Assembly: GCA_002437945.1 (NCBI GenBank)
Contig: DJSB01000033.1
Coordinates: 16,796 to 80,795, forward strand
DNA: 64,000 nt
DNA from: Christensenella sp. UBA6345
Lineage (GTDB): Bacteria > Bacillota > Clostridia > Christensenellales > UBA1242
Direction of reading: 5' to 3'
In this document: positions 1-64,000 of the stretch, one piece after another
Position numbering within the stretch: the stretch's first letter is position 1
Layout of the letters: every line of letters begins with the position of its first letter
The notes under the pieces: generated by a model
Told to the model about the DNA's origin: nothing
The model's database searches: none
What the model saw: only the letters and a program-made list of their open reading frames with translations
Translations under genes and position numbers: made by a program

Positions 1-229
1 GAACTTTGCTTGCTGGTAACATACTAACTTTTCTAGTTTGGGGATTATAACTTCTTCTTGCCATTCTATGCTTTACTTCAAATTTACCAAAACCAACAAG
101 GTTAATATTGTCTCCATTCTTAAGTGATTTTTGAATTATTTGAGTTATAGCATTAAGGCAGTTGTTACAATCTTTTTGTGTCATTTTACTCTTTTTTGAT
201 ATTTCTTTTACAAATTCAGTTTTATTCAT
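1..229 (-). CDS. hup: HU-family DNA-binding protein (C-terminus cut by the window edge)
   Basis: Minus-strand ORF absent from the ORF track because it is truncated. The translation MNKTEFVKEISKKSKMTQKDCNNCLNAITQIIQKSLKNGDNINLVGFGKFEVKHRMARRSYNPQTRKV carries the HU signature GFGKFEV..R.AR..RNPQT. A GGAG RBS lies upstream of the ATG at 229. Confidence 0.8.
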   Translation of the reverse strand, partial: MNKTEFVKEISKKSKMTQKDCNNCLNAITQIIQKSLKNGDNINLVGFGKFEVKHRMARRSYNPQTRKVSMLPASKV

Positions 230-351
230 AAAAATTCTCCTTTTTACTAATTATTGTACAAGTGTAGAATTTTTAAACAGTTATTAACATTATTTGTTAT
301 AAGATAAAAATATTAAATGTATTATAGTAACTTTTATAAATATTATAATTA

Positions 352-1953
352 TCAATTTTTTACATATTTAGCATTAACAATTTTCTTACGCCTAAAATAT
401 TTTAATTCAGCATAATTAAAACTTCTAAACGCAAATATTAATGCAAAGTAAATTAATGTACCTACACCACCCGATATTAGCGTATACACAAAAACATTTA
501 ATCCGCTTAATAATATTTTTAAGAAATACATTGACACACCAGCAACTATAGCACTAGCAATGGGAGAAACAATAAGTTTTGTAAATGAATAATTAAGTTG
601 AACATATAACTTGATATATTTTAAATTAATTAATGTAGCCATACTTAAAAATATTAAATTACTTATCGCTACACCAAAAATATTTAATTTGGGATTAGAT
701 ACAAATAAAAATATAGATATTTCCCTAACAATTAATGAAATTATAAGGCTGATAAACGGAACAATAGGACGATTAATGCTTTGTAATATAGACGTAAATG
801 TCTGCAAAAATGCATAATAAATAATAGACACCGAACTTATCATAAGCAGTTTATAAGCAAAAGTATACTCATCAATAACTATATCTGTAAGTCCTTTTTG
901 ATATAGAATAGATATAATATCTGGTGCAAAAATTAAAAATACAATAAAGAAAAATAAAGAAATAATCCATGTAATTTTAATAAAAAATGATGTTTTAAAG
1001 ATTACTTCTTTTTCATTGTTTTGTGCGTACAAACCACTTAAGTTGGGTACTATTGCTGTTGCCAATGCTCCACAGAGTAGCACTGGAAGATTAATCAATG
1101 CACTAACTATACCATTACTTATGCCATATAAATTAGTTGCCTGTAAACTAGAAAATCCGGATTTAGTTAATATATTAATAATTAAAAAACTATCTAAAAA
1201 AGTAGTAATAGGTATCACTATTGCACTTAATGTCGCTGGATATGCATATGACACTATTTTTTTGAACGTTTGTGCATATGTTAAATTGGGCGTTTTTGGA
1301 GTTTCAATTTTATATACCACTTTTCTTTTGTATGATACATAATTAATCATTATAAATATAAATGCAAAAAATTCGGATATAGTCACACCCAAAATAGCAC
1401 CAAAAACAGCAAATATTACACCTTTACGCATAAAATAATTGGCCAAAATTAAACCTGATACAAGTTTAACTGCTTGTTCAGCTATGTTATTAAGTAACGT
1501 AGGAACCATATTTTCTTGACCTTGAAAATACCCCCTAATTACCGAAATTAATGATGCGCATATAATTGATGGTGCAATAGCAATGTACCCTACTTTTGCA
1601 TTAGCATTGCCTTGTAAAATAGCAATATTCTCACTAAAAGCAATTAATACACAAGTAAATATTACACTTAATGCAAAAACAAATATTAAAGATGTTTTGA
1701 AAATCATTAGTTCGTTGTGTTTGTTATTATTGATTCGTTCGGTACTTACAAGTCTAGATACAGCAATACTTGTACCAGAACTTATGAGAACAAGCAACAA
1801 ACTATATAATGGAAAAACTAAATAGTATAATCCCATACCATTACTACCTAAAATATTGGTGAGTGGTATCTTGTATAATGCACCTACAAGTTTAGCAATT
1901 ATCCCACCCAATGCAAGGACTAATGCTCCTACCAAAACCGATTGTCTTTTCAT
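352..1953 (-). CDS. MOP-superfamily flippase, SpoVB/YabM/MurJ-like
   Basis: Polytopic membrane protein of ~530 aa with the general look of SpoVB/MurJ exporters. The start is moved to MKRQSVLVG (ATG 1953), which abuts the spoVT stop. B. subtilis has the same spoVT-yabM adjacency. Confidence 0.7.
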   Translation of the reverse strand: MKRQSVLVGALVLALGGIIAKLVGALYKIPLTNILGSNGMGLYYLVFPLYSLLLVLISSGTSIAVSRLVSTERINNNKHNELMIFKTSLIFVFALSVIFTCVLIAFSENIAILQGNANAKVGYIAIAPSIICASLISVIRGYFQGQENMVPTLLNNIAEQAVKLVSGLILANYFMRKGVIFAVFGAILGVTISEFFAFIFIMINYVSYKRKVVYKIETPKTPNLTYAQTFKKIVSYAYPATLSAIVIPITTFLDSFLIINILTKSGFSSLQATNLYGISNGIVSALINLPVLLCGALATAIVPNLSGLYAQNNEKEVIFKTSFFIKITWIISLFFFIVFLIFAPDIISILYQKGLTDIVIDEYTFAYKLLMISSVSIIYYAFLQTFTSILQSINRPIVPFISLIISLIVREISIFLFVSNPKLNIFGVAISNLIFLSMATLINLKYIKLYVQLNYSFTKLIVSPIASAIVAGVSMYFLKILLSGLNVFVYTLISGGVGTLIYFALIFAFRSFNYAELKYFRRKKIVNAKYVKN

Positions 1954-1954
1954 A

Positions 1955-2503
1955 TTATTCCACTTGCTTTGCCATAAAGCATGCAATAGTTTGTAATGTC
2001 TTTACGTCCGCCATAGTATAATTAACACTTTCTATTGTATTAGTAAATGCCACAATCCCACCAACAATGTCCGAATTAGCCAATATTGGTACAATTATTT
2101 GACTATAATATGTATTATCATCATCTACAAACAAATCCAACATTTTTGCGCCATCTGAATGATTGTATAGATAACTTTTTCTATCTTCAAGTATTTCTTC
2201 CAATTGAGAACTTACTTGTCTATTAAGATAATTTTTAACTTTATGACTTGTCGCAATAACATTATCTTTATCCAGTACAATAATATTGTAACCCAATATA
2301 TCTGATACTACATCACAAAATGTTTGTGCAAATTCGGTTATGTCTACAATAGGTGAATATTTGGTAAGTGTTAATTCACCAAATTTATTTATGTATATTT
2401 GAACTGGAGTTCCTTCTTTTAGTCTTAAACTTCTACGTATTTCCTTGGGAATAACAATCCTACCCAATTCATCTATTCTTCTCACAATCCCCGTGTCTTT
2501 CAT
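1955..2503 (-). CDS. spoVT: Stage V sporulation regulator SpoVT (AbrB-type N-domain)
   Basis: MKDTGIVRRIDELGRIVIPKEIRRSLRLKEGTPVQIY closely matches the B. subtilis SpoVT N-terminus. The product from ATG 2503 is 182 aa, preceded by a GGGGG RBS. The first 12 codons of the ORF-track entry are probably not translated. Confidence 0.85.
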   Translation of the reverse strand: MKDTGIVRRIDELGRIVIPKEIRRSLRLKEGTPVQIYINKFGELTLTKYSPIVDITEFAQTFCDVVSDILGYNIIVLDKDNVIATSHKVKNYLNRQVSSQLEEILEDRKSYLYNHSDGAKMLDLFVDDDNTYYSQIIVPILANSDIVGGIVAFTNTIESVNYTMADVKTLQTIACFMAKQVE

Positions 2504-2568
2504 TATAATCCCCCACTTAAAGAATATATTGTATACCAATATTATTTGAAATATCGCAATTAATATAC

Positions 2569-2600
2569 AAAAAAAGCACTTAAATATAAGTGCTTTTTTA
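2569..2600 (-). terminator. Rho-independent terminator (bidirectional shape) after the DUF975 gene
   Basis: AAGCACTTA/TAAGTGCTT stem flanked by an A-run and a T-run. Confidence 0.7.
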
Positions 2601-2628
2601 TAATTTAATTGTTTAAACTAAAACACAA

Positions 2629-3546
2629 TTATTCTTTTGTGATCTTTTTAGTTGTAGGCTTTTTAGCAGTAGTTTTCTTTGCAGTTTTAGGTTTTTCTTC
2701 AACCTTTTCTTCTGCTTTTTCTTCAACCACTTCTTCTTTTGGCTCTGCTTCAACTTCTGTGTTTTCTTTTACTTCTTCTACTTTAGGTTCAGTTGTTTCT
2801 ACAACTTTTTCTGTAGATTCAGTTGTTTCAGCATTTACAGTTTTTTCAGTTTTTAATTGATAATCACTATAATCTACTTTACTTACTACTTCTTCATAGA
2901 ACATACAGTTAGCAGAATAGAAATACATAGTAATAATTGCAAATAATATAATAACTGCAAGAACTAATACAATAGTTAATACAACACCTAAAGCAAGATG
3001 TGATGCATATAGTCCACTAATAAATAATGCACATATTGCAGCAACTGCAGCAACTAAAACATAGAACAAATAGAATACAACTTTATATGCAAATAATGCA
3101 GTCTTGTTACCATTCATCTGTCTAGCAGTAACATTAAGTGTATCAGTAACATTACTGATTCTCTCTTCGTTAAGTACAAATAAACTCATTGAATAATAAC
3201 CAATCATTAACACGCCCGGAACAATGAACAATACTAATCCTAGTAATGTACCTACCGCCATAATGATACCTAGCATAATTGCAGGGAAATATTCTGGTTG
3301 AACGAAAAGAACTTTAAAACTTGGATTATTACCCTTTAATGTTTGTTGCATAAAGTTAAGATAACCTAATGTTAAATAGCCAAATAATGCAACTGAAATT
3401 GCCCAACCAGCATAAGGAATCAAACAGAATAAAACTAGTGGTGCAATATAAATTAATGAAGCAAGGAATACTCTTCCCCATGCACCTTTTAATTTTGATG
3501 CTGAAATCCTAATTAGGTCAAGCCCATTTTTGCTTTGATTTTCCAT
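2629..3546 (-). CDS. DUF975-like integral membrane protein with an acidic/lysine-rich C-terminal tail
   Basis: The N-terminus (ENQSKNGLDLIRISASKLKGAWGRVFLASLIYIAP) and multi-TM layout resemble DUF975 family proteins. The C-terminal ~80 aa are an E/K/T/V low-complexity tail. The start is set at ATG 3546, behind a GGGGG RBS. Confidence 0.55.
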   Translation of the reverse strand: MENQSKNGLDLIRISASKLKGAWGRVFLASLIYIAPLVLFCLIPYAGWAISVALFGYLTLGYLNFMQQTLKGNNPSFKVLFVQPEYFPAIMLGIIMAVGTLLGLVLFIVPGVLMIGYYSMSLFVLNEERISNVTDTLNVTARQMNGNKTALFAYKVVFYLFYVLVAAVAAICALFISGLYASHLALGVVLTIVLVLAVIILFAIITMYFYSANCMFYEEVVSKVDYSDYQLKTEKTVNAETTESTEKVVETTEPKVEEVKENTEVEAEPKEEVVEEKAEEKVEEKPKTAKKTTAKKPTTKKITKE

Positions 3547-3633
3547 AAAATAGACCCCCATTTATTATTATAATTATTATATAACAATTACAAAAATATT
3601 CAAACTATTTTTAGTATTATAAAGCAATTTATA

Positions 3634-3664
3634 GTTAAGATGTGGCGATTTACCACATCTTAAC
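3634..3664 (-). terminator. 12-bp perfect hairpin downstream of the giant gene (terminator-like, weak T tail)
   Basis: GTTAAGATGTGG / CCACATCTTAAC stem 29 nt after the stop codon. No strong U-run follows on either strand. Confidence 0.4.
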
Positions 3665-3692
3665 CAAAATGCTTATGTATTTTATTACAAAT

Positions 3693-6600
3693 TTAACTAT
3701 TATATGTTAACGTGAAAGTTACAGTTGTAACATAGTTAGGATCACTAGTTCCAGTATAAACATAGCCATTTTCTGCTTTGTAATAAACATGGGCTTTGAA
3801 ACTAATCAAATGTAAATCATGAACTAAACTATTAAATCCAGAAATATCACAAGAAATTGTTGAGATAAATCCGGCATTAGTTTGAATTTCACTAAATACT
3901 ATAGTATTTTCTACATCAGTAGTACTTGTATCTTTATCTGCATACAAGCCATCTGATATAGGCTTAAATACAATATTTGTATTGCCAGTAACGGTTATTC
4001 TATCATCACCAGTTAGGTTAATTGTAAATTTATTGTCTACAACATTAGCAGAATAACTATCTTTAATATTGCTTACACCAGCATTCTTTACTAGTTTTAC
4101 ACTAAATTCTCTAATTAATGTATAACTAATAGCAGGATCTGTTTTTGATATAACAACAAGTTTAGCGGTATAATCCAAAATTATATCATTAAGTACTTGA
4201 TTACCCTTAACAACATATTTATATGTTGAAGAATCAATGCTATAGTATTGACTTTCAACCGCACCTATAGTTCTTAAATCAATTATGTCATTAGAATATG
4301 AGCCATTATTTTTCATATCCTTATTAACCATAATCACATATAGTGGGTCTTCTACAGAACTTTCTGTCTGCAATCTAGAATATTCTTCATAGCCCATTAC
4401 TGTACTATCAGAAAGTACCACATATGAAGGGTCTATTATAGTCGAATCATTTTGTTTTAATTCACTATATTTAACATAAGTTAATGCAAAACTTTCTTCA
4501 TATTTTAGTACTGTTCCATTGTTAAGAACAACACCTTCTAGTTGTATATCAACACCATCTTTTGTTAATTTAATATATTTTGAATAGTCAATTCCAGAAT
4601 TATTTTCGTATAAATATAGTTTAGTATTATATTCACTACTACTAAACGCGTTAGTAAATAGCAAGTTATCCATAGTTGTATCGCCAAAATTGTTGGTTAA
4701 GTTAACACTAATAACACTACTAGAAGTATTTGGATTGTACGATACTTTATTTTCATATAATCCAAATTCAGGATCATATGACGAAGTTAATACAGTCCCT
4801 TCTGAAGATATTGCTTTTGTAGATTCTTCTAATTGCCAATTATCAGAATCCTTTCCAACAATAACTTTGATATTAAATGCAGTAGTAATACTTCTATATA
4901 ATTGTTTACAATCAGGTACAATTTTTACAACAAATCTATAACTACCAGTATTATATTGAGCAGATTGAATCCATTGATTTACAATTGCTTTTTCTTCTTC
5001 ACTAATATTTGTTGAAACATCAGAAGAAGATACACTTTCAACTGTAATATTGGCATTATCAACTTGTATAGGAGTAGTAAGTGAAGCATTTTTATCTACA
5101 AAGAACACTTCCATAACATTATCTGTTATTGTTGCTCTAACCGAAAGAATAATAGGAACAAGTTTAATAGTATAGTTTTGAGTAATAGAACCTACTGACA
5201 CTCTTAAAGTAAATTCATACTTACTAGCATCATAAGTTTCAAGAGCATAACATGGGTCAATAATTAATTTACCTTCTTTTATTGATACATATTTACTTGA
5301 TGTTAACAATTCATATTGAAGTTGTACACCGTCAAGTATGTAATAATAATAAATGTCGTTGCCCTTTTGAATAGAAATTACATTCTTATCATTTAAATAT
5401 TCAGCCTTATTTAATGATTGTGAATCATCTCTCATAGTTCCTAATTGATATCCATAAGTAAACAATCCATCATATGAAGTTGAACTAGTTTTAGTAAAAT
5501 CTAGTACAATTTGATTATTGGCTGTATCATAAACAATACCATTATTGTTAGTTACATCAAAACCTTTTGGAGTAACTATAATAGTACCGCCATTACCTAT
5601 CGCAAAGTTCTTTTGGTCTGTATTAGGAATATAGTAGTTACCAGAGAATTGGTATCTAATATAAACAACTTGAGAAGCATTTACACCCGGTAATTTAACT
5701 GTTATTTTTGCAAGTAATGTATTATTATTAGAGATTGTTGGTGGTATGAAATAAATAGTACTATTATCATCACTTAAGTAATAATAATTGCTTGCATTTT
5801 CTACAGATTTGAAGTTGTTATATTCAACTTGACCATTCTTGGTATCACCTAAAGAAATCTCTACAGTGTATTGAATACCTTTAACAAGTTGAGGTTTTAG
5901 TAATGTGTTACTAGTAATCCAATCTTTTGTATTACCCATATCACTACCATTGCCAGTAAAGTATCCTAGGTTAAATAGGTCAATAATTTTAACTCCATTA
6001 GGAGCAGTTAGTCCATTACCAAAATTACCTATATCACTAACATTTTTAATGTTATCAATATTAAAACTTGAACCTGAACTAATATTATCGGTATTAAATA
6101 ATTGTGCAAAATATTCAGTTAAATCAATTGAATTTTCTGGTTTGTTTGGTGTTGGAGTACTACCATTTACATTATATTCAATAGAAGATAATCCAGGTAA
6201 AATTTTGATTTTAATCTTGTTATTTGGATTATAATAATCAACACCTTCATACAGTCTATTATTACTATCTTCCATATTAACTAATCCGCTACGTTTACCT
6301 GTTAAGTCATAGTAATAAGGAATTTCTATTGTTGTGGCTTCTGGCACACTTTTTAGAATTATACAATCAATTGTACCAGCACTAGTAACAATAGATTGAT
6401 ATTGATAATATAACTCTTCTTCTCCGCCTGCTTTAGTATTTAATAATACATTAGCCATATTGCTATAACTTCCACTAGCATTGGTTTGTTGACCTTGTGA
6501 CAAAGCAGTATATCCATTTTCGATTAACTTTAATCCACTTGTAGTATCTATTTCTATTACCGAACCAGCATATGCTGTAAATTCATTTACTACAGTGTTA

Positions 6601-9600
6601 TTATTATCATACTTAAATCCATCATTAGAAATATTAGGATTAATAACTAAATTAATAATTTCTTCATATGGATCAGCACTATCATTTCCCCAATCAGCAT
6701 AATAATTAGCGAATATCTTTGTAGATTGGTTAATTGCTTTTACAGTTACGTTAAATTGTCCTTTATCAACGTTAGTAGTAATAATTTCACTATTTTGTTT
6801 TGTATTACTTGAGTTAAGTTCATATGCATAGCCACGTACAGTAACATGCTTACTTCCTGTATCACTATAATTAAGTGCAGTACCACTATAATCTGTAGGA
6901 TCAATAATTTTATCACCTTCTCTACCATAGCCATTTAATGTTATGGTTCGATAGCCAATAGTATTTTCTTGAGCAGATGCAGAAGTCAAATTGTATGCAC
7001 TACCACCCTTACCCAAATAGTTACTATGTAAATCAATATCAGGAACTAAATTAATAGTATAAGTATAATAATAATTTTCGCCATTATAAGATTTTCTTAC
7101 ATAGAATGTTAATTTATATACCGAACCTACATTATTAGATTTTAATGTTACACTATCATTTGTAGTATCAAAAATTAAATTTAATTTTCTACTTTTATTA
7201 ACATACCTATATAATTTTGTATCAGAATCCTGTTCGTAAAGTACGGTATTAATGTCAATGTTATATGTACTATAACTATCAGTTTTTGGATCATCAATAC
7301 TATAAGTTTTTGCTACTGTTTTTACTTCATTGCCATCTAATACTTTTTCAGAATAAGCAATTTCTTTAATACCAACTTTAATGTCTGACATATTCTCGTT
7401 CGCTAATTGTAGCCATGCAGAACTATCAGAGTGACTTAAAATTGTTGTTTCATTGCCAGAAACGATACGATCAACATTTTCATTAACAGTAATCCTTAAG
7501 TCAGGGAATACTTTAATTTTTAATGTACTATAACTTTCTCCACTAACATGTTGGTTTGTCCATATTCTAAATGAAACTAGAACACCTTTTTCTTCACTGG
7601 TATCATCAAATTTAACATTCAATTGATTGCCTGTATTATAGATTATCTCATTATTAGAAGAAACTCTATAACTGCTTCTATTATCTAAAACAGTCAATCC
7701 TAAATTATCAGTATTGTTATATTTGAATACATATTTAAGTCCATCAATGTTATCGTCACTTAAACTTACATAGTCTAATAAATTGTAAGTATTATTACCA
7801 TATACTTCAATCACTTCACTAGGAGTATTAACTGATACAGTTGGTAAGTTTTTATAAATTTCAAAATTATAATCAATATATGCACCATTAAATAATGTTG
7901 CTCTAACAACTAAAGAATCAGTTGTTTTTTCTGGTGCTTTTGTTATTACTAATGTTCTATTGTTTTCAATAGTACCAAATTCAGAGCCTGTAATAATACT
8001 AAAGGTAATATATTTTCCATTAGTTATATCAACTAACTTTGTAATATCCAAGTCTTCGTTATTTTCGTCTTTATATGTTAATTGATATTGTGTAGAACTT
8101 CCGTCTACTTTAGTAATTGTAACTAATGAATTTCCAATATATGTTTGGATTCTGTTATTGTCATTAATATAGTTACTTAATAAATCCACTCTAGAATTAT
8201 TCATTACTTTTTCAGAAGAATCTACTAATGGATAATTAGTTACTAATTTATAGTTAGGTTTAAGAATAAACGCATATTCATATGGAGCATTAACTGGGTT
8301 AATCTCGGTATCAATTAATAACTTATATCTTACATCGTCATTAACCGAATTCTTTATTCTTAATACCAACTTTTGTAATGAACCATCTTTATTCTTTGTA
8401 ATTATAATCTCACAATTATCATCATCGGTTACAGAGAAATATCCATCGCCATCATATCTTGTTAAAACATATTGATTAAACAATTGTCCCAATAGTTCGT
8501 TATTATCAACACCACGCAATGAGATTATATTATCTAATGGAGAAGTACTATCAAACAAAGTTATATCATAATTACCTAATTCAATTATGCCATCATAGCC
8601 ACTCTCGCCGATTTTTCTATCACAATTGTAATTCTGGAAATACTGTATTTTACTTTCTTCATTAAAATACTCATTTTCATAAGCGTTAATATGATATTCT
8701 ACACTAGCACTTACATTAACATATATAGTACTACTATTTTTATCTCCAGCAATATAGTCATCAGATGCTACACTGTTGAATTTAACTACAATAGGTATAT
8801 TTAAGTTGCTAGAAATACTACGAGTACGCATAATACCACTCTTTATAGCAGTATCAGCATCTCCTGGGAACAATGCTGTATAGTTTTTATCATCAGTAGG
8901 ATAATCATATTGCATTGTTACTAATTTACCAATTACTTTAACAGTATCTTCTATAGATAAGGTTTCATTGGTTGTTTTATTTTTAATCTTAATGAAACTA
9001 TCTACTATATTACCATTACCACCACTAAATTTAGTTTCATCTTGATATGTTTCATTTTTAAAGAAATTATAATCCAAACCAGATGATAATTTTAATGGAG
9101 TAGAAGTTTTATCTTTAATAGCAGTATTAAGAGTTAATTCATAACCTGGTTCTACCACCATAGCAATAACTGTATTATCTATTTTTTCTATAACTTCTTC
9201 TTTATATCTTAAAATGATTTGTTCATTACCATCTGAATCAGTGGTTTTTACTTCATAAGGTATATAATATTTCAATTTCAAATTTACAGGTTTGCTATTT
9301 AATACTTCCCTTGGTTTAATTTCTGTAGTTAATTTAACAGTTTTTGGATAAGTAGTAGTATCATTTTCATCGTGTGTAAACTCGTTAGGGTCATATACAT
9401 TAATGGTTTCTACGTCATCAACCAACATATCTGCAAATCCACTAGTAGAAGCATCTATTTCAAAACTTGTTTTTAAGTCAATAGTTTCTTTTGTAACAGT
9501 ACCATCGCCATTATCTGTTTGTTTTGCTTGTTTAACTGTAATAATTTTACTTAAATCTATCACACCTTCATGTTCACTTGTAGTAGATGTTACTATATTA

Positions 9601-12600
9601 CCAGCAGGTTTATCAATAGTTACCGAACTCTTTACATTAATATAATAGAATCCTTGAGTGTCGCCAAATGGAGAAGTAATAGTAATCTTAACTCTAGTAT
9701 CTGCGGTTAAGTACGATGCTTGTACTCTTAATTTACCATTAATAGTTTGAGTCTTTTTAGCACTTAATAAATTACCATCTGCACCTATAAATGATAGTGC
9801 ATTAACATTATCAATTTCGTATGTACAATATGCTTGAATTTCATCATAACCTGCCAATGTAGCAGTGATTCGCTTTGTAGTAGTAATATTATTAGGAGCA
9901 TTAGCAGTTTCATAGGTTTTAGCAATATCATTGTAAATATAATAATTGCTATTATTACCATCTTTTAGTTTGAATTCTTCAAATAAATCAATTGGTGTAC
10001 CAGCAGTTAATTCTTGAATATTTTCATTGTTACTATTGTTAAGTACATAACCTTTAGTGCTTTCATTGATATTTACTTCAGAATAAGAACTAAATACAAC
10101 ATCATTTTGATATAGAACTATTACGGTAGAAAGTGTATGTTTATATATAAAACCAGAATTGGTTTTGTATACACCAAGAGTACAAGTTGCTCTTAATTTA
10201 ACACCATCTTTAGTACCTTTAATAGGTTTTAATACACCCGCAATTAAAGTTCCGTCATTAACTGACGAATTGGTTACAACATCCAAATAATCAGTTGGTT
10301 TATCCGTAGGACTAGGTGGATTACCTTCAAAGTCCACTGTCCAATTAATAGAAATCAATTCTGTATCAAGAGATCGTTTATCTGTAAATGGTTTTAAATA
10401 ATTTTGGATATATTCAGCATTTCTATAAGCCTTATCAATTTTTGCATTAAATTGATTATCGTCAACACCTTTTTGTATATCAAAATCATAGTTAACATTA
10501 ATATAGAATTGATTATCTGAATATCTTCCATTTTCGAATTGTTCTTTCCATATAATAGTATGTGACTGACCACCCACTTCTAGTGATCCTACTCTAGGAG
10601 CAATCTTGTGTTCTGGAGTATTAACTTCAGTTTCTAGCACGAATGAATCAATTGCAGCGTAGTTAACTATCATATTTACTGAAGAACGGCTTGAGTTGAA
10701 TACAGAAGTAAGTTCGCTATTAGAACTAGCAATTGCTTTTAAGTCAAAGCCGACTGGAGTATAGTTGGCAGGAGCAGATTTATTAACTTTAGCAGTAACC
10801 CCCAAGTCAAACCATACTTTTTCTTCCATATAACTAATTTTTAAACTAATATCTGTAGAATTAGCCACAAATGAATTAGGAGTAATTTGTAATCCAGATT
10901 GAGCAAGTTTCATGGCTTCGGTTAAATTGGTTTTATAATCAATAACAGTACCATTAACATAATTCTTATTACCAGCATCAAAAGTTCCGCTAGTATTTAA
11001 GTAGAATGGTGTAGCAACCATCTTATACTCTTCACCTGCTAACAATTGAATAGTGTCAGTAGTAGAAGCATCGCCTGTATCACTTACGTTACGCAATGTA
11101 TATTGTTCTTCGCCATCTATTGTGTTAACAGTATAGAAATTTAGTTTTTCTAGATGAGTATAAATATTGATTGATATTTTGTTGGATTGTGCGGCTATTT
11201 GATATACTCCGTTATAGCCTTCTTCCCCTTCACTAACACCATTAACATCAATAGGTCTGCCTAAATAGTCTGTTTTGACAACAGCGGCAAACACTTCAAG
11301 TGAATCCCCATTAGTACTGTTAATCGCTTCTAGTGTACATTTTCCGCCAACATAATAATCTATCTCGTAAGCATTAATCTTGGTAGTATTATATGGCATT
11401 TGTTTTAGAATTGGAGTACCGCCATCAGCACAAAGTTTAACTTTAAAGAAACTGGTATCTGTAGCACCATCTTTAGTTTTTGCACTAGTATCTGTAACAA
11501 AGAACTTAACTAAAGTATATGTAGGAGTTTTTCCATCAGGTCCTGTTAACTCGTATCTTGTAGAATCTAACTCTTGTCTATAACTACGTCCGCCAACATT
11601 AGTGGTATTAGTAATCATAGTAGTATCAAGAGCATTTTGTGGATTGGTTTGAGAAGTAAACAATCTTAAATCTGAAACAATAACTTCAGTTGCTTCTACA
11701 CCAATATCTACAAATTTATCGCCTGGTGTATAATAATCTAATTCAGTTTTTACTTTTGACGAAGGTATATAGAAACGTAATCTATAATTACCTTTTAATC
11801 TATCTTCATTAGAAATAGGATTAATACATCTTATTTTCCATACTGGATTATCTATAGATGTAGGATTTTCAATTTCAAATATATTAGATAAATCAAAATC
11901 AAAAGTACTTGTACTTGTTTCACTCTTATTCTTGATAGGTAAAATACGAATTTCGTTAAGTCTATATTTTAAATTTTCTGGTGTGAAATCTTCTTGATTG
12001 GTAGGAATTAATGATAATCCAAAAGTACTCTGTAATTCATTTACATTATATTGATTCAAATCACCATGTGGTTCAAATTCAACTTTTGAAGTAACTGTCG
12101 ACTTAACTTCTTTAATATCTATCTCTTCAATATTGAAAATAGATTTACTTTCAACATACATATAGAAGTATGCAGCATTCTTTTGTGCACTAATTGTATC
12201 ATTAATCTTGATATAATTTTCTCCAGCCGAATTAGTCTGTGTAATTGCGGTAATGAACGCTGCACCATTTTCATACTCTAATGTGCCATTAATAGTATTA
12301 TAGTAAGGACGAGTATCTGCTTTAATATAATCTTGATATTCTGAAATATAATTGCTTAAATCAGTATAATACTCTTCACGTTTAAAATTGTTTTCAGCAT
12401 CATAATATTTTGTATCATTTTCATCTACGTACTCATCTTGCATTGAGTATGTACGTAATGCTTTAGCAGAAATTATTACTGGTGCTCTAGCACTTGTTAC
12501 TGCTTTGGCTGTATATTCAATAAATTTATGTTTGCTTAATCTTTTACCATGGCAAGTAGAACCTAAATAATTACCATTGGCATCTTTGAATGGTCCTTTG

Positions 12601-13283
12601 TGTCCGTGTGCAATGTAATCCGGACAATAGAATTCTTCTTTTGGAGTGCCTGCAGTTAATATCTGTAAAGCATTAGGGTCTCCACTTTTTATGGTTATGT
12701 CTTTATAAGATTCTAACAAACTAGTTTCATTACCAGTGTTAGGATTTAATGCTAAATTAGGATTGGTAAATACATATAACCCAAAACTATTAGAACCAGC
12801 ATTAATCAATTTTTCTTCATCAGCACCATCATAGTCAGATGCAAGTACTAATCCATTGTTAGGAATAGGAACATCAACTAAAATCTTCAAGTTAGTGGAC
12901 GAAACAACAAGTTGTGTTTTTGCTTGGATAACAACTTCACCGCCAATATTATTGCCATTGGCATCTTTTTTAAGTTTAATAGTAAATGGTTCACCAGCCT
13001 TAACTGTGCTAGGAATTTCAACTATATTGCTACCATCTGCATAAACCAATTTAAGTTCGACATCTAACTGATTGGCGTTGGCAGGCAAAAAGTTAATGGT
13101 TGTAGTATAATCATCAACCACTCTGACTTTATCAGTTTCCCAAGAAAGTGCGGTAATATTAATTTTTTTATTACTGAACACACCAGTAATAGCCGCTATA
13201 CCCGCAGCGACACCTATTAAGGCAATCAAACTACCGAGTACAATACCAATAATTTTTAATGCTTTTTTCATTTGTTTCTCCAC
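3693..13283 (-). CDS. Giant (3196 aa) N-terminally membrane-anchored surface protein, function unknown
   Basis: Single uninterrupted ORF with a GGAG RBS. The N-terminal hydrophobic helix is ALKIIGIVLGSLIALIGVAAGIAAITGVF. The rest is N/T/S/Y/I/V-rich and looks beta-rich, with very few Cys. I saw no LPXTG, choline-binding or S-layer motif and no obvious long internal repeats. Confidence 0.85.
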   Translation of the reverse strand: MEKQMKKALKIIGIVLGSLIALIGVAAGIAAITGVFSNKKINITALSWETDKVRVVDDYTTTINFLPANANQLDVELKLVYADGSNIVEIPSTVKAGEPFTIKLKKDANGNNIGGEVVIQAKTQLVVSSTNLKILVDVPIPNNGLVLASDYDGADEEKLINAGSNSFGLYVFTNPNLALNPNTGNETSLLESYKDITIKSGDPNALQILTAGTPKEEFYCPDYIAHGHKGPFKDANGNYLGSTCHGKRLSKHKFIEYTAKAVTSARAPVIISAKALRTYSMQDEYVDENDTKYYDAENNFKREEYYTDLSNYISEYQDYIKADTRPYYNTINGTLEYENGAAFITAITQTNSAGENYIKINDTISAQKNAAYFYMYVESKSIFNIEEIDIKEVKSTVTSKVEFEPHGDLNQYNVNELQSTFGLSLIPTNQEDFTPENLKYRLNEIRILPIKNKSETSTSTFDFDLSNIFEIENPTSIDNPVWKIRCINPISNEDRLKGNYRLRFYIPSSKVKTELDYYTPGDKFVDIGVEATEVIVSDLRLFTSQTNPQNALDTTMITNTTNVGGRSYRQELDSTRYELTGPDGKTPTYTLVKFFVTDTSAKTKDGATDTSFFKVKLCADGGTPILKQMPYNTTKINAYEIDYYVGGKCTLEAINSTNGDSLEVFAAVVKTDYLGRPIDVNGVSEGEEGYNGVYQIAAQSNKISINIYTHLEKLNFYTVNTIDGEEQYTLRNVSDTGDASTTDTIQLLAGEEYKMVATPFYLNTSGTFDAGNKNYVNGTVIDYKTNLTEAMKLAQSGLQITPNSFVANSTDISLKISYMEEKVWFDLGVTAKVNKSAPANYTPVGFDLKAIASSNSELTSVFNSSRSSVNMIVNYAAIDSFVLETEVNTPEHKIAPRVGSLEVGGQSHTIIWKEQFENGRYSDNQFYINVNYDFDIQKGVDDNQFNAKIDKAYRNAEYIQNYLKPFTDKRSLDTELISINWTVDFEGNPPSPTDKPTDYLDVVTNSSVNDGTLIAGVLKPIKGTKDGVKLRATCTLGVYKTNSGFIYKHTLSTVIVLYQNDVVFSSYSEVNINESTKGYVLNNSNNENIQELTAGTPIDLFEEFKLKDGNNSNYYIYNDIAKTYETANAPNNITTTKRITATLAGYDEIQAYCTYEIDNVNALSFIGADGNLLSAKKTQTINGKLRVQASYLTADTRVKITITSPFGDTQGFYYINVKSSVTIDKPAGNIVTSTTSEHEGVIDLSKIITVKQAKQTDNGDGTVTKETIDLKTSFEIDASTSGFADMLVDDVETINVYDPNEFTHDENDTTTYPKTVKLTTEIKPREVLNSKPVNLKLKYYIPYEVKTTDSDGNEQIILRYKEEVIEKIDNTVIAMVVEPGYELTLNTAIKDKTSTPLKLSSGLDYNFFKNETYQDETKFSGGNGNIVDSFIKIKNKTTNETLSIEDTVKVIGKLVTMQYDYPTDDKNYTALFPGDADTAIKSGIMRTRSISSNLNIPIVVKFNSVASDDYIAGDKNSSTIYVNVSASVEYHINAYENEYFNEESKIQYFQNYNCDRKIGESGYDGIIELGNYDITLFDSTSPLDNIISLRGVDNNELLGQLFNQYVLTRYDGDGYFSVTDDDNCEIIITKNKDGSLQKLVLRIKNSVNDDVRYKLLIDTEINPVNAPYEYAFILKPNYKLVTNYPLVDSSEKVMNNSRVDLLSNYINDNNRIQTYIGNSLVTITKVDGSSTQYQLTYKDENNEDLDITKLVDITNGKYITFSIITGSEFGTIENNRTLVITKAPEKTTDSLVVRATLFNGAYIDYNFEIYKNLPTVSVNTPSEVIEVYGNNTYNLLDYVSLSDDNIDGLKYVFKYNNTDNLGLTVLDNRSSYRVSSNNEIIYNTGNQLNVKFDDTSEEKGVLVSFRIWTNQHVSGESYSTLKIKVFPDLRITVNENVDRIVSGNETTILSHSDSSAWLQLANENMSDIKVGIKEIAYSEKVLDGNEVKTVAKTYSIDDPKTDSYSTYNIDINTVLYEQDSDTKLYRYVNKSRKLNLIFDTTNDSVTLKSNNVGSVYKLTFYVRKSYNGENYYYTYTINLVPDIDLHSNYLGKGGSAYNLTSASAQENTIGYRTITLNGYGREGDKIIDPTDYSGTALNYSDTGSKHVTVRGYAYELNSSNTKQNSEIITTNVDKGQFNVTVKAINQSTKIFANYYADWGNDSADPYEEIINLVINPNISNDGFKYDNNNTVVNEFTAYAGSVIEIDTTSGLKLIENGYTALSQGQQTNASGSYSNMANVLLNTKAGGEEELYYQYQSIVTSAGTIDCIILKSVPEATTIEIPYYYDLTGKRSGLVNMEDSNNRLYEGVDYYNPNNKIKIKILPGLSSIEYNVNGSTPTPNKPENSIDLTEYFAQLFNTDNISSGSSFNIDNIKNVSDIGNFGNGLTAPNGVKIIDLFNLGYFTGNGSDMGNTKDWITSNTLLKPQLVKGIQYTVEISLGDTKNGQVEYNNFKSVENASNYYYLSDDNSTIYFIPPTISNNNTLLAKITVKLPGVNASQVVYIRYQFSGNYYIPNTDQKNFAIGNGGTIIVTPKGFDVTNNNGIVYDTANNQIVLDFTKTSSTSYDGLFTYGYQLGTMRDDSQSLNKAEYLNDKNVISIQKGNDIYYYYILDGVQLQYELLTSSKYVSIKEGKLIIDPCYALETYDASKYEFTLRVSVGSITQNYTIKLVPIILSVRATITDNVMEVFFVDKNASLTTPIQVDNANITVESVSSSDVSTNISEEEKAIVNQWIQSAQYNTGSYRFVVKIVPDCKQLYRSITTAFNIKVIVGKDSDNWQLEESTKAISSEGTVLTSSYDPEFGLYENKVSYNPNTSSSVISVNLTNNFGDTTMDNLLFTNAFSSSEYNTKLYLYENNSGIDYSKYIKLTKDGVDIQLEGVVLNNGTVLKYEESFALTYVKYSELKQNDSTIIDPSYVVLSDSTVMGYEEYSRLQTESSVEDPLYVIMVNKDMKNNGSYSNDIIDLRTIGAVESQYYSIDSSTYKYVVKGNQVLNDIILDYTAKLVVISKTDPAISYTLIREFSVKLVKNAGVSNIKDSYSANVVDNKFTINLTGDDRITVTGNTNIVFKPISDGLYADKDTSTTDVENTIVFSEIQTNAGFISTISCDISGFNSLVHDLHLISFKAHVYYKAENGYVYTGTSDPNYVTTVTFTLTYNS

Positions 13284-13436
13284 TTATTTATTAAACAAAC
13301 TAAAGTAAATTATTATTTAATTTAATATGTGCTACTAACAGAATATTATTAATAGCACAACCAAATTTTTCGGTTATCAAATATCTAACTATATCTATAT
13401 ACTTGTAATAGACCATCATAAATCAACTAAAAGCGA

Positions 13437-13532
13437 GCGTAGCAATATTTTCGGATAACTGATGGCTATCAAATTTAAGTATGGCATTTCGGAACGAAAT
13501 GCTGTGTCCGTATGGACACAATAGACGTAGTC
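13437..13532. repeat. 96-bp direct repeat, copy 1 (identical to 13860-13955)
   Basis: A base-by-base comparison of the two stretches shows 96/96 identity. The period is 423 bp. Confidence 0.95.
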
Positions 13533-13859
13533 ATAACTTTTTAATCACTTAAATTATATTATCTGAAGTTGTCGGCAAGCAGTCCGAAGGAATATTTGCC
13601 AGCAACTGATGTTTATTCAAACTATGATGCCACGAGTTATCGTGGAATTGCAATTTGCAATTTGATTTATGAACATAGTGAATAAAGCAACATCATATTG
13701 TTTATACCAAAGAAGTTTATACAAGCGACACGCAGTGTCATTTGATATAAACTGACGCAGAATCAAATTTAAGTATGGATTTAAAGATGATACACTAATA
13801 AATATATCCTTTTTTGACATCTTCTTAAATTATATTGCCGGAAGTTAGACGAAAGCAGT

Positions 13860-13955
13860 GCGTAGCAATATTTTCGGATAACTGATGGCTATCAAATTTA
13901 AGTATGGCATTTCGGAACGAAATGCTGTGTCCGTATGGACACAATAGACGTAGTC
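13860..13955. repeat. 96-bp direct repeat, copy 2
   Basis: Identical to 13437-13532. Confidence 0.95.
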
Positions 13956-13967
13956 TATCATACTTAA

Positions 13968-13996
13968 ATTATACTTTTCTCCATAATAATTGTCAA
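13968..13996 (-). promoter_or_regulatory. Consensus SigA-type promoter TTGACA-17 nt-TATAAT
   Basis: The minus strand reads aagTTGACAattattatggagaaaagTATAATttaagta, with -35 at 13991-13996 and -10 at 13968-13973. AT-rich sequence lies upstream. Confidence 0.75.
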
Positions 13997-14094
13997 ACTT
14001 AAAACATAATATATAGCCATATATAAAAGTTTTTGTAATAAGATAATATATATAATATTTATCACAATTTACATATAAAAATAGTTTAGAAAAA

Positions 14095-14142
14095 AACCAA
14101 AAAATAAAAAAAGTTTTAAAGCAAATATTTTACTTTAAAACT
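14095..14142 (-). terminator. Rho-independent terminator of the 14152-14775 gene
   Basis: Perfect 10-bp stem AGTTTTAAAG/CTTTAAAACT (14112-14121 / 14133-14142), followed on the minus strand by a long T-rich run. Confidence 0.8.
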
Positions 14143-14151
14143 TTAACAAAT

Positions 14152-14775
14152 TTATCTAGTTTTTTCTAATCTATTATATTTTTCCATTAAGATTTTATTT
14201 TCGATTTTCTTTTGATTGATAATTTTTTGAGACTCTTCATCTATTTCCATTTTTGGAACTATCATCTCATAAAATTCTGGTCCTTTTTTAGAAAATTCAA
14301 AAAGTATACGACTTACAATACCAAAAGAAATACCGCTATGATCCTGACTACAGAAAATTTTCTTTGCTTCTTTAAAATCTGGATTACTATCTAAAGATTC
14401 CATAATTTTTAAAGCATCTTCAAGGTCTTGTCCATGATACATTCCTTTCGCTCTTGCTTCTACACATTTTGCCCAATCTTTTTGTCTTTCAGGATAAATA
14501 ATCTTATTACCACGTTCAATCCATTGTGGTATTTTATCCAAAGCATCTTTATTCTCTTTTTCTCTTTCTTGTATCATTTCTTCAACTTGTTTATCATATT
14601 CTGCTTTAGTACAACCCATTACTGCTTGATAAGCAGAATCCATTGTTACTGTTTCAGAATCCAACTTTTGTCCATTAAACTCACAAGTTGCTTTAATTCC
14701 TTTAGCACGTAAATCTATTAAACATTCTACAGTTTCATCTAATGTGTGCTTTGGTTTAATTTGTCCTAAATCCAT
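14152..14775 (-). CDS. Hypothetical cytoplasmic protein (207 aa)
   Basis: ORF with a GGAGG RBS, charged and helical-looking. I recognise no family. Confidence 0.6.
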   Translation of the reverse strand: MDLGQIKPKHTLDETVECLIDLRAKGIKATCEFNGQKLDSETVTMDSAYQAVMGCTKAEYDKQVEEMIQEREKENKDALDKIPQWIERGNKIIYPERQKDWAKCVEARAKGMYHGQDLEDALKIMESLDSNPDFKEAKKIFCSQDHSGISFGIVSRILFEFSKKGPEFYEMIVPKMEIDEESQKIINQKKIENKILMEKYNRLEKTR

Positions 14776-14890
14776 AAATATTTATCCTCCACCAATTATA
14801 TTAATTATAAATATTATAGCATACATTATATGGAATTTCAATACATTAATTTTTTCAATATAAACAATTATTATATTAATTGTTAAATAA

Positions 14891-17800
14891 TTATTCTCCA
14901 GTTGTATATTGTAAATCTAAAGTATTATCATAATTAATTTTTGATTTTTCATCATCAGATACTATCCCTTTACAACAATAAATACCTATAACACTATAAT
15001 TAATATCACCAAATAAATTAATATTTTTAATAGTAATATTGTCAATAATTGTGCCATAGTTTCTGTACATAATGCCACCAACTTCCAACTTATTGACATT
15101 AACTTCACTATCTTTAGTAATATTAATATCTAAATCAATATTAGAAATCGTAGAGTCTTTTCTTCCAGAATATACAATTCCACCAATATGTTGTCTACTT
15201 TGACAACAAGTTAGATTCAAAGTAATATCTACGTCGTTTGTAATCTTATTATTATCAAAAACTATACCAGCAAACTTATTAAATCCGCTAGATATAAGCG
15301 TACCTGTAATATTGCTTATAGTATTATTATTGGTAGACGCAATTGATGAAAAACAAATTTTAAAATTATCAGATTTATTATTAAAGATTATTTCTGTATT
15401 ATTAAATGTTACATTTTTAATATTACCATTATTAGTTATACATAATAATGAAGAATTATATCCCGTATTAATATCTTCCAAAAGTACCGTCATATTGTAA
15501 TTATCAAATATAACATTATCTATTGTTCCATAGTTATCATTTACTATTAATGTAAAATCATTATTGGCATATGTATTTTCAGTAATTGATGTACTTCCCG
15601 ATATCATCATATTTTTCACAACTGCATTAATACCTAATTTATTAAAAATAGTACGTTTAAGATTAATTAATTTTTTATTATTAAAATCAATTTCACCATT
15701 ATAATTATCTACAAGATAATCATTGGTTACATTATTAAAATCCAAATCTGCAGTGACAATATAATTTTTATCAGGTTCAATATTGATTAAATCATTAACA
15801 GAAGAAATTGAATAAATTTCTTTATATTCTACAGTATATACTACACTATCAAGTATTTTATCATTACATATAGCACTGATGGTAACATTACCACAGCCTA
15901 CAAAATTAACTACACTATCTTGTACATATGCGATTTCTGTATTACTACTAACAATTGTAAATGTATCTGTACATTTATATTGATCATATTTAAGAGTTAT
16001 CTTATAATCAAGTAATATATTAGATATAAAGAAATAATTAATTGTAGCATCTTCATTTAAAAAGTCAAAATCAACTATTGGATTAGTCACAACAATGTTC
16101 ACAACATATGTGATAGACATATCACAATATTGTACTTTGATAGTATATTTACCTAGTGAATCAAATATATATTTAGAATTGTTAACAATTGCTTTATCAT
16201 TAACAAATATAATAGTTTCGTAGTCATTTAATTCAATTTGATTGCTGAATACACTACCTGTTAAATAAATACTTGAATTTAATTCACAAGTTAACTCTTG
16301 ATTATCTGATACTATTTTATCATCAAAATATGCGCAGATGTGAGTAGGAACATACTTAACATTAACTGTTAAATTCTTGATAACTTCACCACATTTTAAA
16401 CTAATTATTGCAATACCCTTGCATTTAGCAATGATTGTGTTATCAGTAATTTCTATTATGTCACTATCGCAAACAATTTCTACATTCTTATCTATTGCAT
16501 AGATAGGCTCAACATCATAATTAAGTTGATACGTATCTAATCCTTTATCCCCATTGATATATAGGTCAATGGTTTCATTATCAACATTAATTGAAGATAC
16601 CTTAATTGGTTCGACATTAATTTTATATGAAATACTATAGTTTGTAATATCATTACTTACTATATTTAATGTACTAATACCCAATTTCTTTGCATATAGT
16701 TTATTTTCTTTTACTTCTACACTATCGCCAACAATAGTATATTTAAGGCAATTAGGTTTAACATCAACACCTTTATGACTTAAATTAATATCGGCATATA
16801 CCAACTCATTTTCGCTGATATCAAGATTATAATAATCTTCTGATGGCAAATATAAAGTATAGACATTATCTTTTGGTAATAATTCCTGTTCATTAAACAA
16901 TGAAAAATTAATACCTGTTATTGTATTATAGACATTGACAGTAAAATCACTAGTTGCATTTTTATTAGAAATATCACAGATATTATTATAAGTAGCAGTA
17001 ATATTATAATTACCAGTTGTATTAAAAGTAATTTCAAATTTATTATCACTAATATATTTATAATTGCAATTATTAAATGTAATCAATGAATAATCATTTA
17101 ATGAAGTATTTATTGTAGCGATATATGTTGTTTTTGTATAATATTCTTCACAATTATTGTTATCTAGGCTTAACTCAAAATCTATTGTATTAATAGGTTC
17201 TTTTACTATTACATTAATTGATTTTGTTAATTCGCCTGTTTTGGATAACACTTTTATAGTAACATTACATTCGCCTGATTTAATTGCAGTAAAAGTGCCA
17301 TCAACAATAGAAAGTGTATCGTTAGATATAGTTATATCTCTAGATAAATTATAATCACTCGGAACAACATCATAAGTAAAATTGCCAGTATCGCCTACAA
17401 ACATAGTTACACTATCATTAACTTTAAAATTATTAAATTTAATATTAGTAATATCTTCAGCATAATGATTATCAACTACTGTAACTGAAAAACTTTTACT
17501 AATATGCACGTGGTCAGCAGTTGATACTTCTACACTAACAGTATCTTGGCCTACTTTTATAGGTACAATTTCGCCAGTTATATAGTTATATTCAACACAA
17601 TCATTAACACTTGTAACAGTAATGTCACAATTATAATCCAAAGGTAATATAGTTAGATTATTGTAAGCATTTTCTTTTAAATCTACAATAATATTATCTT
17701 TAACAAAACTTAAATCTGTAGCAAATATTGGCTTTACACTTACTGTAAAAGTTGTGGTTGTAGTTTTAAATGTATTATTACCAATCATAATAGATGCGGT

Positions 17801-18112
17801 TAATTTGAACGAACCTGTTTTATTAAATACAATCTTATCATTAATTATTGTCGCAACACTAGTATCATCTATACTATATGTTGGTCGAACAGTGGCATTA
17901 CTTGGCAACACTGTAATATTAATATTATTAAGTGCTATTTCTTCGCCAACGAAATAATTATGCTTATCATTATCAAATTTAATATCACTAGCATAAACGA
18001 TATTTGATTCAGCCAAGGCAAGTCCTGACGAATTATCTCCTTTGTTAGATGAACCACAACCGGTCAAAAGAAATATTGCACAAACTATAAATAAATATTT
18101 AAAATATCTCAT
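14891..18112 (-). CDS. Large lipoprotein with repeated Ig-like (Big_2-type) modules and a C-terminal repetitive GLUG-like/beta-helix-like region
   Basis: Signal peptide plus lipobox (FLLTGC). There are at least 6 recurrences of the Big_2-like pattern (e.g. SVATIINDKIVFNKTGSFKLTASI, LSIVDGTFTAIKSGECNVTIKV, IEITDNTIIAKCKGIAIISLKC). The last ~300 aa carry repeated N-I-x-N/IGG-containing segments. Confidence 0.7.
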   Translation of the reverse strand: MRYFKYLFIVCAIFLLTGCGSSNKGDNSSGLALAESNIVYASDIKFDNDKHNYFVGEEIALNNINITVLPSNATVRPTYSIDDTSVATIINDKIVFNKTGSFKLTASIMIGNNTFKTTTTTFTVSVKPIFATDLSFVKDNIIVDLKENAYNNLTILPLDYNCDITVTSVNDCVEYNYITGEIVPIKVGQDTVSVEVSTADHVHISKSFSVTVVDNHYAEDITNIKFNNFKVNDSVTMFVGDTGNFTYDVVPSDYNLSRDITISNDTLSIVDGTFTAIKSGECNVTIKVLSKTGELTKSINVIVKEPINTIDFELSLDNNNCEEYYTKTTYIATINTSLNDYSLITFNNCNYKYISDNKFEITFNTTGNYNITATYNNICDISNKNATSDFTVNVYNTITGINFSLFNEQELLPKDNVYTLYLPSEDYYNLDISENELVYADINLSHKGVDVKPNCLKYTIVGDSVEVKENKLYAKKLGISTLNIVSNDITNYSISYKINVEPIKVSSINVDNETIDLYINGDKGLDTYQLNYDVEPIYAIDKNVEIVCDSDIIEITDNTIIAKCKGIAIISLKCGEVIKNLTVNVKYVPTHICAYFDDKIVSDNQELTCELNSSIYLTGSVFSNQIELNDYETIIFVNDKAIVNNSKYIFDSLGKYTIKVQYCDMSITYVVNIVVTNPIVDFDFLNEDATINYFFISNILLDYKITLKYDQYKCTDTFTIVSSNTEIAYVQDSVVNFVGCGNVTISAICNDKILDSVVYTVEYKEIYSISSVNDLINIEPDKNYIVTADLDFNNVTNDYLVDNYNGEIDFNNKKLINLKRTIFNKLGINAVVKNMMISGSTSITENTYANNDFTLIVNDNYGTIDNVIFDNYNMTVLLEDINTGYNSSLLCITNNGNIKNVTFNNTEIIFNNKSDNFKICFSSIASTNNNTISNITGTLISSGFNKFAGIVFDNNKITNDVDITLNLTCCQSRQHIGGIVYSGRKDSTISNIDLDINITKDSEVNVNKLEVGGIMYRNYGTIIDNITIKNINLFGDINYSVIGIYCCKGIVSDDEKSKINYDNTLDLQYTTGE

Positions 18113-18173
18113 TTTCCTATTAATAAGTCTATTAGTACAATAGAATTATTATTTATCCCCTATTTTATTTCGC

Positions 18174-18206
18174 AAAAAAAGGAGTAAGAAAAGCATCTTA
18201 CCCCTT
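18174..18206 (-). terminator. Rho-independent terminator ending the alpha/rplQ operon
   Basis: On the minus strand, GGGGTAAGA...TCTTACTCC is followed by TTTTTTT. Confidence 0.75.
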
Positions 18207-18255
18207 CTTATAATTTAATTCTTTGTAATAATATTTTAAAAGTATATTTAAGATA

Positions 18256-18759
18256 TTAAACCAATTCAACAATAGCCATTAAAGCATTGTCACCATTACG
18301 TGTTCCAAGTTTAATAACTCTTGTATAACCACCACCATTGCCTAATTCTTCTTTACGTTTAGCATATTTTGGAGCATAAACGTTGAAGATCTTTTCAATA
18401 AGTGGATTCTTGATATCTTGTGTACGAGCAACGAATGCACTCTTTGATTCTTTAGGTGCTCTAACTTCTTGGATATCAGTTAATTTAGCCATAATTCTTC
18501 TGCGAGCAGCAAGTTTTTTAGGGCCATCATTGATTACTTCACGATTAGAAGTAACACCCTTATCATTAACAACTTTTTTAGTTGTCTTAACAGTATCTTC
18601 ATAACTGTTGATTGCAGAAGTTAAAATCTTTTCAGCATAAGATTGAACATCTTTGGCTTTTTCAAATGTAGTTTCAATTCTACCATACCAAAGAAGATTA
18701 GTTGCCAAATTCTTTAATAATGCTGTACGTTGATCAGTAGGTCTTTGTAACTTTCTCAT
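18256..18759 (-). CDS. rplQ: 50S ribosomal protein L17 (with a ~50-aa internal insertion)
   Basis: MRKLQRPTDQRTALLKNLATNLL...GGYTRVIKLGTRNGDNALMAIVELV gives L17 ends. At 167 aa it is longer than typical. It sits after rpoA. Confidence 0.9.
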   Translation of the reverse strand: MRKLQRPTDQRTALLKNLATNLLWYGRIETTFEKAKDVQSYAEKILTSAINSYEDTVKTTKKVVNDKGVTSNREVINDGPKKLAARRRIMAKLTDIQEVRAPKESKSAFVARTQDIKNPLIEKIFNVYAPKYAKRKEELGNGGGYTRVIKLGTRNGDNALMAIVELV

Positions 18760-18767
18760 ATTTCCTC

Positions 18768-19721
18768 CTATTCTTCATCATTTCGTAAAGATAGTCCGTA
18801 ACTTTGTAATTTTTCGGCTACCTCTTCTAGTGAACGTTTTCCTAAGTTTTTAACTTTTGCAAGATCACTTTCAGACTTTTTAGTTAAGTCTTCAACTGTG
18901 CAAATACCTGCACGTTTTAAACAGTTATAACTTCTTACGGAAAGGTCCATATCTTCTATAGTCATTTCTAATACTTTTGTTTGCTTGTCTTCTTCACGAC
19001 TAACCAATGTTTCCATTTGAGCCATAGAATCTACAAGTTCTACAAATAGTCCAATATGATCATTAACAAGTTTAGCAGAAAGTGAAATAACTTCTCTTGC
19101 AGTTAAAGTTCCGTTAGTTTCAACTTCAATTGTTAATTTATCATAGTCTATATTTTGTCCTACACGTGTATTATTAACGTAGTAGTTAACCTTTTTAATA
19201 GGTGTAAAGATACTATCAACTGCGATATATCCAATTGGAGCATCTTCAACTTTGTTTTGGTCAGCAGGAACATATCCTCTGCCACGTCCAATGAATACTT
19301 CCATTTCGAATTTAGCACCATTGTCTAGAGTAGCAATGTGTAAATCTGGGTTAAGTATTTCTACTTGGTCATTTGGTTCAAAATCTGCGGCGGTAACTTC
19401 GCCAGCACCATATTTGTTTATACGTAATACTGTCTTAAAATCTAGACTTGTGTCAGTAGTTTTTACTGCTAATTGTTTAATATTAAGAACGATATCAACT
19501 ACATCTTCCATAACACCTTTGATGCTTGAAAATTCATGTTGTACACCATTAATTTTAATACCAACTGCAGCAGCACCTGGTAAAGCAGAAAGAAGAACTC
19601 TTCTTAAGCAGTTACCTAAAGTGATACCAAAACCACGATCTAGTGGTTCAACAATAAAACGTGCAAAACATCCGTTATTGGTTTCTTCACAAGTAATTTT
19701 TGGCTTTTCGATTTCTATCAT
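18768..19721 (-). CDS. rpoA: DNA-directed RNA polymerase alpha subunit
   Basis: MIEIEKPKI...FIVEPLDRGFGITLGNCLRRVLLSALPGAA, plus a C-terminal domain with DLSVRSYNCLKRAGI. Confidence 0.95.
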   Translation of the reverse strand: MIEIEKPKITCEETNNGCFARFIVEPLDRGFGITLGNCLRRVLLSALPGAAAVGIKINGVQHEFSSIKGVMEDVVDIVLNIKQLAVKTTDTSLDFKTVLRINKYGAGEVTAADFEPNDQVEILNPDLHIATLDNGAKFEMEVFIGRGRGYVPADQNKVEDAPIGYIAVDSIFTPIKKVNYYVNNTRVGQNIDYDKLTIEVETNGTLTAREVISLSAKLVNDHIGLFVELVDSMAQMETLVSREEDKQTKVLEMTIEDMDLSVRSYNCLKRAGICTVEDLTKKSESDLAKVKNLGKRSLEEVAEKLQSYGLSLRNDEE

Positions 19722-19789
19722 ACGAAAATTTCCTCACTTTGATTATTTTTAATTTAAAAAACAGTTGTGTCAAACATTTAATTAATGGA

Positions 19790-20410
19790 TTATTTAGAGT
19801 ACAACTCAATAATTAAGTGTTCTTGAACGTTCAAGTCAATATCATCTCTTTGTGGTAAAGCGTTAATCTTACCAGTTAGTTTTGTATTATCAAATTCTAA
19901 CCATTTTGGCATAACAACTTTAACATCTTTAAGTTCTTTGAACATTGCTAATTCACGTTTGTTTTCTTTAATTGCAATAACGTCGTCAACATTTACTAGA
20001 TATGAAGGTATATTAACATTCTTACCATTAACAGTAATGTGACCATGGTTAACGATTTGACGGCTTTCAGCACGTGAAGCACCGATACCCATTCTGTATA
20101 CTACATTGTCTAATCTACGTTCTAGTAAAGAAAGCATATTTTCACCAACTTTACCACGCATAGTAGATGCTTTATCATAATATCCACGGAATTGTTTTTC
20201 TTGTAAACCGTAAGCACGTTTAACTTTTTGTTTTTCTCTTAATTGTAAACCATATTCAGTTAATTTCTTTCTAGCAGCACCGTGTACACCTGGTACATTA
20301 GGTCTGCGTTCAAATGAACATTTTTTAGTTAAGCAACGTTCACCCTTTAAAAATAGTTTACAGCCTTCTCTACGACAAATTTTGCAATCTGCACCTGTAT
20401 ATTTTGCCAT
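19790..20410 (-). CDS. rpsD: 30S ribosomal protein S4
   Basis: MAKYTGADCKICRREG... S4 N-terminus with a zinc-type Cys cluster, and operon position. Confidence 0.95.
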   Translation of the reverse strand: MAKYTGADCKICRREGCKLFLKGERCLTKKCSFERRPNVPGVHGAARKKLTEYGLQLREKQKVKRAYGLQEKQFRGYYDKASTMRGKVGENMLSLLERRLDNVVYRMGIGASRAESRQIVNHGHITVNGKNVNIPSYLVNVDDVIAIKENKRELAMFKELKDVKVVMPKWLEFDNTKLTGKINALPQRDDIDLNVQEHLIIELYSK

Positions 20411-20489
20411 AAATAATTTCTCTCCTTAATTTTATTAATTTAAAATTTAATTCTAACTTATAGAATGTATCGTTAATATGTATTATCGA

Positions 20490-20885
20490 CTATACTCTTC
20501 TACGTTTAGGTGGACGACATCCATTATGTGGAATAGGTGAAACGTCCTTAATTGAAGTAACTTCTAGACCAGCAGCCTGTAATGCTCTGATAGCGGTTTC
20601 ACGGCCATTACCTGGTCCTTTAACAAATACTTCAACACTGTTAAGACCTTGGTCTTTAGCAGCCTTTGCAGCATTTTCACTTGCTTGTTGAGCAGCATAT
20701 GGTGTGCTCTTTCTTGATCCACTTAATCCTAGGGAACCAGCGCTACACCAAGATACTGTATTACCAGCATCATCAGTAATTGTAATGATTGTGTTATTGA
20801 AAGATGCTTGGATATGTGCTTGACCTTTATTTAAGTTTTTAGTAACTTTTCTTTTTTTAGTTGTTTTCTTATTAACAGCAGCCAT
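20490..20885 (-). CDS. rpsK: 30S ribosomal protein S11
   Basis: [26 protein letters not shown]...[13 protein letters not shown]. Confidence 0.95.
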
Positions 20886-20897
20886 TATTTATCTCCT

Positions 20898-21278
20898 TTA
20901 CTTTTTAGTAGCGGTTTTGCCCTTAGAAACAGTTTTCTTTGGACCTTTTCTGGTTCTAGCGTTTTGTTTTGTGTTTTGACCACGAACAGGTAATCCTTTT
21001 CTATGTCTAACACCACGATAGCAACCAATTTCTTGTAAACGTTTGATGTTTAATGAAACTTCACGTTGTAAATCGCCTTCAACTTGGCAATTCTTTTCGA
21101 TGTAAGTTCTAATCGCGTTAACTTCATCTTCGGTTAAATCTTTAACACGAGTATCAGGGTTAACACCTGTAGATTGTAAAATTTTGTTAGAAGTTTGTCT
21201 ACCAATACCATAAACATAAGTTAAACCAATTTCTACTCGTTTATCTTTTGGTAAATCAACACCAGCAATACGTGCCAT
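20898..21278 (-). CDS. rpsM: 30S ribosomal protein S13
   Basis: [26 protein letters not shown]. Confidence 0.95.
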
Positions 21279-21439
21279 TTTATTCCTCCATTAAATTTAT
21301 AATGTTATATCTTAATTTTGCCCAATTGTTATTGGGACTTTATATATTTAACGCAAAAGGGAACACTTAAATACTTTTAAGCGCAGCCGCCCCTTTTACA
21401 ATTATTTTCAAATTTGAATTTGAAAGTTAAAGTATGTGA

Positions 21440-21556
21440 CTAGCCTTGAACTTGTTTATGTTTAGGATACTTTGAGCAAATAACCATAACTTTTCCATTT
21501 CTTTTAATAACTTTACAACTATCACACATTTTTTTAACAGATGGTCTTACTTTCAT
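21440..21556 (-). CDS. rpmJ: 50S ribosomal protein L36 (zinc type)
   Basis: Hand-translated and absent from the ORF track: [38 protein letters not shown]. It lies between infA and rpsM, as is usual. Confidence 0.9.
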
Positions 21557-21565
21557 GTTTTCCTC

Positions 21566-21793
21566 CTAGTTTTTAGTTTTTAAACGCCAAACAATTCGGC
21601 CCTTTGTTAGGTCGTATGGCGACATTTCAACTTTTACTTGGTCACCAACCAAAATTCTTATATTGTTAAGATGTAATTTACCGCTTAAGTATGCTGTAAT
21701 TATGAATCCGTTACTTAATTTAACTTTAAATACAGCATTTCTTAATACTTCAACTACTTCACCCTCAATTTCAATTACGTCTGACTTTGACAT
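21566..21793 (-). CDS. infA: Translation initiation factor IF-1
   Basis: [26 protein letters not shown]...[13 protein letters not shown]. Confidence 0.95.
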
Positions 21794-21808
21794 TAAATAT
21801 TCCTCCGA

Positions 21809-22555
21809 TTATAGGGTTAAAATTTCAACACCATCTTCAGTAATCAAAATAGTGTTTTCGTAATGTGCTGCAGGCATACCATCTTGGGTTTTACAAGTCC
21901 AGCCATCAGGCATAAATTGTACATACCTACTTCCCATGTTAACCATAGGTTCAACGGCAATAACCATATTTTTAACCAATTTTGCTCCAGATCCTGCTTT
22001 TCCATAATTAGGAACATATGGATCTTCATGCATATCAGTTCCAACACCATGTCCGGTAAGTTCTCTTACTATAGAAAAACCATTCTTTTCTACATAAGTT
22101 TGTACTTGGTGAGATATATCACCTACAAAATTACCAGCACGAATATTCTTAATACCTTCAAAAAAACTTTCTTTGGTAACATCAATAAGTTTCTTTAACT
22201 TTGCATCTATCTTTCCTACTGGGAAAGTTCGAGCAGCATCACCATGATAACCTTTGTAACAAGCACCTACATCAATACTGATTATGTCGCCTTCTTGTAG
22301 AATACGATGTTTACTAGGAATACCGTGTACAATTTCGTCATTAATTGAAGCACAAATTGTAGCAGGATAACCTTCATAACCTTTAAATGATGGTTTAGCG
22401 CCTAAACTTACTATGTAATCATAGGCTATTTTATCTAGTTGTTTGGTTGATACACCTGGTTTAATATGTTTTTCAACTTCCAATAATGTATCTCTTGTCA
22501 TTCTGCAGGCAACTCTTTGGATTTCAAGTTCTGCATCAGTTTTTATTTTAATCAT
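21809..22555 (-). CDS. map: Methionine aminopeptidase type I
   Basis: Type I MetAP motifs (DIISIDVGA, HGVG, MVIAVEP, AHYENT) and position after adk. Confidence 0.9.
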   Translation of the reverse strand: MIKIKTDAELEIQRVACRMTRDTLLEVEKHIKPGVSTKQLDKIAYDYIVSLGAKPSFKGYEGYPATICASINDEIVHGIPSKHRILQEGDIISIDVGACYKGYHGDAARTFPVGKIDAKLKKLIDVTKESFFEGIKNIRAGNFVGDISHQVQTYVEKNGFSIVRELTGHGVGTDMHEDPYVPNYGKAGSGAKLVKNMVIAVEPMVNMGSRYVQFMPDGWTCKTQDGMPAAHYENTILITEDGVEILTL

Positions 22556-22565
22556 ATTTTGCCTT

Positions 22566-23183
22566 CTATTTTTTAATTACTTCGTCTATTAATGCAAAAG
22601 TTTTTTCAACAACATTAGTAGACTCTATACTATAGAAAATGCCTTTGTTTTCGTAAAACTCAATCATTTCTTTAGAAATGTCTTGTTTTTCTAAACGATT
22701 TTTTATAATTTCTGGTTTATCATCATCTCTTTGATAAACCTCGCCTCCACACTTTTCGCATTTTCCATCAACTAACCACTCTACTCTTGTAGGTTGATTA
22801 CATTGTGAACACATTCTTCTATTAGACAATCTAGCAATAATGATATCTTCACTTATGTTAATCATAATAACTTTATCTAATGTAGTAATTGTATCAAGTG
22901 CATGGGCTTGTTGAATATTACGTGGATAGCCATCTAGAATAAATCCGTTACGACAATCGTCTTTACTTAATCTATCTTCGACCATTTCAAATGTAATATC
23001 TTCAGGAACTAGTTCGCCTTTTTCAATATATGGCTTAACAAGTTGTCCTAATTGTGTATTGTTTTTTATGTTCCATCTAAATATCTCACCAGTAGATATA
23101 TGTGGAATATTGTATTTTTCACTTATAAGTGCGGCTTGTGTACCTTTACCGCTACCAACTGGACCCATAAGAAGTAGTTTCAT
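22566..23183 (-). CDS. adk: Adenylate kinase (zinc-lid type)
   Basis: MKLLLMGPVGSGKGTQA P-loop. The lid has CSQC...CEKC. Confidence 0.95.
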   Translation of the reverse strand: MKLLLMGPVGSGKGTQAALISEKYNIPHISTGEIFRWNIKNNTQLGQLVKPYIEKGELVPEDITFEMVEDRLSKDDCRNGFILDGYPRNIQQAHALDTITTLDKVIMINISEDIIIARLSNRRMCSQCNQPTRVEWLVDGKCEKCGGEVYQRDDDKPEIIKNRLEKQDISKEMIEFYENKGIFYSIESTNVVEKTFALIDEVIKK

Positions 23184-23257
23184 AGTTTCTCCTTGAATTT
23201 TAGTTTAATAGCACTTCTTTCAACTCACCCCATAATGGGCGAGTTGATTGAAACTTA

Positions 23258-24550
23258 CTATTTTAAAAATCCTCTATAATTACGTGCTTTCATCTGTACA
23301 TCTAGTGCATTGTTAATTTCAATAGCAACTGATACTACGATAAGTAGTCCAGTAGCACTAAATGCTGATACTAAACCACCATTACCAATACCTTTGAATA
23401 TCAAACTTGGAATGATAGCAATAATAGCAAGGAATACAGCACCAAATAGTGTGATTCTATTAGAAATTCTTCTTAAATAATCAGCGGTTGGCTTTCCAGC
23501 CCTAACAGTTGGAATAAATCCACCGTTTTGCTGAATATTTCTTGCGATATCGTCTGGATTAAATGTTACTTGTGTCCAGAAATATGCAAAGAATAAAATC
23601 AATAAACCAACAGCCACAATATATACCCAACTACCTGCACCTAACCATTGAGAATACCAAACGTATGCTTTACTATTAGGCCAGAATATACTCATAAGTA
23701 ATTGTGGGAATGTTAGTAAACTCATTGCAAAAATTATTGGCATAACCCCAGTAGAGTTAACTCTAATAGGAATATATGTGCTTTGACCGCCATACATTTT
23801 TCTACCTTTAATTTGTTTTGCATACTGAACAGGTATCTTTCTTTCAGCGGTATCCATAAATACTATAAATCCGAAGATTAATACTAAAGCGATTAAGAAT
23901 ACTACTAATTGAATAATATTAGAATAAGTACCTTTAAATATCTCGCTAATAGTAGCAAATATTGATGTACCTGCTGATGATAGAATACCAACAAAAATTA
24001 ATAATGATAGACCATTACTAATACCTAATTCGGTAATACGGTCACCCAACCAATATGTGAACATTGAGCCAGCAATTAATATAATTGAAACCAATGTACC
24101 AATAATCCAAGTTGGAGTATCATAACCGAACATATGTGTATTAAGACAGTCTTTATAAGATATAACAATCGCAACTGCTTGTGCAATAGCCAAAACTAAA
24201 GCACAAATTTTTGTGTAGAAACTAATACGTTTTCTACCTTCTTCTCCCTGTTTAGACAATCTTTCTAGACTTGGGATTGCAATAGTTAATAGTTGGATAA
24301 TGATTGAAGCACTAATATATGGTGATATACCTAATGCTAGGATAGCACCTTGTGATAATGCTCCACCACTAATCGAACTAATAAGGGACAAGAAATCTTG
24401 TGAACCTATTGCTTTAGAAAATTCGGATAACATTAATCCTGGAACTGGTAGCCAGCATCCAACTCTATAAATGAGTAAAAGTCCTAAAGTAATAAGAATC
24501 TTATTTCTGATTTCTTTAACCTTAAAGGCGTTTACTATGGTTTTAAACAT
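23258..24550 (-). CDS. secY: Preprotein translocase subunit SecY
   Basis: 430-aa, 10-TM-type protein with a conserved SecY N-terminus (KEIRNKILITLGLLLIYRVG). It follows rplO. Confidence 0.95.
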   Translation of the reverse strand: MFKTIVNAFKVKEIRNKILITLGLLLIYRVGCWLPVPGLMLSEFSKAIGSQDFLSLISSISGGALSQGAILALGISPYISASIIIQLLTIAIPSLERLSKQGEEGRKRISFYTKICALVLAIAQAVAIVISYKDCLNTHMFGYDTPTWIIGTLVSIILIAGSMFTYWLGDRITELGISNGLSLLIFVGILSSAGTSIFATISEIFKGTYSNIIQLVVFLIALVLIFGFIVFMDTAERKIPVQYAKQIKGRKMYGGQSTYIPIRVNSTGVMPIIFAMSLLTFPQLLMSIFWPNSKAYVWYSQWLGAGSWVYIVAVGLLILFFAYFWTQVTFNPDDIARNIQQNGGFIPTVRAGKPTADYLRRISNRITLFGAVFLAIIAIIPSLIFKGIGNGGLVSAFSATGLLIVVSVAIEINNALDVQMKARNYRGFLK

Positions 24551-24996
24551 TATAGAACCTCAGCTTTTCCACCAGCCTTATTGATTTTTTGTATTGCAGA
24601 TTCTGTAAATTTATTTGCTTTAACAGTTAAAGCCTTTTCCAATTTTCCATTTCCTAATACTTTCAATCCATAAGGGGCAAGTTTATTAATAATATTTTTT
24701 TCTTGTAGTAATTCAACTGTAACAACAGTTTTATCTTCGAATACATTCAAATCGCTAACATTAATAATTGTATATTCTGCAGCGAATCTCTTATTATTAA
24801 AGCCTCTTTTTGGAAGACGACGGATAAGTGGCATTTGACCACCTTCAAACCCAGGTCTAACACCACCGCCACTACGTGCGTTTTGTCCTTTATGACCTTT
24901 TCCGCTGGTTTTACCAAGCCCAGAACCTATTCCACGACCAATTCTTCTTCTGGTTGTTGTAGAATTTAGAGCAGGAGACATTTGATTAAGTTTCAT
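24550..24996 (-). CDS. rplO: 50S ribosomal protein L15
   Basis: MKLNQMSPA...[19 protein letters not shown]. Confidence 0.95.
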
Positions 24997-25010
24997 AACT
25001 CTTTTCCTCC

Positions 25011-25397
25011 TTAAATCTCTTCAACTTTAACTAGGTGTTTAACTGTGAATATCATACCTCTGATAGCCTCGTTATCAACCAAGTCGTTGTGAGAATTTAC
25101 TTTATTTAGACCTAGGGCCTTTACTGTTTTTACTTGGTTAGGTTTGCAAGCGATTGCAGATCTAATCAATGTAACTCTTAATTTTTTGTTACTTTCTTTT
25201 TTAGTAACTTTTTTAGGTGCGTTTTTAACTTCAGTAACTACTTCAGTTTTTGGTTCAACTACTTTTTTAGCAGCAGTTGCTTTGGTTGTTGTAGATTTTT
25301 TAGTTGTTGTAGTTTTTGCTGCTGTTTTAGTAGCAGTTTTGGTTGTTTTTGTAACTTTTTCTTCTGTTACTTTTTTAGTTGTCTTTGTTTCTGCCAT
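25011..25397 (-). CDS. rpmD: 50S ribosomal protein L30 with a ~70-aa K/T/A-rich N-terminal extension
   Basis: The C-terminal 58 aa ([26 protein letters not shown]...) are a normal L30. The N-terminal part is low-complexity TKKxT repeats. Confidence 0.85.
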
Positions 25398-25407
25398 TAT
25401 AATTCTC

Positions 25408-25950
25408 CTATAGTATTTCTTCTACAGTTTTTCCACGTAAAGCAGCAATGTCTTCTTTAGAACGAAGTTGCATTAAACCATCTAATGTTGCTCTTACGCA
25501 GTTAATTTTGTTTCTAGAACCATAAATTTTTGCAGTAATATCCTTAATACCACAAAGTTCAACAACTGGACGAACTGAACCACCAGCAATAACACCAGAA
25601 CCTTCCTTAGATGGAAGTAAAACTACTCTACATTTACCAAATTTACCGATTACTTCGTGTGGAATTGTTGTTCCTTCAGTAGCAATCTTAACCATATTTT
25701 TCTTTGCACGTGCTGTTGCTTTTTCAATAGCATTAGGAACTTCAGCAGCCTTACCTGTACCAACTCCTACTTTACCATTCTTATCACCAACAACAATAAG
25801 TGCAGCAAAACGCATTGTTCTACCACCCTTAACAACCTTAGTTACACGATTAACATTAACAAGTTTTTTGTCAAGTCCATCATTTTCTACTACTTTAGGT
25901 TGACGGCGTGGATTTAACTTTCTCTCTTTCTTTTCGTTATTTTGTTGCAT
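25408..25950 (-). CDS. rpsE: 30S ribosomal protein S5
   Basis: [26 protein letters not shown]. Confidence 0.95.
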
Positions 25951-25962
25951 AACACACCTCTT

Positions 25963-26331
25963 TTAAAACTCTAAACCTGCATTTCTAGCACCATCAGCAA
26001 GTGCACTAACACGGCCAGTATAAAGGTATCCTGCTCTGTCAAATACAACAGCCTTAACACCTTTCTTCATAGCAGCTTTAGCAACACATTCACCAACGAT
26101 GAAAGCAGCTTCTTTTTTAGATTTTCCTTCAATTAGTTTAACAACATCTTTTTGCATTGTGTTAGCACTTGCAATAGTAGTACCATTGTCATCATTGATA
26201 ACTTGTGCATAGATGTGATTTAAACTTCTATAAACGCTTAATCTTGGACGTGCTTCTGTACCGTGAATATTCTTTCTAACACGTAGACTACGTTTTTTTC
26301 TAAGTTCGTTTTTATTATCTTTATTAATCAT
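25963..26331 (-). CDS. rplR: 50S ribosomal protein L18
   Basis: [34 protein letters not shown]. Confidence 0.95.
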
Positions 26332-26343
26332 AACTTATACCTC

Positions 26344-26880
26344 TTACTTCTTACCGCTCTTGATTTCTTTACGTCTTACGGTTTCATCAGCATAATATAC
26401 ACCATAAGCATGGTATGGTTCAACTGGTCTTAAATCACGGATACGAGCAGCGAATTGTCCAACCTTTTCTTTATCTATTCCATTAACGGTAACAGAGTCT
26501 TTATCGCAAGATAATGTAATACCTTCTTCGGCTTTAACTAGTATAGGATGTGAATAACCCAAACCTAATTCAACATCGTTGCCTTTCATAACTGCTTTGT
26601 AACCAACACCGTTGATTTTTAAAGTTTTTGAAAAACCTTGTGATACACCAATAACCATATTATTGATTAATTGACGATACAAACCATGTCTAACATTAGA
26701 TTCTTTTTCTGTACCATTATTAACGACTTTGATTTCGTTATTTTCAACATTAACAGCAATATCGCTAGTAATGTTACGAGTTAAAGTTCCTTTAGGTCCT
26801 TTAACTGTAATTTCGGTACCATTAACTAGTACTTCAACGCCAGCAGGTAAATTAATAGGATTTTTTCCAATTCTTGACAT
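26344..26880 (-). CDS. rplF: 50S ribosomal protein L6
   Basis: MSRIGKNPINLPAGVEV. The start is set at ATG 26880, behind a GGAGG RBS; the ORF-track start at 26898 is probably too long. Confidence 0.95.
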   Translation of the reverse strand: MSRIGKNPINLPAGVEVLVNGTEITVKGPKGTLTRNITSDIAVNVENNEIKVVNNGTEKESNVRHGLYRQLINNMVIGVSQGFSKTLKINGVGYKAVMKGNDVELGLGYSHPILVKAEEGITLSCDKDSVTVNGIDKEKVGQFAARIRDLRPVEPYHAYGVYYADETVRRKEIKSGKK

Positions 26881-26891
26881 ATTAATCCTCC

Positions 26892-27287
26892 TTACCAAAC
26901 GTAAGCAAGTACTTCGCCACCGATTTTTTGTTCGCGAGCTTGCTTGTCTGTCATTAAACCTTTGCTTGTAGAAACGATAGCAATACCTAGTCCATTAAGA
27001 ACTCTTGGTAGGTCTTCGTAACTAGCATAAATTCTTAAACCTGGTTTAGAAATTCTCTTTAAACCATTAATTACTTTTTGATTGTTAGGGCCATATTTTA
27101 AGTCAATAACGATTGAACTTTTAGCACCTTCAGTTACTGAATAATTTTCTATGTAACCTTCATTTTTAAGTAAATCAGCGATAGCTAATTTCATCTTGCT
27201 AGCTGGAACAGTAACGGTTTTATGTTTTACTGTTAAAGCATTACGCATACGAGTAAGCATATCTGCTATTGGATCTGTAGTAATCAT
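26892..27287 (-). CDS. rpsH: 30S ribosomal protein S8
   Basis: [17 protein letters not shown]. The start is at ATG 27287, behind a GGAGG RBS. Confidence 0.95.
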
Positions 27288-27301
27288 AATAAAACCTCCT
27301 C

Positions 27302-27487
27302 TTACCAACTACTCTTTTTCACACCAGGGATCTCGCCTTTGTATGCAAGTTCTCTGAAGCAGATTCTGCAAATGCCATATTTTTTAAGCACTGAATGTGG
27401 TCTGCCACAAAGTTTGCAACGAGTATATTCTCTAGTAGAAAACTTTTGAGTTTTGCTTTGTTTTTCTTTTAATGCTTTCTTTGCCAT
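27302..27487 (-). CDS. rpsN: 30S ribosomal protein S14 type Z (zinc-binding, 61 aa)
   Basis: [25 protein letters not shown]. Confidence 0.95.
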
Positions 27488-27504
27488 ATTATCCTCCCAA
27501 CAAC

Positions 27505-28056
27505 CTAAGCCTTGAATGGTAAGCCAATTTTTTCTAATAAAGCCTTGGCTTCCTTATCAGTTTTTGCTGTTGTAACTATTACGATATCTAAACCTCTAAC
27601 TTTATCAATTTTCTCGAAACTAATTTCTGGGAAAACTAATTGTTCGGTTAATCCCAATGCGTAATTACCCTTACCATCAAATGCTTTTGGGTTAATACCT
27701 TGGAAATCTCTAACTCTTGGAAGAGCGATAGAAATAAGTTTGTCCAAGAATTCGTACATTGTTTCGCCACGAAGGGTAACTTTTGCACCAATCTTCATAC
27801 CTTCTCTTAACTTAAAGTTAGCGATAGATTTTCTAGATGTTGTTACAACTGGCTTTTGTCCGGTGATAGCAGCCAATTCGTCAACCGCTTTATTGAACGC
27901 TTGAGTATTGTCTTTGCAGTCGCCTAAGCCACGGTTTACAACTACTTTTTCAATTTTAGGAACAGCGTTTACATTAGTGTAACCTAATTCCTTTTCTAAT
28001 GCAGGAATTACGTTTTTGATGTAATGTTCATGTAATCTATTAAGTTCTCTTTCCAT
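27505..28056 (-). CDS. rplE: 50S ribosomal protein L5
   Basis: [37 protein letters not shown]. Confidence 0.95.
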
Positions 28057-28067
28057 AACATAACTCC

Positions 28068-28556
28068 TTATACTTTTTCAGCAGTCTTTCTTACTGCAGT
28101 CTTTGTTGTTGTGGTTTTTGCGGTTTTTGTAGCAGATGCTGTCTTTTTAGGAGCAGTCTTTTTAGCAGGTTTTTCTGCTTTAGTTGCTTCTACAACTTTC
28201 TTATCTGCTTTTTTAGTTTCTTTTTTAATAGTTACGGCCTTATCTAGACTTGCACCGCAATGTTTACAAATTCTAACTTTCTTTCCGTCAACTTCTTTAT
28301 TTGCAATTCTGGTTGCTTTTTTGCAAGCAGGGCAAACAACTTGAACATTAGAAGCGTTAATCTTACCTTCTTTTTTAATGATTCCGCCTTGTTCTTGTGC
28401 ATTTCTTGCTTTTTTGTGTTTGTTAATAATATTAACTTTTTCAACAACAACAGCATTTTCAGAAGGCATTGCACTTAAAACTTTACCAGTTTTACCTTTG
28501 TCTTTACCAGCAATTACAACAACTGTATCGCCTTTTTTAACATGTAAATTTGCCAT
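28068..28556 (-). CDS. rplX: 50S ribosomal protein L24 with an embedded CxxC...CxxC ribbon and a ~55-aa K/A/T-rich C-terminal tail
   Basis: [29 protein letters not shown] motif. It also has CPACKK...CKHCG and a tail [38 protein letters not shown]. Confidence 0.9.
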
Positions 28557-28565
28557 AATACCCTC

Positions 28566-28934
28566 CTATAATACTTCTGGAGCAAGGGAAATAATCTTCA
28601 TGTAACCCTTATCTCTTAATTCTCTTGCTATTGGTCCGAAAATACGTGTACCTTTAGGTTGTTTTTGATTGTCAATAATAACGGCTGCATTGTCATCAAA
28701 TTTAACGTAAGTACCATCAGGACGTCTAACACCCTTACTTGTTCTAACGATAACTGCTTTAACAACATCACCTTTCTTAACAACTCCACCTGGAGTAGCA
28801 GATTTAACAGAAGCAACAATTATGTCACCAATGTTACCGCTTCTTCTAAAAGAGCCACCCAAAACGCGAATACACATAATTTGTTTAGCGCCTGTATTAT
28901 CAGCAACTTTTAATCTTGTTTGTGGTTGTACCAT
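28566..28934 (-). CDS. rplN: 50S ribosomal protein L14
   Basis: [27 protein letters not shown]. Confidence 0.95.
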
Positions 28935-28944
28935 AATTTACTCC

Positions 28945-29214
28945 TTATTTTGCTCTCTCTATAATTCTTAATACTCTGAAATATTTATCCTTGCTTAGTG
29001 GGCGAGTTTCCATAATTTCTACTGTATCACCAATACCGCATTCGTTCTTTTCATCATGTGCTTTGAACTTTGTGGTTTGTTTATAAACTTTTCCGTAGAT
29101 AGGATGTCTTTTGTTTTCAACGCAAGCAATAACAACAGTTTTGTCCATTTTGTTACTTACAACAACACCTGTACGAGTTCTACGAGCGTTTCTATTTAAT
29201 GTTTCGTTACTCAT
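28945..29214 (-). CDS. rpsQ: 30S ribosomal protein S17
   Basis: [32 protein letters not shown]. Confidence 0.95.
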
Positions 29215-29229
29215 ATAATCCTCCTAAGC

Positions 29230-29436
29230 CTAAGCATTTCCTTCAGATTTTTGTGCACGTTCTGTCAAAATTGTATTAACTCTGGCAATATCTTTCTTGC
29301 ACTTATTTAATTGCATTGGGTTTGTTAATTGACCTGTTGCATGTGAAAAACGAAGGTTAAAAAGTTCTTGTTTAAGACTTTTTAATTTAGCATTAAGCTC
29401 CTCGTTGGTCATTTCTCTTAATTCTTTCGCTTTCAT
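29230..29436 (-). CDS. rpmC: 50S ribosomal protein L29
   Basis: [30 protein letters not shown]. Confidence 0.95.
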   Translation of the reverse strand: MKAKELREMTNEELNAKLKSLKQELFNLRFSHATGQLTNPMQLNKCKKDIARVNTILTERAQKSEGNA

Positions 29437-29894
29437 TATTCAGCACCACCTTCAATAGTTTGTTTAGGTGCAGCAGCATTTTCTAAATCAGCCTTGGACA
29501 CAAACTTGGTTTTGCAAGGAAGTTTGTGAGCAGCAAGTCTTAATGCTTCTCTAGCTGTTTCTTCGGTTACTTCACCTAATTCAAATAACACTCTACCTGG
29601 TTTAACAACAGCAACCCAAAATTCAGTGTTACCTTTACCTTTACCCATTCTAACCTCGGCAGGTTTTTTGGTTACTGGTTTGTGTGGGAAAATATTTATC
29701 CATAATTTACCACCACGTTTTGTATAACGAGAAATTGCAATTCTGGCAGCCTCAATTTGATTACCTGTCATCCAGCAAGGTTCGGTAGCAACTAATCCAT
29801 ATTCGCCATAAGCGATTTTGTTACCACGTGTAGCCTTACCTGTCATTCTGCCACGGAACTGTTTTCTGTGTTTAGCTCTCTTAGGCAATAACAT
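29436..29894 (-). CDS. rplP: 50S ribosomal protein L16
   Basis: [20 protein letters not shown] 29894 has proper spacing from the GGAGG RBS, whereas the ORF-track ATG 29900 is only 2 nt from it. Confidence 0.95.
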
Positions 29895-30573
29895 CTGCAT
29901 TTCCTCCTTGTTCGTTTTGTTTATCCATTGCAGGTGCTTTCTTTCCTAGAATTTCACCTTTGCAAATCCAAACCTTAACACCTAATACACCATAAGTTGT
30001 CTTTGCAATACAATTAGCATAGTCAATGTCTGAACGTAATGTTTGAAGTGGAAGCATACCTTCTTGGTAATGTTCACTTCTAGCAATTTCAGCACCATCT
30101 AATCTACCACTAATCATAATCTTACAACCTTTAGCGCCTGCTTTCATAACTTTTTGCATTGCTTGCTTCATAGCACGACGGAATGCAACACGTTTTTCAA
30201 GTTGAGCGCAGATTGATTGTCCAACTAACATAGCATCTAGGTCAGGTTTTTTAACTTCTTTAATATTAACACTTACATTTTTGTTTTCAGTAAGGGCTAA
30301 AATTTCTTTCTTAATTTCTTCAACGCCAGCACCTTTGTTACCAATTAAAACGCCTGGACGAGAAGTGTAAATATCAACAACTACGCGGTTAGCAGTTCTT
30401 TCAATATCAACTTTTGAAATACCACAAGTAGCATATTTAGTATTGATATGTTTACGAATATGTTGATCTTCAACTAAAAACTTTGAAAAGTCTTTCTTAT
30501 TAGAAATCCAAGAAGAACTCCAGTCTTTATTGATACCAACTCTCATTCCGTGAGGACTAACTTTTTGACCCAT
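29881..30573 (-). CDS. rpsC: 30S ribosomal protein S3
   Basis: [18 protein letters not shown]. The start is at ATG 30573, behind a GGAGG RBS. Confidence 0.95.
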
Positions 30574-30583
30574 CGAAAACCTC

Positions 30584-30973
30584 CTACTTCTTAACACTGT
30601 CTAACACGATTGTGATGTGACAGGTCCTTTTTAGTATAATATCGTGGCCGCCTCTACCTCTCCAAATTCCACGTTTTAGGGTTGGACCTTGGTTAGCGTA
30701 GCCTTCAGCTACAAATAAATCTTCTTTGTTTAAGCCTTTATTATGCTCTGCATTAGCAGCAGCAGAATTTAAAACTTTAATAACAGCATCACTTGCTGTG
30801 CTAGGAGTTTGTTCTAGCAAAGCAACGGCTTCTGCATATGGTTTACCAATAACTAAATCGATAACACGTTTAGCCTTAGTAGAACTCATTCTAACATATC
30901 TAGCAGTAGCATATGGGCGATTATCTTTGTTTTCAATTCTAGCAGCGGCTTTTTCTCTAATTCTTTTTGCCAT
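30584..30973 (-). CDS. rplV: 50S ribosomal protein L22
   Basis: ATARYVRMSSTKAKRVIDLVIGKPYAEA. Confidence 0.95.
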   Translation of the reverse strand: MAKRIREKAAARIENKDNRPYATARYVRMSSTKAKRVIDLVIGKPYAEAVALLEQTPSTASDAVIKVLNSAAANAEHNKGLNKEDLFVAEGYANQGPTLKRGIWRGRGGHDIILKRTCHITIVLDSVKK

Positions 30974-30986
30974 AACTTACTCCTTC

Positions 30987-31253
30987 TTACTTCTTATCCC
31001 CACCATGACCTTTAAAGGTTCTGGTTGGTGCAAATTCGCCTAATTTATGACCAATCATTTCACTTGTGCAATAAACAGGAATATGTTTAGAGCCATTGTG
31101 AACTGCGATTGTATGTCCAATAAATTCAGGATATATTGTTGAAGAACGGCTCCAAGTCTTAATTACTTGTTTTTTGCCACTTTCGTTCATTTCAACAACA
31201 CGCTTTAATAATTTTTCCTCTACATAAGGTTTTTTCTTTAATGACCTACTCAT
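30987..31253 (-). CDS. rpsS: 30S ribosomal protein S19
   Basis: [19 protein letters not shown]...[22 protein letters not shown]. Confidence 0.95.
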
Positions 31254-31262
31254 ACTTCACTC

Positions 31263-32090
31263 CTAATTAACACGCTTAATAATTAACTTATTGCTTTGTT
31301 TTTTATGTTTTCTTGTCTTCATGCCAAGTGCAGGTTTACCCCAAGGAGTAAGTGGTGATTTTCTACCAACTGGTGACTTACCTTCACCACCACCATGTGG
31401 GTGGTCTACTGGGTTCATAACTGAACCACGAACTGTTGGTCTAACACCCATGTGTCTAACACGTCCAGCCTTACCAAGAGAAACAATTTCGTGTTCTGGG
31501 TTACCTACTGTACCTATTGTAGCACGACACTCATTAGGTACCATTCTCATTTCGCCACTAGGTAATTTAATAGTAGCAAAATTGCCTTCTTTAGCCATTA
31601 ATCTTGCTTCGTTACCAGCAGAACGAACGATTTGACCGCCCTTACCTGGTTGAAGTTCGATATTGTGGATAACTGCGCCGACTGGCATATCTTTTAATTT
31701 TAAACAGTTACCTGCTTTGATTTCTACATCTTGTCCGCTCATAACTGTATCGCCAACATTAAGTCCGATTGGGGCTAAAATGTAACGTTTTTCACCATCT
31801 ACATAATTAAGTAAAGCAATGTATGCAGAACGGTTAGGATCATATTCTATAGAAGCAACGCGTGCAGGAACATTATCCTTATCACGTTTGAAATCTATAA
31901 TTCTATATTTAACTCTGTTACCGCCGCCTTTATGTCTTACGGTTAATGTACCTTGGTTATTACGTCCAGCATATTTTTTCTTTACTGCAAGCAAACTCTT
32001 TTCTGGAGTTGATTTTGTAATTTCTTCAAAACTTGCTGTGGTGTAAGTACGACGAGCTGGAGAAGTTGGTTTATATGTTTTAATAGCCAT
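31263..32090 (-). CDS. rplB: 50S ribosomal protein L2
   Basis: [14 protein letters not shown]...[18 protein letters not shown]. Confidence 0.95.
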
Positions 32091-32113
32091 ATTAATATTT
32101 TCCTCCTTAACTC

Positions 32114-32404
32114 TTATGACAAGCTGTCAAAGAACTCAATTGTCTTGCTATCTTGAGTAAGTGTTACATACGCTTTCTTATAGTCTGAAGTGTAACCTTG
32201 AGTCTTACCTTGTCTTCTTAATTTACCATCAACGTTTGCTGTGTTAACTTTTGCAACTTTAACACCAAACAATGATTCAACTGCATTTTTAATTTCAGTT
32301 TTGTTAGCATCTTTCTTAACAACAAATGCATATCTTTTGTTAGCAATATTTGCATATGTTTTTTCGCTTAATAGCGGTTTAATAATAATATCAAATTGTT
32401 TCAT
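32114..32404 (-). CDS. rplW: 50S ribosomal protein L23
   Basis: [25 protein letters not shown], and operon position. Confidence 0.9.
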
Positions 32405-33027
32405 TATCCTTTATATGCCTCCTCTAAATATTTAGCAGCATCTTGGGTTAAAACAACTTTGTCATTAGATACAATGTCATAAATGTTAACCACGCTAGCA
32501 TTGGTTACTTCAACGTTAGGTAAATTGTTAGATGCACGCATTACCAATTCGTCTTTTTCTTTTGTTACAAAAACAACAGATTTGTCAATTTTTAAATTCT
32601 TTAAAACATTAGCCATCAATTTAGTTTTTGCATCACTTAAATTCAAGTTGTCAACAACAATAACTTCTTGATTCTTTAATTTTGTGCTGATTGCACTCTT
32701 AAATGCGGTACGTTTTGCTTCTTTATTGATTTTCTTACTGAAATCTCTTGGCTTTGGAGCAAATACTATGCCACCACCTCTCCATTGTGGACCTTTAGTA
32801 GATCCTTGACGAGCGTGACCAGTATGTTTTTGTCTCCAAGGCTTTTTAGCATGTCCGCGAACTTCGGAACGAGTTAAAGTACTTTTTGTACCTTGACGAA
32901 GATTAGATAAATATGCAACTACAACTTGATGAATAAGACCTTCGTTGTATTCTTGCTTAAATACTTCGTCGCTTAACTTTAAGGTTCCTACTTCTTCACC
33001 TGAAATATTTAAAACTTTAACGTTCAT
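32404..33027 (-). CDS. rplD: 50S ribosomal protein L4
   Basis: RGHAKKPWRQKHTGHARQGSTKGPQWRGGG. Confidence 0.95.
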   Translation of the reverse strand: MNVKVLNISGEEVGTLKLSDEVFKQEYNEGLIHQVVVAYLSNLRQGTKSTLTRSEVRGHAKKPWRQKHTGHARQGSTKGPQWRGGGIVFAPKPRDFSKKINKEAKRTAFKSAISTKLKNQEVIVVDNLNLSDAKTKLMANVLKNLKIDKSVVFVTKEKDELVMRASNNLPNVEVTNASVVNIYDIVSNDKVVLTQDAAKYLEEAYKG

Positions 33028-33040
33028 AATTCAACTCTCC

Positions 33041-33676
33041 TTAATTAGCCTTAACTGCTTCTTTAATTGTTAAAAGACTACCTTTAACACCTGGAACAGC
33101 GCCTTTAATTAAAAGGATGTTGCGTTCAGGGTCAACTTTAACAACTTTTAAGTTTTGGATGGTTACTCTTTCATTTCCCCATCTACCACTCATCCTGTGA
33201 CCTTTGAATACTTTACCAGGATATGTGTTGGCTCCGTTACCACCAGCGTGGCGGTGAACTGGACCGTTACCATGAGTCATTCTCATACGGTTGAAGTTCC
33301 ATTTCTTAATAAGACCAGACCAACCATGACCCTTACTTGTTCCAACTACGTCAACTAAGTCGCCTTCGCTAAAAATAGAACAATCGATTTTAGCACCTAA
33401 TTGATATTCATCAGCGTTATCTAAAGTAAATTCTTTAACAAAACGCTTTGGTGTGATTTCGGCTTTTTTAAACTTGCCCATTTCTGGTTTGCTAACCAAA
33501 TTTTCACGCTTTTCGTCAAATGCTACTTGTACAGCCTTGTATCCATCTTTTTCCATGCTCTTAACTTGTGTTACAAAGCAAGGACCTGCTTCAACAACTG
33601 TTACAGGAACAACTAAGCCATTAGCGGAAAAAATCTGAGTCATGCCAAGTTTTTTGCCTAAAATTGCTTTTTTCAT
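33041..33676 (-). CDS. rplC: 50S ribosomal protein L3
   Basis: MKKAILGKKLGMTQIFSANG...GTSKGHGWSG. Confidence 0.95.
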   Translation of the reverse strand: MKKAILGKKLGMTQIFSANGLVVPVTVVEAGPCFVTQVKSMEKDGYKAVQVAFDEKRENLVSKPEMGKFKKAEITPKRFVKEFTLDNADEYQLGAKIDCSIFSEGDLVDVVGTSKGHGWSGLIKKWNFNRMRMTHGNGPVHRHAGGNGANTYPGKVFKGHRMSGRWGNERVTIQNLKVVKVDPERNILLIKGAVPGVKGSLLTIKEAVKAN

Positions 33677-33700
33677 AATTCTTTAATTCTCCTTACAGTT

Positions 33701-34009
33701 TTATAATTTTATATTGATGTCTACGCCAGCAGGCAATTCTAACTTCATTAAAGCGTCAACTGCTTTTGCTGATGGGCTATAAATATCAATAAGTCTTTTA
33801 TGAGTTCTCATCTCAAATTGTTCACGTGAATCCTTATATTTATGTGGAGCACGTATTATTGTAACAACTTCCTTATCTGTTGGTAGTGGAACTGGACCAC
33901 TTACTTTAGCACCAGACTTGATAGCAGTATCAATAATTCTCTTACTTGCTTGATCGATTAAGTTGTGATCGAAAGCAGCAAGTTTAACTCTGATTTTTTG
34001 TGTTGCCAT
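33701..34009 (-). CDS. rpsJ: 30S ribosomal protein S10
   Basis: [20 protein letters not shown]...; first gene of the S10 operon. Confidence 0.95.
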
Positions 34010-34234
34010 TAATTTACCTCCATGAAAAATTAACTTACCTAAACCCTAAAAATTACATATTTTATATATAATTACTACACGTTTCCGTGTGTTTAGTGCT
34101 GTACTACAAAAAAAATATGTATGGATTTAGTCATTTGCAATCTGTGTTGCAAACACTTGTCAAACGCAAATTATCCCCTAAAATTGGCGGTTTTATGAGT
34201 AACTTTGCGTTCCACCCCATAATACAGCACACTA

Positions 34235-34263
34235 ATTCTACCTAAAAACACGACAAAAGTCAA
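34235..34263 (-). promoter_or_regulatory. Candidate S10-operon promoter TTGACT-17 nt-TAGAAT
   Basis: The minus strand reads TTGACTtttgtcgtgtttttaggTAGAAT (-35 at 34258-34263, -10 at 34235-34240). This implies a ~220-nt 5' leader. Confidence 0.6.
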
Positions 34264-34307
34264 CACATATTTTAAAAAAAGTACATATTGTTTTTTGGTT
34301 ATTTTGC

Positions 34308-34350
34308 ACAAAAATATAGGACAACCAAGTTTTATCTTGATTGCCCTATA
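34308..34350 (-). terminator. Terminator of the LRR-protein gene
   Basis: 15-bp stem (34315-34329 / 34336-34350). Its two non-Watson-Crick positions are G-U wobbles only when read on the minus strand. T5 follows on the minus strand. Confidence 0.65.
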
Positions 34351-34533
34351 AATTTCTTTAAATTTTCATATCAAAAAGCATCTTGTAGCCATATTAAAAG
34401 CATTTTTAGTTGACACATACTATGTCTGCGTCATTTACTAATTAATTATGTTAAGTTTATTCTTTATTATTATATATATAAATATACAATTTAAATTTTA
34501 AACACTTTTAGTAAATATCTCATACATAGTAAA

Positions 34534-36627
34534 TTAATCTAAAGGTTGCAATTTATCTTTAAACGAAGCATCATTAGATAATACTGTGTATAATGGATTA
34601 GATGAATTTACATAAATTGTTTCTACAGTAGGTATTAATACTTTGCTAAATCTGCTTGATTCATTATTAAATCTTTTACCATTTTCATCAACCACTTCTT
34701 GTGCAGTCGTAATACGTATTGTCTTTAAAGAAATACAATTCATAAATGCACCAGTACCTATCTTATAACAATCTGCACCTAATTCAACACTACCAACTTT
34801 TGTACCATTGAATGCAAATGGCATAATTTCTTGTAGAGTGCTTGTAGCAACAAAATCTGCCACCGATGAACAATTATAATATTTATATAGTTTTGTTTTT
34901 GTGGAATTATATAATGCAAAGTTTTCAACTACATAATTAGCAGAATTAGATGTAATAGAAGATATAACACCAGAAACGATACTAGATTGAGTAAATGTAC
35001 TATCGTCAATATCACTTACTTTACTTCCCAATACGACATTCTTAACCACACTATAATTGAATATATTTCCACCTATACGAGTTGCATTTAAAGTAACATT
35101 ATCTAAATATTTTGTATAAGCAAAAGCATAATTGGCTATTACTTCTGTATCTGCAGGTGTAGAATAATCTGCTCCACCCCTACTTGCAGGATAACATATT
35201 AATTTAGTACACTCGGTATCCGATGAATTGGCCATACCGAATAACACGCCATCTTTTATTTTAAAATATGAATTAAAACCTTCATAAAATCCTATAGTAG
35301 ATAATGCAGGACAATTATTGAAAGCACCATCTTGAATCTCCAAAATAGAAGATTGCATTATAATTTGGGTTAAAGAAGTTGCATTAGTAAAATTAGATTT
35401 TATAGCAATAATATCACTATCATTATTTCTTCTAGGTATAATAATACTTGTTTCACTCTTATAGTCGTCTTTAAGGCCTGTAATAATATATCCATTAACA
35501 ACATCGCCATTAGGTTTAGTTACACTATAACTTTGCATATCAAATGCTTCTAACTTGGTTTCGTTGTCAGGTGTTGGAATATCTCCAAATTTTGCTTGAA
35601 TATTAATTACATATGTGTCAAGACCATCTCTAATTTCTGTAATTGCATTATCAAAATTCATTTCAAAATCAAATCCGCCATCAGTTACTCTAAACCAACC
35701 AACAAACATTTTGTTTTCCATAGTTGGGTCAATAGCAGGACGTGTAATCTTTTCGCCATAATTAATTGTTTGTGGCAAACCATACAACACACCATTTACA
35801 TAGAAATTAACTGTATATTTATATGGTATCCAATAAGCAAAGAATTGAACTTCTTTTTGATCTAGGGTGTAATGTTCAAAATCTATCTTATTATCTGGAG
35901 TAAATTCTTCACTAATATACCAACCACCAAATGTATGTCCAGTTTTTGAGATACCATCAGCCAATTTTTGAGCATCTTCAGGAACTTTACTACCCCTTGG
36001 GAATGTACGGTCAGCCATAAAGCCGACACCATCTCCAGTAACATATTTAATAGTACTCATAGGTTCGCCCCATACAGCATAATATGTACAGTTTTCTCCT
36101 GGGATTTTACCTTCACTACCCAATTCCATCATATCTTCATTAAATGTACTATAAACATAATTTTTATCAAGTGCCCAACCCTTTAATTCTTGATCGGTTT
36201 TTGTAAGTCCACAATCATCTTTAGGAAAAGTAAAAGGATTATCAAAAACATCTGTAATTGCGGCTGGCACAACACCTTCACCATCATTAGCATCAAACGA
36301 AACAGTAAATGTACCTTTTATAAAATGTGCATATATTGTTACATCACCATTAATTATATCTTCACCCGGCTTTGCTATAGTATTCTCATCAAAGTTACGA
36401 GAATAGTACCAGTTGTCAAAATAATGTCCATATTTACTAGGAGTATCAAGCAGTGGCAAAACATCACCTTTCTTTACTTCAATAGAATCAGCGACATTGT
36501 CAGCAAAAGACACAATGGCTGTTTTTGGCATAACAAAGACAACAAATAATGCTATTGCAGCACAAAATACTGCAATTGCCAAAAATACCCATATATATAA
36601 AGTTTTTCGTTTACTTATATAAGCCAT
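34534..36627 (-). CDS. Membrane-anchored surface protein with Listeria-Bacteroides (Flg_new) repeats and BspA-type leucine-rich repeats
   Basis: N-terminal TM helix (LYIWVFLAIAVFCAAIALFVVFV). The repeats include GHYFDNWYY...VTIYAHF, GHTFGGWYISEEF...FFAYW and FVGWF...IQAKF. The C-terminal half has LRR_5-like units (IQDGAFNNCPALSTIGF, IANYAFAYTKYLDNVTL, IGTGAFMNCISLKTIRI). The start is set at ATG 36627 (GGAG RBS). Confidence 0.75.
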   Translation of the reverse strand: MAYISKRKTLYIWVFLAIAVFCAAIALFVVFVMPKTAIVSFADNVADSIEVKKGDVLPLLDTPSKYGHYFDNWYYSRNFDENTIAKPGEDIINGDVTIYAHFIKGTFTVSFDANDGEGVVPAAITDVFDNPFTFPKDDCGLTKTDQELKGWALDKNYVYSTFNEDMMELGSEGKIPGENCTYYAVWGEPMSTIKYVTGDGVGFMADRTFPRGSKVPEDAQKLADGISKTGHTFGGWYISEEFTPDNKIDFEHYTLDQKEVQFFAYWIPYKYTVNFYVNGVLYGLPQTINYGEKITRPAIDPTMENKMFVGWFRVTDGGFDFEMNFDNAITEIRDGLDTYVINIQAKFGDIPTPDNETKLEAFDMQSYSVTKPNGDVVNGYIITGLKDDYKSETSIIIPRRNNDSDIIAIKSNFTNATSLTQIIMQSSILEIQDGAFNNCPALSTIGFYEGFNSYFKIKDGVLFGMANSSDTECTKLICYPASRGGADYSTPADTEVIANYAFAYTKYLDNVTLNATRIGGNIFNYSVVKNVVLGSKVSDIDDSTFTQSSIVSGVISSITSNSANYVVENFALYNSTKTKLYKYYNCSSVADFVATSTLQEIMPFAFNGTKVGSVELGADCYKIGTGAFMNCISLKTIRITTAQEVVDENGKRFNNESSRFSKVLIPTVETIYVNSSNPLYTVLSNDASFKDKLQPLD

Positions 36628-36743
36628 AACTACTCCTTTATTTTTCTTTAGTTTGTGTAAAATAATCAATTAAATTAAAAATTTAATCAAGGATTTTACA
36701 TTTAATTGTAATTACATAATACACAACAAATACAAACGAATAT

Positions 36744-36995
36744 TTATTTAATCAATTCGTTAAGTTTAGACAACATAAAATCCACTTCAATACCATGAAC
36801 TGCTGCTGCTTGTTCTAAAGTCTCCATAAGACTAAATGGACAAGTAAAACAATGCATACCAAAACCAGTAAGCACTTCTTCAACGCCATCACACAATTGT
36901 AATGCTTCGCCTATAGTCATATCTTTTTTAAACTTTTTTGCGTTCTTTTTGCAATATTTTTTATTGTCATCAACTAATTTAACTTTCTTTTCCAT
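36744..36995 (-). CDS. DUF1858 / hybrid-cluster-protein-associated redox disulfide domain protein
   Basis: DMTIGEALQLCDGVEEVLTGFGMHCFTCPFSLMETLEQAAAVHGIEVDFMLSKLNE matches the family pattern (CxxC followed by AA..HGI). The N-terminal 25 aa are basic. Confidence 0.65.
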   Translation of the reverse strand: MEKKVKLVDDNKKYCKKNAKKFKKDMTIGEALQLCDGVEEVLTGFGMHCFTCPFSLMETLEQAAAVHGIEVDFMLSKLNELIK

Positions 36996-37019
36996 AATTT
37001 ATCCTTTTGAATTATTAAT

Positions 37020-38060
37020 TTATTGTTTAAATCCACAATGTGGACAAAATGCACAATCAGAATCAATAGTCTTGCCACAAAACTTACATACTTTTTTATC
37101 ACTTTGATTAAATACGTCTTGTGTGCCGATATTTGACTTATATTGTGTATTAGAGTTATCTACCGTAACACTAGTACCACGTCTTATTATTGGTGGTATA
37201 TCGCCAAAATTTTCTTCTTCGACTTGTGTAACCATAGGATTAGAAACATCAACCTTATCTGGTACTATTTTTTCTGGCATATATTTTATACCAGATTTTT
37301 CAAATTCAGACATTACCATATTACGTTCGGCCATAAATTCAGCAACACGTTTTTGTAATTTCCTACCAAGTTTAAAACTAGTAATTTCAACATTGGTAAC
37401 TCTTACACCATAAGACTCCAATTGATCGTTAACCGCTGGATTAAGTGCAGTATTAAGAGATTGTGGGTCTAGTAAAATATCTGCAAATTCCTTATCAATA
37501 GATTCAATTACATTATTAACTACATCTCCTACAAGGTTCATGGTCAACTGTAGACCTTGTTTGTTTTTAACAACATATCTATCAAAAAGTAAGTTTTTTA
37601 AAAGTATTTCTGGGTCATATATTTGTATATCACAAAGGCCTTCGCTATACCCCTTAACTTTGCCAAATTGTGTAGATTTTTTCTTAAATTTCCCTGCCGA
37701 GCAAAATTGTTGTTTTTCCATCACTGACTTATTAAGATAATAAATATCTGCTTTAAACTTTTTTGGATATTTACCATTCTTATTAGGTCTATCTAAATGC
37801 AAACGACTAAATGATTTTGGTAATGTAGCGCCATTAATCTTGTGTTTACCACTAGGTAGTATGTCACATACTTTATCATTGCATACAAATGCTACAAAAT
37901 GAGTATCGTCTACAATAATATTTGCATTAACATTAACTACACGACTAGAACTAGGGAAAAGGTAAATAAAATGCCCTGCGAGTTCTTCTTCGCTACATTC
38001 AATATTTTTATTAAATAATTTTTTTAACTTTGCTAATAAGCCCATATTATCACCATACAA
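37020..38060 (-). CDS. SPFH-domain protein with C-terminal zinc ribbon (COG4260/YdjI-like)
   Basis: The overall layout resembles YdjI-type SPFH proteins. The C-terminus is CKFCGKTIDSDCAFCPHCG. The true start may be MGLLAKLKK at 38045. Confidence 0.55.
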   Translation of the reverse strand: MYGDNMGLLAKLKKLFNKNIECSEEELAGHFIYLFPSSSRVVNVNANIIVDDTHFVAFVCNDKVCDILPSGKHKINGATLPKSFSRLHLDRPNKNGKYPKKFKADIYYLNKSVMEKQQFCSAGKFKKKSTQFGKVKGYSEGLCDIQIYDPEILLKNLLFDRYVVKNKQGLQLTMNLVGDVVNNVIESIDKEFADILLDPQSLNTALNPAVNDQLESYGVRVTNVEITSFKLGRKLQKRVAEFMAERNMVMSEFEKSGIKYMPEKIVPDKVDVSNPMVTQVEEENFGDIPPIIRRGTSVTVDNSNTQYKSNIGTQDVFNQSDKKVCKFCGKTIDSDCAFCPHCGFKQ

Positions 38061-38259
38061 TACTTTATAGGATTATAGCAAATAATAACAAATTTACAAA
38101 ATAAATTATTAATAATATACAAACTATATAATAAAATTCACAATAATCGTACATTAAGATAATAATATTTCTAAATTAACCCGCATATATATTATTAATT
38201 AAAATCAGCAAATGATTGGGACTACACTAGTCCCTAATCGCTAGTTTTTTGGGGGAAAT

Positions 38260-38967
38260 ATGTCTAAAGTTAGCAATATAATATCTAGTTATGTAGTAAG
38301 TGTATACAATGGTCAAATAGAAGGAATTGTAAGCAATATCCTATTTAATGATAAAAAGCAAGCAAAGTATCTAATAATAAGCCAAAATGATGAACAATTT
38401 TTGGCTTTAGAAACTAAAAAAATATATAAAACTGGCAATGGTGCAATTATAATAAAAAATAATGATGTGCTAGAATTAATGGAAAGTGTTGAGTACAGAT
38501 TAAAAGAGTATTTTAGCCCTATTAATAGCATAGTTGTATCCATAGACGGCAACTATCTAGGTCACGTAAGTGATATAGAGTTGGACGATAAATATAACAT
38601 ACAAAATTTTATCGTTGATGGACAATCTTATGCATTAAATAAAGCGGTAAATATAAGTGAATCAGTAATAATAATTAACACACTTAATAAGCCACAAAAA
38701 TTGGCAAATTTCCGTAGTAAAAATAAGATAGTTATAAGTAGTGAAAAAATAAAAAATCAAACTGTAAATGTTATGGAAAATCAAACTATTTTACCTAACC
38801 GCACAATTGTTAATTATAACTTTTTAATAGGAAGAAAAGTGTCAAAAGATATACTTAATTTTAATGGAGAAATAATAATTAAAGAGAATCAAATCGTTAA
38901 TTCAAAAATACTAGATATTGCTAGAATTAATGGTAAAATTAGAGAACTAACTAAAGTAAGTATATAA
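38260..38967 (+). CDS. Hypothetical protein, possibly with two PRC-barrel-like domains
   Basis: GGGGG RBS. Repeated pattern V.S..G..lG.V.di..d......fiv (SVYNGQIEGIVSNILFND...YLIIS; SIDGNYLGHVSDIELDDKYNIQNFIVDG). The family call is tentative. Confidence 0.4.
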   Translation: MSKVSNIISSYVVSVYNGQIEGIVSNILFNDKKQAKYLIISQNDEQFLALETKKIYKTGNGAIIIKNNDVLELMESVEYRLKEYFSPINSIVVSIDGNYLGHVSDIELDDKYNIQNFIVDGQSYALNKAVNISESVIIINTLNKPQKLANFRSKNKIVISSEKIKNQTVNVMENQTILPNRTIVNYNFLIGRKVSKDILNFNGEIIIKENQIVNSKILDIARINGKIRELTKVSI

Positions 38968-38992
38968 TACAAAATAATTATTTAATATAAAC

Positions 38993-39020
38993 AAAAAACC
39001 GCTTTATTAAGCGGTTTTTT
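38993..39020. terminator. Bidirectional rho-independent terminator between convergent genes
   Basis: AAAAACCGCT...AGCGGTTTTTT. Confidence 0.8.
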
Positions 39021-39092
39021 ATATAATCAAATTGAAATAAAATACAGAGAAATATAGTAATTATTATCCTAGTAAAGATGTATAACTATACA

Positions 39093-41195
39093 TTATTGAT
39101 TATCTGTCTTTTTTCTTAATTTTGGACCTACAAGTTTAGTTTCAGTCTTAATTGCTGACTCGTCTTTTTGCATCTTATTAACAGCGTTAAGTAATGAGTC
39201 TAATGATGCCTTACTTCTTGGTGCTCTTACTGTTGATGCCGAAACTGGTGCTTGTTTTTTAGGTATCTCTAATTTAAGTTTTTCAATCTTACTATTCATA
39301 TCATTGTTAGGTTTTTTGATACTTTGTAAAACTGGTTTTTCAACAGTTGTAGACTTTGCTGTTTCTGCCTTTGGAGTCTCTTGTGCAGGTTTAGCAGGTT
39401 CGGTAGGAGTTTCTGGTGCACTAGGAGCAACATTTTTACTTGCTTCTATAGCTTTTTTAGCATCTTCTTCTGCTTTTTGTTTAGCCAATTCGGCTTGTTT
39501 GGTCTTTTCAATCAACTCTTCATTAACACGTTTAGTATCAGCAATTTCTCTATTGGCATTATTTAAACTTTGTTGTAGTAAGTTAATCTTGTCTTCATAT
39601 AAAGACTTATTCTCTTCAGCCAACTTAACTCTTTCTTCTAAATCAGCAATTTGCTTAACAACATCGTCCGAAATTTCTATCTCTCTACCTTCATACTCTT
39701 TAACTTCTTTTTTGCTTAAGAAACTCTTTTTAAACTCTGGAGAAGTTAAGTAAGTCTTTAAGTCTTTAAGTGCTTTAATTTCTGCGACTTTAACATTGTA
39801 TTCTTCAGTACGAGTAGCAAGTTCATTGGTTACCTTGTTAAGTTCGTCAGTAGTAGAAGTAACATTAGATTTTAATTCACTAATTGTTTCTTCAAGATTA
39901 TTTTTATCTTCATTAATTTGGTCAATATATGGTTTAGATTGGTCTTGAACAGTTTTACTAATCTGTCCATAAATCTTATTAGCATAATTCTTACACTCTG
40001 CTTTCATTGCTTCTTCGGTTGTTGCTTTACGTTTTGCTATTTCAGCATTAAGTGTTTGAACTTCAGCATTCATTTCATCTTGTTGTTTTTGGAAACGAGT
40101 AGATGCCAATTCATAGTCTTTTTCTAATTGTTGAAGTTTAGTTTGTTCTTCATTAAGACGTTTCTTCATATAGTTGGCTTCAATCTTAACTGTTGTCTGG
40201 TTAATCTGGTCAGTCAACTGTGCTATTGATTCTCTACTTGCTTGTGCTTTACGTTCGAAGTCTTTTGTAACTTCATCGAAATTCTTTTGATAGTTAAACA
40301 TCTCGGTTTCTTTAGATTGAACTTTAGATGCCAAGTCACGTTTAACGTTAATATATTTTTCACATTCTTTCATAGCACGTTCAAGAAGCAACGAGTTGTC
40401 TACGCCTAAATCGTCAAAATCATAATATTCGAATTGACTAGCATTAAGTTCGGCTTCTTCACGTTCACGTTTCTCTTCTATAGCACGTTTTTCAAGATAG
40501 TCTTGTAGTACAGGAATACCTTCTTTTATCTCCTTTTTAGTAAACAATACTTCATAGTCGATGAATGCCGGCATAGTAGTACAAGCCTTGTTGATATTAC
40601 GTTCAAATTCATGGAAAGTATAGTACAAGTCAGCATTGATTGATGTATGTCTTGCACGTAAGAATGTTACAAACAAATAACCTAAAGCAAGTACTAGTAA
40701 TGGTAATAACAATACTTCAAATAAGAAAGTATTGAATCTTACTGCTTCATCAACAGCCATTCTTGCCATACCCAATAAGAATGCTAATACAGAAATAACA
40801 ATAGTGAATATACCAACAGTAGTAGCAACGTTGCCATAAGCACTTGCTTTACAAGGTTGGTCTACACAGACAGTAGTATTCATATATTCGCTAGGAACTT
40901 TATCTCTGTTAAGCATATATTCTTGCCAACAATAACGTAATGCTTTTGGAACATTTTTCATACGAGTATTAAGTTCGACAATGTTCTCATCATTAACATA
41001 TGGATTCTTGGCAAAATACTTGTTAAGTTTGGATACATTACGAAGCAATTTAACTTCATAGGTATAGTTGGTACGGATTAAAGATATAACCATAACCAAA
41101 ACTAATAAACCAACTGCCCCATAGACAATGTAGTCAAAAGTAACATAATTACTTAATTCCTTAAAAAATGATGTAATAGATTTAAAAACGTTCAT
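39093..41195 (-). CDS. Membrane protein (about 3 TM helices) with a ~400-aa coiled-coil region and a P/T/A/K-rich C-terminal tail
   Basis: Hydrophobic helices lie near the N-terminus (IVYGAVGLLVLVMVISLI, VGIFTIVISVLAFLLGM, LLLPLLVLALGYLFVTFL). A long heptad-like E/K/Q/L-rich sequence follows, and the tail includes PSAPETPTEPAKPAQETPKAETAK. The start is set at ATG 41195 (GGAGA RBS). Confidence 0.6.
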   Translation of the reverse strand: MNVFKSITSFFKELSNYVTFDYIVYGAVGLLVLVMVISLIRTNYTYEVKLLRNVSKLNKYFAKNPYVNDENIVELNTRMKNVPKALRYCWQEYMLNRDKVPSEYMNTTVCVDQPCKASAYGNVATTVGIFTIVISVLAFLLGMARMAVDEAVRFNTFLFEVLLLPLLVLALGYLFVTFLRARHTSINADLYYTFHEFERNINKACTTMPAFIDYEVLFTKKEIKEGIPVLQDYLEKRAIEEKREREEAELNASQFEYYDFDDLGVDNSLLLERAMKECEKYINVKRDLASKVQSKETEMFNYQKNFDEVTKDFERKAQASRESIAQLTDQINQTTVKIEANYMKKRLNEEQTKLQQLEKDYELASTRFQKQQDEMNAEVQTLNAEIAKRKATTEEAMKAECKNYANKIYGQISKTVQDQSKPYIDQINEDKNNLEETISELKSNVTSTTDELNKVTNELATRTEEYNVKVAEIKALKDLKTYLTSPEFKKSFLSKKEVKEYEGREIEISDDVVKQIADLEERVKLAEENKSLYEDKINLLQQSLNNANREIADTKRVNEELIEKTKQAELAKQKAEEDAKKAIEASKNVAPSAPETPTEPAKPAQETPKAETAKSTTVEKPVLQSIKKPNNDMNSKIEKLKLEIPKKQAPVSASTVRAPRSKASLDSLLNAVNKMQKDESAIKTETKLVGPKLRKKTDNQ

Positions 41196-41451
41196 ACCAT
41201 TTCTCCAGTTTAATTTATTACTTATACACGTAGTATACCACACCGAGATTATATTTACTAATAAATAAACTAACTTTTTTAAACGAATTTAAAAAAATAT
41301 TTATTTATAAATATATATAAAAGCGTCATTTTTTAACCGATAAAATTAAAAATATTCCGTTAATTAAGTACCAAATTGTAGATTTTTGATTACAAACAAT
41401 CCAATCACTCACACTTTTAAACAATAATGATTAATTTTATTAAATATGATT

Positions 41452-41490
41452 AAAAAACAAAGATAAGCAACTAACGACTTATCTTTATTT
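41452..41490 (-). terminator. Terminator after addA
   Basis: AAAGATAAG/CTTATCTTT stem followed by a T-run on the minus strand. Confidence 0.7.
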
Positions 41491-41536
41491 TGTGAAAATA
41501 AACAGAAATTATTTTTAATCGACAATTAAAATTATC

Positions 41537-44500
41537 TTACACAATTTCAATAAAAGAATTACTTTCAAACAAATATAGTTTTGTAGAAACGACCTTGACT
41601 TTTAAACCACTAGAAACGGCTTGCTTGTACACTTCTAGTTGAAGGCTATAGGCATTAATTAATTTGGCTACATCTTTAGTACGATTGGTCTTAAAATCTA
41701 TAAGTATGGCTTCATTACCATTAATCAATATTAAATCCACTACACCTTGGATTAATACATCTTGTGGATTATCACTTTCTTCTACAATATCGCTATATCT
41801 AGTCTTATATAAAAATTGTTGTTCTTTAAGTATTCTTGTACTATCAGATATTAACTTACTTACATTTTGTTTTGCTCGATAAATTTTTTCTACATCTATA
41901 TACTTCATTGTTTCATCATCAATATCTGATACAGCATGCAAACGAGAAATTATATCATTAATTTGTTGGATATTTTCATTATAGTTAAGTGACTGCATTA
42001 TCTTGTGATAAGCATTACCAATTTTTAATGACAAATTATCTTTTTCATTAAAAGTAACTTTTAAATTAAGTTCACTATCGTAAGTATAATCATCTTCCTT
42101 CATCAAACCCGTAACACTGGTTTTTGTTGCAAGTTTATCTTCTACTTTAGGTACAACTCTTTTAAAATTATCACTCAACTTATTTACTACCGACTTATCT
42201 TCTCCATTAATAATAACATCATTATGTACTACAGTAATCGTATCAGCAATATCAGCAATATTGGTAATATTTACTTTCGCAACACTATCTTTATTGATAT
42301 TAACATCAAATACGGCAAGTCGATTGTTAAGTCCATTAAACGCATTAGAATCAAAGCCTTTAAAAATTAAATCAAGGAAACACTTGGATTCAATAACCGG
42401 CTGTGAACATAATCTGGAGATATTATCAAAATTATAACAGCCTGTCATATATAACATATTCTTTGCTCTAGTTAATGAAACATAAAGCAGACGAATTTGC
42501 TCTTCTTGTTCTTGGTGTATCTTAAACATAACATTGGCTTGTTTCTGTAAACTTAAATGTTCGGTATGAGTGTCACTATCTCTATAATGTATACCTAATC
42601 CATATTCATTGGTTAAAACTACATTATCTCTAGCAGAATTAGTATTAAACGATTTACCTAAATTACTTAATATTACACACGGATATTCAAGCCCTTTGGA
42701 TTTATGCATAGTCAATATCTTTACCGCATTTTCCCCTGATTCTACATTGATTAAGAAATCGTCTTTATTGGATACCGAATCAAGAAATTCTAGACACTTT
42801 GAAACATTATATTTAAATCCGTCATTATTAAGTAAATGCAAAAATAAGTCTATATTTTCCACTCTTTCTTGTCCATTAGGAAGACTTAAATAATAATCAA
42901 ATAATTGATATTTTATAACCATATCAAGAATAGTCTGATAAATGCTATTAAATTTCAAATTATATCTTAACTCGTTAAGAAATGCATTATATTCTTTTAA
43001 TTTGGCAACAACTATACTGTTTTTGCCAGAAACTATATATTCGTTAATACAATCATAAAATGAATAACAACTGGTTTCGGTACGTATTATGCTTAATTGT
43101 TCATATGTTAAATTGATAATAGGACTAGTCAATACATTGCATATATCAACATCAGAATCACTATTACCTAGAAGTTTAATTACACTATACAATAGATTAA
43201 TTTCTATAGTATTAAACAACTGTTGTTTAATAGTAGTACTTACAGGAATATTATGGTCTTTTAATACTTTATATAATGTAGTTAAATAACCTTTAGCATC
43301 TCTAACCAAAATAGCAATATCTTTATAATCTAGTTGTCGAGTTACTTTATTATATCCATCATAATAATCTGTACCATACACATCTTTTATAATACCCGCT
43401 GCAACCACCGCTTCGGCTCTGTCTTTTTCTAATTCTTGCGATTGATCTTCGTTATCTTCATTATCATTAGGGGTAGTATTATTAGATGTGGTATTTTTTT
43501 TCTTATTAACATTAATAAGTCTCAATTCAACTTTCCCGCTATTATTACTACCGCATACAAGTCTTGCATCTTTTTCATAATCTATACCTACAGTATCATT
43601 GGTGATAGTCTTATCAAAACACATATTAACAAAATCTACTATGGCTTTTCCGCATCTATAATTAGTGTTAAGAAGAATTAAGTTATTACTTTTCTGTGAT
43701 AAATATTTATTGTATTTAGACAAGAATATTTCTGGCATACACTGCCTAAAAGCATAAATACTTTGTTTAACATCACCTATCATATTAAGGTTATCGCCAC
43801 TACTTAATCTTAATAATATATCTTCCTGTATTTGGTTAATATCTTGATATTCATCTACAAATATGTATTTATAATGTTCACGAAGTTCGGATTGAATAAC
43901 AGGATTATCCAAGATTAAGTAAGCATATTTTTGTAAATCAGCGAAGTCCAATTTACCAACATCTAATTTAAGTTGTTTAAACTCATCACTTACTTTTAAA
44001 GCAACTTCCATAAGTTTTTCATAGAACTGTTTAAGTCCAGCAGTATGTGTTTTAAAACTTTCACTAGTTACACTAGAATATTTTTTCTTGAAATTAGTAT
44101 TTATCGTTGTCTTAAACACATTAACAATTTTGCCTATGCTATCATATGCGTCTAGGTCTTCAATTTCTTTAGGCTCAGATCGTCTTGGATATTTAATATT
44201 CTCGAGTTGTAAGTTAAATTCAACAACACTTCTAGTATCTACAAGTGGACTAATTTGGGCAATAAAAGCATCTATAAAGTCATTGATTTTTTCACTAACA
44301 ACAATCTTTTTATAACCCGCCAATTTATTAACAATGTCTACAACATATTTATGATAATAGTCAATAATATATTTTGCACATATATTAGTATATATATCAT
44401 CATTAAGACAATCTTTAAGACAAAAATTAATATATTGTTTTGGGTCGCTTTTTTCAGTAAGATAATAGTAAATTTTTGTAATAATATCTTTTAACTTTTG

Positions 44501-45004
44501 ACTATTACGTTTATCGTTAACACTTTCATAAAGATTATAAAAACTCATATCTCCACTAACAATATATTGTTCTATAACTTTATCTAAAGCAAGGTTAAAC
44601 AAATTGGCACTTTCTTCTTGATTAAGAATAGAAAAACTTGGTTCAACATTCACTTCATAAAAATATTTTGATACTAGTCTTTTGCACACCGAGTGAAGTG
44701 TACCAATATCTGCAGTAGCAATACCAAATAGTTGTTCGTAATAATAATCAAGTTCGCTAGAACTATAATTTCTTTCTTTTATCTTTTCTTGAAGTTTTAG
44801 ATACAATTTTTGTTTCATTTCACTTGCTGCGGCTTCAGTATAAGTTACCACTAGCAAATTGTCTACTGGTACTTTTTTATCAAGTATTAAGTATGTTAAC
44901 TTCTCAATCATCGTAGTTGTTTTTCCACTACCCGCTGATGCAGATACAAGCACATCATGGTTAAGTGCATCTACGAAAGATTGTTGTTCTTTAGATAGAT
45001 CCAT
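41537..45004 (-). CDS. addA: ATP-dependent helicase/nuclease subunit AddA
   Basis: UvrD-type helicase motifs (VSASAGSGKTTTM, FVDEYQDIN) and a C-terminal RecB-type nuclease (QGVVDLI...IDFKT). It overlaps addB by 14 nt. Confidence 0.9.
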   Translation of the reverse strand: MDLSKEQQSFVDALNHDVLVSASAGSGKTTTMIEKLTYLILDKKVPVDNLLVVTYTEAAASEMKQKLYLKLQEKIKERNYSSSELDYYYEQLFGIATADIGTLHSVCKRLVSKYFYEVNVEPSFSILNQEESANLFNLALDKVIEQYIVSGDMSFYNLYESVNDKRNSQKLKDIITKIYYYLTEKSDPKQYINFCLKDCLNDDIYTNICAKYIIDYYHKYVVDIVNKLAGYKKIVVSEKINDFIDAFIAQISPLVDTRSVVEFNLQLENIKYPRRSEPKEIEDLDAYDSIGKIVNVFKTTINTNFKKKYSSVTSESFKTHTAGLKQFYEKLMEVALKVSDEFKQLKLDVGKLDFADLQKYAYLILDNPVIQSELREHYKYIFVDEYQDINQIQEDILLRLSSGDNLNMIGDVKQSIYAFRQCMPEIFLSKYNKYLSQKSNNLILLNTNYRCGKAIVDFVNMCFDKTITNDTVGIDYEKDARLVCGSNNSGKVELRLINVNKKKNTTSNNTTPNDNEDNEDQSQELEKDRAEAVVAAGIIKDVYGTDYYDGYNKVTRQLDYKDIAILVRDAKGYLTTLYKVLKDHNIPVSTTIKQQLFNTIEINLLYSVIKLLGNSDSDVDICNVLTSPIINLTYEQLSIIRTETSCYSFYDCINEYIVSGKNSIVVAKLKEYNAFLNELRYNLKFNSIYQTILDMVIKYQLFDYYLSLPNGQERVENIDLFLHLLNNDGFKYNVSKCLEFLDSVSNKDDFLINVESGENAVKILTMHKSKGLEYPCVILSNLGKSFNTNSARDNVVLTNEYGLGIHYRDSDTHTEHLSLQKQANVMFKIHQEQEEQIRLLYVSLTRAKNMLYMTGCYNFDNISRLCSQPVIESKCFLDLIFKGFDSNAFNGLNNRLAVFDVNINKDSVAKVNITNIADIADTITVVHNDVIINGEDKSVVNKLSDNFKRVVPKVEDKLATKTSVTGLMKEDDYTYDSELNLKVTFNEKDNLSLKIGNAYHKIMQSLNYNENIQQINDIISRLHAVSDIDDETMKYIDVEKIYRAKQNVSKLISDSTRILKEQQFLYKTRYSDIVEESDNPQDVLIQGVVDLILINGNEAILIDFKTNRTKDVAKLINAYSLQLEVYKQAVSSGLKVKVVSTKLYLFESNSFIEIV

Positions 45005-48000
45005 TATTTTTTAACCCTTCTATATTTTTTATAGTTGGCTGGTCATTATATTTATTGCCACAGTCTTCACTAAATTTACATATACCTAAATATTTACAGT
45101 ATTCACACGTTGTTTTACCATTAAGTTTTAATGGGTATGGACGAATATCGCCATCTTTAATATTCTTTACAGCATCAAGAACTTTGTTTAAAGTATATTC
45201 AATCAGATAATTAAAATCGTCAGGAGTTATTGCCATTTTTGCATTAACCTTTTCACCCTTTCTTGATACATTAACAACATAACTTTTAGTGTCGGCTTGA
45301 TTTAACGACTTATCAATTTTTAATATATCTTCAAAATTAGAAGAAATAACACCTTTAAGTTTGTACAATTCTTCTTGATTATCACGTGAATAATCATTTT
45401 TAAGTGGCATATAAAAACTTCCTATAGGTTGTTTACCAGTTAAATGAGAAACTATATAAACATAAACCATTAATTGAAGTTTTTTACCACTTCCTATATC
45501 AGTATAATCACTAAACTCACTACCACCTGTTTTATAGTCAATAACTACAAAACTATCGTTATCAAAATCAACTCTATCAATAACACCTTCAAGTTTAATT
45601 TTGACTTGGTCATTACCAATTTCAAATCCATTACATCTTTTCTCTAACCACTCTGGTTTAAGTGATGATACATTGTGAATACGTAACAATGCTGTATTAA
45701 TACGCAATATTTCTTTTCTCAAACTTTTTATATCATTAGCATTGTTGGGATTATACAACAAATACTGATAATTATTAGAAGACAGAATTTTATCAAACAA
45801 TTCAAGTGAAAATTCGGTTAAACCATTATCGCCATTTTTAACTATATATTCAACCACCAATTTTACATATTCATGCAGTATGATACCATATACTCTACTA
45901 TCGAACTGCGACTTGTCATTCTCTTTCAATTTAAGACCATGGTCAATAAAATGTTTAAATGGACAAGAATAATAACATTCAATCTCACTAACACTTACTT
46001 TATCAGTAGTCAAAAATAATTTATCGTTATTAAGATTGGACACATCGTTAATATAGTTAAGATTGTTAAAAATAGATTCAATATTATCTCCGCCATCAAT
46101 CAATGCCGAATAAATATTGGAAGTATTAGACTTGATAACAGCCGAATTATCAGCCTGCATAGTTTTTAGATTTTTTATAAAATTCGTTTTGGCAACTTTA
46201 GCATTGGGATTGTTAAAGAAAAACCAATCTTTGTTAATTAATTCGTTTTGATAATCATGTTGTAGCACACTACCATTAACGACCTTTACTTTACTAAATA
46301 TGCTACACATATTATTAATTACTTCGCTAGGCATATTCTTATCGCCACTCGCACTTACAGAGACATATGTCATAACTATATGTTCACAGTTAAGAATATT
46401 TTCGTATACTTTAAATTTACTACGTTTGTTAATCATATTAATGGTTGGCGATAAACGATAATTATTGGTAAGCAATCCTATATCTTGGTCAGTAATGATG
46501 CCTAAATCTATCTGCACCATAGGTACTTTGCCATCTTCAAGTCCCATCATAAAAGTATAAGATTTTTTAGTAATATAATTATTAATATCAGTAACAAACA
46601 AACTATCAGCCAATATAGGTGGCATGGTAACTGAAATATTTTCAAAATATGCTTTTATAATAGCAAACGCTTCTTTGGTATCTACCACATAATCACATAA
46701 GACATCTTTAAGTTCCTTAAACCCTTTATTAACTTTATTAACAATGTTGTTAAGTCGATTATATTCCAAAACATTGTTATGTAACTTAAATTCTTCACTT
46801 AAATTATTAAGATAGTTGTTAAAACCAAATTCTTCTGTAAACTGTTCTAATCTACAACAATAATCATTAATTGAATTACAGTCCTTCAAATCTTCTTTAA
46901 AAGCAGTTAATTTATCTAATACTAGATACACTTCTTCTAGTCCGGTAATATCAAAATTGTGGGGGCGAGAAAGAATAGTCGAATAATTAATACCCGTCTT
47001 TATAATCATATTCTCAAAACTATTAAGAACTTCAGTATTAAGTCCACTATAATAACGAAAGAAATTAAATAATTCCCTTTTATTAAAATTGGCATTAATA
47101 AGTTCGAATAAATCCGAATAAAATCTAACTAGCACAGAATCAGTAATCATTTGACTTTCATCAAAGAAATAAGGAATATTATAACTTAAAAATAATCTTT
47201 CAAGTACCGGTCTATAATCAGCAATATTGGGTACAACTATATTAATATCATTATAACCTATATTTTGATTAATAATTAATTCTTGTATTTTCTTTATTAC
47301 AAACAAAGATTCGTCTTCTGGATTGTTAAATTTATACAATTGAATATTGTTAGGTTGGGTATCTGTACGTACAGGATTAATAGCAAACAAGTTATTACTT
47401 ATAATTTTAAATTCGGATTGATAATTATCTTTACAATACACTCTATTATATTTATAGCCATTGATAGTACACAAATCTAAAAGATTAAGATATATATTAT
47501 TAAGGAAAATATTTTTATTGTTTAATTCATCAATAAAATTAACTGCACAAGCAACATTAACACTAGCAGATTTTTTAATCAAAGCACTAATTATGTTGTA
47601 CATCTGCGGAGTAAAGTCATCAAACCCAATAAAATAAAAATGTGTATTAGAAAAATCTTCACCTTTGATTAGATTAACAAGTAAATCTAATTTATTAAAA
47701 CTATCAGTATAATCATTCTTTAAAAAGTTTTCGTAGCACTCATATACCAATTTTAAATCGTTAAGTTTTTGATTAAGATTATGACTTTTAGTATCTACAT
47801 TTATTTTGTCTACAGGGACATTACAACTTTTAAACATAGAGATAGTATCAAACAATGTAGACGCAAAACCATTATAGTTAATCGCTTTTTTAATAGTAGT
47901 AAACTTATCTTTATTTTCCATAAGTATTTTTTTGATAAGTGCCACACATACAGGTTTGGTAAGTACACGAGTATTAATATTGTTGTTAATTACAATACGA

Positions 48001-48260
48001 TTGGTGAATCTGGTTAATGTAGTAACTTCAATATCAAAAAAACACTTTTCGTCTAAAGCATCAAAAAGTTTTTGTTCTATTTGAAGAGTCATACGATCAG
48101 GAGTAAATATAACTTGTTTTGCTCCCTTATTCTCTTTCAAGGTATTAAAAATATAATTGTTACAGTTACTAACTGTTTTTGAATAGTATATATTAAGCAA
48201 TTTGTTATCCTTTGTATACACATTATTAATGTGAAAATTGTTATAAAAAACACTAGTCAC
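44991..48260 (-). CDS. addB: ATP-dependent helicase/nuclease subunit AddB (Fe-S nuclease domain)
   Basis: 1089 aa located upstream of addA. The C-terminal nuclease domain has a Cys cluster (YYSCPFKHF ... CEYCKYLGICKF) and a DYKTG motif. Confidence 0.85.
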   Translation of the reverse strand: MTSVFYNNFHINNVYTKDNKLLNIYYSKTVSNCNNYIFNTLKENKGAKQVIFTPDRMTLQIEQKLFDALDEKCFFDIEVTTLTRFTNRIVINNNINTRVLTKPVCVALIKKILMENKDKFTTIKKAINYNGFASTLFDTISMFKSCNVPVDKINVDTKSHNLNQKLNDLKLVYECYENFLKNDYTDSFNKLDLLVNLIKGEDFSNTHFYFIGFDDFTPQMYNIISALIKKSASVNVACAVNFIDELNNKNIFLNNIYLNLLDLCTINGYKYNRVYCKDNYQSEFKIISNNLFAINPVRTDTQPNNIQLYKFNNPEDESLFVIKKIQELIINQNIGYNDINIVVPNIADYRPVLERLFLSYNIPYFFDESQMITDSVLVRFYSDLFELINANFNKRELFNFFRYYSGLNTEVLNSFENMIIKTGINYSTILSRPHNFDITGLEEVYLVLDKLTAFKEDLKDCNSINDYCCRLEQFTEEFGFNNYLNNLSEEFKLHNNVLEYNRLNNIVNKVNKGFKELKDVLCDYVVDTKEAFAIIKAYFENISVTMPPILADSLFVTDINNYITKKSYTFMMGLEDGKVPMVQIDLGIITDQDIGLLTNNYRLSPTINMINKRSKFKVYENILNCEHIVMTYVSVSASGDKNMPSEVINNMCSIFSKVKVVNGSVLQHDYQNELINKDWFFFNNPNAKVAKTNFIKNLKTMQADNSAVIKSNTSNIYSALIDGGDNIESIFNNLNYINDVSNLNNDKLFLTTDKVSVSEIECYYSCPFKHFIDHGLKLKENDKSQFDSRVYGIILHEYVKLVVEYIVKNGDNGLTEFSLELFDKILSSNNYQYLLYNPNNANDIKSLRKEILRINTALLRIHNVSSLKPEWLEKRCNGFEIGNDQVKIKLEGVIDRVDFDNDSFVVIDYKTGGSEFSDYTDIGSGKKLQLMVYVYIVSHLTGKQPIGSFYMPLKNDYSRDNQEELYKLKGVISSNFEDILKIDKSLNQADTKSYVVNVSRKGEKVNAKMAITPDDFNYLIEYTLNKVLDAVKNIKDGDIRPYPLKLNGKTTCEYCKYLGICKFSEDCGNKYNDQPTIKNIEGLKNNGSI

Positions 48261-48318
48261 ATATCCTAGTCATAGTATATCAAAATTAGCAAAGTCTTAC
48301 AACAAACAACTGCCATAA

Positions 48319-48663
48319 TTATACTCTTTCTTTAAGTTTTCTTAATTGTGACTCAAGATCAAGTACTCGTATAGAAGTAGATTGTAATTGACTTTGGTAC
48401 AACGTAAGTTGTTGTTTATATTTTCTTTCAACTACTTTTTGTGTGTTGGACTTAACCAAATTGATTAAACCTATAAACAGATTTTTAATATCGTCATCAG
48501 TGAGTATATCAAAATTTCTATTTTTAAATCTAATAACTTTATTAACTGGACTTACCTTATACTTGCTTCCTTTATAATTCATACTTCTCTTTAAATATGT
48601 TAATTTCTTCACAAACTTTTTTACCATAATTTTACCTACATTATTTTCTATAATTGTAACCAT
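48319..48663 (-). CDS. Hypothetical small basic protein with a C-terminal coiled coil
   Basis: ORF only. The C-terminus QQLTLYQSQLQSTSIRVLDLESQLRKLKERV is heptad-like. Confidence 0.4.
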   Translation of the reverse strand: MVTIIENNVGKIMVKKFVKKLTYLKRSMNYKGSKYKVSPVNKVIRFKNRNFDILTDDDIKNLFIGLINLVKSNTQKVVERKYKQQLTLYQSQLQSTSIRVLDLESQLRKLKERV

Positions 48664-48744
48664 ATTGTGCTAGTTAAAAACCAAATAATATGAATATTTT
48701 TGTAGTATTTTCAATATTTATATAAAAAGATATTATGGAGCAAT

Positions 48745-49707
48745 ATGAGAGAATTTAATATACATTTTTATACCAACAATCCCTGCAACATATTTGTTAA
48801 TGGCGAAATGTTGGGACTTATTGACAATAAAAGCAACTTTTTTATCGATATAGTATCATTTACTGACCAAATGGTTATTACTTGTGAACCTATATGCGAA
48901 GATAATACTATTCTACTTCCTTACTCTTTTAAGTTAAATTATATTAACAATACTTTACAATCAAGTTCAAGCAATACAACCATTGTACCATTCCCCAATA
49001 ACAACTATGATGTTATATTAGATTTTAAAATGGTTATGGTTAATAATAAGTCAACTTTACTTTCTAAAAAGATAGATAACTACACCATACTCACCATGGT
49101 AGACACTATAAGTACATTATCAATATTTTTAGATAATAAAAACTTGTACACATGCAAATATGCTAATTTATGCAATCTTGAATATGAAAAATATAAGGAC
49201 TTATTAATAATCACTGGTGATTCAAACCAATCAAAATTATTGATATGCTATGACACTATTGATAACAAAATATTATTAAGTGATACATACAGCAATATAG
49301 AAAAAAACAAGGATTATATTAAAGCATTAAAATGCCCTAACTTGACTTTACTTACTGGTACAGTTTACAGTCTTAATTTAAGTAACAAAGAAATAGAGAA
49401 CTATCAAGTATACCTAGACAACTACAAAGCAACTACACACCCTAGCCTTATACCTTATAGTTTTTTAGAAGCAGTTCAAAACCAGAACTATAAATTAGCC
49501 GAAGGTTACATAGATAAAAATTTAATCCAGGCAGACGAAACCAAATTTAAACAATATTTTGGGGACATAAATAAGATATATTACAATTGTTATAATTTAG
49601 ATAAAAATAAAGTAAATTACACTATATACACTGATAAATATCACAATTATAATTTTTATATTAATCAAGATAAAATAATAGAAATAGAAGAAAACCAATT
49701 AAATTAA
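48745..49707 (+). CDS. Hypothetical protein (320 aa)
   Basis: ORF with a GGAG RBS, N/Y/I-rich. I recognise no motif. Confidence 0.5.
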   Translation: MREFNIHFYTNNPCNIFVNGEMLGLIDNKSNFFIDIVSFTDQMVITCEPICEDNTILLPYSFKLNYINNTLQSSSSNTTIVPFPNNNYDVILDFKMVMVNNKSTLLSKKIDNYTILTMVDTISTLSIFLDNKNLYTCKYANLCNLEYEKYKDLLIITGDSNQSKLLICYDTIDNKILLSDTYSNIEKNKDYIKALKCPNLTLLTGTVYSLNLSNKEIENYQVYLDNYKATTHPSLIPYSFLEAVQNQNYKLAEGYIDKNLIQADETKFKQYFGDINKIYYNCYNLDKNKVNYTIYTDKYHNYNFYINQDKIIEIEENQLN

Positions 49708-49818
49708 AACTAAATAGAAAAAATCCCTTATTTAAAATGTTGTTAATTCTTATATTTTCTTGTATAATAAATATGTAAATATTAATATATTTACAATAAT
49801 AAAAAGGGATTAAAAATT

Positions 49819-50547
49819 ATGAAACTAGAAGTAAAAATAGTTTTGGCGGTTGTGGCAATACTAATTATATTACTTTTAATTGTATTAAGTAGCCGTACCA
49901 GAATCAGAAAAGTTTATAAAAGATATATGGGTGTAGGCAATCAAGCCAATCTTACGGGAAGTCAGTTTGCAAGTATAGCAATCGAACAATTGGATTTAGA
50001 TATAGGTCTAGCAGTTACTGATGGCGAACTTACAGACGCATACTCTCCTAAAGATAAGGTATTAATTATGAGTCGTGATGTATGCAACAATGCTAGTTTA
50101 TCTTCATTAACAATTGTAGCACATGAATTGGGTCACGCATTGCAACAAAAGAAGAATGATCGTATGTTCGGTCTTTCACAAATTGTAGGAAGAATTAATA
50201 GATTTATATCTAAACTATTTATGCCGATACTTATTGCTGGTATTATTACCCTATTCTTTAATATGAATTTAGGTATAAACTTATTATGGACTTCTTTAGC
50301 AATTTTCTTATTTAATATATTTGATAAACTAATCACTATACCAGTAGAATACAATGCTAGTCATCGTGGATTGTGGTATTTAAAAGAATATCATTATTTA
50401 TCTGCTAACGAGTATGGCAAAGCAAAAAAACTTCTTGGTATAGCAGCCCAAACTTATATAGCATCTTTATTCGATGGAATTATAATTTTTGGTAGTAAAC
50501 TAAACAGACTTTTCAATAGAAAATCTAAAAAACGTACAAGGAGATAA
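49819..50547 (+). CDS. Membrane zinc metallopeptidase (PF04298-like, HExxH), paralog 1
   Basis: N-terminal TM helix, the motif TIVAHELGHALQ, and a C-terminal PVEYNASHRG motif shared with the next gene. Confidence 0.75.
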   Translation: MKLEVKIVLAVVAILIILLLIVLSSRTRIRKVYKRYMGVGNQANLTGSQFASIAIEQLDLDIGLAVTDGELTDAYSPKDKVLIMSRDVCNNASLSSLTIVAHELGHALQQKKNDRMFGLSQIVGRINRFISKLFMPILIAGIITLFFNMNLGINLLWTSLAIFLFNIFDKLITIPVEYNASHRGLWYLKEYHYLSANEYGKAKKLLGIAAQTYIASLFDGIIIFGSKLNRLFNRKSKKRTRR

Positions 50548-50552
50548 AATTT

Positions 50553-51284
50553 ATGTGGGAACTATATTGGGAATATTATGTAATGGGTATAATACTTTTA
50601 CCTGCAATTTTACTAGCACTTTACGCACAAATTAAAGTATCTACCACTTATTCAAAATATTCATCAGAATTAAGTAAAAAAGGTATGAAATCAAAAGACT
50701 TGGCACGATTACTTTTAGATTGTGCCGATTTACAAGATGTACAAGTTATTAAAGTAAATGGTCAACTTACTGATTATTATGACCACAAACACAGAACAGT
50801 AGCATTAAGTTCAAGCAGTTATGATAGTAGTTCGATATCTGCACTGGGTGTTACAGCCCATGAAGTAGGTCATGCTCTTCAATACAAAAACAATTATTTA
50901 CCTATTAAAATACGTTCGGTAATAATACCTATAGTTAACATATGGTCAAAATTACTATGGCCACTAGTACTTTTAGGTATCATATTAAACTTCGCAGTAT
51001 TGCCTACAAGCGTTGCTGGTAAAGTATTAATGTGGATAGGTATAGGATTCTTTGGATTAATCGCATTGCTAGATGCAATAACACTTCCAGTAGAATACAA
51101 TGCTAGTAATAGAGCATTAAAAATATTAGAGCAATCTGAAATTCTAGACAAAGAAGAAACTGAAAAGGCAAAAAAAGTATTAATGGCTGCTGCCCTAACC
51201 TATGTGGCAAGTTTGGTCAATAGTTTACTTAACTTATTAAGATTTATTCTAGTATTTGCTATGCATTCGAAAAAAAGAGATTAA
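50553..51284 (+). CDS. Membrane zinc metallopeptidase (PF04298-like, HExxH), paralog 2
   Basis: GVTAHEVGHALQ, LPVEYNASNRA, and the same architecture as 49819-50547. Confidence 0.75.
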   Translation: MWELYWEYYVMGIILLPAILLALYAQIKVSTTYSKYSSELSKKGMKSKDLARLLLDCADLQDVQVIKVNGQLTDYYDHKHRTVALSSSSYDSSSISALGVTAHEVGHALQYKNNYLPIKIRSVIIPIVNIWSKLLWPLVLLGIILNFAVLPTSVAGKVLMWIGIGFFGLIALLDAITLPVEYNASNRALKILEQSEILDKEETEKAKKVLMAAALTYVASLVNSLLNLLRFILVFAMHSKKRD

Positions 51285-51328
51285 TAAAAAAACACATTAA
51301 GCATAAACAACTTAATGTGTTTTTTTAT
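51285..51328 (+). terminator. Terminator after the peptidase pair
   Basis: AACACATTAAG...CTTAATGTGTT followed by T7. Confidence 0.8.
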
Positions 51329-51421
51329 TTTCTTATTATAAGAATATTTTTTACTATTATTAATGCAATCATCTAAAATATTTTTAATTAACTATAGTAT
51401 CTAAATTATTAACCCGATAAT

Positions 51422-51754
51422 TTATTCTTTATCTTCAAGCATAGCGGTAGAACAATAGGCTTTTGTACTATTACGTTGAACAGTAATGCCATTGGCACAA
51501 CAATTGCCATCTTCATTAAACAAACAATGTCGTGCATTACAATTAATATCAACATCTTGATTATGTCTAAATGCATGATATTCAGGAGCAATCTCAAACA
51601 TAGTACGACTAACATTTTGACGTTGTTCACTGCTTAAATTATTGTTTTTTTCATATGTTGCACAATTAAGATTATGTTTAATATCTATTCCCTTTGCTTC
51701 ACAACTAAATTTGTTGTTATGCACACAATCCAGTTTTTTACATTTTAAATCCAT
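51422..51754 (-). CDS. DUF1540 domain protein (two Cys-rich repeats)
   Basis: CKKLDCVHNNKFSCEAKGI and CNARHCLFNEDGNCCANGI are repeats typical of DUF1540, a family common in spore formers. Confidence 0.65.
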   Translation of the reverse strand: MDLKCKKLDCVHNNKFSCEAKGIDIKHNLNCATYEKNNNLSSEQRQNVSRTMFEIAPEYHAFRHNQDVDINCNARHCLFNEDGNCCANGITVQRNSTKAYCSTAMLEDKE

Positions 51755-51874
51755 ATATATCTCCTTTGTTTTCTTATAGTATCTGTAAAAATATTAAATT
51801 TAAAACATAATAAATTGACAAAATATGTTATTTCATTTAAACTTTTTATATAAATAAAATAAAAGGAAGTTATT

Positions 51875-52315
51875 ATGAAAGTTATTTTATTAAAAGATGT
51901 AAAAGGTACTGGTAAAAAAGGTGAAGTTGTTAATGTAGCAGACGGATATGGTAGCAATTATCTTATCCCTAACAAATTAGCAAAAGTTGCCAATGCAACC
52001 AATCTTAACCTTGCCACACAAGAAAAAGCAAGCGAACAACACAAACAAGAACTTATGTTACAAGCAGCAAAAGATTTAAAAGAAAAAATAAATAATCTAG
52101 ATGTCGTACTTAATATCAAATGCGGAGAAAATGGTAAAACTTTTGGAAGTATCTCCAATAAAGAAATTGCTGAAAAATTATCTAGCATGGGATATGATAT
52201 AGATAAGAAAAAGATTGAATTTAATCCAGTTAAATCTATCGGATTATTTGATGTAAAAGTAAAACTACACCCAAGTGTTGTGGCTACAATCAAATTAGAA
52301 ATAAAACCACTATAA
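51875..52315 (+). CDS. rplI: 50S ribosomal protein L9
   Basis: [36 protein letters not shown]. Confidence 0.95.
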
Positions 52316-52332
52316 AACATAATTAGTTAGTT

Positions 52333-52363
52333 AAAAAATCTCCAATTTTTGGAGATTTTTTTT
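52333..52363 (+). terminator. rplI terminator
   Basis: AAAAAATCTCCAATTTTTGGAGATTTTTTTT. Confidence 0.85.
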
Positions 52364-52465
52364 ATGCAAATATAATAAGTACTTATATTTTATTTATAGA
52401 TTAAATAATAAAGTAATGATTAAAACTATACATAAACTATGTGATGTTGATTTACTTACAATGCT

Positions 52466-52590
52466 CATAAATCAAATTGCTATCAAAATTCCACGATAAA
52501 TCGTGGCATCACAGTTTGAATAAACATCAGTTATACGAAAATATTGCTTCGCACTGCTTTCGTCTAACTTCCGATAATATAAATATAATG
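52466..52590 (+). ncRNA. Second-locus copy of the beta hairpin plus alpha hairpin module family seen at 13.4-14.0 kb
   Basis: ~70 nt are nearly identical to the reverse complement of 13612-13672, including the CCACGA-loop-TCGTGG hairpin at 52491-52506. An alpha hairpin at 52525-52571 follows, with the same architecture. A terminator lies ~80 nt downstream on the + strand. Confidence 0.55.
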
Positions 52591-52651
52591 CAAAAACACA
52601 CTCCATATTGTATTAACTTAATTGCTTTTATACTAAAATATATACAACAAC

Positions 52652-52682
52652 AAAAAAAGACATGCATTTGCACGTCTTTTTT
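52652..52682. terminator. Bidirectional terminator (rplL on the minus strand; candidate ncRNA on the plus strand)
   Basis: AAAAAAAGACATGCATTTGCACGTCTTTTTT. Confidence 0.8.
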
Positions 52683-52712
52683 AATCACACATTATATCCC
52701 GAATAGTTTAAA

Positions 52713-53084
52713 TTACTTAAGTTCTACAGTAGCGCCAGCTTCTTTAAGTTTAGCTTCCATAGCTTTAGCTTCTTCAGCAGGAACGTTTTCTTTAATTGTA
52801 GAAGGAGCACCATCTACAAGTGCTTTTGCTTCGCCAAGACCAAGACCAGTAAGATCTTTAACAGCCTTAATAACTCCAAGTTTAGCAGCACCAGCATCTT
52901 TTAATACAACTGTGAATTCGGTTTTTTCTTCAGCAGCAGCGGCAGCAGCACCAGCAGCAGGGCCAGCAACCATTTGAGCAGCAGCACTAACGCCAAATTC
53001 TTCTTCTAATTTTTTAACTAATTCGCTAACTTCCATAACAGTTAACTTTTTGATTTCTTCAACTAAATTTTCTAAATTTGCCAT
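52713..53084 (-). CDS. rplL: 50S ribosomal protein L7/L12
   Basis: [32 protein letters not shown], an Ala-rich hinge, and [10 protein letters not shown] at the end. Confidence 0.95.
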
Positions 53085-53121
53085 TTTAATTTTCCTCCAA
53101 TAATTATTAAATTAAACTAAA

Positions 53122-53607
53122 TTAATTTCCTTTCTTTGCGATTTCATTTAAAGCACGTGCAAGACTTGATACAGGTCCTTGTAAAACACCAAGTAACATA
53201 GCCACCAAAACTTCTTTTGTAGGAATTTTTGAAAGTGCTTCAATTTCTTGTTTAGATGCTAACTTACCGTTAACATAACCAAACTTAACGTCCATCTTCT
53301 TAATGTCAGAAATTGTGTTACAAATAACTTTTGCAGCAGAAACTTCGTCATTAGCAAAAGCAACACTTGTAGTACCTTCTAACATTGTTGGGTCGAAATC
53401 AGTTATACCACATTCATTAAGTGCTCTAACTAATAGACGGTTTTTGTATACTTTGTATGTTACACCAGTTTCAGTGCATTGTTTACGAAGTTTAGTATCT
53501 TCAGCAACATTAATACCTTTGTAGTCTACAAAAACAATACTAGTAGCATTATGAATGTTATTTTTGATTTCTTCTACTAATTGCTTTTTTACTTCTATAG
53601 CCTTCAT
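53122..53607 (-). CDS. rplJ: 50S ribosomal protein L10
   Basis: KKQLVEEIKNNIHNATSIVFVDYKGINVAEDTKLRKQ, and position upstream of rplL. Confidence 0.95.
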   Translation of the reverse strand: MKAIEVKKQLVEEIKNNIHNATSIVFVDYKGINVAEDTKLRKQCTETGVTYKVYKNRLLVRALNECGITDFDPTMLEGTTSVAFANDEVSAAKVICNTISDIKKMDVKFGYVNGKLASKQEIEALSKIPTKEVLVAMLLGVLQGPVSSLARALNEIAKKGN

Positions 53608-53824
53608 TAAAAATCCTCCTTTAAACTTTTCGTGTTTGTTTTATAAAAACTTTATTTTTTCGACTAATATGTCGAATAATGTGTGAGGATTTAAAAAAAC
53701 TCTTTCGCCACATAGAGTAAACGAAAGAGTTTTGAATATACATATAAAAAACTATTTGTTTACCTCGGCAAGATTTACTTTATACTTGCTGTCTTTGGCA
53801 AGACTTCTTTTAAAAACCGATAGT
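53608..53824 (-). promoter_or_regulatory. rplJ 5' leader with an internal intrinsic terminator (L10-leader-type attenuator)
   Basis: The leader contains a CUUGCcaaagacaGCAAG hairpin. It also has a strong stem, AAACTCTTTCG...CGAAAGAGTTT plus T7, at 53693-53733, upstream of the RBS. Firmicutes L10 leaders are known to act by attenuation. Assignment to the Rfam L10 leader has not been verified. Confidence 0.55.
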
Positions 53825-53853
53825 AGTATATATTATTTTGTATACAATGTCAA
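53825..53853 (-). promoter_or_regulatory. rplJL promoter TTGACA-17 nt-TATACT
   Basis: The minus strand reads TTGACAttgtatacaaaataataTATACT. Confidence 0.65.
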
Positions 53854-53931
53854 CAATTATTTTCTAAAAATTGCCTAAATAATTTACCAATATAATATAT
53901 TATGTTACACTTAACTATAGGAAGTTTAATT

Positions 53932-54597
53932 ATGGTTAAAAGGGTTATAGCAGGATTATTTATTTTAATATGTTCAGTCGCTTTAACGTGTGGTTGTGAT
54001 GACAACAAAAACAAAAAACAACTCGCATCAATTGATGATTCTGTGGGTAATTTAACCATTTTTTCTTTAACACAATCTAATAAAGATACTCTGCCCTTGC
54101 TATTGAATCTAGGACATAGTTTCATAACTATAGAGAACACTTCTTCCGATAATATGACAATAGGCAACTACGAACTTACACCTAATGAAACTATATGTAT
54201 AGGAACATGGAGTATATCCAATCATTTTGGTGTATGGTACAATGTAGAGTCCAATTATAATAGCAAATATAATCGTTATGATGGTAGAATCTCACTTACA
54301 AAAGAAATCTCTAGTAATGACATAACCACTATTACTACCTTTATTGCAAAACATAACTACTGGAATCCATTTAGAAATTGTTCATATTTTGCATTAAATC
54401 TGTGGAATTCAGTGGCAGATAGCAATGAAAAACTTAAAAAACCAATTATTTACTCTCCTACCCATGTTACACAAGAAATTAAAAAGTTTAACAATTATGA
54501 ATATAACAGACCGCTGCCTACAAATAGCAATATGGGATATTATTCTAACGCAAAATTTGTAAGTTTTAATATGAAAGGAGAAGATAAGTATGTTTAG
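53932..54597 (+). CDS. Putative lipoprotein with a permuted papain-like (His-first, NC..F) motif pair
   Basis: Signal peptide MVKRVIAGLFILICSVALTCGC. It has LGHSFITIEN and a later YWNPFRNCSYFALNLWN, arranged as in PPPDE/LRAT-type permuted NlpC/P60 enzymes. The start is set at ATG 53932 (AGGAA RBS). Confidence 0.45.
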   Translation: MVKRVIAGLFILICSVALTCGCDDNKNKKQLASIDDSVGNLTIFSLTQSNKDTLPLLLNLGHSFITIENTSSDNMTIGNYELTPNETICIGTWSISNHFGVWYNVESNYNSKYNRYDGRISLTKEISSNDITTITTFIAKHNYWNPFRNCSYFALNLWNSVADSNEKLKKPIIYSPTHVTQEIKKFNNYEYNRPLPTNSNMGYYSNAKFVSFNMKGEDKYV

Positions 54598-54820
54598 AAA
54601 AATAACATTTATAATTCTCTTAATTATTGACATATACCTTATTTATAGTGCAATAGGTTATGCTATTATGGGCAATAATTGTCCAGAAATAGTTGGTGAA
54701 CAAAAATCAATATTTATGGGTAATTATATTATGAGTATAATATTTGGGAGTATAGGAATAATGCTCACAATTGTACTTATAATTTTGGGAATAAAAACGT
54801 ATAAAAAGAAAAAACAATAG
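54590..54820 (+). CDS. Small two-TM membrane protein (76 aa), translationally coupled to the preceding gene
   Basis: Its start overlaps the upstream stop by 8 nt. It has two hydrophobic helices and a KKKKQ tail. Confidence 0.55.
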   Translation: MFRKITFIILLIIDIYLIYSAIGYAIMGNNCPEIVGEQKSIFMGNYIMSIIFGSIGIMLTIVLIILGIKTYKKKKQ

Positions 54821-54848
54821 ATGGTCGTATAACCATCTATTATTTTTT
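54817..54848 (+). terminator. Terminator of the 53932-54820 gene pair
   Basis: ATAGATGGT cgtata ACCATCTAT followed by a T-run. Confidence 0.8.
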
Positions 54849-55004
54849 ATGATTTATTATTAATCAAATACATTATTACGAATAAAAATATATGGTAAAT
54901 CACTAATATATAGCAATTTAAGCCCCAAATTGGCCATATAACGTCATATTTAACTTTAATCTATAACTTATATTAGTAAAACATATAATGACGTAAAATA
55001 ACCC

Positions 55005-55159
55005 TAATTTTTAGATGCAATCACTCGGAAACAAGCACAACGTTAGTTGTATTTGTGTAGAAGTGATTAGCATCGCAATTTACGTGATTTCGTGCTTACA
55101 CTTAAGCACGTTGTCCAAATCCCTTTGGACAACAAAAAAAAGAGCATACTGCTCTTTTT
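55005..55159 (+). ncRNA. Candidate structured sRNA, tandem copy 1 (P1-P4 plus intrinsic terminator)
   Basis: P1 pairs 55014-55025 with 55062-55074. P2 is a hairpin at 55031-55056, P3 at 55091-55110 and P4 at 55111-55132. The terminator is AGAGCAtacTGCTCT plus T5, ending at 55159. Confidence 0.55.
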
Positions 55160-55220
55160 ATATACTTTACTACTCGTACAGGCTTACATAATATTGGCTT
55201 ATTATATCAACCGCGACCAT

Positions 55221-55374
55221 TAATTTAGATGCAATCACTTGGAAACAAGCACAACGCTAGTTGTATTTGTGTAGAAGTGATTAGCATCGCAATTTACGTG
55301 ATTTTGTGCTTACACTTAAGCACGTTGTCCAAACACCTTTGGACAACAAAAAAAGAGCAATATGCTCTTTTTTT
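55221..55374 (+). ncRNA. Candidate structured sRNA, tandem copy 2
   Basis: Same architecture as copy 1. All substitutions fall in loops or junctions, or convert C-G to U-G, which is valid only for a + strand RNA. Its terminator doubles as the rplA terminator on the minus strand. Confidence 0.55.
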
Positions 55375-55386
55375 AAATCACGTAAA

Positions 55387-56070
55387 TTACATTACCTTAT
55401 AATCAACTTTGATTCCAGGTCCCATAGTAGAACTTACTGAAACTGACTTGATATATTGACCTTTAGCGGCTTGTGGTTTAGCCTTAACGATGGCGTCCAT
55501 AAGTGTGTTAAAGTTTTCAAGTAATTTTTGAGTACCAAAACTCTTTTTACCAATCATAACGTGTACAATGTTAGACTTATCTAGTCTATATTCAACTTTA
55601 CCAGCCTTAACATCAGCAATAGCCTTTGTTACGTCTGTAGTTACTGTACCACTCTTTGGGTTAGGCATTAAGCCCTTTGGTCCTAAAACTTTTGCTATTC
55701 TACCAATAACTGGCATCATATCTGGAGTTGTGATACATACGTCAAAATCCAACCAACCTTGTTGAATTTTAGCGATCATTTCTTCTGCTCCAACATAGTC
55801 TGCACCTGCTTTAGTAGCAGCATCTGCATGGTCACCTTTAGCGATAACCAATACTTTAACACTTCTACCAGTACCGTTAGGAAGAACAACTGTTCCTCTA
55901 ACTTGTTGGTCTGCGTTACGTCCATCAACACCAAGTTTGATGTGAAGTTCAACGGTTTCGTCAAACTTTGCGCTTGCTGTTTTTTCACACAAATCTAATG
56001 CTTCTTGTGGAGTATATAGAGTTGTACGATTAACAAGTTTAGCACTTTCTAAATATCTTTTACCTTTCAT
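55387..56070 (-). CDS. rplA: 50S ribosomal protein L1
   Basis: [27 protein letters not shown]...[14 protein letters not shown]. Confidence 0.95.
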
Positions 56071-56081
56071 AATTTCCTCCT

Positions 56082-56125
56082 TGTGGTTATACCGAATAAA
56101 TTAAAAATTTTTTACTCTCCCACTT
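56082..56125 (-). promoter_or_regulatory. L1-binding-site-like element between rplK and rplA
   Basis: The minus strand reads aaGUGGGAGAgu...auaaCCACaaggagg, a GUGG/CCAC closing helix with a GGGAGA asymmetric segment. It has the same design as the element upstream of rplK. Confidence 0.4.
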
Positions 56126-56558
56126 ATTCAATAACGGTTACGCCCATACTTCTGCAAGTACCTTCAATCATGCTCATAGCACTTTCAATAGTTTTTGCAT
56201 TTAAGTCAGGCATTTTTAATGTAGCAATTTCTTTAATTTGTGCTTTAGTAATAGATGCAACTTTATTCTTAATAGAGTTAGCAGAACCGCTTTCAATTCC
56301 GCAAGCCTTTTTAATAAGAACTGCTGCAGGTGGTGTCTTTAACACAAAACTAAAAGATCTATCAGCGTAAATAGTAATTACAACTGGAATAACATAACCT
56401 ACTTGGTTGGCTGTCTTTTCGTTAAATTCTTTAGTGAATGCTGCGATATTAATACCGTGTGGTCCTAAAGAAGATCCAACTGGTGGGCCACTTGTAGCCT
56501 TACCTGCTTGTAATTGCAATTTAACAACTGCATTAACTTTTTTATTTGCTGCTGTCAT
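56124..56558 (-). CDS. rplK: 50S ribosomal protein L11
   Basis: [38 protein letters not shown]. The start is at ATG 56558, behind a GGAGG RBS; the ORF-track start at 56606 is too long. Confidence 0.95.
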
Positions 56559-56584
56559 ATTTTCCTCCTGCCATATCTGGCCTA

Positions 56585-56632
56585 TGTGGTTATTAACAAA
56601 ACGCATAACAAAAATTTACGTTTCTCCCACTA
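56585..56632 (-). promoter_or_regulatory. L1-binding-site-like leader element upstream of rplK
   Basis: The minus strand reads uaGUGGGAGAaacguaaauuuuuguuaugcguuuuguuaauaaCCACa, with an internal AACG...CGUU hairpin. Confidence 0.4.
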
Positions 56633-56670
56633 TATTTTAAATAAGTAATTAACTTATAAAAAATCAAAAA

Positions 56671-57378
56671 TTAATCAACTAATTTTTTAACTTGGTCTAG
56701 TCCCAAATCAACTGGGGTTTCTCTACCAAACATTTCTACGATAACACGACACTTATTGGCTTGATTATCAATACCTACTACAGTACCAACAAAGCCGTTA
56801 AGTGGTCCATCTAGAACTTCTACCTTATCATTCTCACGTAGGTCTGTATTAACCATAACAACTTTTTCAAGATGCATTTTTAATGTCTCTTCATCAGTTA
56901 ATGGTAATGGACGACCTTTTGGTCCAACGAAACCAGTAATACCCCTTGTACGGGTAACTGCATGCCATATATCATCGCCATATATCATCTTAACATATAC
57001 ATAGCCTGGCATTAGTCTTCTAGATACAACTTTACGTTTACCATTTTTTTCTTCAACAACATCTTCCATAGGGATAACAATGTCAAAGATACGTTCCTGT
57101 AAATTGTATTTATCAATAACAATTTCCAAGTTTTCTTTGGCTACGTTTTCATAGCCAGAGAATGTGTGCAAAACATACCATTTTGCTTCTTTTCTAGCAT
57201 TTTCAATTCTAATCTGTTCTTCAGAAAGTTCTTGTGGTTGGGTTGGGTTGTTTGTTAATTGTGTATCAGAATCTACAGTATTAGATTCTTCAACTGGCAT
57301 AGTGTCTGGAGTATTTTCAACTTCCATAGTTTCTACATTTTCAGTATCAACTTCGGTTAAGTCTTTTTCGTCTTCCAT
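56671..57378 (-). CDS. nusG: Transcription termination/antitermination factor NusG with a ~60-aa acidic N-terminal extension
   Basis: KWYVLHTFSGYENVAKENLE NGN domain and a KOW domain (GFVGTVVGIDNQANKCRVIVEMFGRETPV). Confidence 0.9.
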   Translation of the reverse strand: MEDEKDLTEVDTENVETMEVENTPDTMPVEESNTVDSDTQLTNNPTQPQELSEEQIRIENARKEAKWYVLHTFSGYENVAKENLEIVIDKYNLQERIFDIVIPMEDVVEEKNGKRKVVSRRLMPGYVYVKMIYGDDIWHAVTRTRGITGFVGPKGRPLPLTDEETLKMHLEKVVMVNTDLRENDKVEVLDGPLNGFVGTVVGIDNQANKCRVIVEMFGRETPVDLGLDQVKKLVD

Positions 57379-57382
57379 ACTA

Positions 57383-57688
57383 CTAACCTGGGATTAGATT
57401 ATATAGCATTGATAATAATTTATCAATACCAAACAAAACTAAAGTACAAACAACAACCACTGTTATAACTATACCTGTATTTTTACATACAGTACCGAAA
57501 CTAGGCCAACTTACTTTCTTTAATTCTGACCAAGTTTCTTTAGTCTTTGTAACTACCGGATTAGGACCTTTCGATTTCTTTTTAGAATTCTTTTTTGCTG
57601 GTTTAGAAGGTTTAACGTCTTTAGAGTTTTTAGGCTCGTCAGGGGTAACTACTTCTACCTCAACATTTTCATTTTCTTTATTTGCCAT
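57383..57688 (-). CDS. secE: Preprotein translocase subunit SecE with a lysine-rich N-terminal extension
   Basis: ETWSELKKVSWPSFGTVCKNTGIVITVVVVCTLVLFGIDK, and position between rpmG and nusG. Confidence 0.85.
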   Translation of the reverse strand: MANKENENVEVEVVTPDEPKNSKDVKPSKPAKKNSKKKSKGPNPVVTKTKETWSELKKVSWPSFGTVCKNTGIVITVVVVCTLVLFGIDKLLSMLYNLIPG

Positions 57689-57706
57689 ATTTGTTCCTCT
57701 CTAAAA

Positions 57707-57856
57707 ACTATTTTGTTTCTTTATGAAGAGTTGTCTTTTTACAGAATTTGCAATATTTTTTGAATTCGATTCTGTTAGGGTCATTCTTTTTATTCTTTTG
57801 TGTTGCATAATTACGATTTTTGCATTCTGTACATTCAAGTATAATATTTTCTCTCA
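57707..57856 (-). CDS. rpmG: 50S ribosomal protein L33 (zinc type)
   Basis: Hand-translated and absent from the ORF track: [57 protein letters not shown]. Confidence 0.9.
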
Positions 57857-57884
57857 TTGTTGGCCTCCAACTAATAATTTACGC

Positions 57885-57910
57885 TTAAAAAAATAGAGCG
57901 GAATGCTCTA
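57885..57910 (-). terminator. Intrinsic terminator 29 nt upstream of rpmG (ABC-operon terminator and/or leader attenuator)
   Basis: On the minus strand, ATAGAGCattccGCTCTAT is followed by T7. Confidence 0.65.
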
Positions 57911-57929
57911 TTTAATTATTAACTACAAG

Positions 57930-57958
57930 TATTATAATATATTAGATTAATATTTGCA
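57930..57958 (-). promoter_or_regulatory. Candidate promoter TTGCAA-17 nt-TATAAT upstream of the terminator and rpmG
   Basis: The minus strand reads TTGCAAatattaatctaatatatTATAAT. Confidence 0.5.
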
Positions 57959-57978
57959 AGTACTTTTGTTAAATTTAA

Positions 57979-58809
57979 CTATATCAAATCGCTATTTTTG
58001 TAATTTTTTATACCCAAGTACAACAATACTGCTGGTACAACAAACCAAATAGCAAAACTATAGTAATTAATCACTCCGTAGCCACTACCTACAATGTCAC
58101 TAAATGTAACTGACAATGGAGATAAGCACTGGAATAATTTAAGAAGTGTGCCACTTAAAGTTAGACTTGCAAAGGTATAGAATACCAAAACAATAAGCAT
58201 AGCATATATAATATTAAATTTACGTTTACCTAATAATGCTAATGCAAAACTAAATACGCCTATCTGAATAGTAGCGACAATAGTAAATAAATAATATCCT
58301 AGGAAATTGATAAACTTAAATTGTCCATTACCCCAAATAAGTAATGCAATTAAGCCAAATAATGCACATACAGTATTAAATATAACAAGGTTAATAACAA
58401 GTCTTAAAAGTTTATTAAGTACGATTTTTGTACGGCTTGCATTCTGGGTATAAAGCAACTCATAACTACCATCTTTAAAGTTGTTATTGATTAATTTACA
58501 ACCTAGTCCGGCTGCATACAAGCCACCAAAGAATGCCCATACTTGGGCTGCTTGGGCACTAAAATATGTACCAATACTCATATTGCCCAATACTTCTAGA
58601 ATTTCTTTTATAGATTGGTCACCATCAAAATATTTTAATAATCCATTTAGAATATTATCCATGTATGGGAACAAGGCTATATTTATAAACAATAGAACTG
58701 AAGCAATCAAACTAATAAATATTAATGCTTTATAATTTAATTTACGTTCTAACCTAAATAATGGCGATAATTTGGTTGTTTTTTCATGTCTTATATCACT
58801 TAATTTCAT
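57979..58809 (-). CDS. ABC-2 type transporter permease
   Basis: Six-TM-type hydrophobic protein directly after the ATPase gene. ATG 58809 has a GGGGG RBS. The alternative ATG 58824 overlaps the ATPase stop (TAATG). Confidence 0.7.
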   Translation of the reverse strand: MKLSDIRHEKTTKLSPLFRLERKLNYKALIFISLIASVLLFINIALFPYMDNILNGLLKYFDGDQSIKEILEVLGNMSIGTYFSAQAAQVWAFFGGLYAAGLGCKLINNNFKDGSYELLYTQNASRTKIVLNKLLRLVINLVIFNTVCALFGLIALLIWGNGQFKFINFLGYYLFTIVATIQIGVFSFALALLGKRKFNIIYAMLIVLVFYTFASLTLSGTLLKLFQCLSPLSVTFSDIVGSGYGVINYYSFAIWFVVPAVLLYLGIKNYKNSDLI

Positions 58810-58823
58810 CTTACATACCCCCA

Positions 58824-59690
58824 TTATTCATAGAAATGAAGAAACATTTCTTCAAGTCCCGCATCTTCAATACTAATATTGGTTACATCTATACTGTTAA
58901 GATATTTAACCAATTTTTTCATTTCGCCATTGTAATTAAACTTAATGTAATTATTCTCTCTCCTTACATTGCTTACACCGCTTAATGTAATCTCTGGAGA
59001 TGAATAGTCTGTTTCGATAGTAACAATCTTTAATCTCTTTGTCTTTAATTGTTCCATCTCTTCTATAGCAATTATCTTACCAGCCTTTATTATAGCCACT
59101 CTATCACACAATCTTTGAATATCAGTAAGTGTATGTGAAGAAATAAGTATACTTGCACCACGTTTTTTCTCTTCGTCCATAAGTTCAAAGAATTTAAGTT
59201 TGATTAATGGATCAAGTCCAAAAGTAGGTTCGTCCAATACAATAAGTTTTGGACTCGATAAAAGTGCCATAACGATACACATTTTCTTTTTATTACCTAA
59301 AGATAATTCGCTGGCTTTTCTAGTTAAATTAAGTTCTAGTTTTGTAGCCAAATAATCTATACGGTCATAACTAACCTTTTTCATATCTGCTACAAATTTT
59401 AAGTTTTCGGCAACAGTTAAATTGGGGAAGAAACTTGGTTCGCCACCAGCATAGCCCAATTCGACACGAGCGGTATCCCCTTCTTTAAATGCATTGCGAT
59501 TAATTATAGCAACTTCGCCACTGTCTGGTTTTAGAAGTCCTACTATTGCACGTATGGTAGTAGTTTTACCAGCACCATTAGGCCCTATAAAACCTACAAT
59601 TTCGCCTTCTTTAACATTAAAGGTTACGTCTTCGACACCCACATTCTTGCCATAGTATTTCTTTAAATTATTTACTTCGCAAGGTATCAT
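58824..59690 (-). CDS. ABC transporter ATP-binding protein
   Basis: Walker A GPNGAGKTTT, signature-like LSLGNKKK, Walker B LIVLDEPTFGLD, H-loop SSHTL. Confidence 0.9.
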   Translation of the reverse strand: MIPCEVNNLKKYYGKNVGVEDVTFNVKEGEIVGFIGPNGAGKTTTIRAIVGLLKPDSGEVAIINRNAFKEGDTARVELGYAGGEPSFFPNLTVAENLKFVADMKKVSYDRIDYLATKLELNLTRKASELSLGNKKKMCIVMALLSSPKLIVLDEPTFGLDPLIKLKFFELMDEEKKRGASILISSHTLTDIQRLCDRVAIIKAGKIIAIEEMEQLKTKRLKIVTIETDYSSPEITLSGVSNVRRENNYIKFNYNGEMKKLVKYLNSIDVTNISIEDAGLEEMFLHFYE

Positions 59691-59720
59691 AATTACTCCT
59701 TAATAATAAATATTTAATAT

Positions 59721-59734
59721 ATCATATATATGAT
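59721..59734. promoter_or_regulatory. 14-bp perfect palindrome ATCATATATATGAT overlapping the putative -10 of the ABC operon promoter
   Basis: Read directly. A minus-strand TTGCAA-17 nt-TATCAT promoter places its -10 at 59730-59735. Confidence 0.5.
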
Positions 59735-59855
59735 ACTATATTTTTTATGCTTTTGCAATAATTGTTAAAAATTATCTTAAACTTTGTTAAGATACAACCA
59801 TATAATCACTAGTAAAAATTGTTGATTAATTTACATATTTTTTTCAAGTTGGGTC

Positions 59856-59883
59856 TTTACAAATCATATATTTATGATATACT
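59856..59883 (+). promoter_or_regulatory. Promoter TTTACA-16 nt-TATACT with an embedded related palindrome ATCATA-tatt-TATGAT (59863-59878)
   Basis: Read directly. It lies upstream of the 59913 gene. Confidence 0.55.
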
Positions 59884-59912
59884 ATTACTGATAAAATTAG
59901 AGAGGTGTTGTG

Positions 59913-60728
59913 ATGGCAACTTATGCTGAAATAGAAAATAGAAGAAAACGCAAGCACTATATAACATATGAATATAAAAAAATGGGTGAATCCTACAAGG
60001 ATGAATACAATATTGACCTTAACGTTGCAAAATATCTTGTAATAAATATTGATACAGATGCAGATAAATCCAAAATCTTAACAGAGAATGCTGAAAACCA
60101 TGTATATAGCAAAATGGATTTTGTTCCACAACCAAGTTTTAAGACAGTAGAAACCATATTGAAACAACACAATATGTCACAAAACATTATAGATTATTTC
60201 AAATGCAATATGTCGATTGGTAATGGAATTGAAGACACTGTATGTAAAAACTTATTATCCGCAATGGGTAATCATGACTTTCAGACAATACTTAATGACC
60301 TTGGTCCAGCATGCAGAGATAAGGCAAAAATGTCAGAAATGTTACAAACTTTAACCGAACAAGCCAATGCTGCCGCAATTAATGGATTATTTTCAAAACT
60401 ATTCCAAAAAGTAAGTCTCGTAGGTGCAACATCTAAAGGAGATTTCAATAAAATATCCCCTACAATAGTGAACTATATAACTAATTTATATAAAAGAATT
60501 GTCTTTGGAGATAGCAAGAGACGTACAGCACCAATAGATATACCTAATGATCCTTCTAGAGTTTTTACATTAATTCCTAGACTAAACGAAGAAATGCGTA
60601 AGATTGATGCTAGGGGGTATCATGATTTATCAGACAAACAAATTATGGAAAATTTAATAATGCCATTTGAAACAATACTTAACAAAACTTTAGATCAACA
60701 AAAAGCAAATGGTAAAAGTAAAAAGTAA
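59913..60728 (+). CDS. Hypothetical protein (271 aa)
   Basis: AGAGG RBS 7 nt before ATG 59913; the ORF track starts at GTG 59910. I recognise no family. Confidence 0.55.
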   Translation: MATYAEIENRRKRKHYITYEYKKMGESYKDEYNIDLNVAKYLVINIDTDADKSKILTENAENHVYSKMDFVPQPSFKTVETILKQHNMSQNIIDYFKCNMSIGNGIEDTVCKNLLSAMGNHDFQTILNDLGPACRDKAKMSEMLQTLTEQANAAAINGLFSKLFQKVSLVGATSKGDFNKISPTIVNYITNLYKRIVFGDSKRRTAPIDIPNDPSRVFTLIPRLNEEMRKIDARGYHDLSDKQIMENLIMPFETILNKTLDQQKANGKSKK

Positions 60729-60733
60729 AAAGT

Positions 60734-60771
60734 AAAAAACACACATAGTAATTAATACTATGTGTGTTTTA
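60734..60771 (+). terminator. Terminator after the 59913 gene
   Basis: AACACACATAGTA...TACTATGTGTGTT followed by T4. Confidence 0.75.
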
Positions 60772-60784
60772 TTCTATTATAACT

Positions 60785-60812
60785 TAAAAAATCTCCATAT
60801 GGAGATTTTTTT
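60785..60812. terminator. Bidirectional terminator (serves the minus-strand 60815 gene)
   Basis: AAAAAATCTCCATATGGAGATTTTTTT. Confidence 0.8.
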
Positions 60813-60814
60813 AG

Positions 60815-61276
60815 TTAAATTTTACCATATACAATTGCATCATAAACTGAACCAGAAAGTGCATTAAAATTATCCACTGAAAGAGTACCATAATTTTTAA
60901 TAGTACCATCTCTAAATCTTTCCATAAAATTCTTAACAATTTTACCATCTTTTTCAACAAGTGTATAGGTAAATAGACGTACTTCATCTGGCTTTAAAGC
61001 AACAGAAACAAATGAGGAATCACCAACTCTATTAACAAATTTAGGGTTGTATCCAACACATAATATTAAATATTCAGTTGAAGTATCATCATACATATAT
61101 GTATCAACAGGCGGATGAATTACTTTTACATTAGCACCTTCCATAATACGTAAAGATAGTCCTTCATAACATATACTGAAATTTTTATGATCTTGATTTG
61201 TTAAACTGTAAAATGATTCTTTATACTCGTCAAAATAAGTGAAGAAATTATTAATTATTAATTGATTATATGTCAT
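60815..61276 (-). CDS. Small hypothetical protein, 'MTYN' paralog A (153 aa)
   Basis: It shares the N-terminus MTYNxLxxNxF and a central KFVNR block with the 62830-63324 product. Confidence 0.6.
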   Translation of the reverse strand: MTYNQLIINNFFTYFDEYKESFYSLTNQDHKNFSICYEGLSLRIMEGANVKVIHPPVDTYMYDDTSTEYLILCVGYNPKFVNRVGDSSFVSVALKPDEVRLFTYTLVEKDGKIVKNFMERFRDGTIKNYGTLSVDNFNALSGSVYDAIVYGKI

Positions 61277-61323
61277 ATGTTATTCTCCTATATTTTTCAA
61301 ATAAGTAAATTGAATTTTTATAT

Positions 61324-62661
61324 TTATGTTAAAAGTTCACTATATTTCACAGGTTTTGATTTCAACTTATTCTCCTGACTACATTCTTCAGTACTACCTG
61401 GATTATTTGTTGGACCACCTATTGCATCTTTAGTTAATGGAGTCTTTCCCCCAGCAACAGCATATGGATTATTAACTGAAGTTGGAGCATTGTTAGATGC
61501 TTCATTATTATTATTACCCTTTGTAGAAGCATGTGTAGTTTCTTTAGATGGTGAAAAATCTCTAACAATTGAAGGTTCTGATTTTCTTGATGGTATATCA
61601 ACTTTAGTAGTAGCACTAGATTGGTTACCACTAACAATACCTTGTCCCATACCACTATCTTTAGTTTTTACCTTGGTAGCAATATCTTTAAGTTTATCTT
61701 TAATATTATTAGCCACTTGTTCTTGGTTGGCTTCTTTAACAACCACATCTTCGTCACTCTTTCTAGCAAGATTGACATCGTGTAAAGGTTCGGCTAAAGA
61801 GTCTTTCATACGTTTTGGCACTGCATCAAGAACTTTTTTCTTTGCTGTCTCATCTATACGAGCCGCACCAGCAATAAATATACCCAAAATAGGAAGCAAA
61901 CGTTGTTTGAAATCTTTTTCTTGTTCGGCATATTCGTCAAGTCCATACAAATCTTCAAATGCTTTATCTAACAACTCATTCATTGCTTTATAGTTAACTA
62001 CTTTTTTAGATTTTTTATCTAGCAAAAAGAAGTCTGATATATTGTTAAATTCATTATTAAAAATTTCTAGAATCTTTTTTGTGTATGGATTATTCATAGT
62101 CTTAAGCAAGTTAACACGTTGAGTAAAGAAGTCTTCATACATAATATTGTAACTATCTGCACTTAAGTTGTCCAAATATCCCAACAACACATTACGTTTT
62201 GCTATATATTGGTCATCAACATCTTTACGTTCTTGTCCAGAATCATCTTCATTAATAGTAACATTAAATTTCTTTAATGCTCTATCAACAAAGTCAGGAG
62301 TTATCTCACTAGTAAATTTACTAATAGGTGTCTTGATAACATTAACCATACGACCACCTTGTTTAGGCACTCCTTCTAATACACACAACTCGGCAACTGC
62401 AAGTTGACTTGCAGTATTCTTTTTAAAAGAAATTTCAAAGTCTATAGTCTGACCACTACTAGTTTTAGTAGAACAAAAAATATCGTTATTATAGGATTCT
62501 TTTTTACTTTTAGTAAAGTCTACTAATTCTTGTGCAACTTTTTTATTAATAACATAAACACCTTTTGCGTTATAGTCACCAAAAAGTTTATTTTGGATAA
62601 CATCTACTCTTTGAGTAGTATATTCGTCAAAGGTCTCTGCCCTTTTAAATTTTGGAGCCAT
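61324..62661 (-). CDS. Hypothetical protein (445 aa) with an S/T/N/G-rich disordered C-terminal third
   Basis: GGGGG RBS 7 nt before ATG 62661. I recognise no family. Confidence 0.6.
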   Translation of the reverse strand: MAPKFKRAETFDEYTTQRVDVIQNKLFGDYNAKGVYVINKKVAQELVDFTKSKKESYNNDIFCSTKTSSGQTIDFEISFKKNTASQLAVAELCVLEGVPKQGGRMVNVIKTPISKFTSEITPDFVDRALKKFNVTINEDDSGQERKDVDDQYIAKRNVLLGYLDNLSADSYNIMYEDFFTQRVNLLKTMNNPYTKKILEIFNNEFNNISDFFLLDKKSKKVVNYKAMNELLDKAFEDLYGLDEYAEQEKDFKQRLLPILGIFIAGAARIDETAKKKVLDAVPKRMKDSLAEPLHDVNLARKSDEDVVVKEANQEQVANNIKDKLKDIATKVKTKDSGMGQGIVSGNQSSATTKVDIPSRKSEPSIVRDFSPSKETTHASTKGNNNNEASNNAPTSVNNPYAVAGGKTPLTKDAIGGPTNNPGSTEECSQENKLKSKPVKYSELLT

Positions 62662-62688
62662 ATACATTCCCCCTACAATACTAATTAT

Positions 62689-62717
62689 ATTATATCAAAT
62701 ATCAAACATATTTACAA
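62689..62717 (-). promoter_or_regulatory. Promoter TTGTAA-17 nt-TATAAT for the 62661 gene
   Basis: The minus strand reads TTGTAAatatgtttgatatttgaTATAAT. Confidence 0.55.
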
Positions 62718-62751
62718 TTATTAATTTGTTTTATTATAAAAAATTTGTTAA

Positions 62752-62803
62752 CAAAAAAGCAATACCAATTTTTGCCAAATAAAGGCATTAATTAGTATTG
62801 CTT
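62752..62803 (-). terminator. Terminator after the 62830 gene
   Basis: AAGCAATAC ... GTATTGCTT stem with an inner TGCC/GGCA hairpin, followed by T6 on the minus strand. Confidence 0.65.
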
Positions 62804-62829
62804 GGTAAGTACAAAATATACTTTAATAT

Positions 62830-63324
62830 TTATATGTCAAAATCATCATATGATGGTTTTAAAGCCTTATCAACAGCAACAGCAAATGATTCAGGGCAAA
62901 CAATGTCTAATTTATAAAGCGTAACTGATTTTTGATATAGTTTTTGTTCTATAACAAAATATTTAATATCACTCTTATCTTCTTCTTGAAAAATCTGTTT
63001 AAGTGCAAATACTCTAAAATTTTGTTGTTTGTCAATACATATAGCAATCATAAGACTATCTAGTTGTCTATTAACAAACTTATCTTCAAAGGTTACAATA
63101 GCCATAACATAATCCGGATTAGTAGGAATAGCATGTTGTACCGACTTAACAGGTAACTTAATGTTCTTTAAGCCATTTTTTAAGAATATTTCTTTAGAAA
63201 TTTCATTTTCTAAAGCACTTTTTAATTTTTCAGTATTTACAAAGGTTTCGTTACAAAATTTGTTTTTGTCACAATATGTTAAACCTTTTAAAAATTCATT
63301 TACAAATAAATAATTATATGTCAT
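62830..63324 (-). CDS. Small hypothetical protein, 'MTYN' paralog B (164 aa)
   Basis: The start is moved to MTYNYLFVNEF (ATG 63324), behind a GGGGG RBS. It is a paralog of 60815-61276. Confidence 0.6.
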   Translation of the reverse strand: MTYNYLFVNEFLKGLTYCDKNKFCNETFVNTEKLKSALENEISKEIFLKNGLKNIKLPVKSVQHAIPTNPDYVMAIVTFEDKFVNRQLDSLMIAICIDKQQNFRVFALKQIFQEEDKSDIKYFVIEQKLYQKSVTLYKLDIVCPESFAVAVDKALKPSYDDFDI

Positions 63325-63332
63325 TATACCCC

Positions 63333-64000
63333 CTAACCGCGACACATTGTCATGCCAGTATCACCTTTAATTCTTTCCATTTTTATTCTTAAATCATGTT
63401 GTGTCGCACGATCTACCACATCGATTAGATAAGCATCTTTAGAATTAACGTCATTTACTGCATTATTATAAGCCTGTTGATATATAGAAATATCAATTGC
63501 CACTGCAACAGAACCATTAAGCGGAGTTGGCATAGACCAATTAGAAGATCCTTTAATGTAATTAGTAAGATTAATATCATTATTAAATAATCTTGCGGAT
63601 TCTACATAACTTGGACCGCTAGTTGTGGTCTCCTGCATCGTAGAATATCCACCCATAGTAGATACTGTCGAAGATGTACTTATACCACTGCTAGGTTTAG
63701 GACTAAAGGTAGTCTTTGGAGCAGATGCAGTATGCTGTTCAGTAGATGCACTAGGATCGCTTGAATAAGTTCTATCTGCATTTTCAAAATCTGTTTGGGT
63801 GGAAACAGTAGAAGTACTTTGACCATAACCCGGCATATTAACTGTATTAGAAGTTATAGTAGAAATATTAGAATACTGCGATGATTTTCTTGCAGTGCCA
63901 CGCATTTCAGGTGTAACTTTCACGTCTCCAACTGGGAATTGAGATACAATACCATCAATAGGAGATTGGGATAATGAACCTTGAACTCGAGTTCCTGTCA
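63333..64000 (-). CDS. Hypothetical protein, N-terminus outside the window; S/T-rich linker plus a ~100-aa C-terminal domain
   Basis: The reading frame stays open from 63923 to the window edge (…TGTRVQGSLSQSPIDGIVSQFPVGDVKVTPEMRG…), so the GTG start in the ORF track is probably internal. Confidence 0.5.
   Translation of the reverse strand, partial: TGTRVQGSLSQSPIDGIVSQFPVGDVKVTPEMRGTARKSSQYSNISTITSNTVNMPGYGQSTSTVSTQTDFENADRTYSSDPSASTEQHTASAPKTTFSPKPSSGISTSSTVSTMGGYSTMQETTTSGPSYVESARLFNNDINLTNYIKGSSNWSMPTPLNGSVAVAIDISIYQQAYNNAVNDVNSKDAYLIDVVDRATQHDLRIKMERIKGDTGMTMCRG

Follow-up and report, generated by a model that had tools for sequence, protein, structure and literature searches.

A tandem array of folded repeat units behind the promoter of a giant gene in gut Clostridia is probably a pile-up of small mobile repeats

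Promoter, leader and giant gene

The intergenic region described here lies in a 64-kb stretch of DNA, the whole of which was analyzed and is called the window below, and it precedes a giant gene of 9.6 kb on the minus strand. Gene calls in two conspecific contigs (L090 and L091) start this gene at the ATG 13271-13269, which follows the ribosome binding site GGAG and opens a protein of 3192 aa; the start placed at 13283 in the first-pass annotation, a GTG, is thus to be given up. The upstream boundary of the region is the AT-rich terminator hairpin of a 207-aa ORF, followed by a T run (14110..14144, minus strand; inverted repeat I7, with 16-nt arms that are 94% complementary). Neither the 207-aa ORF nor the neighboring 1073-aa ORF contains a Pfam domain, and the former is deleted in some strains that retain the array. 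The gap had been described as holding no credible ORF, and indeed none was called there in L090 or L091.

The sigma-70 promoter of the giant gene occupies 13968..13996 on the minus strand (TTGACA at 13996-13991, a 17-nt spacer, and TATAAT at 13973-13968). It scores 12/12 against the consensus and is the sole perfect site within 13000-14400, in agreement with the earlier prediction, and its conservation across all relatives examined leads us to regard it as genuine. The promoter and the subsequent TTTAAGTATGATAGACT are also present in a sister lineage that has no repeat units; judging from this comparison, the promoter is ancestral and separate from the repeat. Its -10 hexamer is at the same time the left junction of the first unit of the array (U1). 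The motif UAUAAUUUAAG occurs three times in the leader, the first time as the -10 box itself.

The leader is about 690 nt long, ORF-free and strongly folded: the minimum free energy (MFE) of the 676-nt leader RNA is -187.5 kcal/mol, compared with -128.9 +/- 7.2 kcal/mol for shuffled sequences (z = -8.2). Its remainder 3' of the array (13272..13425, minus strand) carries the GGAG and a hairpin, GUGCUAUUAA...UUAGUAGCAC. The leaders of the sister lineage match leader positions 664-730 and 1-49 only, so that within 13272..13425 the part close to the ribosome binding site alone is common to both. Two terminator-like calls in the leader, at 13944-13925 and 13521-13502, were rejected; each is really the middle hairpin of a four-way junction, and its "T tract" is the next stem.

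Repeat units and their fold

The array consists of four head-to-tail copies of a repeat unit, the last one truncated. It had been read as at least four copies of a 46-47-nt hairpin, alpha. Three sites in the window fit the strict alpha pattern, against a chance expectation of 0, namely 13841-13887 (-), 13565-13611 (-) and 52525-52571 (+), the last of these at 52.5 kb; a divergent 46-nt subtype lies at 13712-13757, and a truncated copy at about 13433-13464. The true repeat unit is larger than the hairpin alone, about 110-165 nt, and comprises a junction domain, a linker, alpha and a tail. Its 5' end (ATAAAC or TTTAAG) pairs with an internal linker, and the resulting P0/P1 stem closes a four-way junction of three hairpins. 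Next is a linker that is conserved in sequence and single-stranded (AGUUUGAAUAAACAUCAG, or CUUAAAUUUGAU...CAUCAG), and 3' of it come the irregular alpha hairpin and then the tail ACTTCCGATAAT. The units are stacked in tandem and flanked by direct repeats of the ATAAA type.

U1 (13824..13965, minus strand) is a T-type unit with a perfect four-way junction (13901-13965) in which the stem AAGUAUG/CAUACUU closes three hairpins, followed by the linker CAUACUUAAAUUUGAUAGC, alpha1 (13841-13887) and the tail ACTTCCGGCAATAT (13832-13845), after which comes ATAAT. Its MFE is -45.4 kcal/mol (z about -6), and it matches a covariance model built from beta-type units over its full length (64.7 bits, E = 2e-11). 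U2 (13712..13823, minus strand), delimited from its sequence and fold, has a hairpin AAGAUG...CAUCUU, the linker CAUACUUAAAUUUGAU and the divergent alpha2 (13712-13757). U3 (13548..13711, minus strand) is a beta-type unit with the 5' end ATAAAC, the P0/P1 closing stem, three hairpins, the linker AGUUUGAAUAAA, alpha3 (13565-13611) and the tail ACTTCAGATAATAT (13556-13569); the covariance model matches it at 13547-13714 with 188 bits. The block formed by alpha2 and U3 is 82% identical across 224 nt to an insertion in the contigs L120 and L123. U4 (13426..13547, minus strand) is a second T-type unit and a duplicate of U1, as seen in a 107-nt direct repeat (13426-13532 = 13849-13955, 95% identity). 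It is truncated inside its alpha hairpin and decaying, and strain substitutions are concentrated in its broken 3' part.

The only other unit locus in the window is a solitary beta-type unit on the plus strand (52423..52589; covariance model score 177.8 bits) between the convergent rplI and rplL genes, where it sits between two terminators. It is 82% identical to U3, and its alpha (52525-52571) leads into the tail ACTTCCGATAATAT (52567-52580), followed by ATAAAT. The hairpin CCACGA-UAAC-UCGUGG, which had been described as conserved and interleaved through the array, is present in it only once, in U3 (13629-13644, minus strand), and once more in the 52.5-kb unit.

The stems diversify by compensatory change while linker and tail stay constant. 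In an alignment of seven units, 15 of 47 pairs changed on both sides and 90.9% of the cells were paired; 0 of 500 shuffles reached the observed level, and slid controls gave at most 4. Alpha variants known only as translations were likewise compatible with the hairpin, with 7-8 pairs necessarily changed, a result equaled by 0.5-1% of shuffles. These observations support the conclusion that the unit stems are under selection for pairing. The compensatory changes claimed from the window alone therefore hold, and so does selection on pairing, whereas the further step, that the structure acts as RNA, was an assumption. Strain substitutions in U1-U3 fell at unpaired positions in seven of seven cases though 70% of the positions are paired (p = 1.8e-4). 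Such avoidance of stems is unexpected for decaying junk, and the resident copies of the array may be constrained in place.

The folds themselves say little about which nucleic acid is meant. Raw folding energies are better for the antisense than for the sense strand, and strand-specific shuffle z-scores are alike. The helices are nearly all Watson-Crick, with 1-4 G-U pairs per ~45 pairs in a unit. Most loops measure 3-4 nt and no linker base is left unpaired in the U1 junction, a geometry that suits DNA hairpins as well as RNA.

Rfam 15 returned no match in 13200-14250 even at E <= 10, which supports the view, already taken in the first-pass annotation, that the motif lies outside every described RNA family; the sole match at gathering score in the window is an L10 leader at 53684-53816. 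K-turn, hammerhead and group II domain V were rejected too, on a comparison of the sequence with their consensus motifs by eye and on the empty Rfam result. No conserved ORF with a start codon and a ribosome binding site is shared between units; the compensatory stem changes scramble every reading frame. A small-ORF or type I toxin-antitoxin repeat was rejected on the same ground, there being no conserved short hydrophobic ORF with a ribosome binding site.

Units among strains and relatives

Each of the six conspecific strains seen carries the array at 97-99% identity, those without the 207-aa gene included, and it is therefore fixed among them. The orthologous leaders of four related lineages (RpoA 98-99%, 96%, 94% and 90% identical) are free of modules and yet keep a TTGACA promoter and the giant gene. 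In the sister lineage the promoter and the first 22 nt are identical, and unrelated AT-rich sequence follows; the three more distant lineages have gaps of 246-292 nt without modules. Neither BLAST nor the covariance model found a unit at the orthologous giant-gene leader loci of these lineages.

Filled and empty alleles were both recovered at three loci. The rplL-rplI gap measures 397 nt with the unit and 247-251 nt without it; the window, L109, L111, L113, L115-117 and L126 carry the unit, and L110, L112, L114, L124, L125, L127-129 and L133, with identical RplL or DUF1540 proteins, lack it. A block of two units follows the stop codon of a 1082-aa gene in L120 and L123 and is missing from L119, L121, L122, L105 and L106; the sister strains that have this block carry it before the giant-gene promoter, on its upstream side, within the 3' region of the neighboring gene. 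The third locus carries a unit 11 nt after a DUF1540 gene, in L110 only. ATAAA(C/T) stands at both unit junctions, and (A/T)TAAA is found at both junctions of filled sites and once in empty sites. Since the left copy reads ATAAAC at every target, it may be part of the element. Junctions are ambiguous by a few bases because element ends and targets share (A/T)TAAA.

Besides the two loci in the window and two more in relatives, dispersed copies were seen on about 20 further contigs. There they had been annotated as some 20 spurious "proteins", found with a profile of the antisense-frame translation, several of which span two tandem units. At all four independent loci the unit is co-oriented with the upstream gene, a tendency that is not significant at n = 4 (p about 0.06-0.12). 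Assemblies of this clade in ENA, Logan and NCBI, reached through protein-anchored look-ups, are the only ones in which the family shows up. The covariance model scan proposed earlier did recover units in the window, but the searches of Rfam, GTDB, JGI metagenomes and IMG/VR gave no true match. Scanning 185,579 GTDB species genomes with the alpha pattern produced 89 matches, all by chance (best stem score 9/13, no hairpin); JGI metagenomes gave three chance matches in coding-like sequence, and scans of IMG/VR gave nothing or matches that the covariance model rejected. The array had no blastn match in phage and plasmid (PLSDB) collections.

The units thus occur at filled and empty sites, in multiple dispersed copies and without coding capacity, which are the properties of small non-autonomous mobile repeats. 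In this respect the possibility named in the first-pass annotation as speaking against its own reading, that the modules are part of a mobile element, turned out to be essentially right, but no known IS or MITE corresponds to the family.

The dif-like tail and the origin of the array

In sequence, the tail ACTTCCGATAATAT coincides exactly with the XerC arm and the beginning of the central region in the Firmicutes dif site, and the flanking ATAAA repeat falls where the dif central region would be. The B. cereus dif, for example, is ACTGCCTATAATATATATTATGTTAACT. With a position weight matrix (PWM) built from 15 Firmicutes dif sites (PMC3025954 supplement), ACTTCCGATAATAT at the 3' end of three units reached the maximum left-half score, 20.5, while shuffled windows gave at most 17.6. 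The U1 tail scored 14.8, among the top 3 of 128,000 positions, and the U3 tail 14.6, both within the top 5 of the window. The chance that a unit would end in an exact 14-nt match to the XerC arm is <5e-7 per position, and the tail block is conserved family-wide, appearing as LYYRK, IIGS or LSEV in translations. Only half a dif site is convincing, as scores on the XerD side are weak (p about 0.003-0.01), namely 2.3 for the hypothetical circle junction ACTTCCGATAATATAAACTATGTGATGT (p about 0.003) and -1.0 for the right junction of L120. Integration is not at the chromosomal dif but at four or more distinct sites, and empty target alleles are not dif-like (-32 to -36 on the dif PWM).

We conclude, with a probability of roughly 0.7, that four copies of a small, non-coding, folded mobile repeat came to sit, in this species only, between the native leader and the -10 box, and that the array is accordingly a pile-up of mobile repeats and not an ancestral control region of the giant gene. 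Against a dedicated leader speak the relatives that lack the modules but keep promoter and gene, and the units that are polymorphic at other sites. The first-pass annotation had suggested, as a speculation, a cis-acting leader; on such a reading the modules evolved to control the 9.6-kb gene, for example by processive antitermination or by titration or binding of an RNA-binding protein at several alphas. A consensus promoter that feeds straight into the array, the fixation of the array in six strains whether or not they have the 207-aa gene, the sparing of stems by strain substitutions and the exceptional structure of the leader would all fit such a role. The four relatives, however, carry the giant-gene orthologue behind the same type of promoter with short, unstructured leaders, and identical units occur where no long gene follows (the rplI/rplL gap and the 3' regions of two other genes), in one case as a block upstream of the giant-gene promoter. 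Moreover, with a transcription start near 13961, some 7 nt past the -10 box, most of the 5' strand of the U1 closing stem would be missing from the RNA, and no Rfam antitermination or leader family matched. We therefore consider a dedicated leader improbable.

Rather doubtful, though deserving more credit, is an RNA-level family, in which mobile or duplicating modules would act once transcribed, in UTRs or as processed small RNAs; they could be decay barriers or sites for a protein recognizing the constant linker between variable helices, and the compensatory changes would reflect RNA function and not the needs of transposition. The constant single-stranded linker between varying stems and the stem-avoiding substitutions in resident copies agree with this, as does the position of the unit at all four independent loci, co-oriented with the upstream gene in a 5' UTR or just past a stop codon, but at four loci that orientation does not reach significance. 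B. cereus bcr-type repeats are often transcribed within UTRs, and one type correlates with the mRNA decay rate (PMC3446304). Against it stand the almost purely Watson-Crick helices, the complementary strand that folds equally well once composition is controlled, the short loops and linker-free U1 junction that suit DNA hairpins too, and the 52.5-kb copy enclosed by terminators. HUH/Y1 single-strand DNA transposition, by palindrome-associated elements derived from IS200/IS605 or by REP/RAYT-type repeats, would make the likeness to the dif arm a coincidence. The units do lack terminal inverted repeats, have subterminal hairpins with compensatory changes, show no convincing long target duplication and adjoin a short A/T-rich motif on insertion. 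But the hairpins at the left and right ends of a unit are unrelated in sequence and shape, while IS200/IS605 ends carry similar ones, and the GTAG or CGTC tags of REP families (PMC3733652) are absent, for which reasons both element types were rejected as candidates. The window copies also lie on opposite strands within uniform GC skew, although such elements are usually strand-biased (a weak point, n = 2), and the 14-nt dif match would have to be accidental. We think this origin unlikely as well.

If the array is a pile-up of mobile repeats, the units would move by site-specific recombination through an Xer-like tyrosine recombinase; no recombinase or transposase tied to them was found, and the dif and xer genes of the organism itself lie outside the sequence analyzed. 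Targets would be A/T-rich sites with a common ATAAA overlap, and each insertion would recreate an adjoining target and so lead to arrays, as with Xer-exploiting elements at dif. The conserved fold would be needed for recombination, which may use a folded single strand of DNA in the manner of the CTX phage attP and integron attC sites. The target here would have been the -10 box region (TATAAT-TTAAG), and the promoter, left intact, would now transcribe about 560 nt of repeat as 5' UTR; any effect of the array on the giant gene would have been acquired secondarily. A bolder version, which we offer only tentatively, takes the units as "mini-IMEXs", gene-less elements of about 150 nt with a XerC half-site whose folded single strand hijacks XerC/XerD or a related tyrosine recombinase. 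Insertion would take place at many A/T-rich pseudo-sites that have nothing but the ATAAA overlap in common, and each insertion would seed another, giving arrays. Known IMEXs (integrative mobile elements exploiting Xer, such as the CTX, TLC and VGJ phages and the gonococcal genetic island) resemble the units in having a dif-like half-site at their end, encoding no integrase, having a crossover region that coincides with the flanking repeat and forming head-to-tail arrays by successive insertion. CTX phage in addition has a folded single-stranded attP of ~150 nt (PMC3442271; IMEX background in PMC3025954). They are nevertheless kilobase-sized, carry genes and sit at a single chromosomal dif, whereas the units are 150 bp, gene-less and at many sites that are not dif-like, and with only the XerC arm convincing, use of Xer by the units is putative.

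Among repeats, the closest known analogue is bcr1 of B. cereus, which is ~155 bp long, non-coding, flanked by TTTAT repeats, variable in position between strains and marked by compensatory changes, and for which site-specific recombination has been proposed as the mechanism (PMC3184786, PMC6542083, PMC6199540). Like the units, bcr1, bcr2 and bcr3 occur in dozens of copies in intergenic regions and UTRs at positions that differ between close strains. The multi-stem fold of bcr1 is likewise kept by compensatory changes at a similar size (~155 bp against 143-168 nt), and its 5-bp direct repeat TTTAT is the ATAAA of the units on the other strand. The units differ in their host clade (uncultured gut Clostridia, not the B. 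cereus group), in having a four-way junction and a hairpin where bcr1 has two stem-loops, and in combining several subtypes in tandem; no sequence similarity was detected either, as judged indirectly by blastn against PLSDB, whose B. cereus plasmids are reported to include carriers of bcr1. We know of no report of a dif-like XerC arm at the end of bcr1. How such small repeats move has been an open question since about 2004.

Other families are less similar. BOX elements of Streptococcus pneumoniae and BIME/REP of enterobacteria are also strongly folding, modular intergenic repeats with few module types in variable number, co-transcribed with neighboring genes and able to alter their expression (PMC3184786). 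REPs, however, are 20-40-bp GC-rich palindromes with GTAG/CGTC tags and BOX has the order boxA-boxB(n)-boxC, so that modules, sizes and sequences are unlike those of the units, and both lack the dif-like end and the ATAAA repeats. MITEs (Correia/NEMIS, RUP, ERIC) share small size, non-autonomy, insertion polymorphism, long hairpins when transcribed and the ability to supply or separate promoter elements. Unlike them, the units have no terminal inverted repeats but asymmetric ends (ATAAAC-TATGTGATG versus ACTTCCGATAAT); judged by this classical mark of MITEs, ATAAACTATGTGATG at one end is no inverted copy of ACTTCCGATAATATAAA at the other. The stems of the units also change through covariation and are not kept constant as a transposase-binding sequence. 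Integron attC arrays resemble ours in that a promoter is followed by co-oriented recombination sites conserved in structure and variable in sequence, and attC sites are recognized as folded single strands by a tyrosine recombinase. We rejected an integron, since RYYYAAC fits one alpha only (GTCTAAC) and neither alpha2 nor alpha3, common R''/R' cores (RYYYAAC/GTTRRRY) are missing, and there is no integrase gene or attI beside the array and no cassette between units. Integrons are also very rare in Firmicutes.

Should the mini-IMEX proposal prove true, it would describe the first Xer-driven MITE-like repeat and suggest concretely by what mechanism bcr1-type Bacillus repeats achieve their so far unexplained, TTTAT-associated mobility; the exact dif XerC arm at the element boundary makes such a mechanism testable for bcr1-like small repeats flanked by TTTAT/ATAAA. 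For the locus itself a false lead is removed, in that a covarying "RNA array" behind a perfect promoter is not to be taken as a new leader class for giant genes; covariation alone does not tell functional RNAs from structure-dependent mobile DNA. The units make up a new family of mobile repeats with a conserved structure, in a Clostridia lineage of the human gut that is abundant and uncultured; from strain to strain they remodel UTRs and the regions next to promoters, and they also cause breaks in assemblies and spurious protein entries in databases.

Repeat units of the leader array

The array of hairpin modules between the promoter and the start of the giant gene is a real feature. It is, with high confidence, a group of clustered mobile repeats, structured and non-coding, which belong to a new family and landed behind the giant-gene promoter in one species. 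The promoter (TTGACA-17-TATAAT, 13996-13968, minus strand) is the sole 12/12 site in the neighbourhood, and across the ~690 nt between it and the giant gene zero genes are called in two conspecific contigs. The giant gene had been thought to start at 13283; this GTG is replaced by the ATG at 13271-13269, which has the RBS GGAG and gives 3192 aa, matching the calls in conspecific contigs. The leader RNA folds at -187.5 kcal/mol, compared with -128.9 +/- 7.2 in dinucleotide shuffles (z = -8.2). An Rfam search returned zero matches to the array even at E <= 10; the sole family in the window is RF00557, the ribosomal protein L10 leader, upstream of rplJ-rplL (53684-53816(-), 64.7 bits). A strict pattern for alpha, the irregular hairpin of the modules, matched three times in the 64-kb window, at 13841-13887(-), 13565-13611(-) and 52525-52571(+), with 0 expected by chance; there is also a divergent subtype of 46 nt (13712-13757), and a truncated copy within a 107-nt direct repeat. 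Promoter, fold, alpha copies and the empty Rfam search therefore bear out what the first-pass annotation had described, namely a textbook promoter, a gap lacking a credible ORF, repeated alpha hairpins and a motif outside known RNA classes.

The copy at 52.5 kb extends beyond the hairpin, its ~160 nt being 82% identical to 13548-13711. Seven units were aligned, of which four belong to the sister lineage, one to a conspecific strain and two to the window; in the fold they share, a closing stem (5' UAAAC..UGUGAUG paired with CAUCACA-GUUUG) encloses three hairpins as a four-way junction, followed 3' by a single-stranded linker, the alpha hairpin and a tail. In this small sample, from which the structure itself was derived, both sides change in 15 of 47 pairs, with pairing in 90.9% of cells; none of 500 shuffles reached these values, and slid partners gave at most 4 covarying pairs. 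The compensatory stem changes claimed earlier are thus upheld, and the structure of the array is under selection. The covariance model from the seven units matches U1 (13824-13965(-)), a unit with a different-looking "perfect" four-way junction, over its full length with 64.7 bits. The array therefore runs head to tail through U1, U2 (13712-13823(-)), U3 (13548-13711(-)) and U4 (13426-13547(-)), the last of them truncated.

Leaders of relatives and insertion polymorphism

Using RpoA homologues as anchors, we fetched the orthologous loci of relatives of the host, a spore-former (SpoVT) that RpoA matches place in an uncultured gut Clostridia/Firmicutes lineage. The array recurs in conspecific strains with 97-99% identity. 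In the sister lineage, whose RpoA is 98-99% identical, the promoter and the 22 nt after it (TATAATTTAAGTATGATAGACT) are unchanged; next come ~230 nt of unrelated AT-rich sequence and an RBS-proximal hairpin common to both, and lineages with RpoA identities of 96%, 94% and 90% have TTGACA promoters and module-free gaps of 246-292 nt. In the leader loci of the sister and more distant lineages, neither BLAST (7-nt words) nor the covariance model found units. Since relatives keep the promoter without the units, the array is not, as had been proposed, a leader proper to the giant gene; of the earlier reading, the promoter, the folded repeat modules and the selected stems stand, and the cis-acting leader gives way to mobile repeats, whose putative regulatory effect on the gene, if any, would be secondary.

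The giant protein itself (2997-3196 aa, N-terminal hydrophobic segment, no Pfam domain; window 3693-13271(-)) follows rpoA-rplQ in every relative examined (L096-L108, L119-L123), and its usual companion is a domain-less protein of 1060-1082 aa (window 14891-18112(-)); the two are a conserved, uncharacterised pair beside ribosomal protein operons. In this clade, uL30 (122-149 aa) and uL24 (162-171 aa) are far longer than usual (L090-L108), and their lengths differ between lineages (e.g. L090: uL30 4325-4711, uL24 1166-1654). A 207-aa ORF without Pfam domain (14152-14775(-)) separates the 1073-aa gene from the array; it is missing from all related lineages and largely deleted (~540 nt) in the array-keeping conspecific strains L134-L136 (11331-12411).

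Three loci besides the array are occupied in some strains and empty in closely related ones. At the first, between rplL and rplI, the spacer measures 397 nt in the window and in a number of further strains but 247-251 nt in many others, which encode identical RplL or DUF1540 proteins; the strain L090/L125 is among the empty ones, and its leader array is 99% identical to that of the window. In L120 and L123, of the sister lineage, a two-unit block of ~310 nt directly follows the stop codon of the 1082-aa gene, which places it upstream of the promoter of the giant gene, at a site that is empty in five other strains. One strain, L110, has a unit, broken by the contig end, 11 nt 3' of the DUF1540 gene. 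At each of these junctions the unit opens with ATAAAC, and ATAAA(T) comes after it; empty sites carry TTAAAT, ATAAAA/CTAAAT and TTAGAT, making the boundary ambiguous by a few bases. The ATAAA flank may reflect either a duplication of 5 bp or a crossover core that is shared. Within arrays the same ATAA(A/T) motif separates the units, and the leftmost such motif in the leader is the -10 box. Thus, the units are mobile, or at least precise in insertion and deletion; of the outcome that the first-pass annotation said would refute it, a match to the ends of a known IS or MITE, the mobile-repeat part holds in substance, as seen at these three loci, although the family is not a known one.

The terminator after the 1082-aa gene differs between sister strains (L105/L106 ~14880-14945 and L120 ~11685-11750, vs L119 ~11385-11410), so that this spot has a second small indel polymorphism: one form is a short hairpin (GGACAACATAATATTGTTGTC), and the other is split by ~30 nt of additional GC-rich stem-loop (AAAGTGAACCCCGCAAGGGTCAC...). 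In L131, a 654-aa metallophosphatase gene (1350-3314) is inserted between the DUF1540 and Zn-peptidase genes, where other strains have a 137-nt spacer.

Dif-like unit ends

The tail ACTTCCGATAATAT reproduces exactly the XerC-binding arm and first central-region bases of Firmicutes dif, the Xer chromosome-resolution site (e.g. Macrococcus ACTTCCGATAATATATATTATGTAAACT, Desulforudis ACTTCCGATAATAG...; supplement of PMC3025954), and the flanking ATAAA coincides with the position of the dif central region. On a weight matrix built from 15 Firmicutes dif sites (same supplement), the 52.5-kb unit and those of L120 and L123 attain at their 3' ends the highest left-half score possible, 20.5, compared with at most 17.6 in shuffled windows (n=20); the tails of U1 (14.8) and U3 (14.6) rank in the top five of 128,000 positions. 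Joining the 3' end of a unit to its own 5' end gives a 28-mer scoring 22.8, to which the XerD half adds only 2.3 (p about 0.003), and the empty target sites are not dif-like on this matrix. The second-best XerC-arm match, TCTTCCGATAATAT (54142-54155(+), 17.4), lies inside a 231-aa ORF without Pfam domain, with no XerD-like arm after it, and is probably due to chance because its score equals the best in shuffled windows.

From the tail and the position of ATAAA we infer that an Xer-type tyrosine recombinase would insert units at A/T-rich sites with a common overlap. Every insertion would create a fresh target alongside, which would account for units being stacked in tandem and for TATAAT-like sequence recurring after each of them. 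The hypothesis is well grounded, its basis being a single exact half-site. Known Xer-exploiting elements, such as CTX phage (PMC3442271; background of PMC3025954), are kilobase-sized and integrate at dif itself, whereas the units are ~150 nt and their empty targets are not dif-like; among the papers searched, none links small MITE-like repeats with dif-like ends.

Further copies and the carrier of the structure

Scanned for the DNA pattern, GTDB genomes, JGI metagenomes and IMG/VR gave chance matches only, and no DNA resembling the array turned up in phage and plasmid collections. One antisense reading frame happens to be open across a unit, and a profile of its translation matched about 20 "hypothetical proteins" on other contigs (P0121-P0146; e.g. 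MBQ3494992.1 from a Clostridia MAG, NCBI), several of which span two tandem units. Across these copies the translation of the linker (TDVYSNCD) and that of the tail (LYYRK) hardly change, while the stem-encoding parts vary; in three new alpha variants all 17 pairs are possible, 7-8 of them necessarily unlike the reference, a pairing matched by residue shuffles in 0.5-1% of trials. These database proteins are antisense translations of the repeats, and many of their contigs are 500-900 nt, which fits repeats breaking short-read assemblies.

The structure may act as RNA or as DNA. For RNA speak the co-orientation of unit and upstream gene at all four independent loci and the within-species substitutions in U1-U3, all seven of which lie outside the pairs, in units where pairing takes up 70% of positions (p = 1.8e-4), so that resident copies look constrained. 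Other features favour DNA or are neutral: the helices are almost purely Watson-Crick, composition-corrected folding is equal on both strands, most loops have 3-4 nt, transcripts with a TSS normally spaced from the -10 box would lack most of the U1 closing stem, and whole hairpin variants are exchanged between the tandem units of L120 (11374-11682) and L123 (11379-11686). The first-hairpin versions GAUUUAC/GUAAAUC and GUAUUGU/ACAACAC are swapped between these units, CCACGA/UCGUGG is replaced by CCGUUA/UAACGG in one strain, and one hairpin has three double changes between otherwise near-identical flanks. Such swaps and clustered double changes point to exchange among family members, not point mutation, and suggest gene conversion or recombination.

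Judged by published descriptions, the closest known analogue is the bcr1-bcr3 repeats of the Bacillus cereus group (PMC3184786, PMC6542083, PMC6199540, PMC3446304), which share the units' main features: they are ~155 bp long with TTTAT direct repeats, the complement of ATAAA, occupy strain-variable positions, often in UTRs, and maintain a multi-stem fold through compensatory changes. In an indirect comparison, plasmid records, among them B. cereus plasmids reported to carry bcr1, revealed no similarity to the array by sequence. BOX elements and BIMEs resemble the units in their modular, mosaic make-up.

Follow-up and report, generated by a model that had tools for sequence, protein, structure and literature searches.

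What is the flawless, tRNA-sized cloverleaf at positions 13895-13970 of the window, i.e., of the whole 64,000-nt stretch of DNA analysed here? The original prediction took it for a perfect four-way junction without tRNA identity. We have folded the segment on both strands with RNAfold. On either strand, a flawless four-way junction, in which a 12-bp helix closes three arms of 8, 7, and 6 bp, is both the minimum-energy and the centroid structure. The fold energy is the same for each strand (-33.5 kcal/mol), the z values are -8.8 and -9.2, and none of 200 dinucleotide shuffles folds equally well. The perfect junction is thus borne out on both strands, at a z of about -9. Since the energy is identical on the two strands, all of its pairs are Watson-Crick. 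The predicted lengths hold for the 12-bp closing helix and for the 8-bp and one 6-bp arm, while the second 6-bp arm (the middle one) really has 7 bp, because the 1-nt linkers T and A pair mutually. On the minus strand, the closing helix is AAUUUAAGUAUG/CAUACUUAAAUU and the arms are AUAGAC-UAC-GUCUAU, UGUGUCC-AUAC-GGACACA, and GCAUUUCG-UUC-CGAAAUGC. In addition, the junction persists within 13880-13985, the context that the original prediction had named for refolding, when this is folded as RNA, and it is also kept there with DNA parameters (z = -10.8).

The cloverleaf outline and the tRNA-like size could speak for a catalogued RNA at this position, such as a tRNA-like gene, a tmRNA, a riboswitch, or another known class. 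However, ARAGORN found no tRNA or tmRNA gene across the whole 64,000-nt window, and positions 13200-14200 matched no Rfam 15 family, neither at the gathering threshold nor at E <= 10. A tRNA would have a 7-bp acceptor stem, 7-nt loops on its D, anticodon, and T arms, and conserved bases in the T and D loops. Here, the loops are 3-4 nt long and the linkers 0-1 nt, and neither the junction nor the loops have conserved nucleotides that could confer tRNA identity or bind a ligand. The description as a cloverleaf without tRNA identity therefore holds, and a catalogued RNA has almost no chance of being the right answer. A related array elsewhere (the class-A array at L089:5300-6100) gave nothing but noise against Rfam, far under the gathering scores. 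The sole match at gathering score in the window is the L10 leader at 53684-53816.

A unique RNA-gene-like object, on the other hand, it is not: the cloverleaf is one module of a dispersed family of modular repeats, in which a hairpin, here called S, always follows the junction. We have found that it is the first module of a minus-strand tandem array of four units (13404-13973), which lies in the leader of a gene encoding 3192 aa (Table 1). A second copy at 13472-13555 had been predicted to keep the closing helix and two arms. This is right as far as the closing helix (about 10 bp) and two intact arms are concerned, and the third arm is indeed cut to 3 bp, while the rest of the array was missed. 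Specifically, a third copy of the closing-helix boundaries (13766-13831), the hairpin S after every copy, and a unit at 52433-52586 had been overlooked.

Table 1 Features of the repeat array, its surroundings, and the lone fifth unit. R1 is the covariance model of the family.
Feature	Position	Strand	Basis
Terminator-like hairpin and T-run after the 207-aa ORF	14099..14144	-	Read by eye; not in the terminator-scan output
Sigma-70-type promoter	13968..13996	-	12/12 consensus match, TTGACA (13996-13991)-17-TATAAT (13973-13968)
Unit 1 four-way-junction module (E3)	13895..13970	-	Fold; full-length R1 match within 13826-13971, 80 bits
Unit 1 hairpin S with tail, CAUCAGUUAUCCGAAA-AUAU-UGC-UAC-GCA-CUGC-UUUCGUCUAACUUCCGGCAAUAUAA	13830..13887	-	Helix covariation
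Unit 2 junction module (E2), degenerate	13766..13831	-	Sequence and fold
Unit 2 variant S hairpin (Sv, CAGUUUAUAUCAAAUGACACUGCGUGUCGCUUGUAUAAACUUC...)	13702..13757	-	Counterparts at other loci
Unit 3 four-way-junction module, common class-A type	13618..13703	-	R1 match 13550-13704, 168 bits
Unit 3 S hairpin, diverged (S')	13554..13611	-	Compensatory changes in outer and inner stem
Unit 4 junction module (E1)	13472..13555	-	95% identical to unit 1; weak R1 match 13404-13540
Unit 4 S hairpin, stops after its 5' half (array end)	13437..13464	-	Sequence and fold
Giant ORF, 3192 aa, ATG at 13271, GGAG before the ATG	3693..13271	-	ORF and domain scan
Lone unit, class-A four-way junction and S	52433..52586	+	R1 match, 170 bits

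The unit is about 150 nt long, with a start-to-start spacing of 145-147 nt as seen in the flanks of metagenome loci, and its parts follow in a fixed order: the boundary UAUAA, the closing helix with three hairpins, the linker AGUUUGAAUAAACAUC, the hairpin S, and the tail UCCGAUAAUAUAA. The helices of the junction are separated by only 0-1 nt, whereas AGUUUGAAUAAACAUC is single-stranded and conserved. S is a conserved hairpin of 41 nt (58 nt with the tail), made of a 12-bp stem, a 4x4 internal loop, a 3-bp stem, and a triloop. The tail finishes in UAUAA, and a TATAA/ATAAA-like sequence bounds every unit. Within the array, unit 2 has no three-arm junction; what it retains is an 8-bp closing helix (AAUUUAAG/CUUAAAUU) with a 6-bp helix inside. 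Its variant hairpin Sv also follows class-C junctions elsewhere (L089:5772-5928, L100:12310-12467, L100:4032-4186, and L093:1-138). Unit 3 has the closing helix AUGAUG/CAUCAU and the arms UUGCUUUAU.., AUUGCAAAUUGCAAU, and CCACGAUAACUCGUGG. In unit 4, two arms are the same as in unit 1 and it is the first arm that has decayed.

In this family, the sequence of the junction module is variable and its architecture is fixed, while linker, S, and tail are nearly constant. The junction of unit 1 is only 19-36% identical to others, but its S is 83-100% identical; in general, the identity between copies of the junction module is at the random level. Nevertheless, the minimum-energy folds of independent units give four-way junctions, and the closing-helix plan recurs in dozens of other units with different sequences. 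We have also considered two further features of the constant part. A pseudoknot in which AUAUUGC of the S loop would pair with GCAAUAU of the tail shows no covariation, both sides being invariant or A/U-only, and it is unsupported because one position of the loop differs at locus L020 while the tail is unchanged (compared by eye). An attC-like recombination site was rejected on inspection, since S has the polarity GTT...AAC, the reverse of attC core sites.

We have searched for the family with a scan for the S sequence pattern and with the covariance model R1. The S pattern occurs at 19 metagenome loci. R1 finds at least 28 sense-strand units with E < 1e-7 on 21 contigs, all of them intergenic, in the same species and its relatives, and among these matches unit 1 is a full-length one at 80 bits. 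The units stand singly or in head-to-tail arrays of 2-4, solely between genes, and about half of the matching contigs break at the element, i.e., end inside an array. R1 gave no match in 61 loci from distant Bacillota (about 1.1 Mb), nor did it match the 21-kb loci from the relatives L009-L019 and L021-L027, and the exact boundary pattern AAATTTAAGTATGG-N40-70-CTTAAATTAT had 0 matches among 185,579 species genomes. Phage and plasmid collections gave no match either when searched by blastn with the complete intergenic region, and the S pattern is absent from IMG/VR viral contigs. The repeat occupies many loci in one uncultured human-gut Clostridia (Christensenellales-like) species and some relatives. 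In the literature searched, we found neither the S sequence, which is also absent from the first 200 supplementary files of a human-microbiome structured-RNA catalogue, nor any work linking four-way junctions with intergenic repeats. The family is previously undescribed.

The number and presence of the units vary between strains. While the array of the window is made of four units, L104 has two and the species representative L009 none. The lone unit at 52433-52586 sits between rplI (+) and rplL (-), beyond the rplI terminator; some strains carry the unit at this site and others lack it, and the reverse case is seen at a site after a DUF1540 gene. In total, three sites show presence/absence polymorphism. 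The empty sites resemble scars consisting of a unit head and linker, and in two filled/empty comparisons no clean target-site duplication was found.

The original prediction had staked the structure on conservation of its pairings in homologs, and these are kept: the same four helices recur with many compensatory changes. RNAalifold gives compensatory changes at 17 of 43 pairs. In the R1 alignment, which is fitted to the model itself and includes many near-copies, 94.0% of the cells pair (75.8% when shuffled and 34-42% when the partner is slid), double-sided changes occur at 34 of the 45 pairs, and the covariation score is 0.329, against 0.097 for shuffled and 0.035-0.052 for slid alignments. 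Among strains, the variants of the unit 1 junction have altered loops, or an A-U pair changed to U.G on the minus strand, and no other changes.

Because the copies are dispersed between genes in a narrow range of hosts, with strain-variable positions and a conserved predicted structure, the family belongs to the small interspersed structured intergenic repeats, of the kind of BOX, bcr1, ERIC, and REP. BOX of Streptococcus pneumoniae is built of boxA-boxB(n)-boxC composites, with tandem modules that vary between strains, and is expressed and thought to affect co-transcribed genes (PMC3049150). Both families are small, intergenic, dispersed, and modular, with a variable number of modules, extensive predicted RNA folding, and no transposase of their own (PMC3049150). 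However, there is no sequence similarity and the host clade is different. Moreover, BOX modules are similar from copy to copy and fold as stem-loops, whereas here a hypervariable junction keeps a fixed four-helix plan, folds as a perfect four-way junction, and stands next to a constant S.

The bcr1 element of the Bacillus cereus group is of about 155 bp and transcribed, and has a cruciform-like RNA structure kept by compensatory changes (PMC3184786). bcr1 and the other group A bcr elements share with our repeat the size, the intergenic and multicopy occurrence, positions that are not conserved between strains, and the compensatory changes. The mobility of bcr elements has been linked to the short A/T motif TTTAT (PMC6542083); the complement of this motif, ATAAA, is similar to our unit boundary UAUAA(A). 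On the other hand, bcr1 consists of two independent stem-loops, while our unit has three arms, a closing helix, and a further hairpin; bcr1 is flanked by 5-bp direct repeats, of which we see no clean counterpart; and bcr1 is not reported as head-to-tail arrays that alternate variable and constant modules. The plasmid records, which presumably include B. cereus-group plasmids, showed no similarity to the repeat, a weak test of kinship with bcr. REP and BIME sequences are likewise palindromic extragenic repeats that form clusters with conserved linker motifs, affect mRNA stability, and have hairpins under compensatory evolution (PMC3184786), but REPs are single G+C-rich hairpins of 20-40 nt, often in alternating orientation, whereas the present units are of 150 nt, head-to-tail, and with a four-way junction. 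Unlike in REP/RAYT systems, no RAYT gene was found among the scanned window proteins. CRISPR and integron cassette arrays also alternate a constant element (here S, 58 nt with the tail) with a variable segment, head-to-tail and downstream of a promoter. Here, however, the variable segments are self-complementary junctions recurring at several loci and not unique spacers or genes, the units repeat every 146 nt or so, neither a cas nor an integrase gene is nearby, and no viral contig carries S.

To see what such an array may do, its relation to the neighbouring genes has to be considered. The original prediction had placed a consensus promoter here, with its start inside the 5' arm of the closing helix. 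The consensus match stands (12/12), but the promoter lies on the minus strand; it is conserved in four other assemblies (L001, L002, L104, and L009). Its -10 box doubles as the UAUAA boundary of unit 1 and reaches into the closing helix at its 5' arm. That TATAAT is part of a repeated unit boundary, as had been proposed, is therefore correct, and indeed UAUAA bounds the whole repeat family. By promoter and gene direction, the meaningful strand of the array is the minus strand. The hairpin after the 207-aa ORF would insulate the array promoter from upstream transcription. Several other roles in expression were rejected. No -35 match exists upstream of the internal TATAAT boxes, i.e., the units have no internal promoter each; a TTGAAT-N17/18-AATATT in linker and S resembles a promoter only weakly and is lost in Sv; and sequestration of the Shine-Dalgarno sequence by CUUCC of the tail suffers, on inspection, from a variable distance (25-55 nt) and poor pairing.

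The predicted transcription start is at about 13961, within the closing helix. Since it falls inside the 5' arm, the 12-bp closing helix is impossible in a transcript from unit 1's own promoter. As to folding in the full transcript, the junction stands in part: in the fold of the 693-nt leader the three arms stay, while the 3' arm of the closing helix finds a new partner in the 5' arm of the following unit, a pairing that encloses S. Based on the start site and this leader fold, unit 1 as RNA probably takes the form of three hairpins at the 5' end and not of a closed cloverleaf.

Overall, we consider it somewhat probable that the cloverleaf, which opens a tandem array of modular, structured repeats interspersed between genes, has a cis-acting RNA role. 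The units would be co-transcribed with flanking genes in 5' or 3' untranslated regions, where they may serve in cis as compact nuclease-resistant RNA structures altering mRNA stability or processing. At this locus, a unit boundary seems to have been recruited as the -10 box of the consensus promoter, so that three very stable hairpins would begin within about 3-5 nt of the 5' end of the mRNA of the 9.6-kb gene. Such 5'-end hairpins are the arrangement that protects Gram-positive mRNAs from 5'-end-dependent decay; studies referenced in PMC3997798 have 5'-terminal stem-loops stabilising mRNAs and blocking this decay. The leaders of B. subtilis aprE and of E. coli ompA and papA similarly have stable hairpins within a few nt of the 5' end (a predicted end in our case), but those are single and locus-specific, whereas the ones here are copies of a dispersed repeat, and a stabilising role is suggested by analogy. 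The arrays probably expand and contract via recombination between their constant parts. What speaks against this cis-acting role is the better folding of the antisense strand (see below), the lack of the 12-bp closing helix in the own-promoter transcript of unit 1, and that neither a mobilising enzyme nor a clean target-site duplication was found.

The same promoter region could be read as a DNA-inversion (phase-variation) switch, in which the 12-bp inverted repeats AATTTAAGTATG/CATACTTAAATT serve as recombinase sites that toggle the giant gene by flipping the segment next to the promoter. Exact 12-bp inverted repeats do occur 52, 181, and 475 bp apart, by a strong promoter and upstream of this gene. 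However, the orientation is the same in the window and in L001, L002, L104, and L009, the promoter lies outside the repeats with only its -10 box overlapping an arm, and no invertase or recombinase family matched among the scanned window proteins. As the closing-helix plan recurs with different sequences, the inverted repeats are helix arms and not recombination sites. A switch is very improbable.

The orientation of the units bears on the question whether RNA or DNA is the selected molecule. The units are gene-sense in all three co-directional gene pairs and in all four cases ending 22-35 nt from the downstream ORF, which gives 6/6 informative loci (L097 is in both groups), a count confounded with replication direction. 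Several copies lie between a stop codon and an intrinsic terminator. The folding signals, on the other hand, contradict each other and cannot be used for the strand choice. The antisense strand has the better fold, by 2-4 kcal/mol, with RNA parameters in 20 of 22 units and with DNA parameters in all 22, while among consensus pairs on the sense strand G.U cells (35) outnumber A.C cells (14). This strand evidence is weak, as 18 of the 35 cells come from a single terminal pair. The apical triloops of the antisense strand are C(GAA)G or C(GTA)G, which we take to be of the very stable DNA mini-hairpin type.

Some of these features would be expected if the repeat were a selfish, non-autonomous, single-stranded-DNA mobile element with incidental effects on mRNAs. 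Junction and S would then be folded-DNA signals for an enzyme acting in trans, either an HUH/Y1 enzyme as in IS200/IS605 and REP/RAYT or a junction-binding recombinase. The all-Watson-Crick pairs of unit 1 with equal energy on either strand, the better folding of the gene-antisense strand with DNA parameters, its C(GNA)G triloops, and the presence/absence at three sites together with the differing array copy number all agree with this. REPINs likewise maintain their hairpins through compensatory change. The TATAA/ATAAA-like bounds, in addition, recall the TTTAT motif tied to bcr mobility (PMC6542083). However, Pfam and NCBIfam searches of the scanned window proteins show no transposase, RAYT, or recombinase beside the arrays, and no parent IS was found for the units. 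With respect to MITEs, the closing-helix arms are inverted repeats with TATAA-like sequence on both sides, but they differ between unit classes. Besides the missing clean duplication, the scar-like empty sites of unit head and linker are more in line with recombination than with cut-and-paste transposition. The junction modules are dissimilar at the random level, unlike young transposon copies; the orientation follows gene direction where testable; and one strain variant is U.G on the gene-sense strand but C.A on the opposite one. A mobile DNA element is therefore doubtful, but by no means negligible, as an explanation.

The arrays may also be precursors of stand-alone, trans-acting small RNAs. 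In that case, units of ~150 nt would be cut at UAUAA by a host RNase or by self-cleavage and bound by a protein, with the A/U-rich linker as a putative Sm/Hfq-type site in a U1-like architecture. The plan of the unit, in which a single-stranded A/U tract connects a four-way junction to a 3' hairpin, would suit this, and so would the head-to-tail units with sharp boundary, conserved single-stranded segments, and covarying stems, as well as the unit at the convergent rplI/rplL site, which stands past the rplI terminator and for which no role in an mRNA is obvious. On the other side, no unit has a recognisable promoter or terminator of its own, no known ribozyme or sRNA family matched even at E <= 10, and the putative loop-tail pseudoknot is without covariation, so we regard small-RNA precursors as quite unlikely. 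A type III toxin-antitoxin RNA array was rejected, considering the units of about 146 nt (versus about 34-45 nt), the many loci, and the unrelated downstream genes.

A new class of autonomous structured nucleic-acid module is, in our opinion, also unlikely; here a sequence-free, perfectly stacked four-way junction and a constant hairpin would recruit a dedicated protein, as an RNA particle or as a single-stranded-DNA substrate. As RNA, it could possibly be a particle that a specific RNase, or a new self-cleaving motif of the constant part, releases from the arrays at UAUAA. As DNA, it could possibly be a folded single strand that mimics a Holliday junction and is the substrate of a mobilisation enzyme, as yet undescribed, that recognises junctions. 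Either variant would explain a conserved architecture at random-level sequence identity.

BOX, bcr, ERIC, and REP repeats are common, and their function and means of spread are mostly obscure. The present family has an unusually clean signature, i.e., a junction conserved in architecture only beside an almost invariant linker, hairpin, and tail, and it forms strain-variable, promoter- or terminator-proximal arrays in a human-gut bacterium. It is therefore a good system to ask what selects repeat structure: mRNA protection, processing, or mobilisation as folded DNA. The model R1 is ready for a census of the family. The repeat also explains breaks in MAG assemblies of the host lineage, and it is a caution for annotation, since a tRNA-sized cloverleaf may turn out to be a module of a repeat.

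For the giant gene itself, the repeat is suggested as the source of both its -10 box and the structure at the 5' end of its mRNA. The look-up of the neighbouring 207-aa protein returned no record. No Pfam domain was found in the 3192-aa product of the giant 9.6-kb gene, which is probably a surface protein.

It is well supported that the perfect four-way junction at 13895-13970 is one module of a new, modular interspersed repeat family with covariation support. The original prediction had rightly seen a real structure that is not a tRNA and that overlaps a real promoter, but it is incomplete in taking a module of such a family for a lone RNA.

The window is chromosomal, AT-rich DNA (~30% G+C) of a human-gut Clostridia bacterium that has not been cultured. 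The encoded RpoA shares 99% identity with its counterpart in a Hadza-gut MAG; the relatives next in line bear the labels Christensenella or Catabacter. The genes lie nearly throughout on the minus strand, and the junction sits in an 868-bp gap from a 207-aa ORF to a 3192-aa ORF (the giant gene, without any Pfam domain), directly downstream of the ribosomal-protein/rpoA/rplQ cluster. Three ORFs, of 207, 1073 and 3192 aa, are consecutive after rplQ. SpoVB-like and SpoVT-like genes at 352-2539 (-), with NCBIfam matches below the curated cut-offs, suggest that the organism, or its ancestors, are spore-forming.

The sequence of the junction had been read exactly, and in ViennaRNA folds of either strand, MFE and centroid structure alike are the four-way junction. 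The closing helix of 12 bp and the arms of 8 and 6 bp are as proposed, but the middle arm has 7 bp instead of 6, because the T and A regarded as 1-nt linkers pair with each other. The folding energy is -33.5 kcal/mol on each strand (z = -8.8 and -9.2), an energy that no sequence among 200 dinucleotide shuffles reaches, and within 13880-13985 the junction is kept both as RNA and as DNA. Since the energy is equal on both strands, there are no G.U pairs; that is, the junction is a set of purely Watson-Crick palindromes. ARAGORN reports no tRNA or tmRNA across the whole window. Rfam 15 has no match at the junction at the gathering score, nor any at E <= 10; across the window, RF00557 alone passes the gathering threshold.

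On the minus strand, the leader of the giant gene consists of four units head-to-tail, and the degraded second copy noticed earlier is real. With a degenerate pattern of the conserved hairpin S, we have found matches in 19 metagenome contigs and none in viral contigs, and the flanks of the matches show one unit plan in all. A unit opens with UAUAA|ACUAU; then come a closing helix (such as GUGAUG...CAUCAC, lengthened by AAACU/AGUUU) and three hairpins with 0-1-nt linkers, followed by AGUUUGAAUAAACAUC, the S hairpin and UCCGAUAAUAUAA. Within arrays, successive units start 145-147 nt apart. About half of these contigs terminate within an array, as is expected when a multicopy repeat breaks assemblies.

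Positions of the repeat units and other features (in the window unless a locus is named)
Feature	Position	Strand	Remark
Unit 1 junction	13895-13970	-	four-way junction
Unit 1 hairpin S	13830-13887	-	conserved
Unit 2 junction module	13766-13831	-	degenerate; 8-bp closing helix kept
Unit 2 hairpin Sv	13702-13757	-	variant S
Unit 3 junction	13618-13703	-	four-way junction different from that of unit 1
Unit 3 hairpin S'	13554-13611	-	diverged S
Unit 4 junction	13472-13555	-	degraded (second) copy
Unit 4 hairpin S	13437-13464	-	truncated
Fifth unit, single	52433-52586	+	class-A (common type) four-way junction and S; between convergent rplI and rplL
207-aa ORF	14152-14775	-	follows rplQ; no significant Pfam or NCBIfam match
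1073-aa ORF	14891-18112	-	follows rplQ; no significant Pfam or NCBIfam match, just faint Ig-like or PKD hits
3192-aa ORF	3693-13271	-	follows rplQ; no significant Pfam or NCBIfam match
Hairpin and T-run after 207-aa ORF	14099-14144		read by eye; not reported by the terminator scan
Ribosomal protein L10 leader RF00557	53684-53816	-	64.7 bits; upstream of rplJ-rplL
DUF1540 site compared	L109:4038-4121; window 51285-51421
Other two palindromic families, copies	L093:7051; L097:1441/1600/1893/2186/2478; L095:3745; L100:12092; L101:3393; L105:1384/1838/1952

Ten class-A units served to build a covariance model, R1, of 155 positions and 45 pairs. It matches 28 sense-strand units at E < 1e-7, and the unit containing the junction at 13895-13970 is matched in full length with 80 bits. 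It gave no match on 61 loci of distant Bacillota; on the 21-kb rpoA loci of closer relatives, its one match is an S-only copy, in locus L020. This copy (L020:17592-17685) and another one (L094:8532-8606) are without the four-way junction and lie after a stop codon and before an intrinsic terminator; RpoA identity is only 75% for the species of one of the two. The unit head AACTAT of the L094 copy abuts AAACATCAG directly, as though the junction had been precisely excised.

RNAalifold detects compensatory changes in 17 of 43 pairs of the sequence alignment. In the model alignment, which is fitted to the model and includes several near-copies, 94.0% of cells pair (75.8% in column shuffles, 34-42% with slid partners), double-sided changes occur in 34 of 45 pairs (174 cells), and covariation scores 0.329, compared with 0.097 for shuffled and 0.035-0.052 for slid alignments. 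Independently of any alignment, the junction module at 13895-13970 is only 19-36% identical to all other junction modules, i.e., at random level, while for its S hairpin the identity to the others is 83-100%; despite this, its four helices are placed as in other units. Among other assemblies of the giant-gene locus, the L001 variant differs in loop bases alone, and the L104 variant has one whole loop replaced and an A-U pair changed to U.G on the minus strand.

The proposed consensus promoter is real (TTGACA-17-TATAAT, 13996..13968, 12/12) and belongs to the minus strand; downstream of the 207-aa ORF, the hairpin and T-run are followed by this promoter reading towards the giant gene. The predicted start site, ~13961, does fall within the closing helix of 12 bp, in its 5' arm, of which just 3-5 nt would be transcribed. 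When the 693-nt leader is folded (z = -9.3), all three arms are retained, starting 2-4 nt from the 5' end, but the closing helix is not formed; its 3' arm CUUAAAUU is paired with AAUUUAAG at the head of unit 2, with S enclosed. With the 5' arm mostly untranscribed and the 3' arm re-paired, the perfect cloverleaf thus belongs to the repeat unit as DNA. The predicted fold means that the giant-gene RNA probably starts with three stable hairpins. Such a hairpin-first RNA matches the arrangement of known 5'-terminal stem-loop mRNA stabilisers (references in PMC3997798), and would suit a 9.6-kb mRNA.

The genomic context favours an RNA in gene sense. The consensus promoter leads into unit 1, and units are sense to the genes in 3/3 co-directional gene pairs and in 4/4 cases with S ending 22-35 nt from the downstream ORF (6/6 loci, as locus L097 belongs to both groups); further copies follow a stop codon and precede an intrinsic terminator. 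Calculated thermodynamics speaks for the opposite strand: folded as antisense, nearly every unit is 2-4 kcal/mol more stable, and the apical triloops then read C(GAA)G or C(GTA)G, of the hyper-stable DNA mini-hairpin type. The main rival is that the units are a mobile element acting as single-stranded DNA. Consensus pairs hold 35 G.U against 14 A.C, leaning to the sense strand, though 18 of the G.U cells come from one terminal pair. On this conflicting evidence, action at the RNA level is tentatively favoured.

The number of units in the giant-gene leader varies between strains: four in the window, L001 and L002, two in L104 and none in the species representative L009. L009 retains the promoter together with the first 21 nt, TATAATTTAAGTATGATAGAC; an unrelated hairpin comes next, so that the giant-gene mRNA of L009 would also start with a long hairpin. 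A 5'-terminal hairpin thus appears, from the sequences, to be kept between array-bearing and array-free strains. In L009 the long hairpin ACUUGCAUCAAUA...UAUUGAUUUUGCAAGU (L009:15084-15140) stands directly after the shared 5' end AAGUAUGAUAGAC, and this assembly is without the 207-aa ORF, likewise without the array.

The rplI-rplL spacer is 397 nt with a unit (window, L108, L110, L112, L114-L116). Three other assemblies (L109, L111, L113) have no unit there and a spacer of 247-251 nt; their empty site reads ...AAAACTATACTTAAATTTAATACA... and resembles a scar of unit head and linker. L109 instead carries a unit just downstream of its DUF1540 gene, where the window has none and its site TTAATAATTTAGATACTATAGTTAATT resembles tail, head and linker joined. 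No unambiguous target-site duplication was seen at these empty sites. As they are unclean and head-linker-like, gain and loss of units by recombination between constant parts would fit better than cut-and-paste transposition.

In kind, the family stands closest to pneumococcal BOX elements and Bacillus cereus bcr1. BOX is modular, with tandem modules varying by strain, is expressed, and is thought to affect co-transcribed genes (PMC3049150). The bcr1 repeat (~155 bp) is transcribed into a cruciform-like RNA kept by compensatory changes, and its mobility is linked to a TTTAT motif (PMC3184786, PMC6542083). Unlike both, the family here has a perfect four-way junction, hypervariable beside an almost invariant hairpin, and a regular alternation in arrays. 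The S sequence was not found in the literature searched, is absent from Rfam, and has no match among the first 200 supplementary files of a human-microbiome structured-RNA catalogue. We infer that a unit may act in cis as a structured UTR element, which here would supply the -10 box and the 5' hairpins.

Two further families of dispersed palindromic repeats, CCCCGCCTGTCATTATGAGCG...CGTAATCTAGGCGGGG and ATATGTCATTCTGAGCGTAGTCGAACCC...GGAATCCCAAAACG, are present on repeat-bearing contigs; neither has a copy in the window, and some copies elsewhere are in tandem with 293-nt spacing.

Follow-up and report, generated by a model that had tools for sequence, protein, structure and literature searches.

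The stretch of DNA analysed here (the window; 64,000 nucleotides from Christensenella sp. UBA6345) carries on its − strand the genes rpmG, secE, nusG, rplK and rplA, the last of which encodes ribosomal protein L1; beyond these lie an L10 leader, which is the only Rfam match in the 64 kb at gathering thresholds, and the genes rplJ and rplL. Upstream of rplK, an L1-type hairpin is found. Between rplA and the L10 leader the cluster is interrupted by an insert of approximately 1.8 kb on the + strand, comprising a 231-aa ORF, a 76-aa membrane ORF (neither of which gave a convincing match in a Pfam search), a strong terminator and two tandem copies of a structured RNA element (Table 1). Five terminator-like sites were predicted around the repeats, compared with 0.7 expected.

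Table 1. Features of the RNA locus next to rplA; positions are those of the window, and "distal" and "proximal" refer to rplA.
Feature	Position	Strand	Basis and remarks
L10 leader (RF00557)	53684-53816		Rfam match
Strong terminator of the insert	54809-54848		
-10-like TATAAT	54984-54989	+	24 nt 5' of distal-copy P1; possible promoter element, read from sequence only
Distal copy (copy 1)	55006-55159	+	Fold, repeat family, covariance-model match (113.9 bits); 5' end is the conserved AAUUU(UU)A
Distal-copy P1	55014-55026 with 55061-55074	+	
Distal-copy P2	55031-55056	+	
Distal-copy linker X	55077-55090	+	No X' behind
Distal-copy P3	55091-55110	+	
Distal-copy P4	55111-55132	+	
Distal-copy A8 tract, hairpin T and U5	55134-55159	+	Hairpin at 55137-55159 predicted as terminator on both strands
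-10-like TATTAT	55200-55205	+	22 nt 5' of proximal-copy P1; likewise read from sequence
AAUUUA	55222-55227	+	Directly 5' of P1; invariant in 19/19 proximal copies (alignment columns 1-6)
Proximal 5' domain	55228-55288	+	Fold and covariation
Proximal P1	55228-55240 with 55275-55288	+	One bulged A
Proximal P2	55245-55270	+	Lower part sequence-conserved (ACAAG/UUUGU), with the invariant G.U
X, linker AAUUUACGUGAUUU	55291-55304	+	5' strand of the closing helix X:X'; 100% complementary to 55375-55388
P3 hairpin	55305-55324	+	Fold; 7/8 pairs changed on both sides
P4 hairpin	55325-55346	+	Fold; 8/9 pairs changed on both sides; loop inverted in some strains
T, A7-GAGCA AUA UGCUC-U7	55348-55374	.	Bidirectional terminator-like hairpin; fold
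X' = AAAUCACGUAAAUU	55375-55388	+	3' strand of the closing helix
rplA (ribosomal protein L1)	55387-56070	−	ORF list; Pfam Ribosomal_L1 on the identical protein in loci L001-L008; stop codon overlaps X'
L1-type hairpin	~56590-56635	−	Upstream of rplK

The two direct repeats (55006-55159 and 55222-55374) are about 96% identical. A core of 131 nt (55010-55140 and 55224-55354) repeats with a period of 214 nt at 96% identity, and a pairwise alignment of the wider segments 54995-55165 and 55211-55381 gave 93% identity overall. Both copies adopt the same predicted shape, in which a 13-bp long-range helix with one bulged A (P1) encloses a 10-bp hairpin (P2) and is followed by a linker, the hairpins P3 and P4 and an A-tract/hairpin/U-tract element. 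Minimum free energies are -55.6 and -59.3 kcal/mol for copies 1 and 2 (folding z = -7.8 and -8.6, respectively), and none of 200 shuffled sequences was as stable. The first-pass annotation, made from the window's letters, had described a tandem pair of structured RNA paralogs with terminators whose every difference is structure-neutral, and alignment, fold, z-scores and repeat period agree with this description. All differences it listed are present, and the pairwise alignment reveals none additional inside the RNA: one junction base (C/T), the loops of P2 (GUUA/GCUA), P4 (UCCC/CACC) and the terminator, the closing pair of P3 (C-G/U-G), the length of the A-run (8 versus 7) and an indel of 2 nt in the 5' tail. 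They fall without exception into loops, junctions and homopolymer runs or consist of the C-G to U-G change, and are indeed neutral with respect to the structure.

The hairpin that ends the second copy (T) is flanked by seven A on one side and seven U on the other and is located 12 nt from the stop codon of rplA, which indicates that it is also the terminator of rplA. T is thus both the third arm of the 3' domain of the RNA and, on the − strand, the rplA terminator; this double use had been overlooked previously. Equally overlooked was that the linker (X) is perfectly complementary over 14 nt to a segment past the second terminator (X'), which follows directly after the U-tract of T and ends within the rplA stop codon. 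Seen on the − strand, X' consists of the last two bases of this stop codon and the rplA 3' UTR. In the folding model, the helix X:X' would bring P3, P4 and T together as the other arms of a four-way junction in which hardly any junction base is left unpaired. Distal copies retain X and are devoid of X'. The terminator-ended unit of approximately 155 nt proposed earlier stands as far as the drawn structure is concerned, but it is probably not the whole structure of the rplA-proximal copy.

The identical L1 protein is encoded on many gut-metagenome contigs of the same species, which carry one or two copies of the RNA and in some cases a divergent 150-aa gene upstream in place of the arrangement seen in the window. 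Searching the GTDB species representatives with L1 put the organism in a group of uncultured Clostridia (metagenome-assembled genomes labelled Clostridia, Christensenella or Catabacter). L1 homologues with 91 to 97% identity led to five further RNA-bearing lineages in addition to that of the window (lineage a), namely b (L1 protein P0002; loci L103-L107), c (P0004; L009 and L090-L095), d (P0011; L096-L100), e (P0018; L108-L109) and f (P0012; L110-L111). All six lineages, which are close relatives of one another, possess one to three tandem copies, which are always convergent with rplA and touch it. No member was found with the covariance model R1 in the rplA loci of 79 other species or in loci L101, L113 and L114-L117. 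One of these RNA-less loci, L117, shares 97% L1 identity with lineage e and contains the two-gene insert; presence of the RNA is patchy even in near relatives.

A search of the window with two 28-29-mers, allowing up to three mismatches, recovered the two known copies only, and the conserved P2 core pattern matched a single JGI metagenome contig, which belongs to the window's species, and no viral contig. BLAST searches against plasmids and phages returned nothing relevant, only a terminator-like match of 35 nt. Every copy found in the rplA loci and in the metagenome, viral, plasmid and phage searches adjoins rplA. A dispersed repeat of the REP or MITE type was considered and rejected: the window holds just the two copies, and none occurs at unrelated loci in the collections searched. 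The first-pass annotation could not assign the RNA to a class, and neither can we: Rfam scans produced no match at gathering or E-value thresholds, and a permissive scan of positions 54800-55420 against Rfam 15 yielded at best 21.6 bits, with all E-values at or above 0.3 and all hits terminator-like. A literature search found no described equivalent.

Within a species, copies resemble each other more than their counterparts in sister species. Remnants (5'-truncated, decayed or collapsed copies) occur at L100, L110 and L108 and upstream in all loci of lineage b, and in lineages d, e and f two older types of 5' domain, GAAACAAGCGACAC... and UAGAYAAGCAAUGC..., have been retained differentially. 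Judged from these sequences, the pattern of copies fits a history of unequal crossing-over and gene conversion.

Conservation of the structure was assessed in model-guided, and thus model-fitted, alignments of 19 distinct proximal copies and of 28 distinct copies. In the 19 proximal copies, 87.7% of the cells hold standard pairs and 38 of 65 pairs have changed on both sides (8 of 12 in P1, 5 of 10 in P2), with a covariation score of 0.427 compared with 0.055 to 0.117 when partners were slid by one to three columns. For P1 to P4 in the 28 copies the corresponding values are 89.3% paired and 28 of 39 pairs compensatory, with a score of 0.553 versus at most 0.147 in the controls. P1 to P4 as drawn in the first-pass annotation are thereby upheld by cross-species covariation, the check that it had itself put forward. 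RNAfold, run independently on each of the 19 proximal copies, returned the same two-domain architecture every time (probability of X:X' 0.61-0.97). P1, P3, P4 and T have barely any stem sequence in common between lineages a and c, yet all of them are kept. Sequence conservation is concentrated at four spots, namely AAUUUA before P1, the lower P2 stem (consensus A-[C/U]-A-A-G / U-U-U-[G/A]-U), GCAAUUU after P1, and the A-tract; a G.U pair at columns 29/47 is present in 19 of 19 proximal and in all 28 distinct copies. The loops at the P1/P2 junction are purine-rich in variable form (GGAA/GUAG in the window, a single G/A in lineage c), and the alignment contains no conserved unpaired motifs beyond AAUUUA, GC and the A-tract. 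A two-domain RNA that recurs in 28 distinct copies from six lineages is well beyond chance. This structured RNA family is genuine, previously undescribed and very narrow in its range.

The closing helix follows the same rule. In the alignment X:X' is 97% paired, and five of its pairs have changed on both sides across lineages. X and X' occur in four sequence versions, in each of which the two match: ACGUGAUUU/AAAUCACGU, AUGCGAUUA/UAAUCGCAU, UGGGGUUU/AAACCCCA and ACGGGUUUU/AAAACCCGU. By lineage, X and X' read AAUUUACGUGAUUU and AAAUCACGUAAAUU in a, AAUUUAUGCGAUUA and UAAUCGCAUAAAUU in b, AAUUUUGGGGUUU and AAACCCCAAAAUU in c, and AAUUUACGGGUUUUU and AAAAACCCGUAAAUU in d, e and f. When partners were swapped, X formed on average 13.55 of 14 pairs with the X' of its own lineage, compared with 10.68 (maximum 12) with that of another lineage. 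Independent A-to-G changes at L089 and L110 convert pairs of X:X' to G.U. At L009 and L090, the variant GUUAGUUAUUGGGGUUU still forms 14 pairs through a shift of register that brings with it a bulged A and a G.U, and its identity with the rplA 3' UTR is lost. Pairing has thus been kept here while identity was given up, which indicates that complementarity on the + strand is what is maintained; for the same reason mimicry of the rplA 3' UTR by X is disfavoured.

These observations bear directly on the view that the elements are classical trans-acting sibling sRNAs, approximately 150 nt long, which end at the terminator and use the linker as a seed, the match to X' being incidental or just one target among others. 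Their architecture (a structured 5' domain, a single-stranded stretch, hairpins and an intrinsic terminator) is typical of such RNAs, and tandem paralogues in variable copy number are known from other sibling sRNAs, for example LhrC1-5 of Listeria, PrrF1/2 of Pseudomonas and OmrA/B of E. coli. Like these, the elements are tandem paralogues of 100 to 170 nt with terminator hairpins, whose copy number and loops vary while the stems are preserved; they differ in having no homology to them in sequence or structure (no Rfam match). Retention of X in distal copies that have no X' behind them also speaks for a trans-acting role. However, the linker GCAAUUUACGUGAUUU, which the first-pass annotation had proposed as a free seed for targets in trans, turned out to be the fastest-evolving stretch of the RNA and the most variable segment between lineages. 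In sibling sRNAs the seed is normally the best conserved part, whereas here it evolves fast and each of its changes is matched in a cis partner located behind the gene's own terminator. Because X pairs and covaries with X', it is not a conserved free seed, and the alignment offers no alternative conserved single-stranded seed motif. Nor did the search for other complements of X (up to two mismatches) within the 64-kb window provide convincing candidates: seven were found where 2.8 are expected, none of them persuasive. A match of 9 nt in the rplK leader (ACGUAAAUU) was rejected as a target, since it lies in the conserved L1-type hairpin, which is also present in species lacking the RNA and covaries with its own stem, not with X. 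Taken with the cis covariation, we regard trans-acting sibling sRNAs as a rather unlikely explanation.

A different concern is that the 3' domain might have no function at the RNA level and consist of DNA palindromes kept by template-switching and unequal crossing-over, in which case the covariation would be mutational in origin. X:X', P3, P4 and T are perfect Watson-Crick helices without bulges; the number of copies ranges from one to three, with truncated and collapsed remnants, and near relatives differ in whether they have the element at all. In addition, two lineages show the P4 loop either way round (CACC/GGUG in a, UGUG/CACA in b), a signature of hairpin template-switching. This process evidently happens at the locus, and a change in one arm of a hairpin could thereby be transferred to the opposite arm in the absence of selection. 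The inference from covariation is weakened by this in the 3' domain, whereas the imperfect 5' domain is unaffected. There, the G.U pair, the bulged A and the 1x1 loop persist across 28 copies while the stems covary, which palindromes of this kind do not explain. They also leave unexplained why X' occupies, in each of the lineages, precisely the stretch from T to the rplA stop codon, and why the architecture is kept across lineages that have little stem sequence in common. We therefore consider a purely mutational origin of the covariation in the 3' domain improbable.

With respect to the functional strand, several lines of evidence favour the + strand, which we think is quite probably the correct one. 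In the alignment, G.U cells outnumber A.C cells in P1, P2, X, P3 and P4 by 34 to 3, a ratio that collapses to about six independent G.U events versus two in our own reading of the variants. Pointing the same way are the G.U pair, the bulge and the 1x1 loop that all copies retain in the 5' domain. Folding energy favours the + strand by 1.6 kcal/mol for the 5' domain and by 0.7 kcal/mol for the 3' domain, and of the 19 copies, 14 have the slightly more stable fold of both domains on the + strand; folding energy is, however, only weakly informative as evidence for the strand. The first-pass annotation had argued for + strand RNAs from the differences between the copies, and while its choice of strand is favoured by our analysis, the small number of independent events and the small energy gap make the argument weaker than claimed. 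A -10-like box is found on the + strand 16 to 24 nt before P1 in each unit. A promoter scan at the copies of the window gave no full -35/-10 match and no recognisable -35. At L004, a promoter-like TATACA-16-TATTAT (9 of 12 positions matching) is located on the RNA strand approximately 17 nt before P1, and its TATTAT box is homologous to that of the proximal copy in the window. The gene upstream is divergent in strains L001, L004 and L089 and in L111, so that the RNA cannot be a 3' UTR and, if made at all, needs its own promoter. That no co-directional gene follows, as had been noted previously, holds: the next gene is the convergent rplA. This is the case in all lineages, and a riboswitch or 5' leader was rejected on this ground.

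The U-tracts of T differ between the two directions. Read on the + strand, T would terminate fairly well in lineages a, b, d and f (U6-9) and less well in c (U4) and e (U5), whereas in the direction of rplA the U-tract always comprises seven to eight U; the A-tract of the proximal T is thus invariant (7-8 A) while the U-tract on the RNA strand varies between 4 and 9. Since most lineages have a T that should end + strand transcription reasonably well, transcription may seldom reach X'. Distal copies, too, have preserved the A-tract (the U-tract as seen from rplA) better than the U-tract of the RNA strand, which hints at selection for termination in the rplA direction. This conservation of the A-tract would fit a rival reading in which the relevant RNA is instead a structured 3' extension of the rplA transcript on the − strand, acting as an insulator that protects the neighbours on the opposite strand and stabilises the 3' end of the rplA mRNA. 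Transcripts reading through T would then form X-T-P4'-P3'-X' and subsequently meet the terminators of the distal copies, whose T hairpins are the stronger ones when read from rplA. The element invariably adjoins rplA, its 3' domain folds equally well on both strands, one strain (L100) keeps X-P3-P4-T-X' only, and the distal X of lineage d gives an A.C on the + strand that corresponds to a G.U on the − strand. On the other hand, T with its U7-8 is a strong rplA terminator that would seldom let the partner strand be produced; three wobble events in X:X' give proper pairs on the + strand only; the conserved G.U, bulge and internal loop of the 5' domain have no obvious use in an insulator; and the -10-like box of each unit lies on the + strand. 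A functional − strand RNA is thus unlikely in our estimation.

Two further classes of locus were considered. The + strand contains ORFs of 57 to 58 codons (55015-55191 and 55229-55402) which would encode peptides with a hydrophobic core, and the convergent layout with a shared bidirectional terminator recalls the par/Fst loci (PMC7472228), so that a type I toxin-antitoxin or small-protein locus might be suspected. However, the ORF starts inside P1, has no ribosome-binding site and reads through the terminator; it is absent from the closest lineage b, where the longest frame from a start codon comprises at most 19 codons, and no frame is conserved across lineages, indels between copies shifting it. 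A peptide or toxin gene is therefore effectively refuted, and we give it virtually no chance. The inverted repeat X/X' might also suggest the msr-msd region of a retron; around the element lie ribosomal genes and those of three small proteins that match no Pfam family, with no reverse transcriptase gene among them, and this candidate was rejected.

The explanation we favour, to which we assign slightly better than even chances, is that each repeat is a clade-specific + strand small RNA gene, convergent with rplA and acting locally at the 3' end of rplA. The 5' domain would be a long hairpin (P1/P2) with a conserved lower P2, the invariant G.U, the bulged A and purine-rich internal loops, and the 3' domain would consist of P3, P4 and hairpin T, closed in the proximal copy by X:X'. 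Transcripts stopping at T would yield a form of approximately 150 nt with X exposed, and those running at least 14 nt past T, for which the + strand U-tract of only 4 to 9 U might leave room, a closed form of approximately 170 nt. In the latter, the 3' end would be base-paired, and the only part of the RNA that is complementary to the rplA mRNA, at its stop codon and 3' UTR, would be masked. The module would thus represent a cis-antisense RNA and an insulator coupled to the 3' end of the rplKA operon and not a trans-acting sRNA with multiple targets, and its conserved 5' domain would most likely bind a protein. In the sequence, the layout relative to rplA is that expected of a cis-antisense RNA, as T is common to both genes and X' spans the rplA 3' UTR together with two nucleotides of the stop codon.

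Comparable arrangements have been described for SR7/S1136 opposite rpsD in B. subtilis (PMC7834092) and for SraG between rpsO and pnp in E. coli (PMC5029454). As in these cases, the small RNA gene faces a ribosomal-protein gene from the other strand, on its 3' side, and reaches into the end of that gene's transcript; any effect of the RNA is accordingly expected to be local. The element differs from both in organism, sequence and fold, in its tandem copies and in being known solely from its sequence; moreover, the overlap amounts to the terminator and 14 nt, and those 14 nt have their pairing partner inside the same RNA. The par (Fst/RNA II) type I loci consist of convergent transcripts with one bidirectional terminator and a second short repeat outside (PMC7472228, PMC8167048). 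Two putative convergent transcripts, a common bidirectional intrinsic terminator and an extra short repeat outside are found here as well, but a conserved toxin ORF is missing and rplA takes the place of the partner gene. Moreover, the extra repeat is inverted, so that it has the same sequence in both RNAs, its complement being part of the + strand RNA. Finally, the L10 leader (RF00557) and the L1-binding site are structured RNAs linked to the rplKA-rplJL cluster, and both occur in the window. They are 5' leaders on the strand of the genes they precede, in contrast to the element described here, which is located 3' of rplA on the opposite strand and is not matched by RF00557. The L1-binding site lies upstream of rplK and its motif is a short hairpin with an internal bulge containing a G-A pair followed by an unpaired A (PMC3616713). 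What the 5' domain appears to have in common with this site, namely a hairpin with an internal loop of purines, is too general to be given weight.

A bolder version would make the element a termination-state RNA switch tied to the expression of ribosomal-protein genes, which we regard as a long shot. Hairpin T would terminate rplA in one direction and the RNA in the other; stopping would expose a single strand of 14 nt, while 14 nt of read-through would lock the four-way junction, in which the part antisense to the rplA stop codon is hidden. Convergent traffic on the rplKA operon would then be read out as the proportion of the two forms, and the 5' domain could titrate a partner, possibly L1 or another ribosome-related protein. 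If true, a ribosomal-protein operon would be subject to feedback of a new kind, exerted at its 3' end.

The practical impact of the family is limited by its narrow distribution and its uncultured host. For the prediction of sRNA targets it holds a caution, because the obvious "seed" has its best partner in cis. If real, the elements represent a well-supported structured RNA family from poorly known, uncultured gut Clostridia, with covariation in every helix and an unusual arrangement in which an essential ribosomal-protein gene and a convergent RNA gene have a hairpin in common, while a further conserved helix extends over this hairpin as far as the stop codon. The family thereby suggests two testable ideas, namely that intrinsic terminators may be built into larger functional RNA folds, and that read-through versus termination may give rise to two forms of one RNA which differ in the sequence they expose.

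The rplKA and rplJL clusters are as a rule contiguous, and in the window they lie on either side of a two-gene insert (see table). Its first gene encodes a protein of 231 aa with a hydrophobic, signal-like N-terminal segment containing Cys, for which no match to any Pfam family was found; the second encodes a membrane protein of 76 aa with two helices, whose only Pfam match was ATP-synt_C-like and sub-threshold. The insert was found in every lineage bearing the tandem structured RNA and also at two loci without the RNA (L011, L117), and it is missing from L101, L113 and L114. Between the 76-aa gene and the RNA array, an additional gene encoding 150 aa is present in some strains of the window species but absent from the window strain, and its product has no Pfam match; in lineage f (L111) a different divergent gene occupies the same position. 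The window NusG has an N-terminal extension that is acidic and about 60 residues long, and the length of this extension differs among related lineages (179-244 aa called).

Features of the RNA locus and the surrounding ribosomal protein genes
Feature	Location	Strand	Remarks
NusG gene	window 56671-57378	-	product 235 aa
P4 loop in both orientations	window 55334-55337; L001 proximal copy; L103 both copies		
Extra 150-aa gene	L001 5186-5638; L004 4975-5427; L089 1565-2017		divergent from RNA
Two-gene insert	window 53902-54820	+	separates rplKA from rplJL cluster
Conserved hairpin upstream of rplK	window ~56590-56635	-	GUGG-GAGAA-[ACGUAA...UUAUGCGU]-UUUGUUAAUAA-CCAC
L10 leader (RF00557)	window 53684-53816	-	64.7 bits, upstream of rplJ
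AAUUUA hexamer, two sites	window 55222-55227, 55291-55296		bracketing P1-P2 domain
Degenerate RNA relatives	L103-L107 ~200 nt upstream of first full copy; L108 ~3400-3470; L100 2654-2770; L110 ~3400-3500		

At gathering thresholds the L10 leader was the sole Rfam match in the whole 64-kb window; the scan reported no tRNA, nor did it report the hairpin upstream of rplK. The inner stem of this hairpin covaries across species (ACG/CGU, GCG/CGC, GUG/CAC, AUG/CAU), and the hairpin resembles the L1-binding autoregulatory site.

Decayed relatives of the RNA comprise a collapsed unit in lineage b (AAUUUA-GCAAU-A-run-T, T being the terminator-like hairpin), a degenerate copy in lineage e that has kept AAAUUUACGGUUUUUUG, which resembles the linker X, and 5'-truncated copies in lineages d and f, of which X-P3-P4-T alone is left. 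In nearly all RNA copies AAUUUA stands on either side of the P1-P2 domain (UAAUUUA-[P1...P1]-GC-AAUUUA). The paired hexamers could have arisen by duplication when the 5' domain inserted, the repeat could be due to chance in AT-rich DNA, or the hexamer could offer the 3' half of X', the complement of X, an alternative sequence to pair with. Between strains or copies the P4 loop is replaced by its own reverse complement (CACC vs GGUG; UGUG vs CACA), which is the signature of hairpins being inverted through replication template-switching.
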